From a virus (Duplodnaviria; Caudoviricetes): DNA of 63,108 nucleotides. Location of the stretch: positions 1-63,108 of the IMG/VR virus record IMGVR_UViG_3300032322_001062, one strand, 5' to 3'. Shown here piece after piece: positions 1 through 63,108 of the stretch (positions are counted from its first letter, which is position 1; each line of letters starts with the position of its first letter). Below the pieces are notes generated by a model, which worked only from the letters and a program-made list of their open reading frames with translations, was not told the origin of the DNA and did not search any database. The position numbers were made by a program, and so were the translations under genes.

Positions 1-123
1 CGCGAGGGTCGGGTGGTCAGTCGCAAACAGCGGCTTGCCGTCGCCGCCAGCGTAGAGCGAGCTAGTGGAGAAGCCGTTGTTGTAGACGTTGGCGGCCTTG
101 ACCTGCTTGGCATTCGCCATCGC
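1..123. repeat. Terminal overlap, identical to 62986..63108 (circular assembly)
   Basis: The first 123 nt match the last 123 nt exactly; the repeat lies inside the capsid ORF. Confidence 0.97.
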
Positions 124-462
124 GCGGCCCATGGCATTCGCCTTCATCTTACCGGTCGTGCCGTAGAGGTTGTCCTCGATGGCCTCTTCCGTGATGGCAA
201 ACGCCATCGCCACGGTTTCGTGGGTGTAGCGGCTCGTCCAAGCTTCAGACGCGGTGTCGAAGAACACCTGATCGCCTTCAGACTTGACCGGGGCCGTACC
301 GAAGCCCGTCATCAGCACTTCTTCTTCGAACGAGCGGTCAGAACGCTCGACGTCGAACAGCGGAGTATGCTCATTGTCGATGCTCTTGTAGGCCGTGCCG
401 AAGATGGCGTTGAGGCCGGGGACAAGCTGCTTCGCAAATTGAGCGCGAGTCAGAATAGTCAT
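1..462 (-). CDS. Major capsid protein, N-terminal part (joins 62533..62985 across the origin; about 304 aa total)
   Basis: ATG at 462 with AGGAGG RBS; MTILTRAQFAKQLVPGLNAIFGTAY...RSFEEEV reads in frame into MANAKQVKAANV at the window end. Confidence 0.9.
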   Translation of the reverse strand, partial: MTILTRAQFAKQLVPGLNAIFGTAYKSIDNEHTPLFDVERSDRSFEEEVLMTGFGTAPVKSEGDQVFFDTASEAWTSRYTHETVAMAFAITEEAIEDNLYGTTGKMKANAMGRAMANAKQVKAANVYNNGFSTSSLYAGGDGKPLFATDHPTLA

Positions 463-478
463 TGTCTATATCCTCCTA

Positions 479-1069
479 TTAGGCCGCCGAGACCTGCTGG
501 AGGAGCGGGCCGTTCAGCTTCACGACCAGCACCGGGAACGGATCGCCCCAAGCGTTGTCAGGAATGTTGGCCAGACCCACAAGCTTCACCGCCGTATTAA
601 CGGCAGAGGTGCGGGAAGACGCCTGAAGCGCGTAGCGCGAGACGCCGTACACGGCATCCACGTCACCGCCAGCAGCCGTCACGTTGAAGTTAAGGCCCAG
701 ATCGCCAGCCGTCACCGAGGCATTCGCCTGGATCAGGAACGTCGCAAACGGGTTGTCCACGACGTAGGCCGTCGGGCGGTTGGAACCGTCGAGCAGGCCA
801 GCCGAAGACGTATCAGCCGGAATGGAGTTGCGAAGCTGGGGGCCGTTAATGGCATCCACCCACGCAAAGCCAGCAGCAACGCCCAGCAGGGGGCCATCGC
901 CGCCCGTGCCAGCCGAAACAATAACGCCACCCGACAGCTTGACCGGCGAGCCCTTACCGAGGTCAGGGCAAGCCGCGCCGTTGGGAAGCGGATAAGCGCG
1001 GACTTCGTTGCCATGCGTGCCGAGAGCAGCAATGGCGCGAAGACCGAACGGTGCAAAAGAAACGGGCAC
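479..1069 (-). CDS. Putative capsid decoration/minor head protein
   Basis: Directly upstream of the capsid gene; G/A/V-rich beta-type sequence (APFGLR..., GVAAGF). Confidence 0.6.
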   Translation of the reverse strand: MPVSFAPFGLRAIAALGTHGNEVRAYPLPNGAACPDLGKGSPVKLSGGVIVSAGTGGDGPLLGVAAGFAWVDAINGPQLRNSIPADTSSAGLLDGSNRPTAYVVDNPFATFLIQANASVTAGDLGLNFNVTAAGGDVDAVYGVSRYALQASSRTSAVNTAVKLVGLANIPDNAWGDPFPVLVVKLNGPLLQQVSAA

Positions 1070-1090
1070 CTTCTATCCTCCTTCTATCTG

Positions 1091-1582
1091 TTATCCAAAC
1101 GAGGGTCGTCGCCCCCGGGAAAAACGCTTGGAACCTTCGTTAGCAAACTGCACCTGCCGGCCGCCGTCCTCATAGCTGATCGTCTTCAGATCGAAAGCCT
1201 GCTCCGCTTTGATGGCCCGATCTTCGGCCCACTTTTGGATGGCTTCCGCTTTCCGTCGAGGTAGCTTTGCGAGGACGAGGTCCCCGTTGATGGCTGCACC
1301 CGCCAACGCAGAAATCTTGCTTTCGAGACCGGGGAAAACGTATCCGTCAGGAACTTCTTCCAGTGGAACGAATGCCCAACCCTCTCGAAGTCGCGCCGAG
1401 ACGTTGTTATAGTCTTCTTCCCTGCCTGCCCGAAACCGAATCCAGCGATAAACGTACTGGTCGGTATCCGACATGGGAGGGATTTCTAGCGCATTGGGAG
1501 GAGTATACTCGCTTTCCAGAGAAATTTCAAGTGGATCGTCAATAGAGTTGTCGGAGGCCGGCGCGGCCTTCATGCGGGGCAT
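1091..1582 (-). CDS. Head-module protein of unknown function
   Basis: YRWIR...[10 protein letters not shown]...GDLVLAK motif; lies between the scaffold and capsid genes. Confidence 0.6.
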
Positions 1583-2616
1583 TACAGAATCTCCGTATAT
1601 TGATTTGCGGTGGACTGAGCCTTTTCAGTCTTGGCCTTCTCGCGGGCATACTGTTCGACAGTAATACCAAGTTGACGGGCCATCTGACGGTCAGCCTCAG
1701 TAAGTACAACTCGAATCTTGCCGGAAGCGGGGGCCGGGGTCGACCGGTTCTGGATGGTCGGGTTGGATGGCTGACGGGCCGGAGTCGCAGGGGCTGCTGC
1801 CTGTTTGCCGCCCAACTTGGTCGGGAACTCCCGCTTCAGGCGCTGGTCGAGGACGTCGAAGTAGTCAGGGTCAGTAGGCAGGTAGCCTTCGCCCACCATC
1901 TGCTGGTCGATGACCTTGGCAGCGGCCGTCATAACGGCGTCCTTGTTGAACCAGTCCTTATTGCGGTCATACCACTCGGTCAGGCCGGGCGGCTGGGCAC
2001 GCTTCGCCGCCGGTTCAGGCGCGGTAGATCGTGTCTGCTGGGTCTGCTGCGGCGCTTCCTGTCCAGATTGGGGCGCCGTCTTGGTAGGGATGCTGCCCCT
2101 ATCCTTTTCAGCCTGCGCCTTCTTGGCTGCCAGAGAAGCTAGTTGCTGCTGGACCTCGAAGATGCGAGACCGGTCGCCGGACTCGAAGGCCGCATCGAAC
2201 TCGGCGCGCAGCGTCTTCATGCCTGCGTCGAGGTTCTGGATGTACAGGTCGAAGCCAATGGCTGCGCCCTCGTTGGCATCGTTCTCGTACCGCTTGGCGC
2301 GGGCTTCTGCCTCGTCTAGCCGAGCTTGCGTCTCGGCCAGTTGTTTGGCATAAGCATCTCGCTGGGCCTTCAGACGTCGGCTGCGGGTCAGCTTCTTGCG
2401 GTCGGCGGAACCGGCCTCGGTGGGACTGCCGTCATCGTCGGCATCGTCGTCGGCTGACTCGGCCTCTTGTGGGGGCGGGGGCGGCTCGGCAGCGACGACC
2501 GAGACGGCGGCTTCTTGTTCGGGCACGCCGTCCATGACAATTTCGATGTCGTCGACGGCGCCCGCTTGCCCAGACGGATTGTCTAGGTCAATCTCTTTGT
2601 AACCTGATTCGGACAT
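1582..2616 (-). CDS. Capsid scaffolding protein
   Basis: Acidic N-terminus, coiled coil, C-terminal [20 protein letters not shown] helix; position in the head module. Confidence 0.7.
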
Positions 2617-2622
2617 AGGAAA

Positions 2623-3039
2623 TTATTCCTTGAAGTTGGCGTCGAGGTACTCGGGCTTTTCGACGACGAGTTCGATGTTGGAGGGCTTGATGAGAAGGAG
2701 CTTGACGCCCTTCCACCAGATCTTCTGGCCGACCAACTTGGCATAGACGATGAAGTCGCCGGGCTTGACCCACGCGCCAGTCTTGTAAATTTCCTCGTCC
2801 TTGAAGGCGAGTTCGCCAATGGCCAGAACGCGACCAACCGTGTTCAGGTACTCACGGTCCTCGCGGAAAGTATCCGGGAGCAGGATGCCTCCTGCCGACT
2901 TACGCCGAATGGGCACGGGCCGGACAAGAATCCCTACGCCAGGAATCCTAGGCAGCGGAGACGGGTCAGGAATTTCGTCCTGTGTCATCCACTGGTCGTT
3001 CGTGATTGCCCCGTCGAGGGGCACGCGGGCGGTAAGCAT
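2623..3039 (-). CDS. groES: GroES-like co-chaperonin
   Basis: ILVRP...KSAGGILLPD...GRVLAIGE...VKPGDFIVYAK Cpn10 signature. Confidence 0.85.
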   Translation of the reverse strand: MLTARVPLDGAITNDQWMTQDEIPDPSPLPRIPGVGILVRPVPIRRKSAGGILLPDTFREDREYLNTVGRVLAIGELAFKDEEIYKTGAWVKPGDFIVYAKLVGQKIWWKGVKLLLIKPSNIELVVEKPEYLDANFKE

Positions 3040-3230
3040 TAGTTCCTTTCTTCTGCTGGCTTGGTCTCTACGAGATCGTAGAGCAGTTGCACGGCTTGGT
3101 TGAGGCCGGCAATAACGCCGCAGGCACGGGCATACTCTTCGTAGGTCTTGGCGCCGCCACGGGAAAGAAAGTCTCTTTCCCGCTCGACACGCTTCTGAAC
3201 CTCTGCTACATACTCAGATAGTAATCTCAT
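3039..3230 (-). CDS. Small head-module protein
   Basis: 63 aa, coupled to portal and groES; YEEYARACGVIAGL motif. Confidence 0.65.
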   Translation of the reverse strand: MRLLSEYVAEVQKRVERERDFLSRGGAKTYEEYARACGVIAGLNQAVQLLYDLVETKPAEERN

Positions 3231-5560
3231 TAGATAGCCGCGTTTGCCCGTTCTGCAAGCTGTTTGGCTTGAATATCCGCCAGTTTGGCGGAGTTGTCAA
3301 GTATTTTCGAAGAAGCCGAAATCTGGGCCTGCTTCTGCTTGTTCTCCGCGTCGAGCAACATGCTGGTTTCCTTGAGGTCAAGCTCGCGGTTCTTGAGTGC
3401 GATCTTGGCTGCCTCGCGGACATCCTGCGACTGGATGCGTGCCGCCGAAAGCTGAAGCTCCTGCTGGTTGAGGGCAACCATCTGCTGCTCAACGGACGGA
3501 CCCGCGCCACCCATGCCGGACGCCGCCGAGATCATCAGCATCTGCGTGGCGACTTGGGCCTGCACGTTCGGGTCTTCGATGGGCATGCCCATCTGCTGGG
3601 CCAGCAGAGCGGCCTGTGCCACAAACATCAGCACCTTGTGTTCGGCGATGTTGGCATTCAGAAGCTGGAGGCCGATGGCGATGGTCGGGTCGTTGGCGCC
3701 CTGCATCTGCGGCGTCTTGAGGAACGCTTCCTTCACAGCAATGTGAGCCGCGTGGTTCTGGCCAAGCTGGGCCTTGATGGGCTTGCCGGCCATGGCGGCC
3801 TGCACCTCGGTCAGCGGGTCGGCGCTGATGGCTTGGGCCTCGGGGTTGACGAGGAGCTTGTCCACGTTCTCGGTACCCATGGCCGCGTAGAAGCGCCGCA
3901 GCGCCTCGCGCATGTCATGGAGTTGCGGGAACTGGGCCGCCATGTTGAGTTCGATCTGAGCCCGGGCCACCCGCTGCGACTCGGTGAGGGCATTGGGGTC
4001 GGATGCCGGGATGACGTCCACGGCCGCCGGATCGAAGTCGTTGCGCTGGACGTAGGCGTTCTCGGAGCCGACCACGAAGTTGACGAGGTCGGGCAGGTTC
4101 TCGAAGTTGAGTTCGCCGATGAGCTTGAGGAACTCGCCCTGCGACTGGTGAAGGCGCTTGTGGATCGAAGAATAGAACCGCTGCGACGCTTCGATCAGGG
4201 CCAGCGTGGTGCCGACCGGGCCGTAGTTGGTGGCGTTGGCAGCGACCTCGTCGGTGGCGTCAGCGAACTTCTGGCCGCTATCCACCATGAACTTGAGCAG
4301 GGTGAAGAGGGTCTGGTTCGGCTCCTTGGCCGGCAGCGGGAAGAACGCCTTGCTCAGTTCTTCAGGTGACAGATTGACGTCACGCCACTCGCCGAAGCCC
4401 AGTGGGGTGTCGCTGTCGGAGAACTTGGCATCTTGGGACTTGAAGCCCGCCTGCCAGTTGGCATACTGACCTGCGTCGACGAGGGCGCGCAGGGCCACGG
4501 TCGCGGAGGCCGCAAGGTCGCCGATCAGGTGGACGTAGCCAAGGGCGTAGAAGCCGAAGGCCGGGATGAACTGGTCGACGGTGTACCAGATGCGCTTGGT
4601 CTTGGCGACGTCGTCCTCGCGCCAGTTGCGCTTGATGGAGTAGACGTTGCCGGTCTTGACGTTGAAGTGGACGATGTAGGGCGCCATGCCGCCGCTAGGC
4701 AGACTGGGGTCGTCGCCGTTCAGGTCGAGATAGCAGTGGGCCTCGCCGACCGTGTAGCCCTTGCGTTCGAGCGACATGTCGAAGCCTTGGGCGTTGGCGA
4801 TGGCTTCGGTGATCTCGTTGGTGTCGAGGACTTCCTCGGCATCGTTCTCGGAGACTTCGAGGAAGGTGCCTGCCGCCACAAGATTCTCCATCTTGCGGGT
4901 GGAAAGCTCCATGACCTCGATATATTCCTCGGCATCTCGGAGGTGGGTTGCCGACGGGTCGATGTAGAAGTTCTCGACGTAGACGACGGTCGGGTCGGGC
5001 GCCGAGTTCACGCTGTTCCAGCCGGCCTTGCGGATGCCGGTGCCCATGAAGCCGACGCGGAACAGGTTGCGTTCGAGGTCGGTATAGAAACCCGGCACCT
5101 GCTCGGTAAGCTGGTAGTTCATGTAGGTGCGGACGCGGGCAGCGGCCTGTTCGCGGGGAATGTCGACGTAGCCACGGACCTTGGTGCGGACGGGACCCTT
5201 GGCAGGCCACAGTTCTTGGATGGCCTTAGCCTGGAACTTGACCACGTTCTCGATGAGGAGGGGGTGGACGGCCGAGCAGGCCCCGTCGACCTCGGTGTTG
5301 CCTTGGCCCTCGGTGTTCAGGCCCAGCCAGTGGATGCCCTGCTTGATCTTCTCTTCCCACTGCTGGCGGGCGTTCTTGAAGTTCTGAAGGGCATCTTGAC
5401 GTTGGGAGCCGATGTCACGAAGTATTACATCGTCCATGCCGGCTGCGAGGTTAGCACCGAACGACATGTCGATCTCGACAATCTCGTCGGCCGGAATAAC
5501 TTCGAGCGTCTCTTCAGAGAACTCAAATTCCATTTCTGGATTTTCGAGATTATCAGACAT
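3230..5560 (-). CDS. Portal protein (podovirus-like)
   Basis: 776 aa directly after TerL; HPLLIENVVKFQA, GPVRTKV, FIPAFGFY, GTTLALIE motifs; C-terminal coiled coil. Confidence 0.9.
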   Translation of the reverse strand: MSDNLENPEMEFEFSEETLEVIPADEIVEIDMSFGANLAAGMDDVILRDIGSQRQDALQNFKNARQQWEEKIKQGIHWLGLNTEGQGNTEVDGACSAVHPLLIENVVKFQAKAIQELWPAKGPVRTKVRGYVDIPREQAAARVRTYMNYQLTEQVPGFYTDLERNLFRVGFMGTGIRKAGWNSVNSAPDPTVVYVENFYIDPSATHLRDAEEYIEVMELSTRKMENLVAAGTFLEVSENDAEEVLDTNEITEAIANAQGFDMSLERKGYTVGEAHCYLDLNGDDPSLPSGGMAPYIVHFNVKTGNVYSIKRNWREDDVAKTKRIWYTVDQFIPAFGFYALGYVHLIGDLAASATVALRALVDAGQYANWQAGFKSQDAKFSDSDTPLGFGEWRDVNLSPEELSKAFFPLPAKEPNQTLFTLLKFMVDSGQKFADATDEVAANATNYGPVGTTLALIEASQRFYSSIHKRLHQSQGEFLKLIGELNFENLPDLVNFVVGSENAYVQRNDFDPAAVDVIPASDPNALTESQRVARAQIELNMAAQFPQLHDMREALRRFYAAMGTENVDKLLVNPEAQAISADPLTEVQAAMAGKPIKAQLGQNHAAHIAVKEAFLKTPQMQGANDPTIAIGLQLLNANIAEHKVLMFVAQAALLAQQMGMPIEDPNVQAQVATQMLMISAASGMGGAGPSVEQQMVALNQQELQLSAARIQSQDVREAAKIALKNRELDLKETSMLLDAENKQKQAQISASSKILDNSAKLADIQAKQLAERANAAI

Positions 5561-7121
5561 GTGTTACTTGACTCCAATAGCTCTTGAAAGGGCGTCTACT
5601 TGAGGGCCGGTCATTGTTGCCAACCTTTTCTTGCGTCAATTCATAGCGGCGGCGCAAGTAGAGCAGGGCCATCACCATAGCATCGACGGCGTCGTCATGG
5701 GCGCCCTTTGGAAATTCGAGGGCCTCCTGCAAAAGCTCGGCCGCATATTTCCGCTTGAGGGGTAGCCAGACGCGCTGACGCTCAATAATGCCTGTCACCG
5801 CATGAGCCCTAGCCACTTTATCACGGTCGGGCTGAAAAGGCAACACAGGCAGCTTATTGAGCTTGAGGTCCTGAATTAGGGACTGACCCGAAGCTTTATT
5901 TTCGACGATTATGCGATCCGGCTTGAACGTACTGTATTGTTCTTTGGCCACCGCGCGAAGCTGCGGGTAGGACCACCGGCCCCTGACTTGGTTCAGCAGA
6001 ATGGCATTGGGCTCCTGATACTCGAAACCCTTCTCGTCGGTGAAGGTTAGGTGGAAGATGCCCCACGTCTGGATGACGGAGAAGTCGGCCTTGGCCTTGG
6101 TGGAGAAGGCGGTGTCGAGGGTCTGGATGATCTCGTCACACTCGGGCGGATCGTCCTCGTCCCAATCTTGGAAGTCGTCCTTGTTGAAGACGTTGCCGTC
6201 CTCGCCGGTCGGGGTCTGCATGTACAGGGCGCCCCAGTCGGCCCGCGACAGACCCTCGCGCGTAGCGATCAGGTCGTCCATCGTGATGTATTCGGGCCAG
6301 TAGGACTCGCTCTCGGGCAGCATCAGATATTCGGCTGCGGGCTTGTCGAGGATGGCCGGAATGGATATGACTTCCCACTGGTCGACGCGCGGGTTGCGGG
6401 CGGCCTTGTCGAGCAGGAAGCCTGAAAGGTCGCGCACATGCCACCGGGTGTTGACGAGGATGATGCGGGAGTCAGGCAGTTTACGGGAGCGGAAGCCGGG
6501 GCCGTACCAGTTGTTGACGCGCTCGCGCTCGGTGTCGGACTTAGCAGTCTGCTCGGACAGGGGGTCGTCCAAGATGCCCAGATTGAAGCGGTAACCAGCG
6601 ATGGACTTGCCCGCGCCCGCTGGCATGAAGGAGCCGCCCGTGATCAGCTTCCAACTGGTGACGCCCGACATGTCGTCGCGGATGCGAACGCCGTCGAAGA
6701 TCTCTTGGTATTCGGCAGAGCGAATGAGGTCGCGGATACGGCCGGAGCATTCGACCGCCTTGTCGGTGGTGTGCGAGATCCACATGAAGCGCCAAGTTGG
6801 GTGGCGGCCCATACACCACGCGACGAACAGCATGAGGAGGACTGACTTCATGGAGCCCGGCGGCAGCATGAGCATCAGGCGGTCGACGGACCCATCGTCA
6901 ACTTCGGCGAGGGTCGCCGCTATAGACTCGATGTGACGCCCGTCTCGGTAATCATTGCCGTCCAACATAAGGTGGGCGAGTAGTTTGACGAAGACGTAGA
7001 AGTCCTCTCGCGCCTCCATGATTGCTTTTTGATGGAGGGCGTCAGCTAGTTCCGCCTTTACTCGGAGGAGGCGTTCTTCAGTTGATTCGGAGTTTGCGCT
7101 CAATTTCCGGCTCGGCTTCAC
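5553..7121 (-). CDS. terL: Terminase large subunit
   Basis: LPPGSMKS Walker A variant, GILDDP Walker B, TRWH, nuclease motifs LDTA, VENKASG, HDDAVD. Confidence 0.95.
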   Translation of the reverse strand: MKPSRKLSANSESTEERLLRVKAELADALHQKAIMEAREDFYVFVKLLAHLMLDGNDYRDGRHIESIAATLAEVDDGSVDRLMLMLPPGSMKSVLLMLFVAWCMGRHPTWRFMWISHTTDKAVECSGRIRDLIRSAEYQEIFDGVRIRDDMSGVTSWKLITGGSFMPAGAGKSIAGYRFNLGILDDPLSEQTAKSDTERERVNNWYGPGFRSRKLPDSRIILVNTRWHVRDLSGFLLDKAARNPRVDQWEVISIPAILDKPAAEYLMLPESESYWPEYITMDDLIATREGLSRADWGALYMQTPTGEDGNVFNKDDFQDWDEDDPPECDEIIQTLDTAFSTKAKADFSVIQTWGIFHLTFTDEKGFEYQEPNAILLNQVRGRWSYPQLRAVAKEQYSTFKPDRIIVENKASGQSLIQDLKLNKLPVLPFQPDRDKVARAHAVTGIIERQRVWLPLKRKYAAELLQEALEFPKGAHDDAVDAMVMALLYLRRRYELTQEKVGNNDRPSSRRPFKSYWSQVTHV

Positions 7122-7794
7122 GCAGGATGGCAGTCAGTTCGCTGATCCGGGTATCCAGTTCCTCCTTGGAGTGGATGGTCCGGTGGACGATTTCCTTCTT
7201 CTCAACGAACATGCCAAGATACTTGGCAAGGTTTTCCATGGCGCGGTTGGCGTTGGTAAAGTCGCCAGAGGCCATAGCTTGTGTGGCAATGTCGTTGAAC
7301 CACTTGACGACATCCTCGATGTTGATTTTCATGCGTGCCTTCTCCTCAATCTCGAACGCGCTGATAAGGTCGTGGAACTCCGGGATGACCAGCATACGGT
7401 TGGCCATCTCCAACAGGACGACGGGGTTGCTGCTGTTGTAGCCCGCAAGACGCATGGCGCCGCATTTGTTGGAGCGGCCGTTCAGGGCGAACTGGCGAGC
7501 GAACTCAACCTGCTTGGGCGTCAGCTTCTTGATGGCTGTGATCTTGTCCCACTTAGCCTGCCACGTTTCGCGCAGGTGATCGCGCAGGTTGCGGATCGCG
7601 TCGACGTTTTCCTTGGTGACGGCGCGGGCAGGCTTGTGGATGTTCATGCGCCGCAGTTCACGTCGGTAGCCTTTTTGGCGATCCTTCTGCGACGGCGGGT
7701 ACTTGCGCTTACGCTTGGGCGCAGGCGCCTCCCCCTGTTCAGGAGAGGTCGCCTCCACCACTTCGTCGGCAAGATCGAAAGGTTCGTCCGTCAT
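7078..7794 (-). CDS. terS: Terminase small subunit
   Basis: Upstream of TerL; LTPKQVEFA...AMRLAGY HTH-like region and AMENLAKYLGMF motif. Confidence 0.75.
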   Translation of the reverse strand: MTDEPFDLADEVVEATSPEQGEAPAPKRKRKYPPSQKDRQKGYRRELRRMNIHKPARAVTKENVDAIRNLRDHLRETWQAKWDKITAIKKLTPKQVEFARQFALNGRSNKCGAMRLAGYNSSNPVVLLEMANRMLVIPEFHDLISAFEIEEKARMKINIEDVVKWFNDIATQAMASGDFTNANRAMENLAKYLGMFVEKKEIVHRTIHSKEELDTRISELTAILREAEPEIERKLRIN

Positions 7795-9260
7795 GCTACT
7801 CCGGCTTCGTCGTCTTCGCGGACAATCGAGATCCGAGAACGGCCCTTCTGCGAAAGACTGGTCGCCCGGCCCGCGCTAAAGAAGCGAATGCCCTGCCGTT
7901 CGAGGGCAGGACGGATACGCTTCAGTTCGGCGGCGAAGCTGTGCGAAGTCTGCGGCAGCTTCTCGCGGGGACCAATGTTCATCTCAAGCTGGCCAATCAG
8001 GTCCGAATACGTCCCCGAGAACTCCTTCTGCTTATCCATCATCCGCAGGATAGCCGAAGCCATCCCATGAAATTCGAGCATCTGGCTCTCTGCCGCAGAA
8101 CGGTTGCGCTTATAGACTTCCATAAGGCGCCCTTCCTGCCAGCCAAAAGCCTTCTCAGCCGCCACCGCCCAGACCGCAAACGCAGACATACGCGGCTTTT
8201 CAGCCAAGTGTACATTACCATAATTCTGCGTAGCAATCAACGCTGCATTCATAAGCGAGCCCAGCAGGCGGGCATGGCAGGCGTTGAAGGCTTCCCAAAA
8301 CTCGTAGTCATCGCGCCGCTTGCGAGGGTCGATGCGGGGCAGATGCACATGGATCGAGCGGTCAACAAGGTCGCCGCGCTCGACGACGTCAGGAATGCCG
8401 TTCATGGCGACGGGCCGGCAAACGCGGACTGCGGACTCCTCGGCGTTGGTGTAAAGGGCGCGGCCACCCTGTGCCCCGGTGCCGGTGCTGATGACGCAGA
8501 GAGCGTCCGACATCTTGTTGGAAATGAAGGACACGTTGTCGAAGGCGAGGACGAAGGAGTTGCGCACCATAGCCTGAAGGTCGCGCTGGTCCTCGGGCGG
8601 GGTACGCATGTCGAGGGCATGCGGGTCGATAATGCGGCGCAGCAGGCGCAGGACGGTGGACTTGCCAGAGCCCTGCTCGCCGGAGATAGTGAGGACGGGG
8701 TAAGGACCTTCGGGCCGGAGGCAGCCGAGCAGCCACGCGGTCAGGAGCATGAGGCTGTCTTCGTCGGCCGCGATGAAGTCCTTGAGGAGTTCGGGGAACT
8801 CAGAGGCGGGCGCCGAGAGGTCAGGGTCGACGAGGGGCAGCATGCCCGCGCCGCGCAGCATGCGGATATGGGTCGGGCCGCCGGGCAGCTTGGTAATGCC
8901 GGAGGTCGAAATGCACCACGCATCGTTGGCATCGTTGCCGATGTCGATGTAGAGTTCGCCGACCTTGCCGCCGATGCGGATGAAGTCCTTGACCTTGCGG
9001 CCCTGAGAGCGAACCCAGTGGGCAAAGTAGGTCTGGGCCGAGTTAAGGAGGTCGCCGCCGGGCACGATGTTGACCTGATCGACGCAGAAGGAGGTGAACC
9101 AGCCACGGAAGTCGCAGTGGCCGGCAGGCGTGATGGTCAACGTGCGCCGCACACCAGCTTCGGTGTAGTCGAGGAAGAGACGGCCATCTTCGGTGGTCCA
9201 CGGCGAAAGCTGAAGCTTCGCATCGTTGATAAGCTGGACGCGGTTGATCTTATCTGACAT
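7791..9260 (-). CDS. P-loop ATPase, probable replicative helicase/initiator without a primase domain
   Basis: GEQGSGKST Walker A, LAFDNVS Walker B, MNGI sensor, DLVDRS arginine finger; resembles helicase domains of primase-helicase fusions. Confidence 0.65.
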   Translation of the reverse strand: MSDKINRVQLINDAKLQLSPWTTEDGRLFLDYTEAGVRRTLTITPAGHCDFRGWFTSFCVDQVNIVPGGDLLNSAQTYFAHWVRSQGRKVKDFIRIGGKVGELYIDIGNDANDAWCISTSGITKLPGGPTHIRMLRGAGMLPLVDPDLSAPASEFPELLKDFIAADEDSLMLLTAWLLGCLRPEGPYPVLTISGEQGSGKSTVLRLLRRIIDPHALDMRTPPEDQRDLQAMVRNSFVLAFDNVSFISNKMSDALCVISTGTGAQGGRALYTNAEESAVRVCRPVAMNGIPDVVERGDLVDRSIHVHLPRIDPRKRRDDYEFWEAFNACHARLLGSLMNAALIATQNYGNVHLAEKPRMSAFAVWAVAAEKAFGWQEGRLMEVYKRNRSAAESQMLEFHGMASAILRMMDKQKEFSGTYSDLIGQLEMNIGPREKLPQTSHSFAAELKRIRPALERQGIRFFSAGRATSLSQKGRSRISIVREDDEAGVA

Positions 9261-9284
9261 GCAGGGCTCCTTGATCAGAAGCGC

Positions 9285-9313
9285 ATCCTACATGAGGTGA
9301 GCGTCGTGTGCAA
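9285..9313 (-). promoter_or_regulatory. Sigma70-like promoter of the ATPase gene, overlapped by GTGAG/CTCAC motifs
   Basis: TTGCAC-N17-TAGGAT; AAGGAG RBS before ATG 9260. Confidence 0.65.
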
Positions 9314-9332
9314 GAGGATTCTCACCCTCTCA

Positions 9333-10700
9333 CTACACGACGGTCCACGTCGACCCGGTCGGCACCTCGACGGTCACGCCCGTAGCAATGGTGACGGGGC
9401 CGAAGGTACCAGCATTCTTGCCAGACGGAATCAAATAGGATACCGACACGACCGTGTCGTTCAAGTAGAAGACTTGGTTGGCACCGCCGCCCGTGGCACC
9501 ACCGCCACCACCGATTGCACCCCACGTCGCCGATGTGTAGCCTTCGAAGGTATTGGAGCCACTGTTGAAGCGGATAAGGCCGGGTGTTACGGAAGTGGGC
9601 CGGGTAGCGGTAGTGCCCGAGTGGAGAAGAAGGGCGCTGTCGCCTGTGAAGTTGACGACGCTGGTGACGACGAGGCCACCGCTGACACTGACGCCGATAG
9701 TATTGGCTGCAACAGCGATGGCAAGCTGGCCGGTCATGGTGTCGCCGGCACGCAGGACGCGGAGGGAGGTTGCTGCCGAGACTGCGTTGATGGCTACGGT
9801 GTTGACGGAGACGGCAGCAGAGACTGTGCTGACCCGCACCTCAAGCGCCGAGACCACATTGTTAATGGACGTGATGGCTGCTGCATTGGTAACACCGGTA
9901 GCGGAGGCGGCACTAACGCGGATTTCGAGTGCCGACACCACGTTGTTGATAGAGGTGATTGCAGCCGCATTGGTTACGCCGGTTGCTGATGCAGCACTAA
10001 CCCTGATTTCGAGAGCAGAAACGACGTTGTTGATGGAGGTGATGGCGGCCGAGTTGGCAACGCCTGTAGCGGAAATTGCACTGACGCGGATTTCGAGGGC
10101 AGAGACTTCGGCGTCGAGGATGGCGACCGTGGACACAAGGGCCGCGATAGCCGACACGTCACCAATGGCCGAGAGCGCCGCTTCAACTAGGGAGACGCGC
10201 GTCGACAGTGCGGAAGTCACAGCATTGATAGAGGTGATCGCGGCGGTGTTGACCGACGTCAGGGCAGAGACCGCTGCCAATTGGATGTTGAGGCTAGACA
10301 CCGAAGCCGAGACTGCCGCAACACGATCAGCGAGAACAGAAACGACGTTGTTAGTAGAGGTGAGGGCCACGCCCAACGAAACGGCAGCCGCCGACACCGC
10401 ACTGACACGCACTTCAAGCGCCGAGACAACCGCATTGACGGACGTGATAGCGACCGCGTTGACAGAAGTGAGGGCCGAGACGACTGCGATCTGGGCAGCA
10501 TTGACGGAGACGGCAGCCGACACGACATCAAGGCGCGCGGAGACGGCGGCGAGGTCGTTGCTGACGGCGCTGGTAGCAAAGATGCCGATGGCCGACACAG
10601 TCGTCCGCAGTGTTCCGCTGTTCTGCACAATCGGAACAAGCTCAACCCCAGTAAGGGGGCCGGCTGGCGGAAGTTCAGAAATCTTTTTTGGATCGGCCAT
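9333..10700 (-). CDS. Tail fibre with S/A/V-rich coiled-coil shaft
   Basis: N-terminal KKISELP, 28-aa repeats, C-terminal GPVTIATGVTVEVPTGSTWTVV fibre motif. Confidence 0.75.
   Translation of the reverse strand: MADPKKISELPPAGPLTGVELVPIVQNSGTLRTTVSAIGIFATSAVSNDLAAVSARLDVVSAAVSVNAAQIAVVSALTSVNAVAITSVNAVVSALEVRVSAVSAAAVSLGVALTSTNNVVSVLADRVAAVSASVSSLNIQLAAVSALTSVNTAAITSINAVTSALSTRVSLVEAALSAIGDVSAIAALVSTVAILDAEVSALEIRVSAISATGVANSAAITSINNVVSALEIRVSAASATGVTNAAAITSINNVVSALEIRVSAASATGVTNAAAITSINNVVSALEVRVSTVSAAVSVNTVAINAVSAATSLRVLRAGDTMTGQLAIAVAANTIGVSVSGGLVVTSVVNFTGDSALLLHSGTTATRPTSVTPGLIRFNSGSNTFEGYTSATWGAIGGGGGATGGGANQVFYLNDTVVSVSYLIPSGKNAGTFGPVTIATGVTVEVPTGSTWTVV
9830..10110 (-). repeat. About 84-bp (28-aa) tandem repeats, SALEIRVSAASATGVTNAAAITSINNVV
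   Basis: Three near-identical units plus degenerate flanking copies visible in the translation; boundaries approximate. Confidence 0.85.
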
Positions 10701-10729
10701 CTTGGTTTCCCCTACGTCTCAGCTACTTG

Positions 10730-11230
10730 TTAGTTTACACCAAGTTGGTCATTATTTACAGGGGCCGCTGCCGGAGCCGGAGCGGAGGGTGCAGACCAGT
10801 TGAAAGTAAGGACAGCCAAGTCTTCTACGGTGGTGCAGGCGACGACGGCTGCTTCGTTGGCATCAGAGGCGGCACGGATGGCAGCGCGAGCAGCAAGCGT
10901 GTCGGGGTCGCAGGGCTTCGCGCCTTCGGCAGCCCGAACGACCTTCCAGTCAGTGGCAGCCAGCATGGAGCCGGCGATTGCCTTGACCTGCGCGATAGCG
11001 GCGGCCTTGAGCCCGTCGAGGTCCTTGGGCGTGGCTGTGAAGGTACCATCGCCGTTATCGGTCACCCAATAGTAGCGGTCGTCGGGGCGCGGCTGTTCCA
11101 CCACCTCCGTGATGCCAATGGCTTCGCGCTCTTCGGGGGAGGCTAGCCGCAGCCAGTTGGCCGGGTACTTGATGCCGTTCGATTCGAAGGGCATGTCAAT
11201 CGGCAGGGACACTCCATTAAGGAGAAACAT
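10730..11230 (-). CDS. Tail fibre assembly/accessory protein
   Basis: YPANWLRLASPEEREAIGI...DDRYYW...LAATDWKVVR motifs; next to fibre genes. Confidence 0.65.
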   Translation of the reverse strand: MFLLNGVSLPIDMPFESNGIKYPANWLRLASPEEREAIGITEVVEQPRPDDRYYWVTDNGDGTFTATPKDLDGLKAAAIAQVKAIAGSMLAATDWKVVRAAEGAKPCDPDTLAARAAIRAASDANEAAVVACTTVEDLAVLTFNWSAPSAPAPAAAPVNNDQLGVN

Positions 11231-13587
11231 CAGCGAGCCCTCGCTATCTTAAAAGGGTTTTCGGCAAAGGCCGCAAAAACATAGGTGCCGCCAGAGGCGT
11301 TTCGAGCCGCCCCCGTGCTACGCTGCTTAAATCCATTGGACAGGATGTCGATGGGGAAGCCGGCTGTACTGTTACCAATGCCGTCAGTCCGCTCCACCGT
11401 CGCAGCATTGGGAGTGAGGTTAAGATCCGTCGTATTCGCGGGCGCCCGCGCTGTATCGAAAACTACCCAGTCGCCCGTGGTATCGGTGCGCTTGAACATC
11501 ACCCAACGAGGGCGGAAGCCGCACCATATGAAGGGGCCGTCCGTCGAACCGTTGCCAGTGTAGGAGCCGAAACGGCTGAAACCTGGAACTTCTGACCAAA
11601 GGTAAGCAACATAGTTAAGGGTTGATCTGTTTACATCATTGTTAGCACCAACCGTAAATACGGAGGACGTAGGGCTGGTGCTATTCCACATGCTTGCCGT
11701 GGCGGCAGCATTTGTCAGGTTGAGGTACAGGTTCTGCGTGTTTGGCAAGGAGCCATGGTAGACACCCCAATGATCTGCAACGGTATTGTTCCGCGCCTTG
11801 ATAAGCATCAAGCGAGGCACAGCACCGAGATTGTGGGAAACATTCAGCGCACTGCCCGTGCCGGTGTATGTCACCACATCAAAGCCGGGCGTCACACCTT
11901 CATCCCATTGCCACGCGACATAAGTGGCAGTGTTGGTGTTGACCTGGGCGAGCGCGCCAATTGTGAAGCCGTCCGAGTTGAACGCGGTGAGGCCGGTCGT
12001 CTCGGTCGTCTCGGCGGTCGTGCTGTTGCTTTCAAGCTGAAGCTGAACGCCGCGCGTCGTGTCATATAGAGCGTGATCTGTGGCCGCAGACCGGGACTTG
12101 ATCCACACCAGATCGGGGGAGAACAACTCGCCCGTGATTGAACGCGAGGCGCCCGTGCCGGTGTAGGTGGCCACATCGAAATGCCGTGCGCCATTCTGGA
12201 TAATAGGCGTCGGCAGGTTCTGTGTATTCAACGCCAGAAAGCCGGTGGGCGGTGTGTAAGCGAAGGGACGCTGGCCGAAGTTTACCGCGTGCGTGGCCGC
12301 AGATGCAGAGTTATTTCCGTTCGCTGGGAACCACAAGCGTCCCGTCAAGTTGGTTGTGGCTGCTGGTCTTGTGTCGGTGGCCGGGTCCGAGCCGCCCTGC
12401 CATACGCCATTCTTGGAGAAGTATAGCCTACCGTTATCGAGATCAAGCGCGATACCAATGATGTCGTTTGTGGTGAAAGATGTATACGTCTGGATAATTG
12501 CGCCAGTACGGTATACAGTTCCGCCAAAGTTATAGCTAATACCATCTGCGCTTGTATAACCCGGATAATAGCTTTCTGCGGTACCGTGAACGAGAATGCC
12601 GGCAGCGCCAAGGCCGCCGCCCGTAATGGTGGTTTCCCAGTACCACTTGCCGCTACTAACGCCGGCAGTTGCCTTAACAATGCTGGTTGTCGCAAAAGGA
12701 ATGCTAACATCCAGATTTCCCGCCGAAATAGTGGAGCTACTGACGTCAAGCGGATTCCACGTTGCGTAGTTGCCCCGACCGTTAATGCGGTCGCCATAGT
12801 TGGTGGGGCTGTCAAACATGCTGTCAAAAGTGGTGCCTGCCGTCACGCTAATGTTCGTCGGCGTAAAGTTGTTACCGTTGCCCGAGAAGTCACGTCCGAT
12901 GGTTGTCGCAGTTGCGGCGCTGTTATTGGTGAACTTCAAGTAGGTGCCGTTAGTACCGTAAGTTCCGGTATAACGTCGAGGCATCCACACACCCGTAACC
13001 GGATCGGTCCGGCCAAAAGACGAAGCCGGCAGCGACTGCCCGTCAATAAAATGCACTTCGGCAAAGTACCCGTCGCAGGGAGATGCGCCGCCGTTGCCGA
13101 TGTATTGGACATTGGTGTTGCCCGCGTTGAACGCTTGGTTAAGTGAAGGATAACTCGCAGAGGAAAAAGAAGTAATCTGTGAACCGTTAACGAACAGCCT
13201 CACTCGATTGGAAGCGGTAGCCTGCGTGCTGTCATAGTTAAGAACAATATGATACCAAGCCGTGGGATCGCGGTAGAGAGCGGTCGTCTGAATGACCGTC
13301 GCAATGCCACCGTCGAAGAATGCCCGGATGGTATCGGAGGCAAACTCCAAAACGATCATGTTGCCGTTGCCGGCGGTGTTGCCGTTATAGGCAATATTGG
13401 CGCGAGATGCACCCAGCGCCCCACGCTTCACCCATGCACTCCAGGTACAGATGGTGCTGCTGGTAGAAGCCGTCGTTAGCGTGCGACTTAGCTGCGGACT
13501 CGCATTTGCGCGGAGTCGCAGCGACCGCTCGATGAGATAGTCACCGCTGCCCAGCAGAAGAGAGTTTACTTCGACCGGAAGTCCCAT
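11230..13587 (-). CDS. Tail/receptor-binding protein with ConA-like lectin and SPRY-like domains
   Basis: TWSAWVKRG, AWYHIVL, SGKWYWE, DIIGIALDLDNG, PDLVWIKSR, GFRPRWVMFK. Confidence 0.8.
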   Translation of the reverse strand: MGLPVEVNSLLLGSGDYLIERSLRLRANASPQLSRTLTTASTSSTICTWSAWVKRGALGASRANIAYNGNTAGNGNMIVLEFASDTIRAFFDGGIATVIQTTALYRDPTAWYHIVLNYDSTQATASNRVRLFVNGSQITSFSSASYPSLNQAFNAGNTNVQYIGNGGASPCDGYFAEVHFIDGQSLPASSFGRTDPVTGVWMPRRYTGTYGTNGTYLKFTNNSAATATTIGRDFSGNGNNFTPTNISVTAGTTFDSMFDSPTNYGDRINGRGNYATWNPLDVSSSTISAGNLDVSIPFATTSIVKATAGVSSGKWYWETTITGGGLGAAGILVHGTAESYYPGYTSADGISYNFGGTVYRTGAIIQTYTSFTTNDIIGIALDLDNGRLYFSKNGVWQGGSDPATDTRPAATTNLTGRLWFPANGNNSASAATHAVNFGQRPFAYTPPTGFLALNTQNLPTPIIQNGARHFDVATYTGTGASRSITGELFSPDLVWIKSRSAATDHALYDTTRGVQLQLESNSTTAETTETTGLTAFNSDGFTIGALAQVNTNTATYVAWQWDEGVTPGFDVVTYTGTGSALNVSHNLGAVPRLMLIKARNNTVADHWGVYHGSLPNTQNLYLNLTNAAATASMWNSTSPTSSVFTVGANNDVNRSTLNYVAYLWSEVPGFSRFGSYTGNGSTDGPFIWCGFRPRWVMFKRTDTTGDWVVFDTARAPANTTDLNLTPNAATVERTDGIGNSTAGFPIDILSNGFKQRSTGAARNASGGTYVFAAFAENPFKIARAR

Positions 13588-13590
13588 GAC

Positions 13591-14037
13591 CTAGCCAATG
13601 TTAACAATAAGCTGGGCAGCAATGCTGGTCGAGGATCGCACCGAGTACACCAGCACATCAATCGCATTTGCGGTCGTCGTCAACGACGGGGCCGAGCCGC
13701 TCGGAAAGTCCCATGACGAACCATACGCAAGGGTACGGCCACCCGTCGCGTCCTGCGTGATGAAGATCACGCCCGACTGCCCCGGCTCCAAGTTGGTCGG
13801 ATTGGCAAGCGTGCGGTTGCCGCCGAGCGTCACGGAGAAGTTGTTGGCCGTGCCGAAGTTCGGCGTGATCGTCGCACCGTCAGTCAGAGCAGAGATGTTC
13901 ATGGCCGCATTGCCGCTAACATACAGCCTCTGCGCCTGCCCGCTCGTACCCACATTGACATTGCCGCTGGAGTCCAGCACGATGTTGTTGATCGCGGAGG
14001 CGTTGTGCTTGAGGTTCGTCGTGACTACAGTGCTCAT
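13591..14037 (-). CDS. Small tail fibre protein
   Basis: NNFSVTLGGNRTLANPTN...QDATGGRTL...APSLTTTANAIDVL fibre domain. Confidence 0.7.
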   Translation of the reverse strand: MSTVVTTNLKHNASAINNIVLDSSGNVNVGTSGQAQRLYVSGNAAMNISALTDGATITPNFGTANNFSVTLGGNRTLANPTNLEPGQSGVIFITQDATGGRTLAYGSSWDFPSGSAPSLTTTANAIDVLVYSVRSSTSIAAQLIVNIG

Positions 14038-14047
14038 GGTCGCAGTC

Positions 14048-14731
14048 TCATTCGTAAAGAATGTTGACGTTGCCGGCGTCGAACAGGTCGGTGCCGTTCA
14101 CCGTAGTAAGGCGCACTCGATCAAGTGTGCCGCCAAGCGTCTTTGCGCCCGAAGAAATGCCCAGCGCGCTCGCATTTGAAAGACTGATAATACCTTGCTC
14201 AGCCCATGTGTTGGACCCTACAAGCGACATAATAATGCTACCGCACCACAAATTGGTAGCACCGTTTGCTGGAGAAAGCATAAACCCCGTAGTCATCCCG
14301 GAGTATGTAGCACCCGGATAGAACGACGTTCCACGATAGTTAGTAAGTTCAAGGCCCGAAGACGTACCAAGCTGCACAATAAGATTACTGCTGCCATTGG
14401 TACTAACACCATCGAGCATCATGGTAATACGCCGCACCCACGATGGGATACCCGTGAAATCCACAAAGGTACCGCTGGTACTCGCCTTGATAGTATCCGA
14501 GACAAGAGAGTAGATATCGGATGCAACACCCGCCGACCTTATAGTGCCGGTGAAGACGGCGTTGCCGCTGCTGTTGAGCCGCAGGCTCTCGGTGCCGCCC
14601 TCAGAGAATGCAATGGTGTCAGCCGCAGGGAACCACATCCCCGTGTTGGTATCGGTGCCTTGGATCGCGGGCGTCCCGGTGGAACCGTCCGTGCCAGAGA
14701 TGCCGGTAGAGCCGTTGATGATGACGGGCAT
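14048..14731 (-). CDS. Small tail fibre protein (paralog of 14735..15349)
   Basis: DTNTGMWFPAADTIAF; shared C-terminal VDFTGIPSW...TTVNGTDLFDAG. Confidence 0.7.
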   Translation of the reverse strand: MPVIINGSTGISGTDGSTGTPAIQGTDTNTGMWFPAADTIAFSEGGTESLRLNSSGNAVFTGTIRSAGVASDIYSLVSDTIKASTSGTFVDFTGIPSWVRRITMMLDGVSTNGSSNLIVQLGTSSGLELTNYRGTSFYPGATYSGMTTGFMLSPANGATNLWCGSIIMSLVGSNTWAEQGIISLSNASALGISSGAKTLGGTLDRVRLTTVNGTDLFDAGNVNILYE

Positions 14732-14734
14732 CTC

Positions 14735-15349
14735 TTAGCCCTCGTACAGGATGTTGATGGAACCAGCGTCGAAGAGGTCGGTGCCGTTCACCGTGGTGAT
14801 GCGAATCCGGTCTAGGGCACCCGAAAGATTCGGAGAAAACCCGGCAGCATGGTTCCCGCTTGTAGCATTGCTAAAAGTCGTCACAGAACTAAATATCCAA
14901 GTGTTGCTCGAAACATTAACTAGCGTAGCAAGACCGGACTGCCCTGTTGCTGCTGTTATTTGAAAAGTAACTAGAAGACCTATTGTAGACGCCGTGGCAA
15001 GGCTTGCCGAGCTTGCGGTACTATTATAACCCGTCGTCGTAAAAGAACCCGAACCAATCTGAATGAGTAGGTTGCTAGTCCCGTTTGTACTGACGTTGTT
15101 AAAAATTACCGTGATACGGCGTGCCCAAGACGGAATGCCCGTAAAATCTACAAAAGCACCACTGGTACTAGCCTTAGCGGTGTCCAAGGTCAGGGGCTGG
15201 GACAGCATTGCAGGCGTCACAACGGCCGTGCTGCCAGTGGTCACCAGCGTGCCAGTGTTGGCGGGGACAGTCGCAGAGAAATTGGCGCCCGTGCTAGGCA
15301 CGTCGAGGGTGACGCTGCCACCACCAGAGCTATTGAGCTTGAGCGGCAT
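14735..15349 (-). CDS. Small tail fibre protein (paralog of 14048..14731)
   Basis: Shared KASTSG.FVDFTGIPSW and LDR.R.TTVNGTDLFDAG..NILYE. Confidence 0.7.
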   Translation of the reverse strand: MPLKLNSSGGGSVTLDVPSTGANFSATVPANTGTLVTTGSTAVVTPAMLSQPLTLDTAKASTSGAFVDFTGIPSWARRITVIFNNVSTNGTSNLLIQIGSGSFTTTGYNSTASSASLATASTIGLLVTFQITAATGQSGLATLVNVSSNTWIFSSVTTFSNATSGNHAAGFSPNLSGALDRIRITTVNGTDLFDAGSINILYEG

Positions 15350-15466
15350 CTAGATTAGTCTTTCCAGCCGCTTCCCGGCCGAAGCATCTGCGGACTCATT
15401 CTACCTATCCTTGATTAGCGGAAAAGTATAACATACGCAGGCAAAGTATTCCAGTGGAAGAGAAGC

Positions 15467-15748
15467 TTAGTGGTCATCGACCTCTTCACCTTCATCACCC
15501 GCCGGCCCAGAGCCGTCGCCCCAAAGCAACTCATACACAGCATCCGACATTCCCTTGGCCAGACACACCGAAAACGGTATGGTCGTCGCGCGAACCTCGC
15601 CATTCTCCTCCCACGCAATCAAAACCGCACTGGGAGACCGTGCCATCACCTTGGAAATCGCCAACGCCACCTTCTTATCGAGAGCCGCCATCTCAGCAAA
15701 CTCTTCGAGGGCGTCTAATGCCTCCTTGCTGGGCGCGGCCGGGGCCAC
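15467..15748 (-). CDS. Hypothetical protein
   Basis: GGAGGA RBS; co-oriented with neighbours. Confidence 0.55.
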   Translation of the reverse strand: MAPAAPSKEALDALEEFAEMAALDKKVALAISKVMARSPSAVLIAWEENGEVRATTIPFSVCLAKGMSDAVYELLWGDGSGPAGDEGEEVDDH

Positions 15749-15750
15749 GA

Positions 15751-15954
15751 TCAGTCCTCCGTCCGACCAAACAGGTCCTCAACGTCGTCGTCGACCTCTT
15801 CAGCCTCCTGAATTTCCTCGATCAGGTCCTCGACCATGTCCTTGGCCTGCTCCGGGTCCTCGATCTCGAACTCTTCAAGGTAATTCGGGTCCGTCTCCGG
15901 CGCACTCACCGAGAAGAAGAACACCCCACCCCTATATTCCACGCTAAACTGCAT
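15751..15954 (-). CDS. Small, very acidic protein
   Basis: 67 aa, D/E-rich, with its own upstream promoter. Confidence 0.65.
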   Translation of the reverse strand: MQFSVEYRGGVFFFSVSAPETDPNYLEEFEIEDPEQAKDMVEDLIEEIQEAEEVDDDVEDLFGRTED

Positions 15955-15987
15955 AACCTTGCCCTCAAAAGGTAGAAGCCGATAGGA

Positions 15988-16016
15988 ATAGTACCCTACC
16001 GGCTTCCAGAAGTCAA
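15988..16016 (-). promoter_or_regulatory. Sigma70-like promoter embedded in a terminator-like hairpin
   Basis: TTGACT-N17-TACTAT; stem GAAGCCGGTAGG/CCTATCGGCTTC. Confidence 0.6.
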
Positions 16017-16228
16017 GACTTACGGGCCCTTAGAGGCAGCACCTCCATGACGGCCCGCCGTTCTTCATCAGTAAATCCGCGCCATCCCGCCAACTCCTCA
16101 AGAGTACGGCGGCAGGAGGTACAGCAAGCAGGCTCAACAGCCCGATTAACACTACACTTTCCATTACACGGGCTCTCGATCTTAGCGGATCGGGCAAGCC
16201 CCGGTTGCGCACTCGCTCCCGGTGTCAA
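16013..16228 (-). CDS. DUF1289-like Cys-rich small protein
   Basis: ESPCNGKC...CTSCRRTLEELAGW...EERRAV signature; TTG start with AGGAG RBS inside the nrdJ 3' end. Confidence 0.7.
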   Translation of the reverse strand: MTPGASAQPGLARSAKIESPCNGKCSVNRAVEPACCTSCRRTLEELAGWRGFTDEERRAVMEVLPLRARKS

Positions 16229-18215
16229 TTTCGAACTCCTGCTCGTCCTTATCGCCCTCTTCAGCCCCCTTCTGACCGCCTTCCAGCGGCTTCAGGGTGT
16301 CCGCATAGGCCCGGAACGTCGCCTCGTCCACCACTTCCTGCGGCAGATACAGGTAACCAAGGTCCTTAGCGGTCTTCGTCGGGTCAGTCCGGTACAGGAA
16401 GCTCACGCCCACATAGTGATCCCAGTTCTGATGCAGCCATTCCGCCGAAGCAGCCGCCTCTTCCGGGCTGTAGCTGATCGTGACCGAGCAGTTATGGTCC
16501 ACATAATGGTCCATCAGCAGCTTATAACGGTCCAACTGCACCGTCGCCGGCTCCAGATTCACGAACTTGCCGTCCACTTCATCGAACTTGACGTTCTCAT
16601 AAGCGACGGGGAACGTGACCAGAACGGCATCCGGGCTGGACGGGTCCTGAAACACGCGGTAGTTCGCGGCAATCAGCTTCTCAACATACGGATCGTGCTT
16701 GCTGAACCGCACATTGTTGAAGATGAACTTGCCCAGCGGCTTATGAACACCCTCAGTCGTGTCCATAATCTTGCTCAGAGTGCCCGACGGCTTGACCGTC
16801 GTGACCGCCTTCGGCCGGGGAAGCCCGAGTTCGTCGGCCATCTTGTACGCAGCCGTCTTCGCCGTCAGCTTCAGCGTCTGCCAAGCCTTCGGATCGTCCG
16901 CATACTCCCACTCAGCAACGCCCGTAATGCCCACGCCGCACAGCCGCAGGAACTCATTGTTCTCATGCCACGCGCGCTGAAGCACACCATCCACCAGATT
17001 CACGCAGGTCTGGCGGTAGTTGGCACGCGCCAGCAGTTCAGCCGTGCGCCACAGGCGATTCACCGCCTCGCCATTATAAAGGCTCAGGTTGATTTCAACC
17101 AGATTGCAGAAGCCCTTATTCGGCAGCAGGATCTCGGCGCAGGGATTCACGCCCGAAATCCACGGGGCACGGCGCTTACCCTCCACCATATTGATGAAGC
17201 CCGGCTCCGAGCCCCCAGCTTCCTGCATCAGATCAAACAGTTCCGTGATGTCGGCCTGCGTAGGACGCGACTTGAACATCACCGAGTTGTTGGACTGCTG
17301 CCGGTGGAAGTTGTTATGAACCCAGAAGTCCTTCTTCGCCTTCGCAAACTCCACCCATTCCGGGTCGCCATGCGGAACCAGTGCAATCTCAGCCGAACGC
17401 CGGCTGGAAAGGGTGGTGCCAAGGTGGTTGAGCAGGTCGAGGATGTCAATCCGGCTCAGAAGCTGGCCCGCCCGCTTGTTGAGAACTTCCGCGATCCGCT
17501 CCATCGCGGGCGCGAAAGTCTCATCGCCGCTCGAAATCCAGCCATACCCGCGCAGGCGCTGACCAGCCGGACGAATCTGGCTGAAGTCGAGACGAAGCAC
17601 ATCAGCCTTCCGCTTGCCAGCCAGCACCTTGCCAACCGACTTGGCCCACGCTTCGGCGCTGTCACCCACGCTAATAGTCCAGACGGTCTTGCCATCCTCC
17701 TGCGTGTAGGTCTCGACGTTGGTCTCGCGGCCCTTCTTCTGCTCCAGCAGATGACGCTCGCTGCGCACCAACTGAATGTCCATCGGCGTCGTGAACCCGT
17801 TCAGCGTCCCAACCACCGGCTCGAAGCCGACGCCACAACCCTGCAACAGCAGCCAGAACGCATCCACCACATCATGCACGGTCTCGATCTTCGTGAACGC
17901 GCAGTTGAACATGCTGGCCTCACGGCGCTTTGCAACTTCCGTGCCACCGAGCCACAGCGTCCGGCCGCTCACGGACCCAGCCCGGGTCAGCAGCACCTCA
18001 CGCAGTTCCTCAAGCTCGTCCTCCTGCATGATGTCCAGCGGCTTGTCGCCCAGAGCCCGCTGCCACAGCCAACGCTGGTGGCTGATCACGCGGCCCACAA
18101 TATCTTCCCACGACTCAAACCCACCGCCTTCGGTCGGGCGGGCATAGGTACGACGAATGATCGTGGCAGCGCGCGCGGACGGCATGCGCGGCTCATCGAA
18201 GTTACGCATCAACAA
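16182..18215 (-). CDS. nrdJ: Class II (B12-dependent) ribonucleotide reductase
   Basis: FNCAF, GCGVGF, RRSAEIAL, NPCAEI, TVKPSGTLS, C-terminal CATGACPIR. Confidence 0.95.
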   Translation of the reverse strand: MLMRNFDEPRMPSARAATIIRRTYARPTEGGGFESWEDIVGRVISHQRWLWQRALGDKPLDIMQEDELEELREVLLTRAGSVSGRTLWLGGTEVAKRREASMFNCAFTKIETVHDVVDAFWLLLQGCGVGFEPVVGTLNGFTTPMDIQLVRSERHLLEQKKGRETNVETYTQEDGKTVWTISVGDSAEAWAKSVGKVLAGKRKADVLRLDFSQIRPAGQRLRGYGWISSGDETFAPAMERIAEVLNKRAGQLLSRIDILDLLNHLGTTLSSRRSAEIALVPHGDPEWVEFAKAKKDFWVHNNFHRQQSNNSVMFKSRPTQADITELFDLMQEAGGSEPGFINMVEGKRRAPWISGVNPCAEILLPNKGFCNLVEINLSLYNGEAVNRLWRTAELLARANYRQTCVNLVDGVLQRAWHENNEFLRLCGVGITGVAEWEYADDPKAWQTLKLTAKTAAYKMADELGLPRPKAVTTVKPSGTLSKIMDTTEGVHKPLGKFIFNNVRFSKHDPYVEKLIAANYRVFQDPSSPDAVLVTFPVAYENVKFDEVDGKFVNLEPATVQLDRYKLLMDHYVDHNCSVTISYSPEEAAASAEWLHQNWDHYVGVSFLYRTDPTKTAKDLGYLYLPQEVVDEATFRAYADTLKPLEGGQKGAEEGDKDEQEFEIDTGSECATGACPIR

Positions 18216-18264
18216 CTCCCTATATCAGGTGAACAACCACTATACCAAAAACCAGCCCACTTTA

Positions 18265-18903
18265 CTACCGCGCTGCGGTCAGGGCTGCCCACGAAAACGG
18301 GAAAAGCTCTGCCATCTTAGGCCCAATCTTCTCCACAACCTCGCGGGTTTCACGCTGCGCATCAGGCTTGACCCGAAGGCCCCACACCCGCGCCCAGCCC
18401 AGCAAACTACCAGTCCAGTGCCACTCCGTATACATGTTCTGCGGCAGGATCATCCGCGCCTGCTCGGCACAGCAACCCTCCGCAACCATGCGCTTGTAAT
18501 CCCACACCAGCGACCGGGCCGCAATATCCACCCGCTCCGTCACACCATACTTGTCCTGCCACTGTTCGTCGGTGCTACCCTGCTTGATATCCTCAGAACC
18601 CCGACGCCACTCGCGCGGCCAGTACAGTTCCGGCGTATCCTTCACATAGCGGCGGCTGATCTCGCTCCACACGAAGCCGATCTGGTGCTTGGCCAACTGC
18701 CTCGCAACAAAGATCGGTGCCTTGAAGTGGAAGCTCACATGCGGGTGCGCGAACGGCAACTCATGCTTATGCCGCGCCAGATAGCTCAGAAGCCGGCCAT
18801 CCTTCTCAGGCCGGAACTCCTGCACCCGCTTCCCAAACGACACGCGGGCCGCGTTGACAACCGTCAGGTCGTCCCCGTAGTGGCCCAGATAGGTCACATC
18901 CAC
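18265..18903 (-). CDS. thyX: Flavin-dependent thymidylate synthase
   Basis: VVNAARVSF, PIFVARQLAKHQ, SEISRRY, EQARMILP, AQRETRE. Confidence 0.95.
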   Translation of the reverse strand: MDVTYLGHYGDDLTVVNAARVSFGKRVQEFRPEKDGRLLSYLARHKHELPFAHPHVSFHFKAPIFVARQLAKHQIGFVWSEISRRYVKDTPELYWPREWRRGSEDIKQGSTDEQWQDKYGVTERVDIAARSLVWDYKRMVAEGCCAEQARMILPQNMYTEWHWTGSLLGWARVWGLRVKPDAQRETREVVEKIGPKMAELFPFSWAALTAAR

Positions 18904-18932
18904 CGATAGCTCTCCTCGTTGATGGGAGACGC

Positions 18933-18961
18933 AATCTAGTCCCGAACTCTCAGCTTGTCAA
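18933..18961 (-). promoter_or_regulatory. Sigma70 promoter for thyX-nrdJ
   Basis: TTGACA-N17-TAGATT, then GAGGAG RBS and GTG start. Confidence 0.75.
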
Positions 18962-18964
18962 GGA

Positions 18965-19245
18965 AGGGGCAGACCCTCACGCTTTGGGTCCGCGACGTCC
19001 TGGCATCACGACGGCCGAGCATTCCCAACCGTATCCAGATCGTAGACCCCGCCAGCTATACTAACGGGGGTGCCGCCGCCTATGCCACAAAGGCGGGGGC
19101 GACGGCGTCGGAAAAGGTGGGCGGGCCCGCCGGCAGTTAGGCTGCGACCCGCCCTAGTTAAGCAGAGGCTACTCTGCACACACGAACACACAACCAAAGC
19201 AATACAGTCTACTAAAGTGCGCCAGCATACTGCAACACGCTGACA
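18965..19245 (-). ncRNA. Candidate structured non-coding RNA (about 280 nt)
   Basis: Downstream of its own promoter; about seven consecutive hairpins; no ORF with an RBS seen. Confidence 0.45.
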
Positions 19246-19251
19246 AGGAGC

Positions 19252-19280
19252 AATATAGCGCAACCGACCCCATTTGTCAA
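19252..19280 (-). promoter_or_regulatory. Sigma70 promoter driving the candidate ncRNA
   Basis: TTGACA-N17-TATATT. Confidence 0.7.
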
Positions 19281-19328
19281 GCATCGCTACGCGAGGGACC
19301 CGCCGGGCCCTCCCACTTGATTTCCCCC

Positions 19329-19357
19329 TTGACCTATGCTATATAGGACTCTACCCT
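19329..19357 (+). promoter_or_regulatory. Divergent promoter firing into iteron element 1
   Basis: TTGACC-N17-TACCCT. Confidence 0.4.
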
Positions 19358-19379
19358 GCCGAAATGCACCCTTTTGCCA

Positions 19380-19650
19380 GAGTAGGTGAGAAGCCCCGCG
19401 CAGTGAGAAAGTCCAAAAGCCTTCCTCCCTCCCCGGGCCCAGCTAAGTCATTGAAATCATTGAAGAAGTGAGAAGGTGAGCGAGTGAGCGCGTTTTTCCA
19501 ACCTTTTCTATATAATACTCTTACTTCTTCTCTCATAAAAAGGGTACGCTCACCATTCTCACTTCCTCACCTTCAGGGCTTACGCCCTTGATATATAAGC
19601 CTTTTTGCGGTGAGAATCCCCGGTGAGCGTTACGCTCCCGTAACTCACCT
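19380..19650. other. Putative replication origin 1 (GTGAG x3, AT-rich core, CTCAC x3)
   Basis: GTGAG at 19468/19476/19484, AT-rich spacer, CTCAC at 19549/19558/19566; local G/C strand bias appears to flip here. Confidence 0.6.
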
Positions 19651-19824
19651 GGCCCCGTTGGACGGCGACCGGCGCCCCGCGCCCTTATGTAAGCGTAGGC
19701 ACGGTTTCTTTAACACGTCGCGGCCTTATGTAAACGAACGTGCCTAGTGGTGACATTTGCCCCGGCCGAATGTCGGCGAATCGGGTTACACGCGATCGTT
19801 ACGAGTGCGGAATAATTATTTGAG

Positions 19825-19853
19825 TTGACGTTGGGCGGCGACCGGGCTAGAGT
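19825..19853 (+). promoter_or_regulatory. Sigma70-like promoter
   Basis: TTGACG-N17-TAGAGT ahead of AGGAGG and ATG 19879. Confidence 0.65.
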
Positions 19854-19878
19854 GGTGGCGTTGTATAGGAGGTTCTGC

Positions 19879-20088
19879 ATGCTGAAGTGGTTCAAGCCGG
19901 AGTACCGGATCATACGGAATAGGTTCGGGTCGTATGAGGCGCAGGCCCGGCGCGGGTGGTGGCCCTTTTGGACCCACGTTCCCAGCACGCGCAGTTTGTC
20001 CGTGGAGCACGCCGAAGCCTATCTAATTGAGTATTTGGAGGTTAAGCGGGGCCGCGAAGAGGAAGTGCTGTATTTGGGGAGGATGTGA
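19879..20088 (+). CDS. Hypothetical protein
   Basis: AGGAGG RBS; MLKWFKPEYRII..., 69 aa. Confidence 0.65.
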   Translation: MLKWFKPEYRIIRNRFGSYEAQARRGWWPFWTHVPSTRSLSVEHAEAYLIEYLEVKRGREEEVLYLGRM

Positions 20089-20255
20089 TGGCGATTCCGT
20101 TGCCGGCGATTCCGTTGCGCGTGGCTCAGCGTTATAAGCTGGACGAGCAGGACGAGATGGTTTATACGGGGTATAAGCTCCAGGTGAAGATGGCAGAGGG
20201 CTGGGTGAACGTGCCGATTGTGTTCGTGCGCGAAGGGGAGCCGGAACCGGAATGA
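20088..20255 (+). CDS. Small hypothetical protein (55 aa, not in the ORF track)
   Basis: TGATG coupling and GGAGG RBS; MAIPLPAIPLRVAQRYKL.... Confidence 0.55.
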   Translation: MAIPLPAIPLRVAQRYKLDEQDEMVYTGYKLQVKMAEGWVNVPIVFVREGEPEPE

Positions 20256-20687
20256 GGATGGGGTTTAAGGAGGCGCTGCTGGTGACGGTGTCGCACCGGG
20301 GGTGGGCTTTTGAGTGGGTTGAGTGGCGCCAGGCATGGGAGATTGTGGCGTAAATGGGGCAAAGTCTAAAAAATTGCGCGAATGTGGTAGGGGTATCCTG
20401 ACAAAAAACACGGCCGGCTAGATTTTTCCTGCCCCCACCACGCCTACCCCTGAAATCCAGGAAAAAATGCCTAGGACGGGATTCTGGTTCGGGGCCGGAA
20501 CGGCGCTGGCCGGAGCACGGCTGTTGCGGGGCCGGAAGGAATAAATGCCTGGGAAAACATTCCTACGGGGGGCACGGCAAAAACCCCTAGGCCGGTTGAC
20601 CTAGGGGCCTTTGTTCTGGGGCCGCCCCGTTGCGCTTGGGGCCGGGGAGGAAAGGGGCCGGGCCGCGCTGGCCTAGCCCCTAGCCTA

Positions 20688-21200
20688 TCAGGCTGCGCGC
20701 TTCCCCTTCCGCGTGATCGTCACACCATGCGAGGCGCCAAGCCGGGCCGCCACGCTATAGGGGCCGGGCGCCGCCTTAGCCTTGGGCGCCACGGGGGCCG
20801 CCTTCACAACGGGGGCCGGGGGCGCCTTGGCCTTGGGGGCCGGGGGAGCGGGCGGCGCCTTGGGGGCTGGGGCCGCCTTAGACGCGGCAATCATGCGCGC
20901 CACCATCTTCTGCATGCCGGGCCATGCCGCCAATTCATCAAGCGTTCCGGCGCCGCTCAGAATGGCCAGCGCCCAAGCCTCGGCATTGGCCACTTCACTG
21001 TCATCTTCAACGTTGCCAGCCGCGAAACGCGCCGCGTCAAACCCAAGCTCCCCCTTCAAGATCTTGCCGGTGGAAATCGGCCCCATGTCGCCACGGCCGC
21101 CGGCCGCCTTGAAGGCGCCTTCAATGATGGCGCGCACCGCCGCCACTTCCTTCTCCGTCAGCGTGATGTTGTGCCACGCTTCAATCTTGTTCCGGGCCAT
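20688..21200 (-). CDS. Protein with a Lys/Ala/Pro-rich, histone H1-like C-terminus
   Basis: ATG 21200 after GAGAGGA; KAPPAPPAPKAKAPPAPVVKAAPVAPKAK. Confidence 0.6.
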   Translation of the reverse strand: MARNKIEAWHNITLTEKEVAAVRAIIEGAFKAAGGRGDMGPISTGKILKGELGFDAARFAAGNVEDDSEVANAEAWALAILSGAGTLDELAAWPGMQKMVARMIAASKAAPAPKAPPAPPAPKAKAPPAPVVKAAPVAPKAKAAPGPYSVAARLGASHGVTITRKGKRAA

Positions 21201-21444
21201 CTGATTAATCCTCTCTGCGCCCCTTGGCCGGGGCTCGGCGCCTTCGCTCCATTGCGTCGGCGGCCCCAAGCTCGGCACCGGGCGCAACCTTGTCAATAGG
21301 CTCCCGCCAAAAATAACGCATTTGTAATCCCGTGTTCCCGTCCCGTTCCCCTGTTGTTCACGTTCCGTTGCTTTCTGTCACACGTTGCGGGGCCGGGCCG
21401 ATCGGAACCTTTCCGCCTTCGCACCAATCCAGCGCGCCGCGCCC

Positions 21445-22071
<627 letters not shown>

Positions 22072-22078
22072 GAAAGGA

Positions 22079-22107
22079 ATTATATCACACATGCCTGTGT
22101 GATTCAA
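22079..22107 (-). promoter_or_regulatory. Sigma70 promoter for the HNH gene with a palindromic spacer
   Basis: TTGAAT-N17-TATAAT, 7 nt before ATG; ATCACACA-N4-TGTGTGAT at 22084..22103. Confidence 0.7.
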
Positions 22108-22134
22108 GGTGACGCCGCGTCGGGGCATTGTCAC

Positions 22135-22340
22135 TTGGACGCTCACCTAGTTAAGCCGTTAAAAACATTGAGGATTTTGCCAAAGGTGAGGGAGTGAGCG
22201 GAGCGCGGCCAACCTTTTATATATGTTCTTTCTTTTCCTATAAGGAAAGCGGTCCCTCACCACGCTCACCTTCTCACTTTCGCGCGGAGAGCCTAGAGAT
22301 ACCTAGGTTTTTTAGGTGAGAGTGTAGGTGAGAATCCTAG
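22135..22340. other. Putative replication origin 2 (diverged copy of 19380..19650)
   Basis: GTGAG at 22186/22194, shared CCAACCTTTT..TATA core, CTCAC at 22256/22265/22273 (same 9 and 8 nt spacing). Confidence 0.55.
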
Positions 22341-22558
22341 ACGCGCGTGCCCCCTTGCCATGAGGATGGAAGGAGGGTGCAGGAAGGGTATCTTATCAGG
22401 AGACTACATATTAGCCAGGCTTAGGTAGGAAATCAAGTATCTTATTCGGACCCCGGCCCAGCCCGTTGCGAGGCCGGATCAATCGGCAACCCCGTAACGT
22501 TCCGGCAGCGCCTTGATCCCCTGCTAGACCGCTGAAATCGCAGCGAAAATTTTTCCGC

Positions 22559-22587
22559 TTGACAGCCCCGGCGGCCCGGGGTAGGGT
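22559..22587 (+). promoter_or_regulatory. Early promoter
   Basis: TTGACA-N17-TAGGGT with an upstream A/T tract, at the head of the plus-strand cluster. Confidence 0.65.
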
Positions 22588-22660
22588 CCGATCCGTCGCC
22601 GCGAACAACGCCGAGCGATAATCCCCAATATATTTACCTGGTTTTATAGGAGATAGTCCT

Positions 22661-22846
22661 ATGACCGACGAGCAGAAGGCTTGCGTCGCAGCAGCCGTTG
22701 CTATTGCGTTCGAGTATCTCAAGGATGGGGGTCGCCTTGATGGGCAATCCGATATCGAGGCTGCGATTTTCAATGAACGTCTTGAGAAGTTCATTGAGAT
22801 GACCATGCCCGGTCAAATCCTCGACGCTTCCATTGTGGAGGAATAA
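22661..22846 (+). CDS. Early hypothetical protein
   Basis: AGGAG RBS; first ORF of the early operon. Confidence 0.6.
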   Translation: MTDEQKACVAAAVAIAFEYLKDGGRLDGQSDIEAAIFNERLEKFIEMTMPGQILDASIVEE

Positions 22847-22847
22847 A

Positions 22848-23063
22848 ATGCTTTCCTTCGATGAGTGCTGCGCCGCCATCATGCGAAACCGGAATGAGAA
22901 GGCGCTCAACTATGCAGTTGGGTATGCTTCTGCTGGGATGGGTATGCGGGGCCATGATGCCAAGGTGCAGGCCCTTTACATCCTGAACAATATGGGCCGC
23001 TGGCGTGGTGATATCGCCAAGCAGGTTCGTGAGTCCCTCAAGGCCATCAGCAAGGGAGCCTAA
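22848..23063 (+). CDS. Early hypothetical protein
   Basis: GGAGG RBS; QALYILNNMGRWRG motif. Confidence 0.65.
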   Translation: MLSFDECCAAIMRNRNEKALNYAVGYASAGMGMRGHDAKVQALYILNNMGRWRGDIAKQVRESLKAISKGA

Positions 23064-23066
23064 GCC

Positions 23067-23234
23067 ATGTTTGATTACTTTTACTCTTACGCTAAAGGTT
23101 ATATGCAGGGTCTTACGCAAGGGGTAATGGATATTCCAGAAACCTTGTCTGAGACTGACCGCTATTTGTGGCGGGCCGGTTATGACCGGGGCGTTTCTGA
23201 CTACTGCGAAACCATCGACAACGGGGAAGCCTAA
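23067..23234 (+). CDS. 55-aa Rmf/CrpP-fold-like protein (not in the ORF track)
   Basis: MFDYFYSYAKGYMQGLTQGVMDIP...RYLWRAGYDRG; pattern resembles RMF GY.AG..G...P...W..GW. Confidence 0.5.
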   Translation: MFDYFYSYAKGYMQGLTQGVMDIPETLSETDRYLWRAGYDRGVSDYCETIDNGEA

Positions 23235-23238
23235 TCCT

Positions 23239-23544
23239 ATGCGATTCTATCACTTCAGCCAGAACAATTCAGGCGGGGGGTATGACACTCCCGCCAAGGA
23301 GGTATTCATTGAAGCTGCCAATGCTGTCGAGGCCAATGAAATTGCCTTGCAGAATGGCATCTACTTCAATGGTGTCGCCAAGGATATCGACTGCGATTGC
23401 TGCGGCGACCGTTGGTATCCGGTTGACGACTATGAATTTGTTACTAACGACGGGGAAATCATGGAGCGTTGCATCGAGTCGTCCAGCCGTTTCAGCCGTG
23501 ATGATGGCGTGCCACACTCCCTTATCATCCGAAAGGAGACGTAA
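23239..23544 (+). CDS. Phage hypothetical protein
   Basis: FYHFSQNNSGG...GIYFNGV...DCDCCGDRW motif. Confidence 0.7.
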   Translation: MRFYHFSQNNSGGGYDTPAKEVFIEAANAVEANEIALQNGIYFNGVAKDIDCDCCGDRWYPVDDYEFVTNDGEIMERCIESSSRFSRDDGVPHSLIIRKET

Positions 23545-23547
23545 GCT

Positions 23548-23961
23548 ATGAACGCGCAGGAAATCTTTGATACCGCCGTTAAGCATATGGCCGAGCAGGG
23601 CCAGCCCGGCGGGCACCTCAATGAATACAATGATTTCGTTTGTGAGTATCGGGGCAACGGCAACAGCCGTTGTGCTGTTGGGGTTTTTATTCCCGATAGC
23701 GTTTATGAAGCGGGTATGGAGGGTAACGACGCCCAGTATTTGCTTGAAACTTATGGCGATTTACTCCCTTCTTGGATGTCCCATAACCTTAGTCTTCTTC
23801 GGGACTTGCAATCGGCTCACGACAGCATGAGCAACTGGTATCGGCCCGCGTCAATGAGGGCGGCGCTGTTGAAAATCGCTGACCAACATGACCTCACCCC
23901 GGATGTAGTTTATGAGGTTGAGTTTCCCGCAATCGTTAAGAAGACCACGGAGGAAGTGTGA
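23548..23961 (+). CDS. Phage hypothetical protein
   Basis: QEIFD...CEYRG...CAVGVFIPD...LQSAHD motif; AAGGAG RBS. Confidence 0.7.
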   Translation: MNAQEIFDTAVKHMAEQGQPGGHLNEYNDFVCEYRGNGNSRCAVGVFIPDSVYEAGMEGNDAQYLLETYGDLLPSWMSHNLSLLRDLQSAHDSMSNWYRPASMRAALLKIADQHDLTPDVVYEVEFPAIVKKTTEEV

Positions 23962-24149
23962 TGAAGCAGTATGTCATGAGCTACTACCTCGCCAATCGGT
24001 GGGGTAGCATGGTCGAACAGCAGAAGGTTGTTCGCAAAGTCGAGAGTATCCATGAGGCGCGAATGACGGCGGAACGGATGCTCGACCGCATGAAGTCCAA
24101 GGGTATGCCAGTCTATCCGCAGTATGATCTGCGGGAGGAGGCGCTCTGA
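23958..24149 (+). CDS. Hypothetical protein
   Basis: Overlapping start, GGAGG RBS. Confidence 0.55.
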   Translation: MMKQYVMSYYLANRWGSMVEQQKVVRKVESIHEARMTAERMLDRMKSKGMPVYPQYDLREEAL

Positions 24150-24150
24150 C

Positions 24151-24194
24151 CCTCGCATCCACCAGCTTCAGCAATGGGGCTGGTGTAGCGAAGG
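24151..24194 (+). promoter_or_regulatory. Long intergenic hairpin (possible RNase III processing site)
   Basis: CCTCGC..CACCAGCTTCA-GCAA-TGGGGCTGGTG..GCGAAGG; no U tract. Confidence 0.5.
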
Positions 24195-24227
24195 CCAGTT
24201 CCGGCTTTCGGTTAGGAGAACAAATCC

Positions 24228-24638
24228 ATGAATGACCTGGTTTTTACTGTGCCCGCCAAGGAGTGGACCGTCGAGGAGTTCGACCGGCAAGTGCGTGGCT
24301 TCAAGGCCAAGCTGGTCGCCTTCGGCGATGTGTTTGTTGGGCAGCAGCCCGAGAAGCCGGTCGTCCCGGGCACCAAGAGTTCACAGGTTGAAGCGGCCGA
24401 GGTGAATGGTATGCCGTGGCGGGGTTCAAGCTTTAGCGCAGAGATTGTGCAGCGCGTGCTGAAGATGAAGCCGACCGAGACTATCTTCCTTGAGTATAAC
24501 TCGCCTCGCCTCGCTCAGAAGCGGGCGCTCAACGCCGTGAATTATTTCCGGCAGATCACCAACGAGCATGTTTATATTCGCACGTCGATGGTGACGAAGG
24601 GTGAGAAGCGTGGCGTTCAGATCAGGAGGGTTGCGTGA
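24228..24638 (+). CDS. Hypothetical protein
   Basis: AGGAG RBS, 136 aa. Confidence 0.65.
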   Translation: MNDLVFTVPAKEWTVEEFDRQVRGFKAKLVAFGDVFVGQQPEKPVVPGTKSSQVEAAEVNGMPWRGSSFSAEIVQRVLKMKPTETIFLEYNSPRLAQKRALNAVNYFRQITNEHVYIRTSMVTKGEKRGVQIRRVA

Positions 24639-24741
24639 TGGAGAAGCGTCCGTTCTTCTGGTTTCCGCGCGTCTCTCGGGGCGCGCTGGGCTGGGTTTAC
24701 ATTCGTTGGGGGCGCAAGCTGTGGCTAATCGGGTAGTGAAG

Positions 24742-24993
24742 ATGCCGTTGCGGCGTAAGATCCTGCCGAGCCAGAAGGAGCTTCTGGAATGGGAGTATGA
24801 TCCTTACCGGACGTTGAAGCCGCAGATCAGGCGGCTGCTCGACGAGATCGTCGCTGACTATGAAAACCTGGTTAAGAGTGGCACGTCGCTTGACTATAGG
24901 TTGGCGGCGGCCCGCTATGCGGCGGAGGCCAAGGGCATCTTGCATGTTGCTCAGGCATCCGACGCCGTATTCCATAGGAGGGACATCCTGTGA
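24742..24993 (+). CDS. Hypothetical protein
   Basis: MPLRRKILPSQKE..., in the operon. Confidence 0.5.
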   Translation: MPLRRKILPSQKELLEWEYDPYRTLKPQIRRLLDEIVADYENLVKSGTSLDYRLAAARYAAEAKGILHVAQASDAVFHRRDIL

Positions 24994-25208
24994 ACGAGCT
25001 TGCCGAAATGGAAGCTGCCGCTATCGGCCACGACATGCATGTCATGGCTGACGAGTTGAAGGATCGGTTGAAGCGGACGGCCCTCGAATGGGGGCTTTTC
25101 GCTGACAGGCTGGATGAATTGGAGATGCTGCACTATGAGCTTTATGTCCTTTGTCAGCGGTTTTTTGCCCTCGAAGCCGGTCGAGGGGCCGGTGATCGTG
25201 GGGAATGA
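24990..25208 (+). CDS. Hypothetical protein
   Basis: GTGA coupling, AGGAGG RBS. Confidence 0.5.
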   Translation: MNELAEMEAAAIGHDMHVMADELKDRLKRTALEWGLFADRLDELEMLHYELYVLCQRFFALEAGRGAGDRGE

Positions 25209-25491
25209 CAGCATCAGTCGGCAGTTCTGCCAGTTCATGAAGGCGTCCTTCAAGATTGATGAGAAGGATATCCTCGCCGACATGGTGGTGTTCTGGCGTG
25301 AGGTCACAACGGAGGACGAAACTGACGTAGAATTGCAGCAGATTGCGCTGACCCGCGTCGAGGTGGATGGCTACAAGCTCACGGATGATGAGCTTCTGGA
25401 CTTCGCCTCGGCATACGAAGATGAATACATGGAGACGCTCGAATGGATCGCTCTCTCATCAATCGACTCAGCCGTAACATCACCCTGCTGA
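25135..25491 (+). CDS. Acidic hypothetical protein (start uncertain)
   Basis: D/E-rich ORF in the operon. Confidence 0.5.
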   Translation: MSFMSFVSGFLPSKPVEGPVIVGNDSISRQFCQFMKASFKIDEKDILADMVVFWREVTTEDETDVELQQIALTRVEVDGYKLTDDELLDFASAYEDEYMETLEWIALSSIDSAVTSPC

Positions 25492-26153
25492 CGGTCGGCA
25501 ATCCTAAGATTGTCAAGTCTATCGGCGAGGGCTACGCAACGGCGGGCCTTTCGTTGGCCCCGGCATGGGAATCCGGGCACAACACCTGCCCGAACCACAG
25601 CACGGCTTGCTCTGCTGCCTGCTTGAATAAGGCGGGCCGTGGTGCCATGCGGAATGTGCAGGAAGCGCGCGTCCGTAAGACCAAGATGTTCTTTGAGGCG
25701 CGCGACCACTTCGTCGATCACCTCAACGCCGACATCTACCAGTTCTGCAAGAATGCCCGCGAGTTGGGCATGAAGGTGGCGCTTCGCCTCAACATCCTGT
25801 CGGATATCCGGTGGGAGCGTGAAGGCATCATGAAGCGTTGGCCCGACATCCAGTTCTATGACTACACCAAGATTCCTAACCGGAAGAACCTGCCGTCCAA
25901 CTACAAGTTGACGTTCTCATTCTCCGGCAACAATCTTGATGCTTGCAGGAAGGCGCTCGCCAATGGTATGGGCGTGGCGGTTCCCTTCCTCGATGCCTTG
26001 CCTGAGACTTGGCTTGGGCATAAAGTCATTGACGGCGACGCCAATGACCTGCGTTTCCTTGACCCCACCCCTTGCATCGTGGGCCTTCGTGCGAAGGGTC
26101 CGCTCCGCAAGCTCCCGCAGTCTCCTTTTCTGGGTAACAACCATGCAGTCTAA
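25443..26153 (+). CDS. GP88-like Cys-motif protein
   Basis: LAPA...TCPNHSTACSAACLNKAGRG, RLNILSDIRW, QFYDYTK, DGDANDLRFLD. Confidence 0.7.
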   Translation: MDRSLINRLSRNITLLTVGNPKIVKSIGEGYATAGLSLAPAWESGHNTCPNHSTACSAACLNKAGRGAMRNVQEARVRKTKMFFEARDHFVDHLNADIYQFCKNARELGMKVALRLNILSDIRWEREGIMKRWPDIQFYDYTKIPNRKNLPSNYKLTFSFSGNNLDACRKALANGMGVAVPFLDALPETWLGHKVIDGDANDLRFLDPTPCIVGLRAKGPLRKLPQSPFLGNNHAV

Positions 26154-26388
26154 GTCTTCCGCGCAGGCTCCGGCCTTCGACCTCTCCGTCCGCATTGACG
26201 GGCGCGTTAACGTTTGGGCGTGGCTGCCGTGGCCCGACGCCGACCTCGACAATAACTCGGGGCGCCTTGCGCTGTTCATGAGGAACACGCTGGGCTGGCG
26301 TTCCTACGGCTGGCAGATTGTGCATGTCGCTGCTTCTGAGGCCGACGCCCAGAAGTGGCTCGTCAAGAACCCGATGAAGAAGGGCTGA
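26143..26388 (+). CDS. Hypothetical protein
   Basis: Overlaps the GP88-like stop; precedes rIIA. Confidence 0.5.
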   Translation: MQSKSSAQAPAFDLSVRIDGRVNVWAWLPWPDADLDNNSGRLALFMRNTLGWRSYGWQIVHVAASEADAQKWLVKNPMKKG

Positions 26389-26392
26389 CCCC

Positions 26393-28483
26393 ATGTTGCT
26401 CGCAACCAAGGACGAAACCATCGAGTCCGCTGGCCTCGGCGAAGGCGGCGCCTTCACGATTGCGGCCTCGGCCAAGGCGTTCGAGGTGCTGTCCTCGAAC
26501 CTCTACCAGAACAAGATCCTGGCGGTTATCCGCGAGATCACCTGCAATGCGGCTGACGCCCACCGGCTGACGGATCGCCCGCTCTCCGACATTGAGGTGC
26601 ATCTGCCCTCCGTCGCCGAGCCTTACTTCAGCGTGCGTGACTACGGCCCCGGCCTGTCCAACGCCGATTGCATCAGCCTTTACACCACCTACTTCCGCTC
26701 GACCAAGGACCACGACAACTCGGCGATTGGCGGCTTCGGCCTTGGTTCCAAGTCGCCGTTCGCCGTGACCGACCAGTTCACTATCGTGTCGCATCACGGC
26801 GGCTGGAAGCGCACCTACATTTGCTTCAAGTCGAACGGCCAGCCGTCCATCTATCTGGCTGGGCAGGAAATCCTTGAGGACTCCGACGACACTGGCCTCA
26901 TGGTCAAGGTCGCCTCGAAGGACTGGTATGCATGGGACCGCGAGGCTAAGAACTTCTTCCAGTGGTGGCCCGAACTGCCCAAGATCACCGGCTCATGGGC
27001 CTTCAAGGTCGATCCCGTTTGGGATGGCATTGGCGATACTGGCATGGTGTCGCCGACCAAGGTGGACGGCCAGCCCGAATGGGCTTTCCTTCCCTTTGGC
27101 AATGGCAATCAGGTGTTCATGGGGCTGGTCACCTACCCGCTGAACCTTGACGCCATTCCTAATATGCCTGACGAACTGCGCTCCTTCTTCACCAACACGT
27201 CTATCTTCCTGCGCTTTGCGGTCGGCGACCTGTCGATCAGCCCGTCCCGCGAAGCCCTGTCCTACGATCCTGCCACCTGCAACGCGATCATTGACAAGCT
27301 CAAGGCTGTGATCCGCGATGCAACGGCGGCTTTCCGCACCGGCCTTGCTGCCCAGCCCGACCTCTACCATGCCCGTCGCCATGTCTACGGCAGCGAGAAC
27401 AAGGGTGTCCTCACCCTCATGGAGAAGCTGGCCACGGCCAACAAGCTGTTGTGGAAGGGCAGGCCGGTGCCCCGCAACGTCAGCAGCAACATCGACAACT
27501 TCGGTGAGGGCGTTCATGCTGACCTGATCGGCAAGAAGTCCTATCACAAGAAGGCGCAGCGTCACGTCCAGAACGCTGTGATGTATGACCACTCGGCGAC
27601 CAGTAAGGACAAGTTGTTCTGGTCTAAGACGCCGCCCCGCAACTACGTCGCTGTGCTGACTGACTATTTCGGCGGCGCCCCTGCTTGGCGTGGTCTTATC
27701 CTGCGTGGCGGTGACTACGACGACATCTGCAAGTTCTGTGAAACGATGGGCCTGCCGCAGCCCATTGACTATGCTTCACTTCCTGTGCCCGTCAAGGTTC
27801 CGACGGCACGCGGCACCGTCAGCCGCACCACTGGCTACACCTTCGATACCAATGCGCTTTCCTACAATCGTTCGACTGTTCCGCTCGACCTCAACGGCGG
27901 CGGTCTCTACCTCGACTTCACCGACGGCAAGCCTCACTACTCGCAGCAGCGTGCGCTCACTGTCCTCTTTTCTGGCGGCTTCTTCGCTGGCAATGAGCCG
28001 CGCGTCATTGGTCTGCCCAACCCGGCCAAGCGCCCCGCCAATCTCAAGCTGGCGCTTGCCCTCAACGAATGGGCCGCGTTTGACACTACGTGGTTTCAGG
28101 AAAACGTCAGCGAGGAATGGCTTGAACGTGCTGTGTGTGCCAACAACATTCGCAACTGGCTGATGCGTAACTTCTACGGCTGCGCCAAGGTTCTGCGCAC
28201 CGCCCACGCCAACAATTCTTGGCGGGGTGCCGACGACTTCTTCAATCTTGTGGCGCCTTACTTTAATGGTTCGGGCGATGTTTTTCAGCCCGGCCACCTC
28301 AACTACGATGCCTTCGCTGCTCATGCTTCCGGGGAGCAGTCCGATGCTATCCAGCGGGGCATCGACGCTGCCCAACAGGCGGAGGTCAAGTGGCATAAGT
28401 TCCTTGATGCCAACCCGATGATGCGCTACACTCCGCTGAACAACGTCCCGACCGACATCCTCAACGCTTACATCAACCGCTGA
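26393..28483 (+). CDS. rIIA: RIIA-like protein (GHKL ATPase)
   Basis: AFEVLSSNLYQNKILAVIREITCNAADAH, VRDYGPGL, GGFGLGSKSPFA, SREALSY. Confidence 0.9.
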   Translation: MLLATKDETIESAGLGEGGAFTIAASAKAFEVLSSNLYQNKILAVIREITCNAADAHRLTDRPLSDIEVHLPSVAEPYFSVRDYGPGLSNADCISLYTTYFRSTKDHDNSAIGGFGLGSKSPFAVTDQFTIVSHHGGWKRTYICFKSNGQPSIYLAGQEILEDSDDTGLMVKVASKDWYAWDREAKNFFQWWPELPKITGSWAFKVDPVWDGIGDTGMVSPTKVDGQPEWAFLPFGNGNQVFMGLVTYPLNLDAIPNMPDELRSFFTNTSIFLRFAVGDLSISPSREALSYDPATCNAIIDKLKAVIRDATAAFRTGLAAQPDLYHARRHVYGSENKGVLTLMEKLATANKLLWKGRPVPRNVSSNIDNFGEGVHADLIGKKSYHKKAQRHVQNAVMYDHSATSKDKLFWSKTPPRNYVAVLTDYFGGAPAWRGLILRGGDYDDICKFCETMGLPQPIDYASLPVPVKVPTARGTVSRTTGYTFDTNALSYNRSTVPLDLNGGGLYLDFTDGKPHYSQQRALTVLFSGGFFAGNEPRVIGLPNPAKRPANLKLALALNEWAAFDTTWFQENVSEEWLERAVCANNIRNWLMRNFYGCAKVLRTAHANNSWRGADDFFNLVAPYFNGSGDVFQPGHLNYDAFAAHASGEQSDAIQRGIDAAQQAEVKWHKFLDANPMMRYTPLNNVPTDILNAYINR

Positions 28484-28500
28484 AACAGGAGACACATCCT

Positions 28501-29316
28501 ATGATCCCCTTCATCCTCAAGAGCGACTCCGTTGCCCTGTTCCCCGCTGGTAAGGACCCGATCCTTATCGACGTGGACCACTTCAACTTCGACATGGTTG
28601 TCGAGGCCATCCGCGCTGGCAAGTTCGAGGAGGCTGTCGAACTGGCCTCCGTTAAGAACTTCCTCGCCAAGGTGACCGGCGGCGCCGTCTCCATCACCGA
28701 GCAGGGCGTCGTCTATGGCGGCGAACCCCTGACCAACTACCTTGCCGACAAGATGATGATCTTCTTCAAGCAGGGGCTGCCCGTCGAACACTACTGCCAC
28801 TTCCTCTCGAACCTCATGGCCAACCCGTCCATGACGGCGCGCAAGGAACTCTACCTGTTCCTCGAGGCTGCCAACCTGCCGGTCACTGAGGACGGCTGCT
28901 TCCTCGCCTACAAGGCGGTGCGCTCCGACTACAAGGACATCCACTCGGGCAAGTTCGACAACTCGCCGGGCACCGTTCATCTGATGGCGCGCCATGACGT
29001 TGACGACAACCGCAACGTGACGTGCAGCTACGGCTTCCATGCTGCCGCCTACGAATACGCCAAGAACTTCATGCAGTCCGACGGCAAGATGGTCGCGGTT
29101 AAGATCAACCCGGCCCACGTGGTGTCGGTGCCCGCTGACTACGGCAACCAGAAGCTGCGCTGCTGCTCCTACACCGTCATGTTCGAGGTGCCGGGCGCCG
29201 CTGACATCTTCAAGAACAAGTCCTATATGGAGTCGGCCGGTGAGCCGCTGCCCGATGCCGAGGAGCGTTCCTACTTCTGGGGCGACGTCTTCGACGAGGA
29301 CGACGGCGACATCTAA
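28501..29316 (+). CDS. rIIB: RIIB-like protein
   Basis: NLMANPS..ARKELYLFL...TEDGCFLAYKAVR...CSYGFH...VVSVPADY..KLRCC. Confidence 0.9.
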   Translation: MIPFILKSDSVALFPAGKDPILIDVDHFNFDMVVEAIRAGKFEEAVELASVKNFLAKVTGGAVSITEQGVVYGGEPLTNYLADKMMIFFKQGLPVEHYCHFLSNLMANPSMTARKELYLFLEAANLPVTEDGCFLAYKAVRSDYKDIHSGKFDNSPGTVHLMARHDVDDNRNVTCSYGFHAAAYEYAKNFMQSDGKMVAVKINPAHVVSVPADYGNQKLRCCSYTVMFEVPGAADIFKNKSYMESAGEPLPDAEERSYFWGDVFDEDDGDI

Positions 29317-29328
29317 CGTCGCCTAGGT

Positions 29329-29355
29329 GGGGGAGGGCTTCGGCTCTCCCCCTTT
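29329..29355 (+). terminator. Intrinsic terminator after rIIB
   Basis: GGGGGAGGGC-TTCG-GCTCTCCCCC-TTT. Confidence 0.75.
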
Positions 29356-29377
29356 ACTGCTTCAATGGAGTTTGGAT

Positions 29378-29668
29378 ATGGCTGATGAACTTAGTGCATG
29401 TGATGCTGCTGCTCCTGCTGCTGCTTCTCCTTTAGAAAAGCTTACGCGCGCCCAGGTTTTTGCCCGTGATCCCGAGGCGCTGTCCGATACCGACCTCGCC
29501 TTCGCCATCGAGGAGCTTAAGAAGATCAACCTGCGGAACCGCAAGGCCCGTGCCGACGACGCCTTCCTTGCCGAAACCGCAACCAAGATGAAGAAGGCGA
29601 ACACCGCAACCCGCAAGAAGAAGGGAGCCGCCGTCATGGCCGCCGACATTTTGGACGTAAAGCTGTGA
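29378..29668 (+). CDS. Hypothetical protein
   Basis: GGAG RBS; VFARDPEALSD motif. Confidence 0.6.
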   Translation: MADELSACDAAAPAAASPLEKLTRAQVFARDPEALSDTDLAFAIEELKKINLRNRKARADDAFLAETATKMKKANTATRKKKGAAVMAADILDVKL

Positions 29669-30132
29669 CCGACACCAGCGACGAAGCCATCAATGCCATG
29701 AAGAAGTTTCTGACTGGCACGGGCGTCATCTATGCACAGGGCAATCTTTGGGCGTGGGATATTTCTTCCATGCTTTCCGCTCTGCGGGATGAGCGCAACG
29801 CCTTGCGGACTAAGGTCGCATGGTGGGAAGCGCAGAGCCGCGAAATGCTTGAGGCTGTCGAGAAGGCCGACTGGAACGAGGCGGCATTGCTAGACCGCAT
29901 CATCGTGTGGGATCGGTGGATCGAGAAGGGCATCGCACCAGAGGGGACTAAGGAAGCGCGCGACGCTGCGATGCAGATCATTATCGAGAGGGTTAATCGG
30001 CTGCGGGAGGCGCTGCGGGATATTGTCGAGGCTTGGGATTGGTGGCAGCGGGACACTGTCGACCGTTGTCAGTCTGTCCCCGGCGAGGCCATCGCACATG
30101 CCCGCGCAGCACTTGGGGAGGACCGCGAATGA
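29665..30132 (+). CDS. Hypothetical coiled-coil protein
   Basis: Translationally coupled at both ends. Confidence 0.55.
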   Translation: MTDTSDEAINAMKKFLTGTGVIYAQGNLWAWDISSMLSALRDERNALRTKVAWWEAQSREMLEAVEKADWNEAALLDRIIVWDRWIEKGIAPEGTKEARDAAMQIIIERVNRLREALRDIVEAWDWWQRDTVDRCQSVPGEAIAHARAALGEDRE

Positions 30133-31016
30133 AGCTGACGAATAAGAATGGGATGCCCGAGCCGCTGGTCGTGGCAGTGGGTAATGATTCCTATACGAAG
30201 GGCGATGCGGATATCTCGGTCACCGAGTTGCTGACGCCGCCTCAGTTGCGACAGCTTCGCATCAAGCATGACCATGAGCTTGAGGAGGATGTGACGGATA
30301 GGATGTGGTCCCTGCTTGGGCAGGGCGTCCATCATATCATCGAGCGGGCTGGCTTGGGTTTGCCTGCCTCGCTGAACGAGGCGACCGTCTACTCCGTCTA
30401 TGATGGGTGGAAGGTGAAGGGCCAGATCGATCACGTTGCCCTCGACAACGGCACGCTGTTCGACTTCAAGGTCACCTCAGTTGCCAAGGTGCGGGGCGGT
30501 ATCCCGGCCCGTGAGTGGGTGCAGCAGACCAACATCTACCGGCGCCTGCTGTCCCGTGAGAAGGGCTTGGAGATCGGGGGCATCGCAGTCATCGCCATCC
30601 TGCGTGACTGGTCCCGCAACCAGCTTGCCAGCAGCACTAACTATCCGCCTGCTCCTGCCATGCGTTTCGACATTCCGTTGTGGGATGCGGACGAAGCCGA
30701 TGCTTTCATTGCTAGGCGCATTGGTATGCATCAGACGGAGGTGCCCGATCCCTGCACCGAGGAAGAAGTTTGGGCGCGGCCCGAACGCTTCGCGGTGATG
30801 AAGGGCACCAACAAGCGTGCCATCCGCGTCTACGATAACGAGGAGGAAGCGCAGATGCTTGCCTCCGTTACCAAGGATGCGTATGTAGAAGTGCGCCCCG
30901 GCATGGCGGTTCGCTGCCAGTCGTGGTGCCCGGTGGCTAGGTTCTGCCCGCAGTGGCAGGCCGATCCCCGTCGCAAGATCAGCGAAGACATCATGGAGAC
31001 CATGTTCAATGCCTAA
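30129..31016 (+). CDS. Cas4-like PD-(D/E)XK exonuclease
   Basis: ISVTELL, GQGVH, GQID...DFKVTS, QTNIY, C-terminal RCQSWCPVARFCPQW. Confidence 0.8.
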   Translation: MKLTNKNGMPEPLVVAVGNDSYTKGDADISVTELLTPPQLRQLRIKHDHELEEDVTDRMWSLLGQGVHHIIERAGLGLPASLNEATVYSVYDGWKVKGQIDHVALDNGTLFDFKVTSVAKVRGGIPAREWVQQTNIYRRLLSREKGLEIGGIAVIAILRDWSRNQLASSTNYPPAPAMRFDIPLWDADEADAFIARRIGMHQTEVPDPCTEEEVWARPERFAVMKGTNKRAIRVYDNEEEAQMLASVTKDAYVEVRPGMAVRCQSWCPVARFCPQWQADPRRKISEDIMETMFNA

Positions 31017-31815
31017 GATCACCGCAACCACCCCGCCTCCCCGCATCCTCATCTGTGGCGAGCCTGCCTCCGGCAAGACCGGTGCGCTGGCCCAGCTTGC
31101 GAACGCCGGCTACCGGCTGATGATCCACGACTTCGACCAGAACACGCGGGTCATTTCGTCCTACCTCAACAGCAATGCGGCTGACGTTTACGTCTCGACC
31201 TACGCCGCAGCCAAGATCACCAGCACCAACCTGTTCTCCGGTGCGACGGGGCAGGCATCGAAGCAGGCGCTCGAAGAACTGCGGCGCTTCTGCAAGATGC
31301 TCGAACACTGGAAGGTGCCGGGCGGCGAGGACCTTGGCCCGTCGTCGGGCTGGACCGCAAAGGATGTGGTCATCATCGACAGCGGCACCTTCCTTGGCGA
31401 TCTGCTGCTGCTTGCCGCGCATGAGGACCCGGAGACGAAGCGTGATCTGCGCTCGCTCTACAACGTGGCTGGCCGCTACTACAGCGCCATCCTCGACCAC
31501 CTCACCGGCAACAAGATGGGAGCGTCCGTCATTGTGCTGACGCACATCATGCAGATCGGCGACAAGGACGATCAGGGCAAGATCATCAGCAACGCCCGTG
31601 ACATCCCGGTCGGCGTCGGCGAGAAGTTCTCGAAGAAGATGCAGACCTACTTCTCCGACATCTGGCACCTCGAAGTGGGGCGCGACGGCAAGCGCACCTT
31701 CAAGACGTCGGCCACCAACAAGGCCGCGCTGCGTTCCTCTGCGCCCAACGTCATCAAGGGTGTCGAGGAGTTCGACCTCGCCTCGATGATGAACCGTCTC
31801 ACCGGGAGCAAGTGA
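31009..31815 (+). CDS. Sak4-like AAA ATPase (recombinase)
   Basis: GEPASGKT, VIIDSGT, VLTH; lies between the exonuclease and SSB. Confidence 0.7.
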   Translation: MPKITATTPPPRILICGEPASGKTGALAQLANAGYRLMIHDFDQNTRVISSYLNSNAADVYVSTYAAAKITSTNLFSGATGQASKQALEELRRFCKMLEHWKVPGGEDLGPSSGWTAKDVVIIDSGTFLGDLLLLAAHEDPETKRDLRSLYNVAGRYYSAILDHLTGNKMGASVIVLTHIMQIGDKDDQGKIISNARDIPVGVGEKFSKKMQTYFSDIWHLEVGRDGKRTFKTSATNKAALRSSAPNVIKGVEEFDLASMMNRLTGSK

Positions 31816-31816
31816 C

Positions 31817-32044
31817 ATGCCGCACCTGATTCGCTTCAAGCGTAGGAAGAACATCGCTCGTGAGTATGCCTACATCTACGTCAATGTAGCAGTCATCCAT
31901 TCAGTCTTGCCCCATGAGGATGGGTCCTTGGTTTGTTATGGCAATACCGAGGAGGTTTATGTCGAACATAAGCCGGGCGATATCGTCCTTGCTATCGAAA
32001 GCGACGACGTTTCCGTCACTGATGGGCTGTCCGTCGGGGACTGA
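31817..32044 (+). CDS. Hypothetical protein
   Basis: GGAG RBS, 75 aa. Confidence 0.5.
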   Translation: MPHLIRFKRRKNIAREYAYIYVNVAVIHSVLPHEDGSLVCYGNTEEVYVEHKPGDIVLAIESDDVSVTDGLSVGD

Positions 32045-32065
32045 AAAAAAATTTCCGGGCAGGAC

Positions 32066-32094
32066 TTGACGGGGTGGCAGCCCGGATGTATATG
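32066..32094 (+). promoter_or_regulatory. Sigma70-like promoter for the SSB gene
   Basis: A-tract then TTGACG-N17-TATATG. Confidence 0.5.
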
Positions 32095-32134
32095 CCGCCT
32101 CGTCCTTAGCGGACACAACCTGTGGAGAACAGCT

Positions 32135-32593
32135 ATGGCTGACCTTTTTGATACCGTGATCGAGAACACCGCCTCTGAGCGCCCCGCCTTCCGTCAGGCG
32201 CCGGCCGGTGACTACATTGCCACTGTGCGTGCGGCCAAGATTGTGAAGGCCAACTCCGGCACGCAGGGCATCGAGCTTGAGTTCACGCTGCTCGACGCCA
32301 TGCACGATGGCGACATGACGGGCGTTGACCTGTCGAAGTGCCGCCTGCGTGATACGCAGTGGGTGTCTGAGAAGACGCTGCCGTATGTGCAGGAGCGCCT
32401 GTCTCGCATCGCCCCGGAAACGGTGGGCAACAGCATCCGCGATGCCCTCGACATCCTCCCGGGTAACGAGGTCGTCGTGAACCTGTCGCATGAGACTGCC
32501 AACCGTGATGGCACGCCGCTCAACACGCCGCGCCTCAAGGTCGACCGCTACTACTCGGTCGAGTGGTACATGGCCAACAAGAAGGCCGCCTAA
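32135..32593 (+). CDS. Single-stranded DNA-binding protein (DUF669-like)
   Basis: PAGDYIATV...SGTQGIELEF OB-fold pattern downstream of the Sak4-like gene. Confidence 0.65.
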   Translation: MADLFDTVIENTASERPAFRQAPAGDYIATVRAAKIVKANSGTQGIELEFTLLDAMHDGDMTGVDLSKCRLRDTQWVSEKTLPYVQERLSRIAPETVGNSIRDALDILPGNEVVVNLSHETANRDGTPLNTPRLKVDRYYSVEWYMANKKAA

Positions 32594-32630
32594 TCTAGCG
32601 GCGACTATGTTTCCTGTGGCATGAAACTCA

Positions 32631-32663
32631 AGGGGAGTGGGCAGCAGCCTGCTCCCCTCTTTT
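32631..32663 (+). terminator. Intrinsic terminator
   Basis: AGGGGAGTGGGC...GCCTGCTCCCCT-CTTTT. Confidence 0.7.
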
Positions 32664-32677
32664 CATTGGAGACAACG

Positions 32678-32926
32678 ATGCTTCCCCGCAAAACCCGCGA
32701 ACACCTCGAACCCGCGCTCCAATACCTCAAACAAGAAAACGTTCCTTACGATGTAATCCACGCCGGCAAGCACGGCTGCCTGACCACCCAGATCGGCGAC
32801 CGCACCGTCAAGTGGTTCTTCTCCATGTCGCCGTCCGACACGCGCTCTGCGCTCAACTTCAAGGCCAAGATCAAGCGCGCTGTTCAGCGTCACCGTGAAA
32901 ACATCAGCAGCAAGGAGACCGTATGA
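32678..32926 (+). CDS. HicA-fold-like small protein
   Basis: AGKH...SPSDTRSALNFKAKIKR pattern. Confidence 0.5.
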   Translation: MLPRKTREHLEPALQYLKQENVPYDVIHAGKHGCLTTQIGDRTVKWFFSMSPSDTRSALNFKAKIKRAVQRHRENISSKETV

Positions 32927-33492
32927 TGCGCGTCCTCGTCGCCTGCGAATACAGCGGCACCGTCCGCGATGCCTTCCGTGCCCTAGGACATGATGCCTGG
33001 TCTTGTGATCTTCTTCCTACTGAGAGCGCCGACACCGAGCATCACTATCAGGGCAACGTCCTCGACGTCATCGCCGAGGAAGAGTGGGATCTGATGATCG
33101 CCCATCCGCCCTGCACCCACCTCGCCGTCTCCGGCGCCCGCTGGTTCAAGGACAAGCTGTTCGAGCAGGGCGAGGCCCTCGACTTCGTTCGCGCTCTGAT
33201 GGCTGCGCCGATCCCTTGCATCGCCATCGAGAATCCGATCAGCATCATCAGCAGCCGCATCCGCAAGCCCGATCAGATCATCCAGCCTTGGCAGTTTGGT
33301 CACGGCGAAACCAAGGCAACGTGTCTGTGGCTGAAGAACCTGCCGCTGCTCAAGCCCACCAACATTGTCGAAGGGCGTGAGGCTCGCATCCACAAGATGC
33401 CGCCCTCGAAGGATCGGTGGAAGCTGCGTAGCACCACCTACACCGGCATCGCAGCGGCGATGGCAGAGCAGTGGGGCGGTCATGCAGATTGA
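32923..33492 (+). CDS. DNA cytosine-5 methyltransferase-like protein
   Basis: VLVACEYSG, WSCDLLP, HPPC, IENP, RSTTYTGIAAAMAEQW. Confidence 0.8.
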   Translation: MMRVLVACEYSGTVRDAFRALGHDAWSCDLLPTESADTEHHYQGNVLDVIAEEEWDLMIAHPPCTHLAVSGARWFKDKLFEQGEALDFVRALMAAPIPCIAIENPISIISSRIRKPDQIIQPWQFGHGETKATCLWLKNLPLLKPTNIVEGREARIHKMPPSKDRWKLRSTTYTGIAAAMAEQWGGHAD

Positions 33493-33706
33493 TGTCTATG
33501 CCACTGACACGGTGCCGGCGCACGACCTCCGTCGCCGCATCACCAACGAACTGGCGGCGGCTGGCGAACTCACCACTGAGATCATCGCGCGTGGCGGCTG
33601 GTGGTATGTAGTCAACGGGGTGGGCGGGGCATGTCACGGCGTGCCCTACCGCACCGCTTCCGCTGCATCGACCGCTTATGAAGCGGCACTCAAGGAGCGC
33701 AGCTAG
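33482..33706 (+). CDS. Hypothetical protein
   Basis: In the operon. Confidence 0.45.
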   Translation: MQIDVYATDTVPAHDLRRRITNELAAAGELTTEIIARGGWWYVVNGVGGACHGVPYRTASAASTAYEAALKERS

Positions 33707-33958
33707 ATGTATGTCCTGCTGATCCTGCTGGCAGGCAACGTGGCCGGGGTGTTGCCGCAAGTAACGTGGCACCTCGATCTTCAGTCCTGTCAGAACGCCT
33801 CCATGTTGGAGCATCGCCGCATCTTGGCACGCGGCGCCCGCGTCGAGCATATGTCTTGCTCGCGTGCAGAATTGCCTCGCCTTCCCGCACTCGGCGCTGA
33901 ATTTGTAGATTGCACTGGGCGCGGCGAAGCGTTACAATGTCCCGTCTTTCCTCGCTAG
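33707..33958 (+). CDS. Hypothetical protein with a hydrophobic N-terminus
   Basis: AAGGAG RBS; MYVLLILLAG. Confidence 0.5.
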   Translation: MYVLLILLAGNVAGVLPQVTWHLDLQSCQNASMLEHRRILARGARVEHMSCSRAELPRLPALGAEFVDCTGRGEALQCPVFPR

Positions 33959-34112
33959 GAACTGTCATGGACAATCATTGCTTTTGTGATCCGCACGGCG
34001 ACAACGCCACCTGCGACCGGCCTTGTGCCCGCACCGCAGAAGAACGCCGGTTAGAAGCCAAGGCCATCGTGGCTGCGGCCCGCCGTGCCCGCCTCGAAAA
34101 GGAAAGCAAGGA

Positions 34113-34400
34113 ATGACCACTGAGGAATGGGCCGATGAAATCTACGAGGCCACTGGCATGGTCCTGAGTGACAATCAGATCGCTGACTTTGTTGCGCTGA
34201 TCAACGAGCATGCAGCAGTGGCGCGTGATGCAGCGTTCAACAGGGCGGCAGAGGCGCTTGACCTCATGTCCAAGGGTCTGCGCAACGAGCTTGACCATGC
34301 CCCGACTTTCGACGTGGAAAACTATCTCGCGGCTGCGATCTTGGCAGTAAACAGGTGCGCTGTCCTTGTGCGTGAACTGAAGGACGAGCGCCATGACTGA
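34113..34400 (+). CDS. Hypothetical protein
   Basis: ATGA coupling with the upstream small ORF 33967..34116. Confidence 0.55.
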   Translation: MTTEEWADEIYEATGMVLSDNQIADFVALINEHAAVARDAAFNRAAEALDLMSKGLRNELDHAPTFDVENYLAAAILAVNRCAVLVRELKDERHD

Positions 34401-34740
34401 TATCGTTGAGCGGCTGCGCAATCGTGGACAGGCGGTTCACGGTGAGAGGAAGCCTGACTCAATTTATGAAGTCGTCGCTGACGAGATTGAGTGGCTGCGC
34501 GGTGAGAGGCAGCGCCTTGCTGACGAGCTTGGCAAGGCGCACCTCGATATCCTGCCGTGGATTGAGCAGGTGGGTTACCTGAACGGCGAGTGGAACCTGC
34601 TTGTGGCTGCCTTGAAGCAGGCGGCTGACGGGCTGCGTGAGGTCGGTGCGATCCACGCGGCAGATGGTATTGACGCAATGTTGAAGGAGCGCGAACTGTG
34701 GAGCAAGGCCGTCTTCTTACCGGCTACGAAGCCGACCTGA
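34393..34740 (+). CDS. Hypothetical protein (MTDIVERLR type)
   Basis: MTDIVERLR...ADEIEWLR phage motif. Confidence 0.6.
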   Translation: MTDIVERLRNRGQAVHGERKPDSIYEVVADEIEWLRGERQRLADELGKAHLDILPWIEQVGYLNGEWNLLVAALKQAADGLREVGAIHAADGIDAMLKERELWSKAVFLPATKPT

Positions 34741-34763
34741 GTGTTAGGCAGCGGAGGCACACC

Positions 34764-34982
34764 ATGAGCGACTACGATCCGGTGAACAAGCCGGTCCACT
34801 ACAATTCGCACCCGTCGGGTATCGAGTGCATCCAGATCACCGAGTATATGTCGTTTTGTCTGGGCAACGCCATCAAGTATGTGTGGCGCGCAGATCTCAA
34901 GGGAGGCATCGAGGATTTGGAGAAGGCGCGCTGGTACATCGACCGTGAAATCCAGCGCCGCAAGGTGAACAGCAATGGCTAA
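34764..34982 (+). CDS. DUF3310 / T7 gp1.7-like protein
   Basis: DPVNKPVHY..IECI...FCLGNAIKYVWRA..KGGIEDLEKARWY. Confidence 0.85.
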   Translation: MSDYDPVNKPVHYNSHPSGIECIQITEYMSFCLGNAIKYVWRADLKGGIEDLEKARWYIDREIQRRKVNSNG

Positions 34983-35268
34983 CAACACTGCGACCGTCTT
35001 GTCAGTTGACGAGGACTTCATCAAGATCTCACTTGATGACGAGACTGCCGACATGATCTTGTGTCAGTTGCTTCGGCATCAGGCGCAGGTTATCTTCAAG
35101 TGCATGCAACAGTCGGTGACTGAGATCTACGAGGACTATAGCCAGACGTATCTGTGGGAGGATTTGCAGCGCGCTATGAAGCATATCGAGGCGATCAACG
35201 TGCTGCTCGATTATTATGGCCAGCCGATGATTGACCTTCCCGCTGAAATGGAGAGGCGCTCAAAGTGA
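34975..35268 (+). CDS. Hypothetical protein
   Basis: Overlapping starts and stops in the operon. Confidence 0.6.
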   Translation: MANNTATVLSVDEDFIKISLDDETADMILCQLLRHQAQVIFKCMQQSVTEIYEDYSQTYLWEDLQRAMKHIEAINVLLDYYGQPMIDLPAEMERRSK

Positions 35269-36209
35269 AGCTGGCGCTGGTTGTTGACTGGCCTGCGATT
35301 GACGCAGCGCCGGGCCAGCCCTTCTCCGAGTGGGAGTGGCAGGTCATCAAGGAGTTGATGGAGGCGGCCGGCTTCAAGCCGACCGTCATCCACACTGCCT
35401 TCCGCGCTTACGTCGCCAAGTGGCACACCCTCTTTGCGGGTAGCAAGCCGGGCGGTGAGTTGGCGTCTACGGCTAAGGAAGATCAGGCCAAGCTGGTCGA
35501 GAAGCTGAAGGGCTTCGACATCGCGTTGACGATGGGGCAGCACGCCATGTTCTGCCTGACTGGCGAGACCAAGATCGACACCTTCCGGGGCACCCACATC
35601 GACAGTCCCTTCGTCGAGGGGTTGCAGGTGGTGCCGACCTACGCACCCAACATCTTCGCCCGCATGGCGTGGAACGAGCGGCCCGTTGTGGTGTCGGCGA
35701 TGCGTAAGGCGCGCAAGCGTTTCGAGGACAGGCCGCGCACGGTCTACATCCCCGAGACGGTCGCCGACCTCTACGAGTTCTCGACCAAGCACATTGGTAA
35801 CGAGATCGTGTTCGACGTCGAAACCAACAAGTCGTGCCGCATCACTGAGTTCTCGGCGGCAACCTCGTCAGGCTGCTGCCTCTACGTCCACCTTGAAGAT
35901 CGCAACTACAGGTCGGTGTGGTCGGAGGCTGACGAGTTGGACATCTGGTTGTGGCTGCGGTTCTTGGCCAGCCGCCACGATCTGGCGTGGGGTTTTCATA
36001 ACGCCACCTATGACTTGACTTACCTCGATGCCTACGGTATACGACCGCGTGGCCCGATCTTCGACACGATGCTTCGTCACCACGCATGGCAGCCGGAATG
36101 GGAAAAGAGCTTGGGCTTCCTCGCTTCCCTCCACATTCCGACCCGTGCATGGAAGCATCTGCGGACCAAGGCCAAGAAGGACTTCAACAAGGGCGGCTCA
36201 GTCGACTGA
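35265..36209 (+). CDS. DNA polymerase N-terminal part: degenerate UDG-like domain plus 3'-5' exonuclease ExoI/ExoII
   Basis: GQPF..., TMGQHA, VVPTYAP (UDG4-like); VFDVET, FHNATYD, FDTML, SLGFLAS. Confidence 0.75.
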   Translation: MKLALVVDWPAIDAAPGQPFSEWEWQVIKELMEAAGFKPTVIHTAFRAYVAKWHTLFAGSKPGGELASTAKEDQAKLVEKLKGFDIALTMGQHAMFCLTGETKIDTFRGTHIDSPFVEGLQVVPTYAPNIFARMAWNERPVVVSAMRKARKRFEDRPRTVYIPETVADLYEFSTKHIGNEIVFDVETNKSCRITEFSAATSSGCCLYVHLEDRNYRSVWSEADELDIWLWLRFLASRHDLAWGFHNATYDLTYLDAYGIRPRGPIFDTMLRHHAWQPEWEKSLGFLASLHIPTRAWKHLRTKAKKDFNKGGSVD

Positions 36210-36231
36210 CGCCCCAACGCAGGAGAGAGTA

Positions 36232-36489
36232 ATGGCTGAAGTTGCGGTTTCATTCCGCGTCGATTTCGAGGCTGACGGCCTTACGGTCAAGGCCCGCCAC
36301 AAGATGCATGAGGTTCTGATGGAGTGGCTGCGCGAAACTACGCGCAACGGCAACACTGGTAAGCTGCACAAGGACCTTGAAGCAGCAGCCGGCATGCCTG
36401 TGCCGGAGTTCCGTCTGTTCGTCATCGACGATCTGACTACCTCGCGTGACGATTATCGCTACGAGCGGGTGTTGGAAGCGGCGCGCTAA
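36232..36489 (+). CDS. Hypothetical protein between the polymerase halves
   Basis: AGGAG RBS. Confidence 0.6.
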   Translation: MAEVAVSFRVDFEADGLTVKARHKMHEVLMEWLRETTRNGNTGKLHKDLEAAAGMPVPEFRLFVIDDLTTSRDDYRYERVLEAAR

Positions 36490-36490
36490 C

Positions 36491-36823
36491 ATGAATGACG
36501 ACGATGCTGCGATCCGCCGGCTTTGGGCCAGCGTAATTATTCAGGCCCTGATCGACGCCACGTCTGAGCCGAAGACCCCGCAGGGGGTTGTGCATAAGAA
36601 GCAGGCACAGGCGTGGATCACGGCGGAGTTTGGCACGACTGCCCAGAACTTTGAGGGCATCTGCCTTGCTGCCAGCATCGAGCCTGTCAGGGTGCGGACC
36701 TTCATCAAGAACTATGATGGGCCGCCCTTGACGCTTCACATCATGTCCCGTATGCGGGATTCGTTTCTCAAGGGGGACAGTGGTGAAGACTCTTCAGTTG
36801 CAGAACCTGACGATCACGCCTGA
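36491..36823 (+). CDS. Phage protein between the polymerase halves
   Basis: RRLWASVIIQALIDA...AWI...NFEGICLAASIEP motif. Confidence 0.65.
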   Translation: MNDDDAAIRRLWASVIIQALIDATSEPKTPQGVVHKKQAQAWITAEFGTTAQNFEGICLAASIEPVRVRTFIKNYDGPPLTLHIMSRMRDSFLKGDSGEDSSVAEPDDHA

Positions 36824-38228
36824 AAACCAGGAGATCGTATACAACGCGCTCGACACCATGCAGACGATGGCCCTCAAGGAAATCTTTGACGGGGGCCTGC
36901 TGCCTGCATGGGCGTCGACGACCTACCGCTACAGCGAACTGATGCTGGGTCCCATCATGACCATGATGCGGCGCGGTGTGCAGATCGACACCGAGCGGCG
37001 GGACATGCTGGTGCGTGGCCTGCGTGAACGGGCCGACAAGGTGCAGGCGCGGTTCGACTTCCTGTGCGAGTCGCTGTTCAACACGACCGTCAACCACAAC
37101 TCGACGCCCCAGCTTCAGACTTTGTTCTATGAGTTTCTGGCGATCCCCGAGCAGACCAAGTCCAAGAAGGGTGAGGTCAAGGTCGGGGCCGACCGGGAAA
37201 TCCTCGAACGCATTGCCCGCGACTATCCGCGTGGCGCCCTCTTTGCCAACCACATTCTGCGTATCCGGGACCTCGAAAAGCAGATCGAGTTCCTGTCGAA
37301 GAAGCTGTCGCCCAGCAACCGCTTCCACGCTGCGTTCAATGTGGCTGGCACCGAGACGTTCCGCCTGTCGTCCAGCGAACATCCGTTCCGCATTGGCTCG
37401 AACTTGCAGAACATCCCGAAGGAGGCGCGCACTTGCTTCGTCGCCGACCCCGGCTACATGCTGTTCTACTCGGACCAGCAGGGTGCCGAGGCCCGCATTG
37501 TCGCCTACCTGTCAGGTGACGAGAACTACATCGCGGCTGTCGAGGGCGGCGACTCGCACACTATGGTGGCCAGCATGGTGTTCGGCTTCCCGACTGACCG
37601 CGAACTCGCAGAGCGCGAGTACTACCGGGGCTACTCCTACCGGGACATCACGAAGCGCGGCGCCCACGGCTCCAACTACTATGGCAAGCCGTTCACTTTG
37701 GCGCAGCAGATGAAGGTCGAGACGGCCGTGGCCGAAGCCTTCCAGATGCAGTACTTCCGGCGCTTCCCCGGTATCTCTAACTGGCATGCGTGGGTGGCCA
37801 ACCAGTTGCAGAAGAAGGGCTACCTGATTAGTCCGTTCGGTATCCGCCGCAACTTCTGGAACCGGCGCTGGGATGATGCCACCCTGCGTGAAGCGATTGC
37901 CTTCGTACCCCAGCACTGCGTTGGCGTGCTGATGAACGTGGGCATCTATCAGATTTGGGAGCGGTTCGAGGGCAAGCCCGGAGCCGATGTCCAGATCCTG
38001 CTGAACCTCCATGACGCGGTTCTCGGTCAGGTCCGTATCGACAAGGCCGCCGAGTTGTTGCCGCAGGTCTTGGAGTGCTTGCACTTTCCTTTCCCCGTGA
38101 CTGACATTAATGGGATTACCCGTGAAATAGTTATTCCCTTTGATGTCGAGGTCGGTTACAATTGGGGCAAGGCCAGTGACAAGAACCCGTCTGGCCTCAA
38201 GAAGTGGAGGCCCGATGGCAAGGCATGA
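36780..38228 (+). CDS. polA: Family A DNA polymerase (ExoIII plus polymerase domain)
   Basis: YNALD, TETFRLSS, NLQNIP, motif A DQQGAEAR, motif B RDITKRGAHGSNY, motif C LHDA. Confidence 0.92.
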   Translation: MVKTLQLQNLTITPENQEIVYNALDTMQTMALKEIFDGGLLPAWASTTYRYSELMLGPIMTMMRRGVQIDTERRDMLVRGLRERADKVQARFDFLCESLFNTTVNHNSTPQLQTLFYEFLAIPEQTKSKKGEVKVGADREILERIARDYPRGALFANHILRIRDLEKQIEFLSKKLSPSNRFHAAFNVAGTETFRLSSSEHPFRIGSNLQNIPKEARTCFVADPGYMLFYSDQQGAEARIVAYLSGDENYIAAVEGGDSHTMVASMVFGFPTDRELAEREYYRGYSYRDITKRGAHGSNYYGKPFTLAQQMKVETAVAEAFQMQYFRRFPGISNWHAWVANQLQKKGYLISPFGIRRNFWNRRWDDATLREAIAFVPQHCVGVLMNVGIYQIWERFEGKPGADVQILLNLHDAVLGQVRIDKAAELLPQVLECLHFPFPVTDINGITREIVIPFDVEVGYNWGKASDKNPSGLKKWRPDGKA

Positions 38229-38421
38229 CTATTTGAGTGACCGCGCTGCCAACTACAAGCTGATGTCTGACATCAAAAGCTGGTGGCGCAAGCGCGGTTA
38301 CGTCGTGCGGGTCTGGCTCGAAAAGGCCGTTGACCCTATGAGCGGTTCGCAGATTCATGTGATCCGCACCAACATCGTGCAGTCTGTCACCACCGCAAGG
38401 AGCAACTACTATGTCGAATGA
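38215..38421 (+). CDS. Hypothetical protein
   Basis: GGAGG RBS; IKSWWRKRGY..VW motif. Confidence 0.6.
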   Translation: MARHDYLSDRAANYKLMSDIKSWWRKRGYVVRVWLEKAVDPMSGSQIHVIRTNIVQSVTTARSNYYVE

Positions 38422-38737
38422 CAACGTGATCGCTTTCCCGGGTTCCGCTGCCACCACCAAGCAGGACGACGATCTTGACGGGATGATCAAGGTCGATCTG
38501 GGCATCAACCCCGACGAGGAAATGGAAGAGGTCATCCTCCAGCTTATTGACCTGCTGCGCGAGCGGAAGGCTTCCATCCGTAGCTTCATCTGCGCCATTG
38601 CCATCGACGAGAGCGAGGAAGCGGGTACGGCCTGCCACACCCTGACCTCGCCGATTGAGCCGAGCGAGTATGCGCTGCTGCTCAAGATGCTTGAAGGTTC
38701 CTTCCAGCGCCGCCTTAGCGGGATGCGCGATTCGTGA
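38411..38737 (+). CDS. Hypothetical acidic protein
   Basis: AAGGAG RBS; NVIAFP start. Confidence 0.6.
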   Translation: MSNDNVIAFPGSAATTKQDDDLDGMIKVDLGINPDEEMEEVILQLIDLLRERKASIRSFICAIAIDESEEAGTACHTLTSPIEPSEYALLLKMLEGSFQRRLSGMRDS

Positions 38738-39189
38738 AACTGCGCCCGCCCCTCGTCGCCAAGTACGCTGACTATGTGCCGGTCTTCCCGGTGCAGCAGC
38801 GGACGGCGGCGCAGCGGGCGGGCATCTCCTTTGAGAAGGCTGTGCAGAAGCGCCTCCAACTTCTGCATAAGCGGGTCGAGGTAGGGCCGTGGCTCTACTA
38901 CAAGGCGGCCCGTAAAGGTGGCGTCTGCCAGCCGGACGCCCTGTTGTGGCTGGCAGACGACCATATCTGCATCGTCGAGATCAAGTTGTCGTGGATGCGT
39001 CCAGTCCGCAAGAAACTCCTAGAGTTCTACGGACCTATCGTCCAAGCTATCTACCCAGAGGCCAGGCTTTCCTTCCTACAAATCTACAAGAACGCCAAGC
39101 CTCAGTCGCACAAGAAGCCGATCAGCATCTACGCGCTGGGCGGTCTACCCATCAACAAGTACAAGGAATGCCAATGGCTGGGCCTGTAG
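38734..39189 (+). CDS. PD-(D/E)XK nuclease (resolvase-like)
   Basis: GISFE, QPD...IVEIK. Confidence 0.65.
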   Translation: MKLRPPLVAKYADYVPVFPVQQRTAAQRAGISFEKAVQKRLQLLHKRVEVGPWLYYKAARKGGVCQPDALLWLADDHICIVEIKLSWMRPVRKKLLEFYGPIVQAIYPEARLSFLQIYKNAKPQSHKKPISIYALGGLPINKYKECQWLGL

Positions 39190-39638
39190 CAATCAAGTTC
39201 AAGCGCCTTACCTCGACGGCCATTCTGCCGACCCGGGCCACCGAAGGCGCTGCCTGCTTCGACCTGTATGCCGACGAGCTTCATGCTCTCGATGACATGA
39301 GGACGCGGCGCACGGTGGGCACCGGCATCGCTGTCGAGTTGCCGCCCGGCTACGTCGGCCTGATCTGTTCGCGCTCCGGTCTTTCGGCGAAGGAAGGAAT
39401 TTTTGTCATCAATTCGCCGGGAGTTATTGACGAGGACTACCGGGGTGAGTTAAAGGTGATCCTCGGGCGGCTCCCGTATACGCCGCAATGGCCCCATCCT
39501 GACCTGTTCATGGTCGAGAAGGGGATGCGGGTCGCCCAGCTTATGGTCCAGCAACTGCCGCAGCTTGAAGTTGTGGAAGTTGAAGACCTTTCAACCACGG
39601 CTCGGGGCGCAGGTGGCCTCGGCTCAACGGGAGTCTGA
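39174..39638 (+). CDS. dut: Trimeric dUTPase
   Basis: ACFDL, SRSGL, GVIDEDYRGE, RVAQL, RGAGGLGSTG. Confidence 0.95.
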   Translation: MAGPVAIKFKRLTSTAILPTRATEGAACFDLYADELHALDDMRTRRTVGTGIAVELPPGYVGLICSRSGLSAKEGIFVINSPGVIDEDYRGELKVILGRLPYTPQWPHPDLFMVEKGMRVAQLMVQQLPQLEVVEVEDLSTTARGAGGLGSTGV

Positions 39639-39639
39639 C

Positions 39640-39849
39640 ATGATTATCACGCAGATCGGTGCAACCGCTGCCATCATTGGCTTTGCGATTGCCATCTTCG
39701 CGTCGTTCTATCTGGACACGGCTGGCACCTACGGCGAACCGGACCGCGAAAACAAGTTGAACATCGTTGACCGCACGGTTATCGGCGGCTTCGCCATGTT
39801 CTTCATTGGCATCCTCGTCGGCCTCATTGGGCTGGTGTGGGGCATCTGA
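39640..39849 (+). CDS. Small membrane protein with two TM segments
   Basis: Two hydrophobic segments; GGGAG RBS. Confidence 0.6.
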   Translation: MIITQIGATAAIIGFAIAIFASFYLDTAGTYGEPDRENKLNIVDRTVIGGFAMFFIGILVGLIGLVWGI

Positions 39850-39851
39850 GC

Positions 39852-40631
39852 GTGTCCTCCCGCGAGACCTACCCCAAGACGGTCCTGCTTATCCCCGACA
39901 CCCATGCGATGCCGGGCGACAAGCTGGACCGTTTCGCCAAGATGATGGCGTTCATGGAGAACCGCAACATCGTGCTGGACCGGGTGGTCCATATCGGTGA
40001 TCTGTGGGACTTCGCCTCCCTCTGCACCCACGACATGGAAGACCCGAAGTGGGCGCACCGCTCCTTGCAGGAGGACGTCGAGGCTGGCTTCAACGCCCTT
40101 GACTGGATCGCCTCTATCGCTGCGTCCTACGGGGGCGCGCCCATCGACTTCATCGAGGGCAACCATGAGGACCGCTACAACAAGTGGATGGCCTCCGACA
40201 ACCGGCTGCTGACGTCGGACTTCCCCAAGACGGTCAAGCAGTTGGTGGCCCAGCGGCGCCCGACCTTCAAGGTCCGCTACCACTCGTTCCTCAAGCCGGT
40301 CTCCATCTACGGCGCCGTCTTCCAGCACTACTTCGTAAGTGGGGTGATGGGTCGGCCGCAGGGTGGCGAGCATCATGCCAACAATCTGTTGCGGTCCCAG
40401 CACGTTTCGTGCATCTGCGGCCATTCGCACCTGCTGTCCACTTCTACTCGGACCAAGGGCGACGGCAGCAAGATTTACGGGTTGGTGGGAGGCTGCTTCG
40501 TGGACCCCGAAGGCGACTTTGCCTATGCCAAGGCGGCCAAGAAGCTGTGGTGGAACGGCTTTCACCTGTTGCATTTCTATGCACCGGGCGAGTTCGACGT
40601 CGAGTCCATCAGTCTTGAAAGGTTGGGGTAA
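39852..40631 (+). CDS. Calcineurin-like metallophosphoesterase
   Basis: PDTH, GDLWD, GNHE, GHSH motifs. Confidence 0.9.
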   Translation: MSSRETYPKTVLLIPDTHAMPGDKLDRFAKMMAFMENRNIVLDRVVHIGDLWDFASLCTHDMEDPKWAHRSLQEDVEAGFNALDWIASIAASYGGAPIDFIEGNHEDRYNKWMASDNRLLTSDFPKTVKQLVAQRRPTFKVRYHSFLKPVSIYGAVFQHYFVSGVMGRPQGGEHHANNLLRSQHVSCICGHSHLLSTSTRTKGDGSKIYGLVGGCFVDPEGDFAYAKAAKKLWWNGFHLLHFYAPGEFDVESISLERLG

Positions 40632-40643
40632 ACCTGCTATAAT
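40615..40643 (+). promoter_or_regulatory. Sigma70 promoter with extended -10; probable leaderless mRNA
   Basis: TTGAAA-N17-TATAAT preceded by TG; ATG 5 nt downstream. Confidence 0.7.
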
Positions 40644-40648
40644 ATAGC

Positions 40649-40903
40649 ATGGCCAAAACCCCTGCTTGGCAGCGTGCCGAAGGCAAGAACCCCGAAGGCG
40701 GGCTCAATGCCAAAGGCCGTGCCTCTTATAATCGTGCGAACCCCGGTAAGCCGGGCCTCAAAGCTCCTCAACCCGAGGGAGGCCCGCGCCGGGATTCGTT
40801 CTGTGCCCGCATGAAGGGCATGAAGAAGAAGCTAACTTCCAAGAAGACGGCCAACGATCCTAACAGTCGGATCAACAAATCACTCAGGGCGTGGAACTGC
40901 TAA
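40649..40903 (+). CDS. Small basic phage protein
   Basis: AWQRAEGKNPEGGLNAKGRASY...SFCARM...SLRAWNC. Confidence 0.8.
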   Translation: MAKTPAWQRAEGKNPEGGLNAKGRASYNRANPGKPGLKAPQPEGGPRRDSFCARMKGMKKKLTSKKTANDPNSRINKSLRAWNC

Positions 40904-40904
40904 G

Positions 40905-41081
40905 ATGCCACTCGTCAAAGGCAAGTCTGACAAGGCCGTCAGCAAGAACATCAGTACGTTGGTTGGCGACTTCGAGAAGCGGGGCCGGATCGGCACCTCC
41001 CGCCCAGCCAACAAGGCTGCCGCCGTGAAGCAGGCCACGGCCATCGCCCTCCAGAAAGCCGGGCGCCAGAAGGCCAAGTAA
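40905..41081 (+). CDS. Small basic protein (58 aa, not in the ORF track)
   Basis: MPLVKGKSDKAVSKNI...KQATAIALQKAG. Confidence 0.7.
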   Translation: MPLVKGKSDKAVSKNISTLVGDFEKRGRIGTSRPANKAAAVKQATAIALQKAGRQKAK

Positions 41082-41495
41082 ATGGCAGGCTTCCTTGCCA
41101 TGCTGCCGACCTTGGTGCCAGCCCTGACTGAGGTGCTGGACCGGGTGATTCCTGATCAGGCTGCGGCAGCCAAGGCCAAGCTGGAAATGGAAGCCAAGCT
41201 GCTTGAGGCCGCCACCGCGCAGGCTTCGCAGCAGGCCGAAATCAATAAGACCGAAGCCCAGCATTCGTCCATTTTCGTGGCAGGCTGGCGCCCATACATT
41301 GGTTGGGTCTGCGGCATGGCGATTGCGTGGGCTTTCCTTGTGGCGCCGATGCTGTCGTGGCTGCTGCCGGTGCTGGGTGTGGTGCCAGTGGTGCCCCCGC
41401 TTCAGACGGAGTTCCTGCTGGAACTGGTGTTTGCGATGCTGGGTCTGGGCGGCCTGCGTACCTTCGAGAAGCTGAAGGGAGTGGCGTCCCGGTGA
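41082..41495 (+). CDS. Holin (3TM / GTA-like type)
   Basis: FVAGWRPYIGWVC, MLGLGGLRTFEK; directly upstream of the endolysin. Confidence 0.8.
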   Translation: MAGFLAMLPTLVPALTEVLDRVIPDQAAAAKAKLEMEAKLLEAATAQASQQAEINKTEAQHSSIFVAGWRPYIGWVCGMAIAWAFLVAPMLSWLLPVLGVVPVVPPLQTEFLLELVFAMLGLGGLRTFEKLKGVASR

Positions 41496-41866
41496 GCCTG
41501 AACGCTAGGAGCAGGGAGCGCCTCAAGGGCGTGCATCCCGACCTCGTTGCCGTCGTCGAGCGAGCCGCCGCGATTGGGCCTGCCTTCATCGTGACCGAGG
41601 GCCTGCGCACCGTCGAACGCCAGAAGCAGTTGGTTGCGGCCGGTGCTTCGCGGACCATGAACTCTCGCCACATTACAGGCCATGCCGTTGATCTGGCTGC
41701 GCTTGTGGACGGGAAGGTCCGTTGGGACTGGCCGCTGTATCATAAGCTGGCTGCTGCCATGAAGCAAGCGGCAGCCGAGCGAAACGTCGCTATTATCTGG
41801 GGTGGCGACTGGAAATCCTTCCCAGACGGACCCCACTTTGAACTGGCCCGCGTGGCCTATCCATAG
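41492..41866 (+). CDS. Endolysin, M15 peptidase
   Basis: RLKGVHPDL, EGLRT, SRHITGHAVD, WGGDW, DGPHFE. Confidence 0.9.
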   Translation: MSLNARSRERLKGVHPDLVAVVERAAAIGPAFIVTEGLRTVERQKQLVAAGASRTMNSRHITGHAVDLAALVDGKVRWDWPLYHKLAAAMKQAAAERNVAIIWGGDWKSFPDGPHFELARVAYP

Positions 41867-41876
41867 GAGAAGTAAA

Positions 41877-42806
41877 ATGGCTGATGATATTCGTAGTCGC
41901 GCAGGACTTGATCCCCGCGCAGAGGCTGCCCGGCGCCGTCGTGAAGGTGAGGCCCGTCGTGCTGCTGCCCGTGAGGCCCTGACGCAGGAGCAGATGCGCG
42001 AGCGTACCATGCGTGAGATGGAGCAGCGCCGCGCTGCCCCTACCCGCTCCGCCGCCGCTCCGGCTGCCCCACCTGCGGGATCGGCCGCACCGGGTCAGAG
42101 CTTTTCGCAGCGCCTTCAGGCAGAGGCTATGCGCCCGCCCACGTCTGGTCCGGCAGGCCAAGCTTCACGCGCTCGCATGGGCGCCGGGGCGCTGGGCGCT
42201 GGTGCCGCTCTTGGCGTAGCGGGCTATGAGGCGTATCGCCGGGGCATGTTTGATCGCACCCGCCCGGAAGCACCGGCCACTGAAGCGCCTGCGCCTGCTC
42301 CGCGCATGCGAGACGAAGATATGCAGACGGCAGATATGCCGGGCAATCTTGCGGCGAACCGTGGCGGCGAACAGGCGGCAGCCCGTATGCGGGAAGTTGA
42401 CATGCAGCGCAGTGACGTTCCCGGCAATCGTGCGGCAAGCCCCCCGCCTCGCCCGCGTCCTCGCCCTGCTGCCCCGGCCCGCAATGAGATTTCGGCAGAG
42501 CGTCTGAACCAGTTGGCAGATGGTGCGGAGCCGACGGATCAGCGGGAGCGCGAGATTCAGGCGCGGCTGATGGGTCGTCGCCAAGAGCTTGAGGAGCGGG
42601 GCACTGCCTTCAAGAAGGGTGGCATGGTGAAGCAGAAGGCCAAGCCGGTTGCCAAGAAGGCGGGCGGCATGGTGGCTGCGAAGCCGGCGGCGAAGAAGAT
42701 GATGAAGGGCGGCATGGTTGCCAAGCCCAAGGCTGCTGTTAAGGCTAAGGCCAAGCCGATGCCCGCCTTCAAGAAGGGCGGCATGATTAAGAAGGGAAAG
42801 AAGTAA
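41877..42806 (+). CDS. Low-complexity protein with repeated xKGGMV C-terminal motifs
   Basis: AGGAG RBS; FKKGGMV, KKAGGMV, MMKGGMV, FKKGGMI. Confidence 0.7.
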   Translation: MADDIRSRAGLDPRAEAARRRREGEARRAAAREALTQEQMRERTMREMEQRRAAPTRSAAAPAAPPAGSAAPGQSFSQRLQAEAMRPPTSGPAGQASRARMGAGALGAGAALGVAGYEAYRRGMFDRTRPEAPATEAPAPAPRMRDEDMQTADMPGNLAANRGGEQAAARMREVDMQRSDVPGNRAASPPPRPRPRPAAPARNEISAERLNQLADGAEPTDQREREIQARLMGRRQELEERGTAFKKGGMVKQKAKPVAKKAGGMVAAKPAAKKMMKGGMVAKPKAAVKAKAKPMPAFKKGGMIKKGKK

Positions 42807-42940
42807 TGCCTGGCATGATGAAGAAGGGTATGATGTACCAGAAGGGCGGCAAGGTGATGGCCCCCGCCCCGGTTAAGAAGAAGGCCGGCGGCGTGGTGAA
42901 GAAGGCCAAGGGCGGCATGATCGGTAAGGGGTGCAAGTGA
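42806..42940 (+). CDS. 44-aa basic peptide built from KGG motifs (not in the ORF track)
   Basis: TAATG coupling; MPGMMKKGMMYQKGGKV...KKAGGVV.KAKGGMI. Confidence 0.6.
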   Translation: MPGMMKKGMMYQKGGKVMAPAPVKKKAGGVVKKAKGGMIGKGCK

Positions 42941-43113
42941 TGATGCGTTCGAATATGGGCAAGCAGGTTACGCAAGGCCCGATGAAGAAGAAGGCCGGCG
43001 GCGCCGTGAAGGCGAAGGCGGTCAAGATGCAGAAGGGTGGCAAGGTGCCGTGTGCGCAGTGCCCGAACCCGGCGGCGTGCCGTAAGGCCGGTCGCTGTCT
43101 GATGGCTGGCTAA
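42940..43113 (+). CDS. Small basic protein with KGG motifs and a Cys cluster
   Basis: TGATG coupling; KKAGGAV, MQKGGKV, CAQC..C...C. Confidence 0.6.
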   Translation: MMRSNMGKQVTQGPMKKKAGGAVKAKAVKMQKGGKVPCAQCPNPAACRKAGRCLMAG

Positions 43114-43298
43114 TGGCCAAGAAACCCGAAAGTCGGGTGAACGAAGCGGGCGTCTACACGAAGCCCGGCATGCGCAAGTCCTTGTTCGAACGCATCAAAG
43201 CGGGGGACAAGGGCGGCAGGCCGGGTCAGTGGAGCGCCCGCAAAGCTCAGATGCTCGCCTCCGAATACAAGGCGAAGGGCGGGGGCTACAAGTCGTGA
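43113..43298 (+). CDS. Small basic phage protein
   Basis: YTKPGMRK...GQWSARKAQML..YK.KGGGY. Confidence 0.75.
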   Translation: MAKKPESRVNEAGVYTKPGMRKSLFERIKAGDKGGRPGQWSARKAQMLASEYKAKGGGYKS

Positions 43299-43540
43299 AG
43301 GCACCGCAGAAGTCGCTGGTCGATTGGACCAAGCAGAAGTGGCGCACCAAGTCTGGCAAGCCCTCGACGCAGGGACCGAACGCTACAGGTGAACGGTATC
43401 TGCCCGAGGCTGCCATCAAGGCTATGCCGGCCTCCACTTATGCGGCGAGTAGTGCGGCGAAGCGGAAGGCGACGCGGGCTGGCAAGCAGTTTTCACAGCA
43501 GCCTGCCAGCGCCGCCAAGATTGCGAAGAAGTTCCGCTAG
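43295..43540 (+). CDS. Small basic phage protein
   Basis: QKSLVDWTKQKWRTKSGKPS...GERYLP. Confidence 0.75.
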   Translation: MKAPQKSLVDWTKQKWRTKSGKPSTQGPNATGERYLPEAAIKAMPASTYAASSAAKRKATRAGKQFSQQPASAAKIAKKFR

Positions 43541-45681
43541 AACGGATACTCCGTCGGCGCATTGTAGTTGTTGACGGTCTGTTCCCAGATCGCCGCACCG
43601 GCGCCCTCGCCGTGGAATGTGACGTTGATGCGGTTCTCGACCAGCCAGCGGTTCCACTGCCCCAGATCCTGCATCGCAGCCACCAGTTCGCCGGTCGTCA
43701 GGTAGGACTTCTGGTCGGCACCTAGGTTGACGCGCATCAGCGACTGCTTGATGTCGTCCTTGACGGTGTCTTCCGGGTAGAAGAAGTCGTAGCCGTAGAA
43801 CTCAAAGCGGCGGAACCCCATCACAAAAGCCAGCATAGGAATCCGGGTCGCCGAGCAGGTGCCGCCCGCCACAACCATGCCCGTATCGAAGGACGCCGGC
43901 TTGGCTGCGAGCGTGGCCTGCGTGTGGGCGTGCCACCCAAAGATTTGCACGCCCTTTTCTTCGAGGACCTTACGCACTGAAGGATGCGTCATGGTGGCGA
44001 AGAGGAACTTGTCCTCCGGCCCGACGTCCTTGAAGAGGTCGGTGCGGATCACACCATGCGTAGACTTGCCGTCGACCGGGCGCGGATCGAGAATGACGGT
44101 CCAGTCAGGCGTGATGCCGGCCTTCTTCAGGACAGGCAGCGCGTGCTTCACCGCAAAGATCACAGCACCGGCAGCCTGCTTGGTGCGGATTTCTTCGAGG
44201 AAGGACGGCAACGTGGGGCCGGCGCTGACCAGCAGAGCGGTCTTGGTGTGGGCCTGATAAGAGCCAATCCAAGTTGAGATGGCGGCAGCGTTATCCGCAA
44301 TATGCTGGATTTGCTCGCCCTTGTCAACTGAATCGACCGGCTTCACCTGAATGCGGGTCTTGAGTTCCGGCATCCTGTAGCCGTCGCGGACAACGAGACC
44401 GAAGGAGATAGTCTGCGTCAGGCCAGAGTAGCCGTCGCCGCTGGTGATGATGCGCTTCTGACCGCCGACTTCCTTCATCACCTTGCGCGGACCTTCCGGC
44501 GCACCTTCTTCCTCGTTGACGATCACGTCATCGAAGACGATGAAAGGCACGTGCTTCAGGCATTCGTAGTCCGACTTGGTCGTCTCGTAGCTATGGCCAC
44601 CGTCTATGTAGGCAAATGTAGAATCTGCTACAACGGCGGCCGAGGCGGGCAGGGTCTTGAGGGTGTTGCCCTTGATGAGCGAGAAGGCAAAGTTCAGGCC
44701 CTTGCGCGCCATCAACTGACTGTAGTTATTGAGGCGGTTGGTGACGATCCAAGAGTCGGCGTGAGGCTTGGTGTGGCCCTCATGCACCCGGTCGTTGCCA
44801 CCCTCGAAGGTGTCGAAGCCGACATAGGAGACGGACGTGACGCCCGTGGCGAAGGCTGCTTCTGCCATCTGGATTGCGCGGCTGCCGTTCCAAGTGCCGA
44901 CCTCGACGATGCGGGCCGCGCCGGTCTCGGCGATGGAAGTGGTCAGCAGTTCACACAGGGTTTCGTAACGGGCCGGCGCACCCAGTGCAGGGTTGGCGAT
45001 GGTCTGCTTGTCAGGGCCCTTGTAATGCACCATGTAGGCGGCGAGCGGCGACTGATGGAAGGCATCAAGGCCGAGGCAACCCGGCGACAGATTCTTGATT
45101 TGTAGGCCATGTGCCTGGTGCAGCAGGGCAATCCGGTCCAGAACTGCGTTGTCGTGGGCCTTCTTGTAGTGGAAGGCTTCGAGCGAATTGTAGAGGCCCC
45201 AGTAGTCGGCCAGCAGCGAGGCACCCTTGACGGTCGCCAGATTGAAGGCGAACCAAGAGCCTTCGCTCTCCTTGACGGAACGGCGATACAGATACGTCAG
45301 ATGGTAGTTGTCGTCAAAGAGTTCGGCCAGCAGGTCCTCATCGACCGGCCGCATGGTCTCGGTGTCCGCATCGACGAAGCCAATCCAGTCGAGGTCCGGC
45401 GTCACAGCGGAGGCGAGGGCCACCGCCTTGAAGCAGTATTCCAGAGAGGGGCCGTCCTTGGCCTTGGCACCGAGGTGCGCCTTCAGCTTCTGGAAGGAGG
45501 CAGTATCTTCAAGGGCGTGGAAGGTGACGTTCGGAAACTCAGGCACGTTACCTTCGAGGTCATGGTGCCAGATTTCGAGGGCGATATCGGCGGGCCAGAA
45601 CTTCGTGAAGGACTCGGCGAAACGCAGGCCATACCGTTCCCATGAGGTCGGCCCAATCGTGGTGATAATCTTAGCGCGCAT
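43537..45681 (-). CDS. Three-domain protein: GT-A-like, class I SAM methyltransferase, DUF115/Maf (MptE-like)
   Basis: WIGFVDAD; IVEVGTWNG, GFDTF, YIDGGHSY, VFDD; VSAGPTL...GGTCSATR..MGFRRFEFYGYD; start at ATG 45681. Confidence 0.7.
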   Translation of the reverse strand: MRAKIITTIGPTSWERYGLRFAESFTKFWPADIALEIWHHDLEGNVPEFPNVTFHALEDTASFQKLKAHLGAKAKDGPSLEYCFKAVALASAVTPDLDWIGFVDADTETMRPVDEDLLAELFDDNYHLTYLYRRSVKESEGSWFAFNLATVKGASLLADYWGLYNSLEAFHYKKAHDNAVLDRIALLHQAHGLQIKNLSPGCLGLDAFHQSPLAAYMVHYKGPDKQTIANPALGAPARYETLCELLTTSIAETGAARIVEVGTWNGSRAIQMAEAAFATGVTSVSYVGFDTFEGGNDRVHEGHTKPHADSWIVTNRLNNYSQLMARKGLNFAFSLIKGNTLKTLPASAAVVADSTFAYIDGGHSYETTKSDYECLKHVPFIVFDDVIVNEEEGAPEGPRKVMKEVGGQKRIITSGDGYSGLTQTISFGLVVRDGYRMPELKTRIQVKPVDSVDKGEQIQHIADNAAAISTWIGSYQAHTKTALLVSAGPTLPSFLEEIRTKQAAGAVIFAVKHALPVLKKAGITPDWTVILDPRPVDGKSTHGVIRTDLFKDVGPEDKFLFATMTHPSVRKVLEEKGVQIFGWHAHTQATLAAKPASFDTGMVVAGGTCSATRIPMLAFVMGFRRFEFYGYDFFYPEDTVKDDIKQSLMRVNLGADQKSYLTTGELVAAMQDLGQWNRWLVENRINVTFHGEGAGAAIWEQTVNNYNAPTEYPF

Positions 45682-46441
45682 CTGTGTAGGCTCCGAGGAG
45701 TTCATTCGTCCAGAAGTCATCGAAGGCAGTAGTCTGCCGGTCAACCATGCCCGGCACGGGCGGTCCATAAGTAAAGTGGATGCCGTTGATAGGCAGCGGC
45801 CGGTTGTTTTCTTCGGCGTCCAAGCCCTTGGTGGTGGTCGGGCTGTAGTTTGGGACCCAGTGCCACGACTCAGAAAGGTAACCGATGTCGGAATCATCGA
45901 GCCACTCGAAGGTGTGGAGGCGGTTGCCGCTGGCCATGTTGACCATCTCGACGGTCGGCAGCTTGGTGGACTTGAGGTTCCACAGCATGAGGGCCGACCA
46001 CAGTTTCCTGTTGTAGCGGGACTGCACCTGCCCGTCCATCTTGGTGGTGCCGGTCGGCGAGAAGTTATGGGGCACGACCATCACCGTCTTGGACGGGTCG
46101 GCTTCCTTCAGCAACTTATGGATATCGTCGAGCCACAACCAATCACAGTCGGTGAACAGCGCCCAGTCGGTCACGCCATCCAGCTTGGCAACGATGGGGG
46201 TGAGGAAGCGGGAGTGCGAGAACTGCACGCTGAACGGGCGGCCATCCCGCTCGTCCATGTAGGAGCCGTCCTCATTGATGCGCCACGGCCGATCAAAAAG
46301 CTGGCGGCGCCGCAGGTCCAAATGCTCTAGATGCCGTATCTCTACTGGCTTGCTGGCATATGCCCTGACGGACGACTCGGTTACACGGAGAGCCTCTGGC
46401 TCGCGGTGATCAACACCAATGTAATAGGCGAATTTCGACAT
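45671..46441 (-). CDS. Glycosyltransferase (GT-A fold, GT8-like)
   Basis: YIGVDHRE, FSHSRFLTP, ALFTDCD (DxD), RKLWSALMLWN, IHFTYGPP. Confidence 0.8.
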   Translation of the reverse strand: MSKFAYYIGVDHREPEALRVTESSVRAYASKPVEIRHLEHLDLRRRQLFDRPWRINEDGSYMDERDGRPFSVQFSHSRFLTPIVAKLDGVTDWALFTDCDWLWLDDIHKLLKEADPSKTVMVVPHNFSPTGTTKMDGQVQSRYNRKLWSALMLWNLKSTKLPTVEMVNMASGNRLHTFEWLDDSDIGYLSESWHWVPNYSPTTTKGLDAEENNRPLPINGIHFTYGPPVPGMVDRQTTAFDDFWTNELLGAYTDAR

Positions 46442-46447
46442 GCCCGC

Positions 46448-46476
46448 AGGATACTATTCCTGCCCAGACCTGTCAA
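46448..46476 (-). promoter_or_regulatory. Sigma70 promoter; probable leaderless glycosyltransferase mRNA
   Basis: TTGACA-N17-TATCCT, 6 nt before ATG 46441. Confidence 0.7.
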
Positions 46477-46493
46477 GAATTTTGTCTGACGCT

Positions 46494-47591
46494 TTAGTCT
46501 TCGTCATCCAGTAAAGCAAGACCGCCTGCGGCATACCGACGCCGGATGTCGATGATCTCAGGATCAAATACGACGTAGTTCTGGATGCCACCTTGATCGG
46601 CACTGCCGGGCGCTGTATAGCGAACGCCGGGAACACCCGCTTCTCGGAGCGCACCAGAGGCTTCTTCGGGTGTCATGTTCAGGCTGCGTCGATAAATGTC
46701 GCGCCCCGTATAGCTTGGGTCAACGTCTAGGTTAAAGCGTTGCAAGGCCCCACGAACCTCGGGTGTCTGGCCGGCTAGTGTCTCGTCCCAATTAAGGAAC
46801 TCTTGAGGCCGGGCGCGAACGTCGACCTCATAGATGTGGCCGGTAGGAATGTCGGGCAAAGCAGACCGGGGAACACTCTGCAATGCTTCAAGTCTAAGCA
46901 CTGGACGCAAAGCCGCATCAATGTACATTTGCCGTTCTTCGGGTCTGTACCTAGGACTTGAATAAAGCTGTCGCGTTTGTTCTAAATACTCCCTAGCGCG
47001 CTGCAAGTCCCTATCCAAATATTCTGGGCTTTGCTTATATTCACGCAATTCAATGGGAGAATATTCATATTGACCAATGCGAATATCGTCTTTAAAAGGA
47101 GTCAGACGATCCCGATAACCACGGGCAAGGTTTTCGCTTTCCGAAAGATTAACCCCCTGCCCGTAGGTTTTCGCGCCAGTGCCCGTCCCAATCTTGCTAA
47201 GATCAAATCGCTCAAAGGCATAGGGCGAGCCATGATAGGCGCGGATGAAACGAAGCAGGCGGTTGGCTTCGGCTTCGCTGGGTTCGGCTGCTGCTAAAGC
47301 TGCTGCCGCCGGGAGGCGAACCAGTCGCCCGCCGGGACCAAGTGCGACCATCAATGCTGCGTCGAGCGGGCTCTGGGGCAGCAACACGTCAGCGGCCAGT
47401 TGCCCCGCTTCGCGGCCAGCAGTACGCAGGGCCTGCATCTGCTCGGCGCGGGTTGGCTCAGTCGTCCGGCCGGTGTCCCGCTTCATCCGAGACAGCAGCC
47501 GCGCATCATACTCTTCGTCGGAAATCTCGCCGCCCTCGGCAAACCGCCGCTCAACGAAATCCATGAAGCGGGAGCGAGCGTCATCCGGCAT
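46494..47591 (-). CDS. Putative internal virion protein with an ADP-ribosyltransferase-like (polyvalent-protein type) domain
   Basis: AYHGSP..FERFD.SKIGTG.G...YGQG...NYVVFD; bracketed by FAEGG and YAAGG. Confidence 0.6.
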   Translation of the reverse strand: MPDDARSRFMDFVERRFAEGGEISDEEYDARLLSRMKRDTGRTTEPTRAEQMQALRTAGREAGQLAADVLLPQSPLDAALMVALGPGGRLVRLPAAAALAAAEPSEAEANRLLRFIRAYHGSPYAFERFDLSKIGTGTGAKTYGQGVNLSESENLARGYRDRLTPFKDDIRIGQYEYSPIELREYKQSPEYLDRDLQRAREYLEQTRQLYSSPRYRPEERQMYIDAALRPVLRLEALQSVPRSALPDIPTGHIYEVDVRARPQEFLNWDETLAGQTPEVRGALQRFNLDVDPSYTGRDIYRRSLNMTPEEASGALREAGVPGVRYTAPGSADQGGIQNYVVFDPEIIDIRRRYAAGGLALLDDED

Positions 47592-50500
47592 TAGAAGCCT
47601 CGCTCGTCAAGCATGCCACGGGTTTCGAGCATCTGGCGAATGGTTTCGCGGCTGCGCGGGGCGCCACGCTGGATGAGGCGTTCGGCTTCGGTGGTGCCTT
47701 CGAGACGGTCGCGCACGCGATCCATGATTGCACGCTGGGTAGCGGGCGTGCTTAGGTACACGGAGTCGTTGCGGCCACGGGCACGCAGGCGGTCATTGCG
47801 CGCACGGATATCGGCGCGCAGTTGATCAAGCTCCCGGTCGAACCGCAAAGCTGCTTCGTTGTCGCCGCGCTCTTGCGCCCGCACACTCTCTGCGATAAGA
47901 CGCGAAATAGAGTTGTTGGCCCACTCAGTGTAGGGGCGCGAAGCCTTAGAGTACTCTTCGGCGTAGCGGCGAGCCGTGCGCAGATCAAGGAACTCCGGCG
48001 GCGGCAGGCCCACCATCACGCGAATCCAAGTGGGTACGCCCTGCTCCTTGTCAAGCTCGGCGATCTGTTCGCGGGTGATGGTGGTGCGGCCTTCGGGAGT
48101 GCGCACTTCTCCGGTGCCATAGCCAAGGTTGATGCCGCGCACAAAGTTGCCTGCGAAGCGCGGCAGGATACTGGCGAGCGAGTTGAGGTAGTCGCCTTCC
48201 TTGGCGAACTTGTAAGCGTCAACGGCCATGCCGGGAAGCGACCCAACGGGACCGAGGAGAAGGGCAGGGCTTACAGCCATAAGGTCTTGGAACTGGAAGG
48301 GGTTCAGGCCAAGGCGCGTCGAACCGGTGAACATGCCCAGCGCATGCGGCAGGCCGCGCGTAACGAAGTCGGCCGTGAACTCGCCACCGATTAGAGGCAT
48401 GTTGAACGCATATTCGTAGAGGTCTTGGTCGAAGTTCTCAACGTCCTTCCAACCAAGCTTAATGACTTCTTCGAGAGCGTCGCGCAGAAGTTCTGCACCG
48501 GGGAAACCCCACACACCCGCAAGAACAACAAGCGGCACAGTATAGTATGCGAGGCCGAGGGCACCAACCTTGGCAAGTTCTGGGTTGCCTTCACGGACAC
48601 CGCGAAGAGCATTGGCGCCTTGGCGCAGAAATACTTCCGTCATCTTGAACGGATAGGACATAAACTGGAAGGCAACTTCGTTGACCGGCGTGGCGCGCAG
48701 AATCTTGGCGCGGTCTTCCGGGGTCATGATGAACTGACTGTCATCGACGCGGCTCATCGCGTATTCGAACGAGGCGTCAGGGCCCGTGAAGTTATAGCCG
48801 TCGATGCGGTTGGCACGCTCAATGACGGCCGGGTTTACTTCTGCGAGGCGGAACGCCGCAAGGAAGGCGGCGGCGCGGTTGATCTGTTCGGATGCCTGCT
48901 GCGGCTTACCAAACAGGTTGATCAGTGTGTTGAAGGCTTTGGCGACGGAAGCTGCCTTGGGAATGCCCGCGTTAATGAGGGTCTGGGTGCGGACACCTTC
49001 AGAGATGGCGCCCATGTCGACGGTCATGGCGGGAGGGAACGCACCAAGCTGGGCAGCCCGGCGAAGCGCCTCGCGTTCTTTGGGGGTACGGCCCGCATTG
49101 ACGACGGCGTTGTCGAATTGGCGCGTGTCGGTGCGAACCGCCTGACCAAGGTATTTGATGGCGTCGTTGAGGGCGCCCTGACCGATGCGCAGTGTCTGAC
49201 GAACATTACCGCTATCGCGCATGAGCAGAGGCATCGTGCTGTTGTACGTCGACGTGAAGTTCATCATCATCGAGTCCAGCGCCGGACCAATGAAGTAATG
49301 GAAGCCGAGGGTCTTCAGTCGCGCAACAAGCATAGACTCGACGGGGCGGCTGGCGTAGTCGCGCAGGTCGTTAAAGTATTCTTTGTTGGGCGCGTCAAGA
49401 TTTTCGATTGCCCTGTTGAACGCCTTGTTAGTGTAGGTGCGGGCCTGCAACTTGCCAAGGGCAGCCATGTGGCGGGGCACCACGTCCGTCAGGTAGGTGC
49501 CTGCGTCGAGCGCCGTGAACGGGATCATGATGCCTTGGTTGGGCCGCATGAAATCCTTGGCAGCAGCCTTGTCCAGCGAACTCATGAAGCTACGCAGGAG
49601 GTTCTGCGCCTCGCTGTCGTTGCGAATGCTGCGCACACTATCAAGCTGCTTCAAGAACTTAGCGAGGGCATCAGAGCCATCGCGGAGAGCAGAGGCTTCT
49701 TGGTCGCGGGTGAACTCGACAGGCGCAGGCGTGATATAGAACTTGTCAGGCGTGAAGCCACGGCGAGCAAGTTCTTCGCGCGCAAAGACTTCGGGGTCTG
49801 GGCGGCGACCACCCTTCTTGTTGAGGGGCAGCGGGTTGAAGGACACCATCTTGACCGGCTTGCCAACGCGCTGACCATCAGCGCCGCGCTTGTAGGCAGC
49901 GATGAAGTGCGTGCCCTGCGCCGTCATGGGCAGGTAGTAGGGGTTGCGGACGCGCTCGAACTCCTGCATGGTGCGGAAGCCTTCGGGCGATGCTTCGCGC
50001 AGTTCGGCTTGCGGGATTTCCCACAGGTCCTTGTTGCGGTTACGGCGCCAGAACTCATTGAGGCGAGCCTTGGCAACGGGGTCGGTCGTTGCCGTCGGAT
50101 CGAAATAGTTGATGGCGTTGGCAGCGGTCCAGTAGTCCCACGCACGATTGTTCGCGGCGACCTGGCTGTTAAAGAAGGCCCGCTCCGGCTCGGAGAGGGT
50201 GGCAACGCCGGGCGCTTCGCGGCCGAGAGTGGACGATTCTTCACGAAGGCGGGCCACGCGCTCCAACTGTTGCGACGTTAGGTTGCCGGCGCCCTCGGCA
50301 AGCAGCGGCTGGATTTCCGCATTGTATTGGTTGCCGCGCCGACGCATAGCGTTCATAACGCGGCCGACCGGACGCACAGCCGGGTTCAGCTTGGAGGCGG
50401 TGAGGATGGGCGAGTAGAACCAGCGGCCCATGAAGCCCATGCCCATCCGGGTGGCGCGCTTGACGGTCGCGTGAGCGGTGGCGGTGTCAGGCGGAAGCTG

Positions 50501-53020
50501 GCCAACGAGGGGCGAGTAGACGCCGTTGGCCGTCTGCGTCAAATCGACGTCGGCTTCGGGCGTGTTGTCCGACACAGGCGACCATTCCTGCGGCGGGTTC
50601 TGCTGTGTCATCTGCCCCGGCTGAGACTTCTCGGGGCTGCGCTCCGGGCCACGCGGGTTGGACGGCTCTTCGACCGTGGCCGGATCAATGCCGGGCACTT
50701 CCGCCAGTCTCGACTGCGTCGGGTTCGCCGCCGGGCGTCCAGCCCGAATATCATCTACAGTCTGCTGCAACCTTTCGGGCGTAGTCTCCCGCTGAACGCC
50801 GCCCACATTAACAGTCGTTCTCGCAGCCGGCTGCGCCGGTTCGGCTTTTCTCAGTGGACGGCGAGGACCAAACTGATCACCCTTGATTTCAATGTTTAAG
50901 GTAAAACCGTCCGTAACACCTTGGCCATATCCGTCAGGGTCTTGTTGCTGGTTCGCCCAAGATGCCGGTACGTCAACATACTGCAACTCAGTGTTCGGAC
51001 CACGATAATTTTCTGCGTATGTGCGCGACGAAGAAAACCAAGCGTCGCCCGTATACCTGCCGGGCGTAGCCGATCCATGATAAAGACGAACCATGCCGGG
51101 CGGAACAGGAGGTTCTACAGCAGGGGCGGCTTCGGGAGCAGCGGCCACGCGAACAAGTCGATCCGGCCGAGAACGAATATCATTCGAGCCGAAACTTGTG
51201 CGCTCACCGCGTTCACCGCGAACAGCCACACGCGGCCCTGCCGGCGTATCTATGGTATTTTCGACTGTCCACTCATTCACATTGCCGGTTTCACTTGTCG
51301 TGCGAACACGGTCACCCACGGCGATAGGCGCGCCCACACTGTCAACCACAGCGGGCGCGGCTTCGGGAGCGGGTTGCTGGCGGGGCAGGGTTTCGGCGCC
51401 GAAGCGGCGGGCCGTGAGCGGGTCGACCTGCCCGAGCGTGCCGGCTTCGATGGCTGCGTTGAGATCAGCGACTTCGCGCAGGGAGGCTTCCCGTTCGCGT
51501 TGCAGTGCTGCGGCTGTTGGGGCTGCTTCGGCGGCTTGCTGGCGGGGGCCGAACGAAACGCTGTAGCTGGTTGCGGTAGGCTTGGCTAGGATACCTTCTT
51601 CCGCCAGGCGGTTCAACTGCTCGGTAACGAATTGGCGTTCATCCTTCGTGAGGCGACGAGGCTCAATTCCGCTGGAGCGCAGCGCCGCGTTGGCCACGTC
51701 AATGGCCGAGAAGCGATTAAGGCTGGTGAGGTTGCCTTCTGCGGCTGCCTGCACCAGATTGCCGAGGAATGTGTCGGGCTGGGTAGCCGCAAAGTTGGAG
51801 ATGGCAGAGGTGCGGATGCGGCCGACTTCGCGCAGGTATTCGTTCTGGCGAGCGGAGTTGACCCACTGGGCGCGCGCTTCGGGCGTAGCCATGCCGGGAG
51901 GCGGCGCGAAGCTCGGGTTGGCAGCGACGGCGGCATCAACGTCTTCGGGCGTGCGCAGCAGTTCAGGCGACTGCGGAATGGGTGTCTGCGGAAAGAAGCC
52001 CTGTGCCGGGGCTGCCGGCTGCGGCTGCTGGGCGGCACGCTGTTCGTCGGCTTGGCGCTCAGTATCGGCCGCCGCCTGCTGCTGACGCTCGGCTTCGGAA
52101 GGACCCGCACGACCAATGGCACGAACGGCAGTGCCTGTGCCAGCACCACCAATGGTGCCGACGAGGCCCGCTTCCGCAACGCGCTCGGCGCGCTCGGCAA
52201 GGTTAGCTTCGCCAGTGGTAACGCCGATGGTGCCTTGGCGCAGAGTTTCGCCGAGGATTTCGCCTGCTGCACCGCCGGCTGCGGTCTGACGAATACCGCC
52301 TGCCCGACCACCAAGGATGCGCTGCGTCACGTTGCTGACGACACCGGGCGCGACTTGATTGCCGAGGGCACGGCTCAACGCCTGCTCGACATAACGGTTT
52401 TCGATGCGGCCAATGATCGGACCGAGGGTTACAGAGATGCGACCAGCGAGTTGCGGATCGACACCTTCTGCGGTAAGACCCTGATAGAGTTCGTCAATGC
52501 CGCCGGCAAGAAGGCTGCCGCTGACGCCAATGCGCGCGCCCGTTACAGCGCCCGGAACCGCGCCAGCACCAAGAGTTGGGACGCCGGCTGCGACAGCACC
52601 GATACCGGCGCCAGCAAGACCGCCTGCCAGAATGCCACCGATGGAGCCAGCAGCCTGGCCCGCGTAAGCTTTGAGCGCGTCGATGACGTTGAGGCTGGCA
52701 AGATCACGGAGTTCCGGGGCGCGCGTGCCTTGCTGGGTGTCGCCCTGCGTAGCCAAGCCTTCGCGGAAACGCTGAAGTGCAGCCCGTGTTTCGGGCGCGT
52801 CAATGGCAGCAGCGCCTGCTACGGCGGCGCCAACCGGCGAGGTGATCTGGCTACGGAACTGCTGACCGGCGCTCTCGAAGAAACCTTCGATGGGCATCTG
52901 GCGGCGCAGCGTCGGCCACCGATAGTCAACGTAAGCGAGTGCGTCTTCGCGGGAGGGCGCACCCTCAACAACGAAGATACGCCCGTCAGGAAGTTCGAAC
53001 TCGTAATTACCGACTGCCAT
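47591..53020 (-). CDS. Large internal virion/DNA ejection protein (1809 aa)
   Basis: Size and position after two other ejection-like genes; Gly/Ala hydrophobic N-terminal segments; embedded RLYHGS module. Confidence 0.7.
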   Translation of the reverse strand: MAVGNYEFELPDGRIFVVEGAPSREDALAYVDYRWPTLRRQMPIEGFFESAGQQFRSQITSPVGAAVAGAAAIDAPETRAALQRFREGLATQGDTQQGTRAPELRDLASLNVIDALKAYAGQAAGSIGGILAGGLAGAGIGAVAAGVPTLGAGAVPGAVTGARIGVSGSLLAGGIDELYQGLTAEGVDPQLAGRISVTLGPIIGRIENRYVEQALSRALGNQVAPGVVSNVTQRILGGRAGGIRQTAAGGAAGEILGETLRQGTIGVTTGEANLAERAERVAEAGLVGTIGGAGTGTAVRAIGRAGPSEAERQQQAAADTERQADEQRAAQQPQPAAPAQGFFPQTPIPQSPELLRTPEDVDAAVAANPSFAPPPGMATPEARAQWVNSARQNEYLREVGRIRTSAISNFAATQPDTFLGNLVQAAAEGNLTSLNRFSAIDVANAALRSSGIEPRRLTKDERQFVTEQLNRLAEEGILAKPTATSYSVSFGPRQQAAEAAPTAAALQREREASLREVADLNAAIEAGTLGQVDPLTARRFGAETLPRQQPAPEAAPAVVDSVGAPIAVGDRVRTTSETGNVNEWTVENTIDTPAGPRVAVRGERGERTSFGSNDIRSRPDRLVRVAAAPEAAPAVEPPVPPGMVRLYHGSATPGRYTGDAWFSSSRTYAENYRGPNTELQYVDVPASWANQQQDPDGYGQGVTDGFTLNIEIKGDQFGPRRPLRKAEPAQPAARTTVNVGGVQRETTPERLQQTVDDIRAGRPAANPTQSRLAEVPGIDPATVEEPSNPRGPERSPEKSQPGQMTQQNPPQEWSPVSDNTPEADVDLTQTANGVYSPLVGQLPPDTATAHATVKRATRMGMGFMGRWFYSPILTASKLNPAVRPVGRVMNAMRRRGNQYNAEIQPLLAEGAGNLTSQQLERVARLREESSTLGREAPGVATLSEPERAFFNSQVAANNRAWDYWTAANAINYFDPTATTDPVAKARLNEFWRRNRNKDLWEIPQAELREASPEGFRTMQEFERVRNPYYLPMTAQGTHFIAAYKRGADGQRVGKPVKMVSFNPLPLNKKGGRRPDPEVFAREELARRGFTPDKFYITPAPVEFTRDQEASALRDGSDALAKFLKQLDSVRSIRNDSEAQNLLRSFMSSLDKAAAKDFMRPNQGIMIPFTALDAGTYLTDVVPRHMAALGKLQARTYTNKAFNRAIENLDAPNKEYFNDLRDYASRPVESMLVARLKTLGFHYFIGPALDSMMMNFTSTYNSTMPLLMRDSGNVRQTLRIGQGALNDAIKYLGQAVRTDTRQFDNAVVNAGRTPKEREALRRAAQLGAFPPAMTVDMGAISEGVRTQTLINAGIPKAASVAKAFNTLINLFGKPQQASEQINRAAAFLAAFRLAEVNPAVIERANRIDGYNFTGPDASFEYAMSRVDDSQFIMTPEDRAKILRATPVNEVAFQFMSYPFKMTEVFLRQGANALRGVREGNPELAKVGALGLAYYTVPLVVLAGVWGFPGAELLRDALEEVIKLGWKDVENFDQDLYEYAFNMPLIGGEFTADFVTRGLPHALGMFTGSTRLGLNPFQFQDLMAVSPALLLGPVGSLPGMAVDAYKFAKEGDYLNSLASILPRFAGNFVRGINLGYGTGEVRTPEGRTTITREQIAELDKEQGVPTWIRVMVGLPPPEFLDLRTARRYAEEYSKASRPYTEWANNSISRLIAESVRAQERGDNEAALRFDRELDQLRADIRARNDRLRARGRNDSVYLSTPATQRAIMDRVRDRLEGTTEAERLIQRGAPRSRETIRQMLETRGMLDERGF

Positions 53021-53023
53021 CGT

Positions 53024-53911
53024 TTAGCGCCGCTGATCCGGCGGCACAAATCGTTCGCGCGTAACCGGCGGGTTACCTTGACCAGACTGCTGGCCGGTGC
53101 CGCCGGGTGTAGTGGCGGTGGCAGAGCCGGGCAACGGAAGCAGACCAAAGCTGGCAAGATTGTCGCGTTCGAGTTCACGCACACGAGCATTCCATTCCGC
53201 TTGGTCCATGATGCGGCTGGTCTGGGCGCGGGCGTTGCGTTCGTTGTCAGCCGCAGTACGGGCCTGCACCAGCGCGCGTTCGCGCAGGGCGTTTTCAGCT
53301 TGGGTGCTGAAGCGTGCAGTTTGGGTAGCTTGGACGCCGGGCAGCGTAATGCGCTGGTTGGGATCGCGGGAATTGATGTAGATGAGGTCGCCGGATGTGC
53401 GATCTTGGCCCGCGAGGGTCCAGTTTGCTGCGCCACCCCGACGGATTTCTTCGCGGATCTGGTCGATGCGGGCAGCAGTCAGCGGTTGTTCCTGTAGGCG
53501 GCGCGCACGGTCTTCTTCGAGACGGGCAGCCCGATCAGCAATTGTGCTTTCCTGTTCGACGACGCGGCGGAGTTCTTCTTGGCGAGCGCGTGCAGCCTGC
53601 TCACTGGATTGCAGACCTTCACCCAAAGCGGTAAAGAAGTTCGGGCTGCGCGAAGCCAGCAAGCCCATGCCGAGATCGCTGATCTGGCGGCTAGGTTCGT
53701 CGGCAACCTGCTGCTTGATGCGCTGACGCAGCGCGCCCAGAAGACCCTGCGGAGAGTTGGGGTCGGGCTCATTGCGGGTGACGGGCAGGCCGGCAGGAAT
53801 TTCTGCGGCCGGCGCCGTAACGAGGCTGCGCAGGCGTGCATTCAGATCGGGATTGGTAGTGTTCTCGTTGGGCGTGCCCAACGTAGAGAGCATTTCAAGG
53901 ACATTGGCCAT
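53024..53911 (-). CDS. Putative ejection/internal virion protein
   Basis: GMGLLA...ALGEGL followed by a coiled coil; synteny. Confidence 0.55.
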   Translation of the reverse strand: MANVLEMLSTLGTPNENTTNPDLNARLRSLVTAPAAEIPAGLPVTRNEPDPNSPQGLLGALRQRIKQQVADEPSRQISDLGMGLLASRSPNFFTALGEGLQSSEQAARARQEELRRVVEQESTIADRAARLEEDRARRLQEQPLTAARIDQIREEIRRGGAANWTLAGQDRTSGDLIYINSRDPNQRITLPGVQATQTARFSTQAENALRERALVQARTAADNERNARAQTSRIMDQAEWNARVRELERDNLASFGLLPLPGSATATTPGGTGQQSGQGNPPVTRERFVPPDQRR

Positions 53912-53937
53912 GGCAGGATTCCTGTCAGACGTATGGC

Positions 53938-55200
53938 TTAGGCAAAGGCGCCGGCTTGCATGGGAGCAAAGTCCGCACGCACAGCCTTGCGACCAGCAAT
54001 TTCAGTGACTTCTTCAGGATACATCTCTTCGACTTCTTGGGCAAGCGGGCCGATCACCTTCGGGTAGGTCTTGGGGTCACCCTCATATCGGAATGCGTAC
54101 ATCATCAGACCCGTCTCAGGATCTTCGCCCACCGGCTCGATGTCAGTCTTCATACGTTCGTCCGAAAGGAACGGCAGGTAACTAAGTGCTGCCGACCCGA
54201 TAGAACCCAGCGTCGAGCCAAGAGAACCGAGCCCCGACCCAATAGAAGAGCCAATCGCGGAAAGCCCGCTGCCGGCCGCTTGGGCACCAGAAAGAATTTT
54301 TGGAGCCTGAATGAGCGCGCCGAGACCTTGGGCAAGGATGTTGGAGCCTGGCTGCGTCGTAGTTTCATTCATGGACGAGCCGATGCCGAGAACTTGAGGC
54401 GACAGGCCAAGGCTGGAACGAAGAACCTCGATGCCACGAATTGGGAAGTCGCGCTCCTCCTCGAACTGCTGGCGAGCAAAGTCGAGTCGTGCCTGTTCAA
54501 GGCCGCGCTGCGCCTGCCCGGCCGTCGCAAGCGGGGCGACTTCAGTGCCGAGGCGGGCCGCCGTTTGGGTAATGCCTGTGCCGACTTGGCCGAGCGCACC
54601 GGAGTATAGCTGGGGGATGCGCTCTTGGTCGATACGGAACTGGGCGAGAGCTTGGTTGTAGGCGTTGGCGCGCTCGCGGGCAGACACGTCGCCGACGGCG
54701 CGCTGCGTGCGGCCAGTGAGTTCGCCTTCGGCAATGGCTTGACGGGAGCCGCCAAAGGCGCCAGTACGAGCAGCCTGTTGGCCGAGACGCAGGCGCTCCT
54801 TTTCAGCGGCTTCGCCAATGTCACGGAGGGCCGGCGCCAAAACGGCTTCGGTGTACGGCGACATGTAGCCGGTGAGATCGGTGTCCGGCAGGCGCGTAGC
54901 AAGACCACGCGAGGCAGCCACACCTTCGCGGACAAGCTCGGAGGTGAGAGGCGACAGTGCCCCACTGGTAGCCGCGACGTTGCGCGCAGCTTGGAAGCCA
55001 GCTAGTTCGTCAGGCGTAAAGTCCGCAATGCGTTGGGCGGTATACTCCTCGAAGGGCTGGGCAGCAAATGCACCAGCGCGGCTTAGGAGATCGCTACGCG
55101 CGGCCTGAACTTCGGCCGGCACGATTGGCATGGTAGTCGAAGACCTCTCAGTCTTCTGCGGGCCGAGACCGAGGGCGCGGCCGATAGCTTTGAAAACCAT
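53938..55200 (-). CDS. Putative ejection/pilot protein with a C-terminal peptidase S74 chaperone domain
   Basis: YMSPY...GAFGGSRQAI; SDERMKTDI...Y.FRY...GPLAQEVE. Confidence 0.65.
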   Translation of the reverse strand: MVFKAIGRALGLGPQKTERSSTTMPIVPAEVQAARSDLLSRAGAFAAQPFEEYTAQRIADFTPDELAGFQAARNVAATSGALSPLTSELVREGVAASRGLATRLPDTDLTGYMSPYTEAVLAPALRDIGEAAEKERLRLGQQAARTGAFGGSRQAIAEGELTGRTQRAVGDVSARERANAYNQALAQFRIDQERIPQLYSGALGQVGTGITQTAARLGTEVAPLATAGQAQRGLEQARLDFARQQFEEERDFPIRGIEVLRSSLGLSPQVLGIGSSMNETTTQPGSNILAQGLGALIQAPKILSGAQAAGSGLSAIGSSIGSGLGSLGSTLGSIGSAALSYLPFLSDERMKTDIEPVGEDPETGLMMYAFRYEGDPKTYPKVIGPLAQEVEEMYPEEVTEIAGRKAVRADFAPMQAGAFA

Positions 55201-56333
55201 TAGCTTAGGCTCCGCTTAAGGATTTCGCCAACGGGCAGCGGCCCTGCTTGGCGTTCGGTGCCGGTCTTTTCTTGGCGGACTTGGCGCACCAAGTCGTAGA
55301 GGCGGCGGGCACCAGCGTTAGAAGAACCGTCGCCCATCATGGAGACGACGTCGGCCGGGATGACGAACTCGCCATCCGACAGGGCAGCGGCGCGGCGACC
55401 GTTGATGGAGGTGGGGATCAGGTCGTCGAGGCCGCCACCGGGACCAATGGCCACCTTGCCGCCGCCTTCGAGCGGGACGAGGCCGCCGACCGCAAATTCT
55501 TCGGGCTCTTCATCGTCGACCATGCCACCTTCGGAGAAGGCAAAGGCAGAGGCTGGACCGGGGCCCCGGTTGCGGCCCATATTCGAAGGACGGATTCGTT
55601 CGCCGATGCTACCCGGTGCATATATGTCGCTGCGCAGCACCTGCGATTCGTTGGATAGGCGAGGCATGGCGCCGGACTCAATCCAGCCGATGATTTCACG
55701 GGGACCATAAACAATCTCCCGGCCTTCGGCGTCGCGGTCAACGACCCTGAAGTTCGGGTCGAAGCTCGGCAGGGCGTTGTTCATTTCGCCATATTCGACT
55801 AGATGGCGCAACTGCTGTAGCACCATGTTGCGGGCCCGGTCGTAGCGTTCCTCTTCCGGCACGTTGCGGAGGCGCTGGCCAAGCGCGTTGTTGGCCCGAT
55901 CCCACGTCGCTTGATTGTCGCCGACCATCGAGTTAAGCACGTCGCCACCAAGAAACTCGGTGGCAAAGACGCCTACGGGGCCTGTATAGGATGAACCGAT
56001 CATGTGGCGGATTGCATCGCGGGGACCGCCTGCTCCACCGGGAATACCTTCGGCCTTGGCCCTTTGGTCTGCGGCCATGCCCCGTTCGTTGGGCAGCACA
56101 AAGTTTTCATAGAGCGCCCGGCTAAAACGCTCACGCAGACCGGGGCGGCGTTCCGGTTCAGACACTTCCCCGCCTTCTGCAAAGGCTACCACATCCATAT
56201 CAGAAAAAGCGCCTTGCGGCTGTAATACCTCAGAGTCATCCAGCATACCAAGCTCCATGCGGTCGAGGGCTTCAATCGAGGGATTGAAACCTTGGTAGGC
56301 GGGATAAAAAGAGGCGGTCAGGGAATCGGACAT
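55200..56333 (-). CDS. Virion protein with FxxGG motifs and a GPG..D.IP...LSDGEFV domain
   Basis: FAEGG, FSEGG, FAVGG; internal DAIRH...D.ANN module. Confidence 0.6.
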   Translation of the reverse strand: MSDSLTASFYPAYQGFNPSIEALDRMELGMLDDSEVLQPQGAFSDMDVVAFAEGGEVSEPERRPGLRERFSRALYENFVLPNERGMAADQRAKAEGIPGGAGGPRDAIRHMIGSSYTGPVGVFATEFLGGDVLNSMVGDNQATWDRANNALGQRLRNVPEEERYDRARNMVLQQLRHLVEYGEMNNALPSFDPNFRVVDRDAEGREIVYGPREIIGWIESGAMPRLSNESQVLRSDIYAPGSIGERIRPSNMGRNRGPGPASAFAFSEGGMVDDEEPEEFAVGGLVPLEGGGKVAIGPGGGLDDLIPTSINGRRAAALSDGEFVIPADVVSMMGDGSSNAGARRLYDLVRQVRQEKTGTERQAGPLPVGEILKRSLS

Positions 56334-56353
56334 GGGTCGGCCTTCTAGCAGGT

Positions 56354-56382
56354 ATTATAGCATGAGTGCCGAGGAAAGTAAA
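56354..56382 (-). promoter_or_regulatory. Sigma70-like promoter (extended -10) for the internal-protein operon
   Basis: TTTACT-N17-TATAAT preceded by TG. Confidence 0.6.
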
Positions 56383-56383
56383 C

Positions 56384-56656
56384 CTAACGAACGTCGACGA
56401 AGTTGCTGGCTTGCAGGGCCAGAAGGAGCTTGCCAACGACGTTCGTGAGGACGGTGACCGAAGGGTTCAGCATGTCGACGGTCAGGGGCGCGGAGACGGT
56501 GCCTTGCACGATGAACTGGGGGCGGGTACGGCGGCCCGGGTCGAACAGGTCGCTTTGTTCGAGGACCTTGATGAGTTGGTTCCAGACTTCGCGGGAGGAA
56601 GCATCCCACTCGGCGGGGGCCGAAGGGAAGGACCGGGAAGAGATGCGGCGGGTCAT
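56384..56656 (-). CDS. Small tail-module protein
   Basis: ATGA coupling with the upstream tail gene. Confidence 0.6.
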   Translation of the reverse strand: MTRRISSRSFPSAPAEWDASSREVWNQLIKVLEQSDLFDPGRRTRPQFIVQGTVSAPLTVDMLNPSVTVLTNVVGKLLLALQASNFVDVR

Positions 56657-58509
56657 CGCAGGCCGTCAGGCTCGATTGCCATGCGGAACTGACCCATGCG
56701 CCACGGCACGTTGGAGGACGTGGAGGACTGGATTTGGATGGCCAGTTCCCGGCCCCGCAGACGGGTCGAGATTTTTTGGGTGTTGCCGGTCACGGCGAAG
56801 GGGCCCTTGGTGATGACCGGGCCGCCCGGATATTTGCGGGCTTGGAGGGAGATGTTGAGGGTCCCGGTGTAGGGCGTGTTGTCCGACAGGTTGGAGAAGT
56901 CGGGCACGAACTTGTTGACGAAGAGGATGGAGTTGCCGCCTTCTTGGTCGAAGTACGCGCCCTCAAGATTGGCCGCCAAGGCAGAGGTATCGGCAGCATA
57001 ACCAGCTTCCTGATAGTACAGGTTGGCGGGGTTGTCGTCAATAGCGAGCGGGTAGAGGAAGGTGTTGCTGTCCTCCCAGACCGTGCGCGGCATGGTGCCA
57101 ATGGTCCAGTGCTTCTCGCGCGTGTTGTAAATGACGTAGCGGTCGTTCTCGCCATTGGGCGAATCCTTCGACGGGTAGAACCACATGACTTCGTCGAAGG
57201 TCGCGTTGGTTGCGGCGTAGATTTTGTCTTCGTAAAGTGGGTCGATGTTGTCGTAGACGAAGCGCAGCACCGTGCATTCGATGGGGCGCAGGCGACCGTC
57301 GTACTGAAAGAACTGGCCGCTGGGTGACATCCAGTACAGGGTGCCGCTGTATTCGATGGCTGCGTTCCGGGCAATGACGCCGCACTGTTCGCCGACGGCG
57401 GTGAAGCCGAAGACGTCGTTGCCACCGATGTACGATTGGATGTACATATCGTTGTCGGTGAGGATAGCGGTCTTGTCGCTCCATCGAACGACCGAGCGGA
57501 TTTCGGAGCCACGGCTGGGCAGCGGGTAGTCGCCTGCGGTGTTGGTTGCGGAGGGCGTCCAGTCGGTGAAGTCTTCTTGGCTGCACCAGCGAACGAGCAG
57601 CGGGCTGTAAGTGCCCGAAATGTCGTGGGTGCCATAGACGAGGACGTGCCGAGCTTCGGAAGCAACACGCACGATCTGGTTGACGGAGGGTGCGGCCGTG
57701 ACGATAGTGACGCGAGTAGTGATGCCGCCGCCCGTATTCCAATACATGAGAGGGCCGTTGGAGGGCACGGCAAAAATGTCGGTACCCCACAGGTCTGCGG
57801 ACCAGAGGCGGATGGGATCGGAGACGGTGCCGAGGGCTGTGCCCCAACCGAAGTTGCCGCTCCACGGGCCCGTGCCCCAGCCCGAGCGCGGAATGGTCGA
57901 GATGTTGCCGGACTTGTAGCGGAGGCGGATGCTGGCCTGCCCACCGGTATTGGCGGAAGTTGCGGCGGCCGTGGTGCCCACGTTAATTCGGAAGCTGTTG
58001 TTGTCGACGACGCTGACCTCGAAGAGGACTTCGGTCGAGGTGTCAGCGTTGATGATGATGTTGCCGCCAATGGTCGTCGCAGCCGAGACGATGCCGACGA
58101 GGGACTGATCGGTCAGACCGTGCGTCGAGACGGAGACAAGAACTTCGGTCGAGCCGGCGCTGGTCGAAAAGACGTTGGTCGAGGAGACGGAAGTTACGAC
58201 CGGCGTGATTTCGTAGAAGGTCGAAAGCTCGCTGGAGAACAGGCCGTTGTTGGTGGCGATGAAGGCGGCAGCTTGGCTAAGGCGGTTGCGGACAGACGTA
58301 AGGTAGCGGGGGACGCCAAAGATTTTGGGGTCCTGCGAAGGGTCAATGGCACGCTGCCAGCCACCCATGAGTTCGGGGCGACCATAGCGGAAGCGCACCT
58401 TGTCGGCGTCAGTCCAGAAGCCGCCCGCGTCAAGCTGGGTCTTCTCCTTGACGACGCCGACTTTGAACTCCAGTTCTCGAAGCTGCTGGTCTTGGAGCGT
58501 GACCGACAT
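56653..58509 (-). CDS. Tail nozzle/stabilisation protein (podovirus type)
   Basis: DKVRFRYG.PE.MGGW, VRWCSQED.TDW, EVMWFYPS, WRMGQFR...PDG.R. Confidence 0.75.
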   Translation of the reverse strand: MSVTLQDQQLRELEFKVGVVKEKTQLDAGGFWTDADKVRFRYGRPELMGGWQRAIDPSQDPKIFGVPRYLTSVRNRLSQAAAFIATNNGLFSSELSTFYEITPVVTSVSSTNVFSTSAGSTEVLVSVSTHGLTDQSLVGIVSAATTIGGNIIINADTSTEVLFEVSVVDNNSFRINVGTTAAATSANTGGQASIRLRYKSGNISTIPRSGWGTGPWSGNFGWGTALGTVSDPIRLWSADLWGTDIFAVPSNGPLMYWNTGGGITTRVTIVTAAPSVNQIVRVASEARHVLVYGTHDISGTYSPLLVRWCSQEDFTDWTPSATNTAGDYPLPSRGSEIRSVVRWSDKTAILTDNDMYIQSYIGGNDVFGFTAVGEQCGVIARNAAIEYSGTLYWMSPSGQFFQYDGRLRPIECTVLRFVYDNIDPLYEDKIYAATNATFDEVMWFYPSKDSPNGENDRYVIYNTREKHWTIGTMPRTVWEDSNTFLYPLAIDDNPANLYYQEAGYAADTSALAANLEGAYFDQEGGNSILFVNKFVPDFSNLSDNTPYTGTLNISLQARKYPGGPVITKGPFAVTGNTQKISTRLRGRELAIQIQSSTSSNVPWRMGQFRMAIEPDGLR

Positions 58510-58512
58510 GTA

Positions 58513-59535
58513 TTAGGTCTTGATGATGTAGTTGGACGCGACGTAGGGCGGCGTGACGGAGTGGGTGTGAACCGCCCCTTCGCCGGTAGCATTGGTGGTA
58601 AAGGTATGGGTGTGCGCGCCATTCAGCGTACTGAGGAGCGGGTCGGGCGTGGCGGCAATGGCGCCGATTGGCACGTTGTTCCACGCAGCGATGTTACCCG
58701 AGCCACCACGCAGCGGGGTGACGCCGTCAGAACCGGCGAGGGTGTGGCGGTGTTCGCCACTGGAACCGGTGGTGCCGGTGTGGGTGTGGCTGGGAAGCTG
58801 GGCGGTGGTAAGGGCTGTACCGCCAGAGGTGGTCGAGCCGCCCGTCGAACCGCGCGCAACGGTGCCGCTGGCGCCAATACCGAAACGGTCACGGCGATCA
58901 GGCAGGTTGAAGGTCGTAGAGTTGTCGCCCACGCCGTAGGCAGTGCCGATGATGGCGAAGAGGGCGGCGTAGGTGGTGCGGCTGACAGCAGCGCCGTCGC
59001 AGAGAAGCCAGCCGGACGGAGCAGAGGCGCCGCCGTATTCCATCATGGCGCCGGGCGGGATGATAGCACCAAGAACTGCTTGGGCGGCGGTCGCGCTGGT
59101 AGCGGCGAGGAAGGTTTTGGTGTAGGGCGTGGCGCCGATGGAGTCGACGCAGGTCGTGCTGGTGCAGACCGAGATGGTCGGGCCGGTCGTCGGGATGACA
59201 ACGCCGCTGCCGCCGGACTGCTTGAGCGTGACGGTGAAGGAGCCAGACGTCTGGTTGATGACGGTGTAGTTCTTGGGCGAAGACGGGACGATGATGTTGC
59301 GGTCGCCGGTCAGCGTGCCCGTGAGGATGAGGATGGCTTGGCGAGCCTGATCTTCGGCGCCGTTGGAGGTCGAAAGGGTGTAATCGCCGGAACCCGCGAC
59401 GTTGAGAGTGACCGCGCCCGCAATGGACTCTGCCAGCAGTTCGAGGTTGGTGTTGGTCTTGACGCCCCAAGTGGTGGCGTTCTCGCCGGTCGCCTGTAGT
59501 TCGAGGCGAAGCAGCGGATCATAAGTCGAGGGCAT
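58513..59535 (-). CDS. Tail fibre/collar-domain protein
   Basis: TGEN.TTWG.KTN.N; PSGWLLCDGAAVSRTTYAALF...TFNLPD collar motif. Confidence 0.85.
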   Translation of the reverse strand: MPSTYDPLLRLELQATGENATTWGVKTNTNLELLAESIAGAVTLNVAGSGDYTLSTSNGAEDQARQAILILTGTLTGDRNIIVPSSPKNYTVINQTSGSFTVTLKQSGGSGVVIPTTGPTISVCTSTTCVDSIGATPYTKTFLAATSATAAQAVLGAIIPPGAMMEYGGASAPSGWLLCDGAAVSRTTYAALFAIIGTAYGVGDNSTTFNLPDRRDRFGIGASGTVARGSTGGSTTSGGTALTTAQLPSHTHTGTTGSSGEHRHTLAGSDGVTPLRGGSGNIAAWNNVPIGAIAATPDPLLSTLNGAHTHTFTTNATGEGAVHTHSVTPPYVASNYIIKT

Positions 59536-59795
59536 TACTTGCGCTCCTCAAGGATGCGGGTTACTTTGTCGTCAATTCTATTTAGCACAGTTGTCAGCTT
59601 GTTTTCAAGATCGGAGACAACCTCTCGCGTGGCGAAGTCTTTGTTGACTTGGGCGACGTGGTTGTGATGAAGCTCCTGAATGTGTTCGGCTTTCTTTTGC
59701 ACGGCCGAAATCTCCCGATGCAGATAGGCGCCGTAAGCCAGCAGAAGTGGCCACAGGAAGGTTGCAACGAAATCGAAAACAAGCTTGACGTCCAT
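59535..59795 (-). CDS. Small membrane-anchored coiled-coil protein
   Basis: N-terminal TM segment, C-terminal LNRIDDKV. Confidence 0.6.
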   Translation of the reverse strand: MDVKLVFDFVATFLWPLLLAYGAYLHREISAVQKKAEHIQELHHNHVAQVNKDFATREVVSDLENKLTTVLNRIDDKVTRILEERK

Positions 59796-59805
59796 GTGAG
59801 TGTCC

Positions 59806-60117
59806 TTATGCTGGACTGCTCATAGAGGGATTCCAGACCACCGTAGTGACCAGGATGTTTGCGCCATCTTCGGTGAGGAGATAGGCGTCGTTTTCTTGAG
59901 CAAGAAAGTTGTCGAGGTTCTGAAGCGGGCGGCCGTCAGGCACCTTCTTAGATTCGAAGCGCGGCCGGGGTGGCCGGTTCTGCGGATGCTTCTTAAGATC
60001 GTAGGCGCCGTCGTAGCAGGCAGTGCAGACGACGAGCTTAGTAGATTCCTTGTGTAGCTGCCGACGAAAGTACTTCTGGCCGCAGCGGTCACAGAGGGAC
60101 CAGACGTTCATCCTCAT
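59806..60117 (-). CDS. Zn-finger virion-module protein (paralog B)
   Basis: CDRCG...VCTACYD...HPQ; LLTEDG tail. Confidence 0.7.
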   Translation of the reverse strand: MRMNVWSLCDRCGQKYFRRQLHKESTKLVVCTACYDGAYDLKKHPQNRPPRPRFESKKVPDGRPLQNLDNFLAQENDAYLLTEDGANILVTTVVWNPSMSSPA

Positions 60118-60119
60118 GG

Positions 60120-60338
60120 CTAGGAACCATAGTTAGTCTGGTCAGGCCGCGCATCAGGAACTTGTTGGAGTTCGCGGCGGGGCTTGGCCGAATAGTTTTG
60201 GGGGTGGCTCTTCTTGTCGAAGCGACCATCGAAGCAGGCGTAGCAGACGACGAAGTTGGTAGTTTCCTTGCGGAGGTCGCGGCGCTTGTAGTCGAAACCA
60301 CAGCGGTCGCAGACCGACCACATGTCGAGGACCGACAT
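60120..60338 (-). CDS. Zn-finger virion-module protein (paralog A)
   Basis: TAATG coupling; CDRCGFDY...VCYACFD...HPQ...DARPD. Confidence 0.7.
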   Translation of the reverse strand: MSVLDMWSVCDRCGFDYKRRDLRKETTNFVVCYACFDGRFDKKSHPQNYSAKPRRELQQVPDARPDQTNYGS

Positions 60339-60991
60339 TACGGCGTCCCCGCGATGGTGTTCTCTGGCGATCCGTTGAAGCGGTTGGAGGTGTCGGAACG
60401 GCGAGCCCGCGTCGACTCGATGTTGAGGACGGCGAGTTCTTCGTCGAGAATAGTCTTCCACACCGTGACGGCGCCCGCGTTCTTGGTCCACGCATTGGCG
60501 TACAGCATGGTCGCCGCGAAGAGGGCCGTGTCGGTGTAGGTGGCGAAGTAGTTGGTTGGATGCGCCGAGCTAAGGACAGTGACGCGCGGGATGTATTCGA
60601 TGAGGGCCGTGGTGTTGGACGGCGGCGTAGGCGCCAGATAGATGGTGGCGTTGTCCTTGGGCGCATAGTACTTGGTGGGGGCGCAGGACGTGTAGTCCGG
60701 CCAGTACGCGGTCAGGTACTCGTTGTTCTGTTCGAGCAGGTTGTTCCAGCCGCCCGTCGCACACACCTGGATGGACTTGAGGACGAGGAGGTCGGAGGGT
60801 AGGGTCAGGGTGCGCGTCGAGGCGCTGACCGAGACTTCGGTGAAGGTGATGATGTTGACCGGATCGAGACGGCGCTGCAAGTGGGACTGGGCGCGCTCGA
60901 TGATGGAGGGCAGGGCCGAGACGAACTCAGCCGAGTCTTCCTCCATGTTGGCGATGACGTCGTTGGTCAGGGTGGTGTAGGTGTATGGCAT
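60338..60991 (-). CDS. Head-tail adaptor-like protein
   Basis: YTTLT..., PTKYYA...LAPTP, ALFAATM motifs. Confidence 0.65.
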   Translation of the reverse strand: MPYTYTTLTNDVIANMEEDSAEFVSALPSIIERAQSHLQRRLDPVNIITFTEVSVSASTRTLTLPSDLLVLKSIQVCATGGWNNLLEQNNEYLTAYWPDYTSCAPTKYYAPKDNATIYLAPTPPSNTTALIEYIPRVTVLSSAHPTNYFATYTDTALFAATMLYANAWTKNAGAVTVWKTILDEELAVLNIESTRARRSDTSNRFNGSPENTIAGTP

Positions 60992-61653
60992 TAGCGGCCG
61001 ATCCTGATCAGGATTTTGCCGCGCTCACGGTCTTCACGCATGGCGCCCTTGAGGGCACGCTCGTATTCGGCGCGAATGAAGTTGAGGCGGTCGGTCGAAA
61101 CGGTGTTGCCGCGACGGAGGCCGATCCAGTAGGCGAGGCCGTAGACGAGGGCAGGCATGAAGCGCCGGGGGACGTCCACGTTGTCGAAGGCACGCAACGT
61201 GTTTTCGGCGTTCTTCTGGATGGTGAGGACGACCGTGTAGGTTTGGTCGGGGACTGGCCAGAAGTTCATGACGTTGGTAGTGCGACGGCGATCCCACCAA
61301 TAGCGGGTCGGGCGGCCAGACTGGGACTTGGTAGGGACTTCCGCCCAACGCTCATAGCCGTCGCGGTCAATGAGGATGTCGGTGGTGGAAGTGCGGATGC
61401 TGGCGACGAGGACGTCCGAGATGGTCTGGTCGAAGGTCAGCGAGGAGACCGACGCCGAGACGGGGACGATGGTGGTTTCGATCTTGTGGAGAAGGACGTT
61501 CCTGTTCTGGAGGTCCGTCAGCATGTAGTCGAGGCCGCGCCGCGCGCTGATTAGTTCGTCAGCAAGGACGGGCCCGCCGCCAACCATCGCGGCAGCATCC
61601 TGCAAAAGATCATCGAACGTGGGGTCGAAGTTGGATGTGCCGCTGGTTGCCAC
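60991..61653 (-). CDS. Tail tubular A/adaptor-like protein
   Basis: MATSGT..F, ARRGL, GRPTRYW, WPVPD, VP.RF.PALV.GLAY. Confidence 0.7.
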   Translation of the reverse strand: MATSGTSNFDPTFDDLLQDAAAMVGGGPVLADELISARRGLDYMLTDLQNRNVLLHKIETTIVPVSASVSSLTFDQTISDVLVASIRTSTTDILIDRDGYERWAEVPTKSQSGRPTRYWWDRRRTTNVMNFWPVPDQTYTVVLTIQKNAENTLRAFDNVDVPRRFMPALVYGLAYWIGLRRGNTVSTDRLNFIRAEYERALKGAMREDRERGKILIRIGR

Positions 61654-61668
61654 GGTCGTTACTTTCCG

Positions 61669-61983
61669 TTACACCACCCCGTAGATGGTGACAAGCGGGC
61701 CACCGCCAGCGTAGGAGGAGCGAACAAAGGGAACGTCAAGGCTGAAGGGGACGACCGTGCTGGCCGCGTTAGCGGACACTTCAGCGAAGGCGATCCATGG
61801 GCCGGCAGTGGTTGGTGCGGCTTCGAGGAAGATGGTCGGGCCGGCAGCGGCGCTCTTCTGGACGAAGAAGGTGCGGACTGGCGTGCCGTCGAAACGGTAA
61901 TCGAGATCGATGGCGGGGCTGGTGGTGGCCGCCGAAGTCGACACTTGGAAAGGGACGAGGCGAATAGCCTTAATGGCGGGCAT
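61669..61983 (-). CDS. Small virion protein
   Basis: AGGAG RBS; beta-rich sequence. Confidence 0.6.
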   Translation of the reverse strand: MPAIKAIRLVPFQVSTSAATTSPAIDLDYRFDGTPVRTFFVQKSAAAGPTIFLEAAPTTAGPWIAFAEVSANAASTVVPFSLDVPFVRSSYAGGGPLVTIYGVV

Positions 61984-62002
61984 CCGGGGCTCCTATGTAG
62001 GA

Positions 62003-62034
62003 AAGGCAGGACCCGCCGAAGCAAGCCCTGCCAA
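62003..62034 (-). terminator. Intrinsic terminator-like hairpin
   Basis: GGCAGGGCTTGC-TTCG-GCGGGTCCTGCC-TTT. Confidence 0.6.
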
Positions 62035-62040
62035 ACCCTG

Positions 62041-62484
62041 TTAGATAATCTGAACGTGAACGATGACCGAACCGGTAGTCACCGCAGACGTATCAATAGA
62101 CACAACCGCCTGGATCGTGGTATCCACCGCGAAGGGGATGGCGTTTACCGAGATCTGGGCGGCAGTCGGCGCGTAGTTCTGGCGCCGGGCAGTATTGACG
62201 CTGGTGGCCGCCTTGATGCGAGTAGGGGCAGCCGCCGTACCAATGTTGAAGTTGGTCGTCGTGTTGTCGTAGCCGGTCGTGATGTCGAGGGTAGCCTCAT
62301 AAACGCGAGAACCCTCGGGCGCCACAAACAGCGGGATGGTAGTCACGCCCGCAGCCGTACCGGTCTGGGCGGTGCCGACAGTAATGGACCAGCGGCCAGA
62401 AACGCGGCCTTCTCGCATGCTGACGACGTCGGGACCAAGCGGTTCGTGGCCACGGATGTTGACAGGATAGCTAAACGTAGTCAT
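62041..62484 (-). CDS. Virion structural protein
   Basis: MTTFSYPV start, AAGGAG RBS; directly after the capsid gene. Confidence 0.65.
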   Translation of the reverse strand: MTTFSYPVNIRGHEPLGPDVVSMREGRVSGRWSITVGTAQTGTAAGVTTIPLFVAPEGSRVYEATLDITTGYDNTTTNFNIGTAAAPTRIKAATSVNTARRQNYAPTAAQISVNAIPFAVDTTIQAVVSIDTSAVTTGSVIVHVQII

Positions 62485-62507
62485 CTGATTCTCCTTTGCG
62501 ATGGAGG

Positions 62508-62526
62508 AAAGGGGGCCGAAGCCCCC
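62508..62526 (-). terminator. Terminator after the major capsid gene
   Basis: GGGGGC-TTCG-GCCCCC-TTT. Confidence 0.75.
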
Positions 62527-62532
62527 AATCCA

Positions 62533-62985
62533 TTAGGTCGAACCAGACGAACCAAACCACTGACGCCAGTCAGACCAGCCGAAGCTGTAACGCTCGCGGG
62601 CCTTGTAGCGCATGTTGCCGGTCAGGAAGTCCACATCGTCCTTCGTGGCCAGCGGCGCGCGGATGAACATCTTGGTGCCGTTCGGAACGTCCGTGCGGAT
62701 AAACCAAGCGTTCGGGTCCGTGAACCGATGGTTGACGGTGTAGCCCTTCGAGAACAGGCCCATGTCCTTCATGGCGTTCGTGTCGTTGTCCGCAGTGCCG
62801 ACCCGGAGATCCGAGAACAGAATGCGGTGGGCAACGAACTGAAGCTGCGGAGGAATGTGCAGGCTCACGGCGCGGGCGCCGATCAGCAGGCCACGGTCGT
62901 CCTTGGTCAGCGAGATCGTGATCAGCGCGGACTCAAGGGCGGTCTCGGACAGGTCCGAGCTAACGCGGTTGGACTGGGTGCCGGC
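62533..62985 (-). CDS. Major capsid protein, C-terminal part
   Basis: GDGKPLFATDHP, LTDPNAWF-like FTDPNAWF, YKARERYSFGWSDWR. Confidence 0.9.
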   Translation of the reverse strand, partial: AGTQSNRVSSDLSETALESALITISLTKDDRGLLIGARAVSLHIPPQLQFVAHRILFSDLRVGTADNDTNAMKDMGLFSKGYTVNHRFTDPNAWFIRTDVPNGTKMFIRAPLATKDDVDFLTGNMRYKARERYSFGWSDWRQWFGSSGST

Positions 62986-63108
62986 CGCGAGGGTCGGGTG
63001 GTCAGTCGCAAACAGCGGCTTGCCGTCGCCGCCAGCGTAGAGCGAGCTAGTGGAGAAGCCGTTGTTGTAGACGTTGGCGGCCTTGACCTGCTTGGCATTC
63101 GCCATCGC
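62986..63108. repeat. Terminal overlap copy of 1..123
   Basis: Exact match. Confidence 0.97.

Follow-up and report, generated by a model that had tools for sequence, protein, structure and literature searches.

Shared GTGAG repeats in its promoter and in two origin-like elements suggest that a phage SF3 helicase controls its own gene

The window, by which we mean the whole 63,108-nt stretch of viral DNA analysed here (IMG/VR record IMGVR_UViG_3300032322_001062; Duplodnaviria, Caudoviricetes), carries on its minus strand four successively overlapping ORFs, in which a putative helicase gene heads a set of packaging genes:
7791..9260, minus strand: predicted D5-like SF3 helicase of 489 aa, assigned from its fold and SF3 motifs
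7078..7794, minus strand: terS, sharing 4 nt at its start with the end of the helicase gene
5553..7121, minus strand: terL, by profile match
3230..5560, minus strand: portal, by profile match

A single weak terminator-like hairpin, located inside terS, was found across the helicase–terS–terL–portal stretch. Together with the overlapping ORFs, this agrees with the proposal of a preliminary description of this DNA that a transcript starting at the helicase promoter would continue into terS, terL and portal. Six-frame searches of the window returned no DnaB_C, Prim-Pol, Toprim_2 or Rep3_N domain, the last of these with 0 matches to PF01051 (Rep_3) at E <= 0.01, and no second helicase or initiator appeared among the 63 ORFs compared with one or more profile libraries. 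Scans for Rfam families and tRNAs found nothing in the window, positions 7000-12000 had no DNA match in the phage collection, and the 757-aa ORF at 16047-18320 obtained no informative match in the ESM Atlas (best score 0.84).

The product of ORF 7791-9260 is, as judged from its structural model and motifs, a D5-like SF3 helicase. It contains a Walker A motif (GEQGSGKST, residues 194-202), a Walker B motif (VLAFDN, 237-242) and the motif C asparagine N287; K200, D241 and N242 are invariant among 40 homologues, and N287 is kept in at least 90% of them. The AF2 model (pLDDT 90.6, pTM 0.89) was matched by Foldseek to PDB structures of ASFV PrimPol, the NrS-1 C-terminal region, SaPI5 PriRep (7ola), SCCmec Cch and poxvirus D5/E5, with probability 1.00 and E values from 4e-10 to 5e-8; for the SaPI5 primase-helicase 7ola, TMq was 0.50 and TMt 0.55. 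In BFVD, the model matched the DNA helicase of Microbacterium phage Zeta1847 (E 1.6e-33, TMq 0.83), and tblastn gave 33.5% identity to the corresponding gene. Homologues occur in fusion with either a DnaG-type primase (P0014) or PolA (P0127), and a BLAST comparison of the N-terminal extensions of long homologues with all window ORFs gave no match except PolA with P0127. The Pfam models D5_N, Pox_D5 C-terminal, DUF5906 and primase-helicase did not match the protein, which produced only sub-threshold P-loop hits (such as AAA_16 and AAA_22), and neither PHROG nor NCBIfam yielded a match. No Pfam model covers the family to which it belongs, a large one in which 16,742 representatives of clusters are counted at E <= 1e-3.

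The C-terminus (approximately residues 399-481) is modelled with an H-S-H-H-S-S topology (domain model pLDDT 85.9). Its Foldseek matches are mostly PadR/LmrR, Pex, Stf76, RTP and MarR winged helices and are weak (best E 0.17); PDB 1ka8 is absent among the matches listed for this model. The preliminary description had suggested looking for a C-terminal winged helix by structure prediction; on topology and weak Foldseek matches, the domain may be called winged-helix-like.

Upstream of the helicase gene, a 72-bp gap extends on the minus strand from the TAG stop (9335-9333) of ORF 9333-10700 to the ATG at 9260, and reads GTGAG-N3-GTGAGAATCC-N2-TTGCAC-17 nt-TAGGAT. Its features are as follows:
9329..9333, minus strand: GTGAG pentamer, direct and distal, sharing its first G with the end of the upstream ORF's stop codon
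9316..9326, minus strand: GGTGAGAATCC, the proximal of the two direct iterons, separated by 2 nt from the -35 that follows it
9308..9313, minus strand: -35-like hexamer TTGCAC (TTGACA, TTGCAA or TTGCAT in relatives)
9295..9305, minus strand: inverted iteron GACGCTCACCT (AGGTGAGCGTC on the plus strand), within the 17-nt spacer 9291-9307
9285..9290, minus strand: -10-like hexamer TAGGAT (TAnnnT kept in relatives)
9267..9272, minus strand: Shine-Dalgarno sequence AAGGAG, with 6 nt between it and the ATG at 9260

The spacer holds CTCAC, an inverted copy of GTGAG, and the -35 is flanked by GGTGAG and CTCACC, which form an iteron-like inverted repeat overlapping the helicase promoter. The promoter at 9285-9313 was unlisted by the sigma-70 scan, because TTGCAC equals TTGACA at 3 of 6 positions only; the conserved TTGNNN-17-TANNNT in front of the helicase gene points to a promoter of the sigma-70 type.

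About 10 kb from the helicase gene lie two further elements built from the same pentamer:
19468..19570, no strand assigned: origin-like element A, with three GTGAG repeated every 8 nt, a centre of 60 nt and three CTCAC
22138..22337, no strand assigned: origin-like element B, with its palindromic part at 22186-22277

The centre of element A contains TATATAAT, and additional sites occur at 19385-19407 and 19609-19646. Element B has an outer CTCAC at 22138-22148, two GTGAG at 22186-22198, a 57-nt centre and three CTCAC at 22256-22277, followed by a direct pair at 22316-22337, the end of which is GGTGAGAATCC. Both elements show the arrangement by which SaPI-type origins are recognised, namely opposed GTGAG and CTCAC sets around an AT-rich core: the centres have 65% (A) and 54% (B) A+T against 40% in the genome, and the sigma-70 scan listed neither of them as a promoter. 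The cumulative GC skew has a local minimum near 18-20 kb, which is confounded by a gene strand switch and is not used as evidence.

This symmetry also bears on whether the arrays are sites of the small terminase (pac-type) or of another packaging factor, their placement ahead of the helicase–terS–terL operon then reflecting packaging and not replication. In its favour, terS starts 1.5 kb downstream of the promoter, and the contig has a terminal overlap of 123 bp only, compatible with a circular assembly. On the other hand, a distance of 10-13 kb separates terS from the main arrays, whose opposed symmetry about an AT-rich core is typical of origins, and the promoter sites stand in fixed register with the -35 and -10. 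We give packaging sites the lowest probability of all the explanations considered, a very low one.

The preliminary description had reported copies of the motif just upstream of the -35 and in the spacer, recurring at about 19609, 22327 and 22138, and exact matches were indeed found at all of these places: GGTGAGAATCC at 9316 (minus), 19609 (plus) and 22327 (plus), and GACGCTCACCT at 9295 (minus) and 22138 (plus). With up to one mismatch, GGTGAGAATCC has 4 matches against 1.10 expected, a number reached in 1 of 100 shuffles; GACGCTCACCT likewise has 4 matches against 1.47 expected, and since 8 of 100 shuffles equal this, its recurrence alone is not significant. The pentamer core gives a stronger statistic than either of these longer matches. 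The window contains 44 GTGAG[AC] sites, 18 of which fall within three short places (3 at 9297-9328, 9 at 19386-19623 and 6 at 22141-22328). All 8 tandem pairs of the form GTGAG-N2-5-GTGAG are inside these places, and so are all 5 occurrences of GGTGAGCGT. For the tandem pairs, 500 block shuffles averaged 0.71 and never exceeded 3, and the reversed-motif control gave 1. The sharing of the motif between promoter and origin-like elements is well above chance.

Related viral contigs number about 100 in one collection and represent a widespread, uncultured phage group. The preliminary description had expected its proposal to fail if relatives lacked the motif upstream of the ortholog, and the comparison does not refute it in this way: of 80 related viral loci, 79 carry the layout GTGA[GA]-N3-5-GTGA[GA]-N4-9-TTGNNN-N17-TANNNT...AGGAG...ATG, which is kept despite different upstream genes. 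The spacer measures 17 nt in 79/79 loci with the promoter layout, and 24 of the loci with TTGNNN-17-TANNNT (79/80) have TTGACA as their -35. Exact CTCAC occurs in the spacer of 73/80 loci and TTCAC in 6; one locus (L062) is without the inverted copy. At 74-75% protein identity, the layout is complete in three relatives (L123, L157, L174), and the sites have changed in number and place; in three others (L120, L155, L156), the sequence was read to just past TTGC, and only direct repeats were seen. GTGAG is invariant among all relatives with at least 74% helicase identity. Among ten larger related records, eight have the three-place pattern (the promoter and two palindromic elements of tandem GTGAG), the remaining two being fragments, and a reversed-pattern control gave 0-1 matches per record.

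Farther out, the only relative at 44% identity (L114, obtained via the P0003 search) has no GTGAG upstream of the gene, on a contig that is 46% complete; the order of helicase before packaging genes is kept even at this distance. A GTGGC triple repeat upstream of the L114 gene showed no enrichment elsewhere (5 matches against 2 in the control). Searches that started from P0004, P0005 and P0006, likewise distant homologues, led to no viral locus, an alignment-based scan returned mainly members of the known clade, and in Pelagibacter phage HTVC023P, whose TerL is the closest among isolates (37% identity), no helicase is annotated upstream of terL.

The same comparisons speak to the idea that the inverted arrangement in the promoter is kept for an RNA or DNA hairpin (for processing, stabilisation or termination), with its likeness to the origin being secondary. 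The minus strand at 9345-9255 does fold at -46.8 kcal/mol (z -5.8), and a stem between direct and inverted sites is possible in most relatives, but the long stem of the window is lineage-specific and no T-run follows it. Own-arm pairing averages 7.9 nt against 7.5 nt across sequences, and on this near equality of helix lengths an RNA hairpin was rejected as the main explanation; RNAalifold keeps only a 5-bp stem, pairing an anti-SD segment with the SD, in which double compensatory changes are absent. A hairpin would moreover leave both the direct repeats and their identity with the origin iterons unexplained, and we regard it as very improbable.

The closest parallel is found in staphylococcal pathogenicity island (SaPI) replication. 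According to two sources, SaPI Reps are SF3 helicases that bind penta- or hexanucleotide iterons via a C-terminal winged helix, the iterons being oppositely disposed around an AT-rich region (PMC9371898; bioRxiv 10.64898/2026.10.17.759575), and a single hexamer of PriRep5 is reported to touch an inverted iteron along with three direct ones (bioRxiv 10.64898/2026.10.17.759575). The helicase of the window shares with SaPI Rep/PriRep the D5-like SF3 helicase fold, 7ola being among the best PDB matches, and, in its model, the C-terminal winged-helix topology, although sequence identity is very low (9-12% in Foldseek alignments). As in the SaPI ori, the iterons are pentanucleotides, and their opposed sets enclose an AT-rich centre. 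The two systems differ in their setting: a SaPI has one ori directly downstream of rep, whereas the gene described here is part of a 63-kb phage, heads a terS–terL–portal operon with terS adjoining it, and has its two elements about 10 kb away. Iterons inside the helicase's own promoter are a further difference, as the excerpts of PMC9371898 and bioRxiv 10.64898/2026.10.17.759575 do not describe them for SaPI Reps. In the alpha protein of phage P4, too, an SF3 helicase precedes a winged helix that binds DNA and forms the C-terminus (PMC2777425), comparable to the winged-helix-like domain modelled here. P4 alpha has in addition a DnaG-type primase domain, which the window's helicase lacks. Two separated iteron regions, ori and crr, are present in phage P4.

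From these observations, we infer that the helicase is an iteron-binding initiator that autoregulates its own gene, the best-supported reading, to which we assign about an even chance. The ORF 7791-9260 product would be a self-loading D5-like SF3 replicative helicase-initiator, whose winged-helix-like C-terminal domains would recognise the RGTGAG iteron. The opposed iteron sets around the AT-rich cores at 19.5 kb and 22.2 kb would load helicase hexamers, and we propose on this basis that the elements are origins. Three iterons lie within the helicase promoter, two direct ones upstream of the -35 and one inverted in the spacer, and their occupancy, above all that of the spacer site, may hinder RNA polymerase. 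The outcome would be negative autoregulation of the helicase–terS–terL–portal transcript. The preliminary description had already cast the ATPase as an iteron-binding protein repressing its own transcription; the shared and conserved motif, the D5-like SF3 fold and the SaPI Rep precedent favour this view, in which binding and repression are the presumed steps. It counts against such a scheme that a repressing helicase would shut off terS, terL and portal too, unless these are read from upstream promoters.

Autoregulation of this kind has precedents elsewhere. In iteron plasmids, Rep proteins such as pPS10 RepA, F RepE and R6K pi act at the origin, and an inverted iteron-like sequence overlaps their own promoter; their autoregulation is reportedly treated in work by Giraldo and colleagues from 2003. 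The comparison with plasmid Reps made in the preliminary description holds functionally, in that an iteron-like inverted repeat lies over the promoter, and does not extend to the protein, since these Reps belong to the WH-WH Rep_3 family without helicase activity and the window has no such domain. SV40 large T antigen and AAV Rep78/68 are SF3 helicase-initiators that act on penta- or tetranucleotide origin repeats and repress their own promoters, which the same sites overlap or control. They share with the proposed scheme the logic of an SF3 initiator with origin repeats at its own promoter, and differ in having eukaryotic hosts and an N-terminal origin-binding domain of a different fold.

Alternatively, GTGAG may be recognised by a different DNA-binding protein, either a small phage regulator or a host factor, which would control helicase and packaging expression through the promoter and the 19.5- and 22.2-kb elements, while the helicase itself would not be the binder. 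Most small ORFs at about 19-25 kb have no family match in profile scans and leave room for such a protein, the reading of the helicase C-terminus as a winged helix is without statistical support, and a primase-helicase operon under a separate small repressor is described for the plasmid pRN1 (PMC4234260). Yet no candidate regulator was found, and the element architecture is that described for self-loading SF3 helicases. Furthermore, beyond both origin-like regions, the window has iterons clustered only in the promoter of the helicase itself, a pattern expected of autoregulation and not of a general regulator. We therefore consider a separate binder unlikely, while according it an appreciable share of the probability.

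Somewhat less probable still is that the helicase binds the promoter iterons without simple repression, through activation, handcuffing with the origins, or use of the promoter as an auxiliary loading site. Activation would operate via the two sites just upstream of the -35, which is weak (TTGCAC in the window), and handcuffing would serve as a copy-number sensor; the conservation of three separate iteron places per genome would suit such functions. However, the inverted site lies within a spacer of the optimal 17 nt, and a site inside the promoter spacer usually blocks polymerase. The stretch between the facing promoter iterons has 47% A+T, in contrast to the centres of the two elements, and is thus without an unwinding element.

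If negative autoregulation by the helicase does operate, it might also serve as a replication-counting timer, an extension that we rate as improbable. Helicase made early from its own sigma-70 promoter would sit on the promoter iterons and lower the helicase–terS–terL–portal transcript. Every new genome would then bring some 20 origin iterons, titrating the helicase off the promoter, and packaging-gene expression would be freed in step with DNA copy number. Were this true, a phage would have a clamp-independent means of tying the expression of late genes to replication.

In the literature searched, we found no report of origin-iteron autoregulation for self-loading helicases of phages or satellites. 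If the helicase binds these sites, it would be a case, in a bacterial virus, of an SF3 helicase-initiator controlling its own promoter through origin iterons, and the GTGAG iteron and the helicase may offer a tractable pair for a large, Pfam-unmodelled helicase family. As the helicase gene heads the packaging operon, the arrangement provides a concrete, testable candidate for a link from replication to packaging-gene expression.

The gene for the ATPase (489 aa) heads terS-terL-portal, and its promoter carries short repeats that recur at two origin-like elements, A and B. The features concerned are as follows.

Gap between ORF 9333–10700 and ORF 7791–9260, 72 bp, minus strand, direct reading: TAG-TGAGAGG-GTGAGAATCC-TC-TTGCAC-ACGACGCTCACCTCATG-TAGGAT-(12 nt)-AAGGAG-(6 nt)-ATG
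19468–19570, element A: three GTGAG (8-nt period) facing three CTCAC across a 60-nt centre
22186–22277, core of element B: two GTGAG facing three CTCAC across a 57-nt centre
16047–18909, plus strand: 757-aa and 250-aa ORFs directly beside the iteron region

Re-reading of the gap on the minus strand reproduced the strings and coordinates of the preliminary description. In a scan of the window, exact copies of GGTGAGAATCC occur at three places, the helicase promoter and elements A and B, and exact copies of GACGCTCACCT at two, which is not significant alone. The real repeat unit is the pentamer GTGAG, with a fuller form of RGTGAG followed by A, C or G. The three short places hold 18 of the window's 44 GTGAG[AC] sites and all eight GTGAG-N2-5-GTGAG tandem pairs (shuffles: mean 0.71, maximum 3).

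The centre of element A is 65% A+T and contains TATATAAT. Both elements have further outlying iteron sites, among them a GGTGAGAATCC copy that lies to the right of each element at a distance of about 40 nt, and a sigma-70 promoter scan called none in either centre. Right after the GGTGAGAATCC copy at 19609 lies a hairpin-capable near-palindrome (19621–19646, GGTGAGCGTTACG-CTCC-CGTAACTCACC) composed of a direct and an inverted iteron. A TCAATGA-type direct repeat (e.g., AATGATTTCAATGACTTAG), which resembles the IHF consensus WATCAANNNNTTR, is found on one side of element A (19444–19462) and flanks most origin-like elements in the related records G001, G002, G004 and G005 (loci L089–L108). A strong sigma-70-like promoter at 22071–22107 (minus strand; TTGAAT-17-TATAAT with a TG extension) carries in its spacer a perfect palindrome, TCACACA-N4-TGTGTGA; the mRNA of ORF 21445–22071 (208 aa, no Pfam match) is possibly leaderless because the ATG lies only 7 nt past the -10. 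The stretch 20.7–22.1 kb is almost without counterpart in G001 (two short tblastx matches only), and may therefore be an inserted module.

A search with the ATPase yielded 97 related stretches in viral contigs, of which 80, with 82–100% identity, were kept. The preliminary description would have been contradicted by relatives lacking the motif upstream of the orthologue; the layout GTGA[GA]-N3-5-GTGA[GA]-N4-9-TTGNNN-N17-TANNNT...AGGAG...ATG fits 79 of the 80 upstream regions. In all 79 the -35/-10 spacer is 17 nt; the -35 is TTGACA in 24, TTGCAC in 23, TTGCAA in 16, TTGCAT in 12, TTGCGT in three and TTGCCT in one, and the -10 is variable, with T1, A2 and T6 always kept. The spacer contains CTCAC in 73 of the 80 loci and TTCAC in six; locus L062, where the -35 is TTGACA, keeps the direct pair and lacks the inverted copy. 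Different relatives have different genes upstream of the motif, so conservation applies to the promoter block as a unit, at a junction of modules. Relatives of 74–75% identity keep the direct repeats; in three of them (L123, L157 and L174) inverted copies, one or two per locus, are also kept at the -35 or downstream of it, and the number and placement of sites are shifted. At 44% identity, locus L114 has no GTGAG upstream of its helicase gene; the gene order (ATPase, small ORF, terL, portal) is kept. The 385-bp divergent gap upstream of that gene has three GTGGC repeats (1261–1292, 10–11 nt period) in place of GTGAG.

The three-place arrangement was followed by a tandem-pair scan of ten larger related records. 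Eight (G001, G002, G004, G005, G007, G008, G010 and G011) have tandem pairs at the helicase promoter and in two clusters 7–11 kb away, and in the clusters read from sequence (G001, G002, G004 and G005) the sites are in opposed orientation on either side of an AT-rich core with TATATAAT-like sequence. The fragments G003 and G009 both have promoter pairs, and G009 also has a partial cluster at a contig end. The reversed-pattern control gave no matches in nine records and one in G009.

The minus-strand RNA from 9345 to 9255 is predicted to fold very stably (−46.8 kcal/mol, z −5.8), a property not counted as support for the main claim. One predicted hairpin takes in the distal iteron and the -35; in the second, CATGTAGG, which overlaps the -10, pairs with CCTGCATG, the arm containing the start codon, and its inner stem pairs CUUCU with the Shine-Dalgarno AGGAG. 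Of 45 distinct sequences in the alignment, 44 keep this inner stem, with no double compensatory changes. Outer stems of at least 6 nt occur in 8 of the 45 sequences versus 6.5% of cross-pairings, taking in the start codon in some lineages, and extended complementarity between the iteron arms is hardly above that in cross-pairings. The 5′ arms precede the start expected for a transcript from this promoter, so that only read-through RNA from upstream genes could carry the hairpins, where they would mask the helicase ribosome-binding site; the RNA feature as a whole is suggestive only.

The window is a virus record of 63,108 bp from IMG/VR. Its ends overlap exactly by 123 bp (1–123 = 62986–63108, the record's "direct terminal repeat"), which is compatible with circular assembly; biological termini seem less likely here than an overlap left by the assembly of a circular or permuted genome. 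By profile searches, the two minus-strand blocks (1 to about 16 kb and 43.5 to 63 kb) carry genes for tail-fibre-like proteins, the ATPase, TerS, TerL, portal and other virion proteins, and the plus-strand genes (16 to 43.5 kb) include those for rIIA/rIIB-like proteins, a Cas4-like exonuclease, a Sak4-like annealing protein, a methyltransferase, a split PolA, a dUTPase and a holin. The PolA exonuclease and polymerase ORFs (35265–36209 and 36780–38228) are about 570 nt apart. A 1,809-aa virion-module protein (47591–53020, minus strand) has phrog_11358, a family of unknown function with a 3,431-position profile, as its sole match, at profile positions 2877–3303. There is no close cultured phage: a DNA search of the phage collection with 7000–12000 gave no match, and the best TerL match, Pelagibacter phage HTVC023P, is 37% identical. 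Pfam, PHROGs, NCBIfam and six-frame Prim-Pol and Toprim_2 searches recognised no primase anywhere in the genome, and the 757-aa and 250-aa ORFs are therefore primase candidates. The former (16047–18320) has no match in Pfam, PHROGs or NCBIfam, with ESM Atlas uninformative, nor has the latter in the same three collections; in G001 the 250-aa ORF is kept at its end (79%, tblastx). Six-frame searches of the window for DnaB_C and Rep3_N were likewise negative.

Pfam, PHROGs and NCBIfam returned only sub-threshold P-loop matches for the ATPase. An exhaustive HMMER search gave 16,742 cluster representatives (E ≤ 1e-3), many of them 600–1,000 aa long and matching through their C-terminal 440 residues. 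Among ten homologues scanned with Pfam, P0014 has an N-terminal DnaG-type primase and P0127 is fused to PolA; of the other eight, one has weak AAA matches only and seven have no Pfam family. By tblastn, the ATPase is 33.5% identical to a Microbacterium phage Zeta1847 gene whose annotation reads DNA helicase or primase, and BFVD gives a whole-length match to the Zeta1847 helicase (TMq 0.83). The best PDB matches of the AF2 model (40 sequences; pLDDT 90.6, pTM 0.89) are D5-type SF3 helicases, namely ASFV PrimPol, the NrS-1 C-terminal region, 7ola (the SaPI5 primase-helicase), SCCmec Cch and poxvirus D5/E5, and Walker A, Walker B and motif C are all present and conserved. The preliminary description had named structure prediction for a C-terminal winged helix as a check. 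Residues 399–481 (pLDDT 85.9 modelled alone) form a helix-strand-helix-helix-strand-strand domain of winged-helix-like topology, which falls short of proof: winged-helix DNA-binding proteins dominate the Foldseek list, with a best, non-significant E of 0.17.

SaPI Reps are reported to be SF3 helicases doubling as initiators, whose C-terminal winged helix reads penta- or hexanucleotide iterons arranged in opposed sets flanking an AT-rich region (PMC9371898; bioRxiv 10.64898/2026.10.17.759575). In the PriRep5-ori cryo-EM structure, the C-terminal domains of one hexamer touch one inverted and three direct iterons (bioRxiv 10.64898/2026.10.17.759575), and P4 alpha and pRN1 ORF904 are described with the same order, SF3 helicase then winged helix (PMC2777425). 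Elements A and B agree point by point with the SaPI origin description and the ATPase has the matching fold, which is the main reason for preferring the helicase as the GTGAG binder. Unlike in SaPIs, the helicase gene heads a packaging operon, there are two putative origins about 10 kb off rather than one directly downstream, and iterons lie inside the helicase gene's own promoter.

Negative autoregulation is a property of plasmid Rep proteins, as well as of SV40 T antigen and AAV Rep. In this promoter, a protein bound at the spacer iteron would clash with RNA polymerase, and the simplest reading is that the helicase would negatively autoregulate its own promoter. Two direct iterons abut the -35, and iteron-bound helicase could also activate transcription; the promoter might pair with the origins, or origin copies might titrate the helicase. 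Concerning the transcript, each ORF from the helicase gene to portal overlaps the next one (helicase stop and terS start by 4 nt, then terS with terL and terL with portal). The helicase-to-portal stretch has one weak terminator-like hairpin only, inside terS, so that co-transcription of the four genes, as proposed earlier, is plausible. The motif sharing between promoter and iteron elements is confirmed and strongly conserved, and the autoregulation proposed with it is the best available reading: judged from homology and architecture, there is about an even chance that the helicase is an iteron-binding, self-regulating initiator. The case would represent a known regulatory logic in variant form, not a new kind of system.
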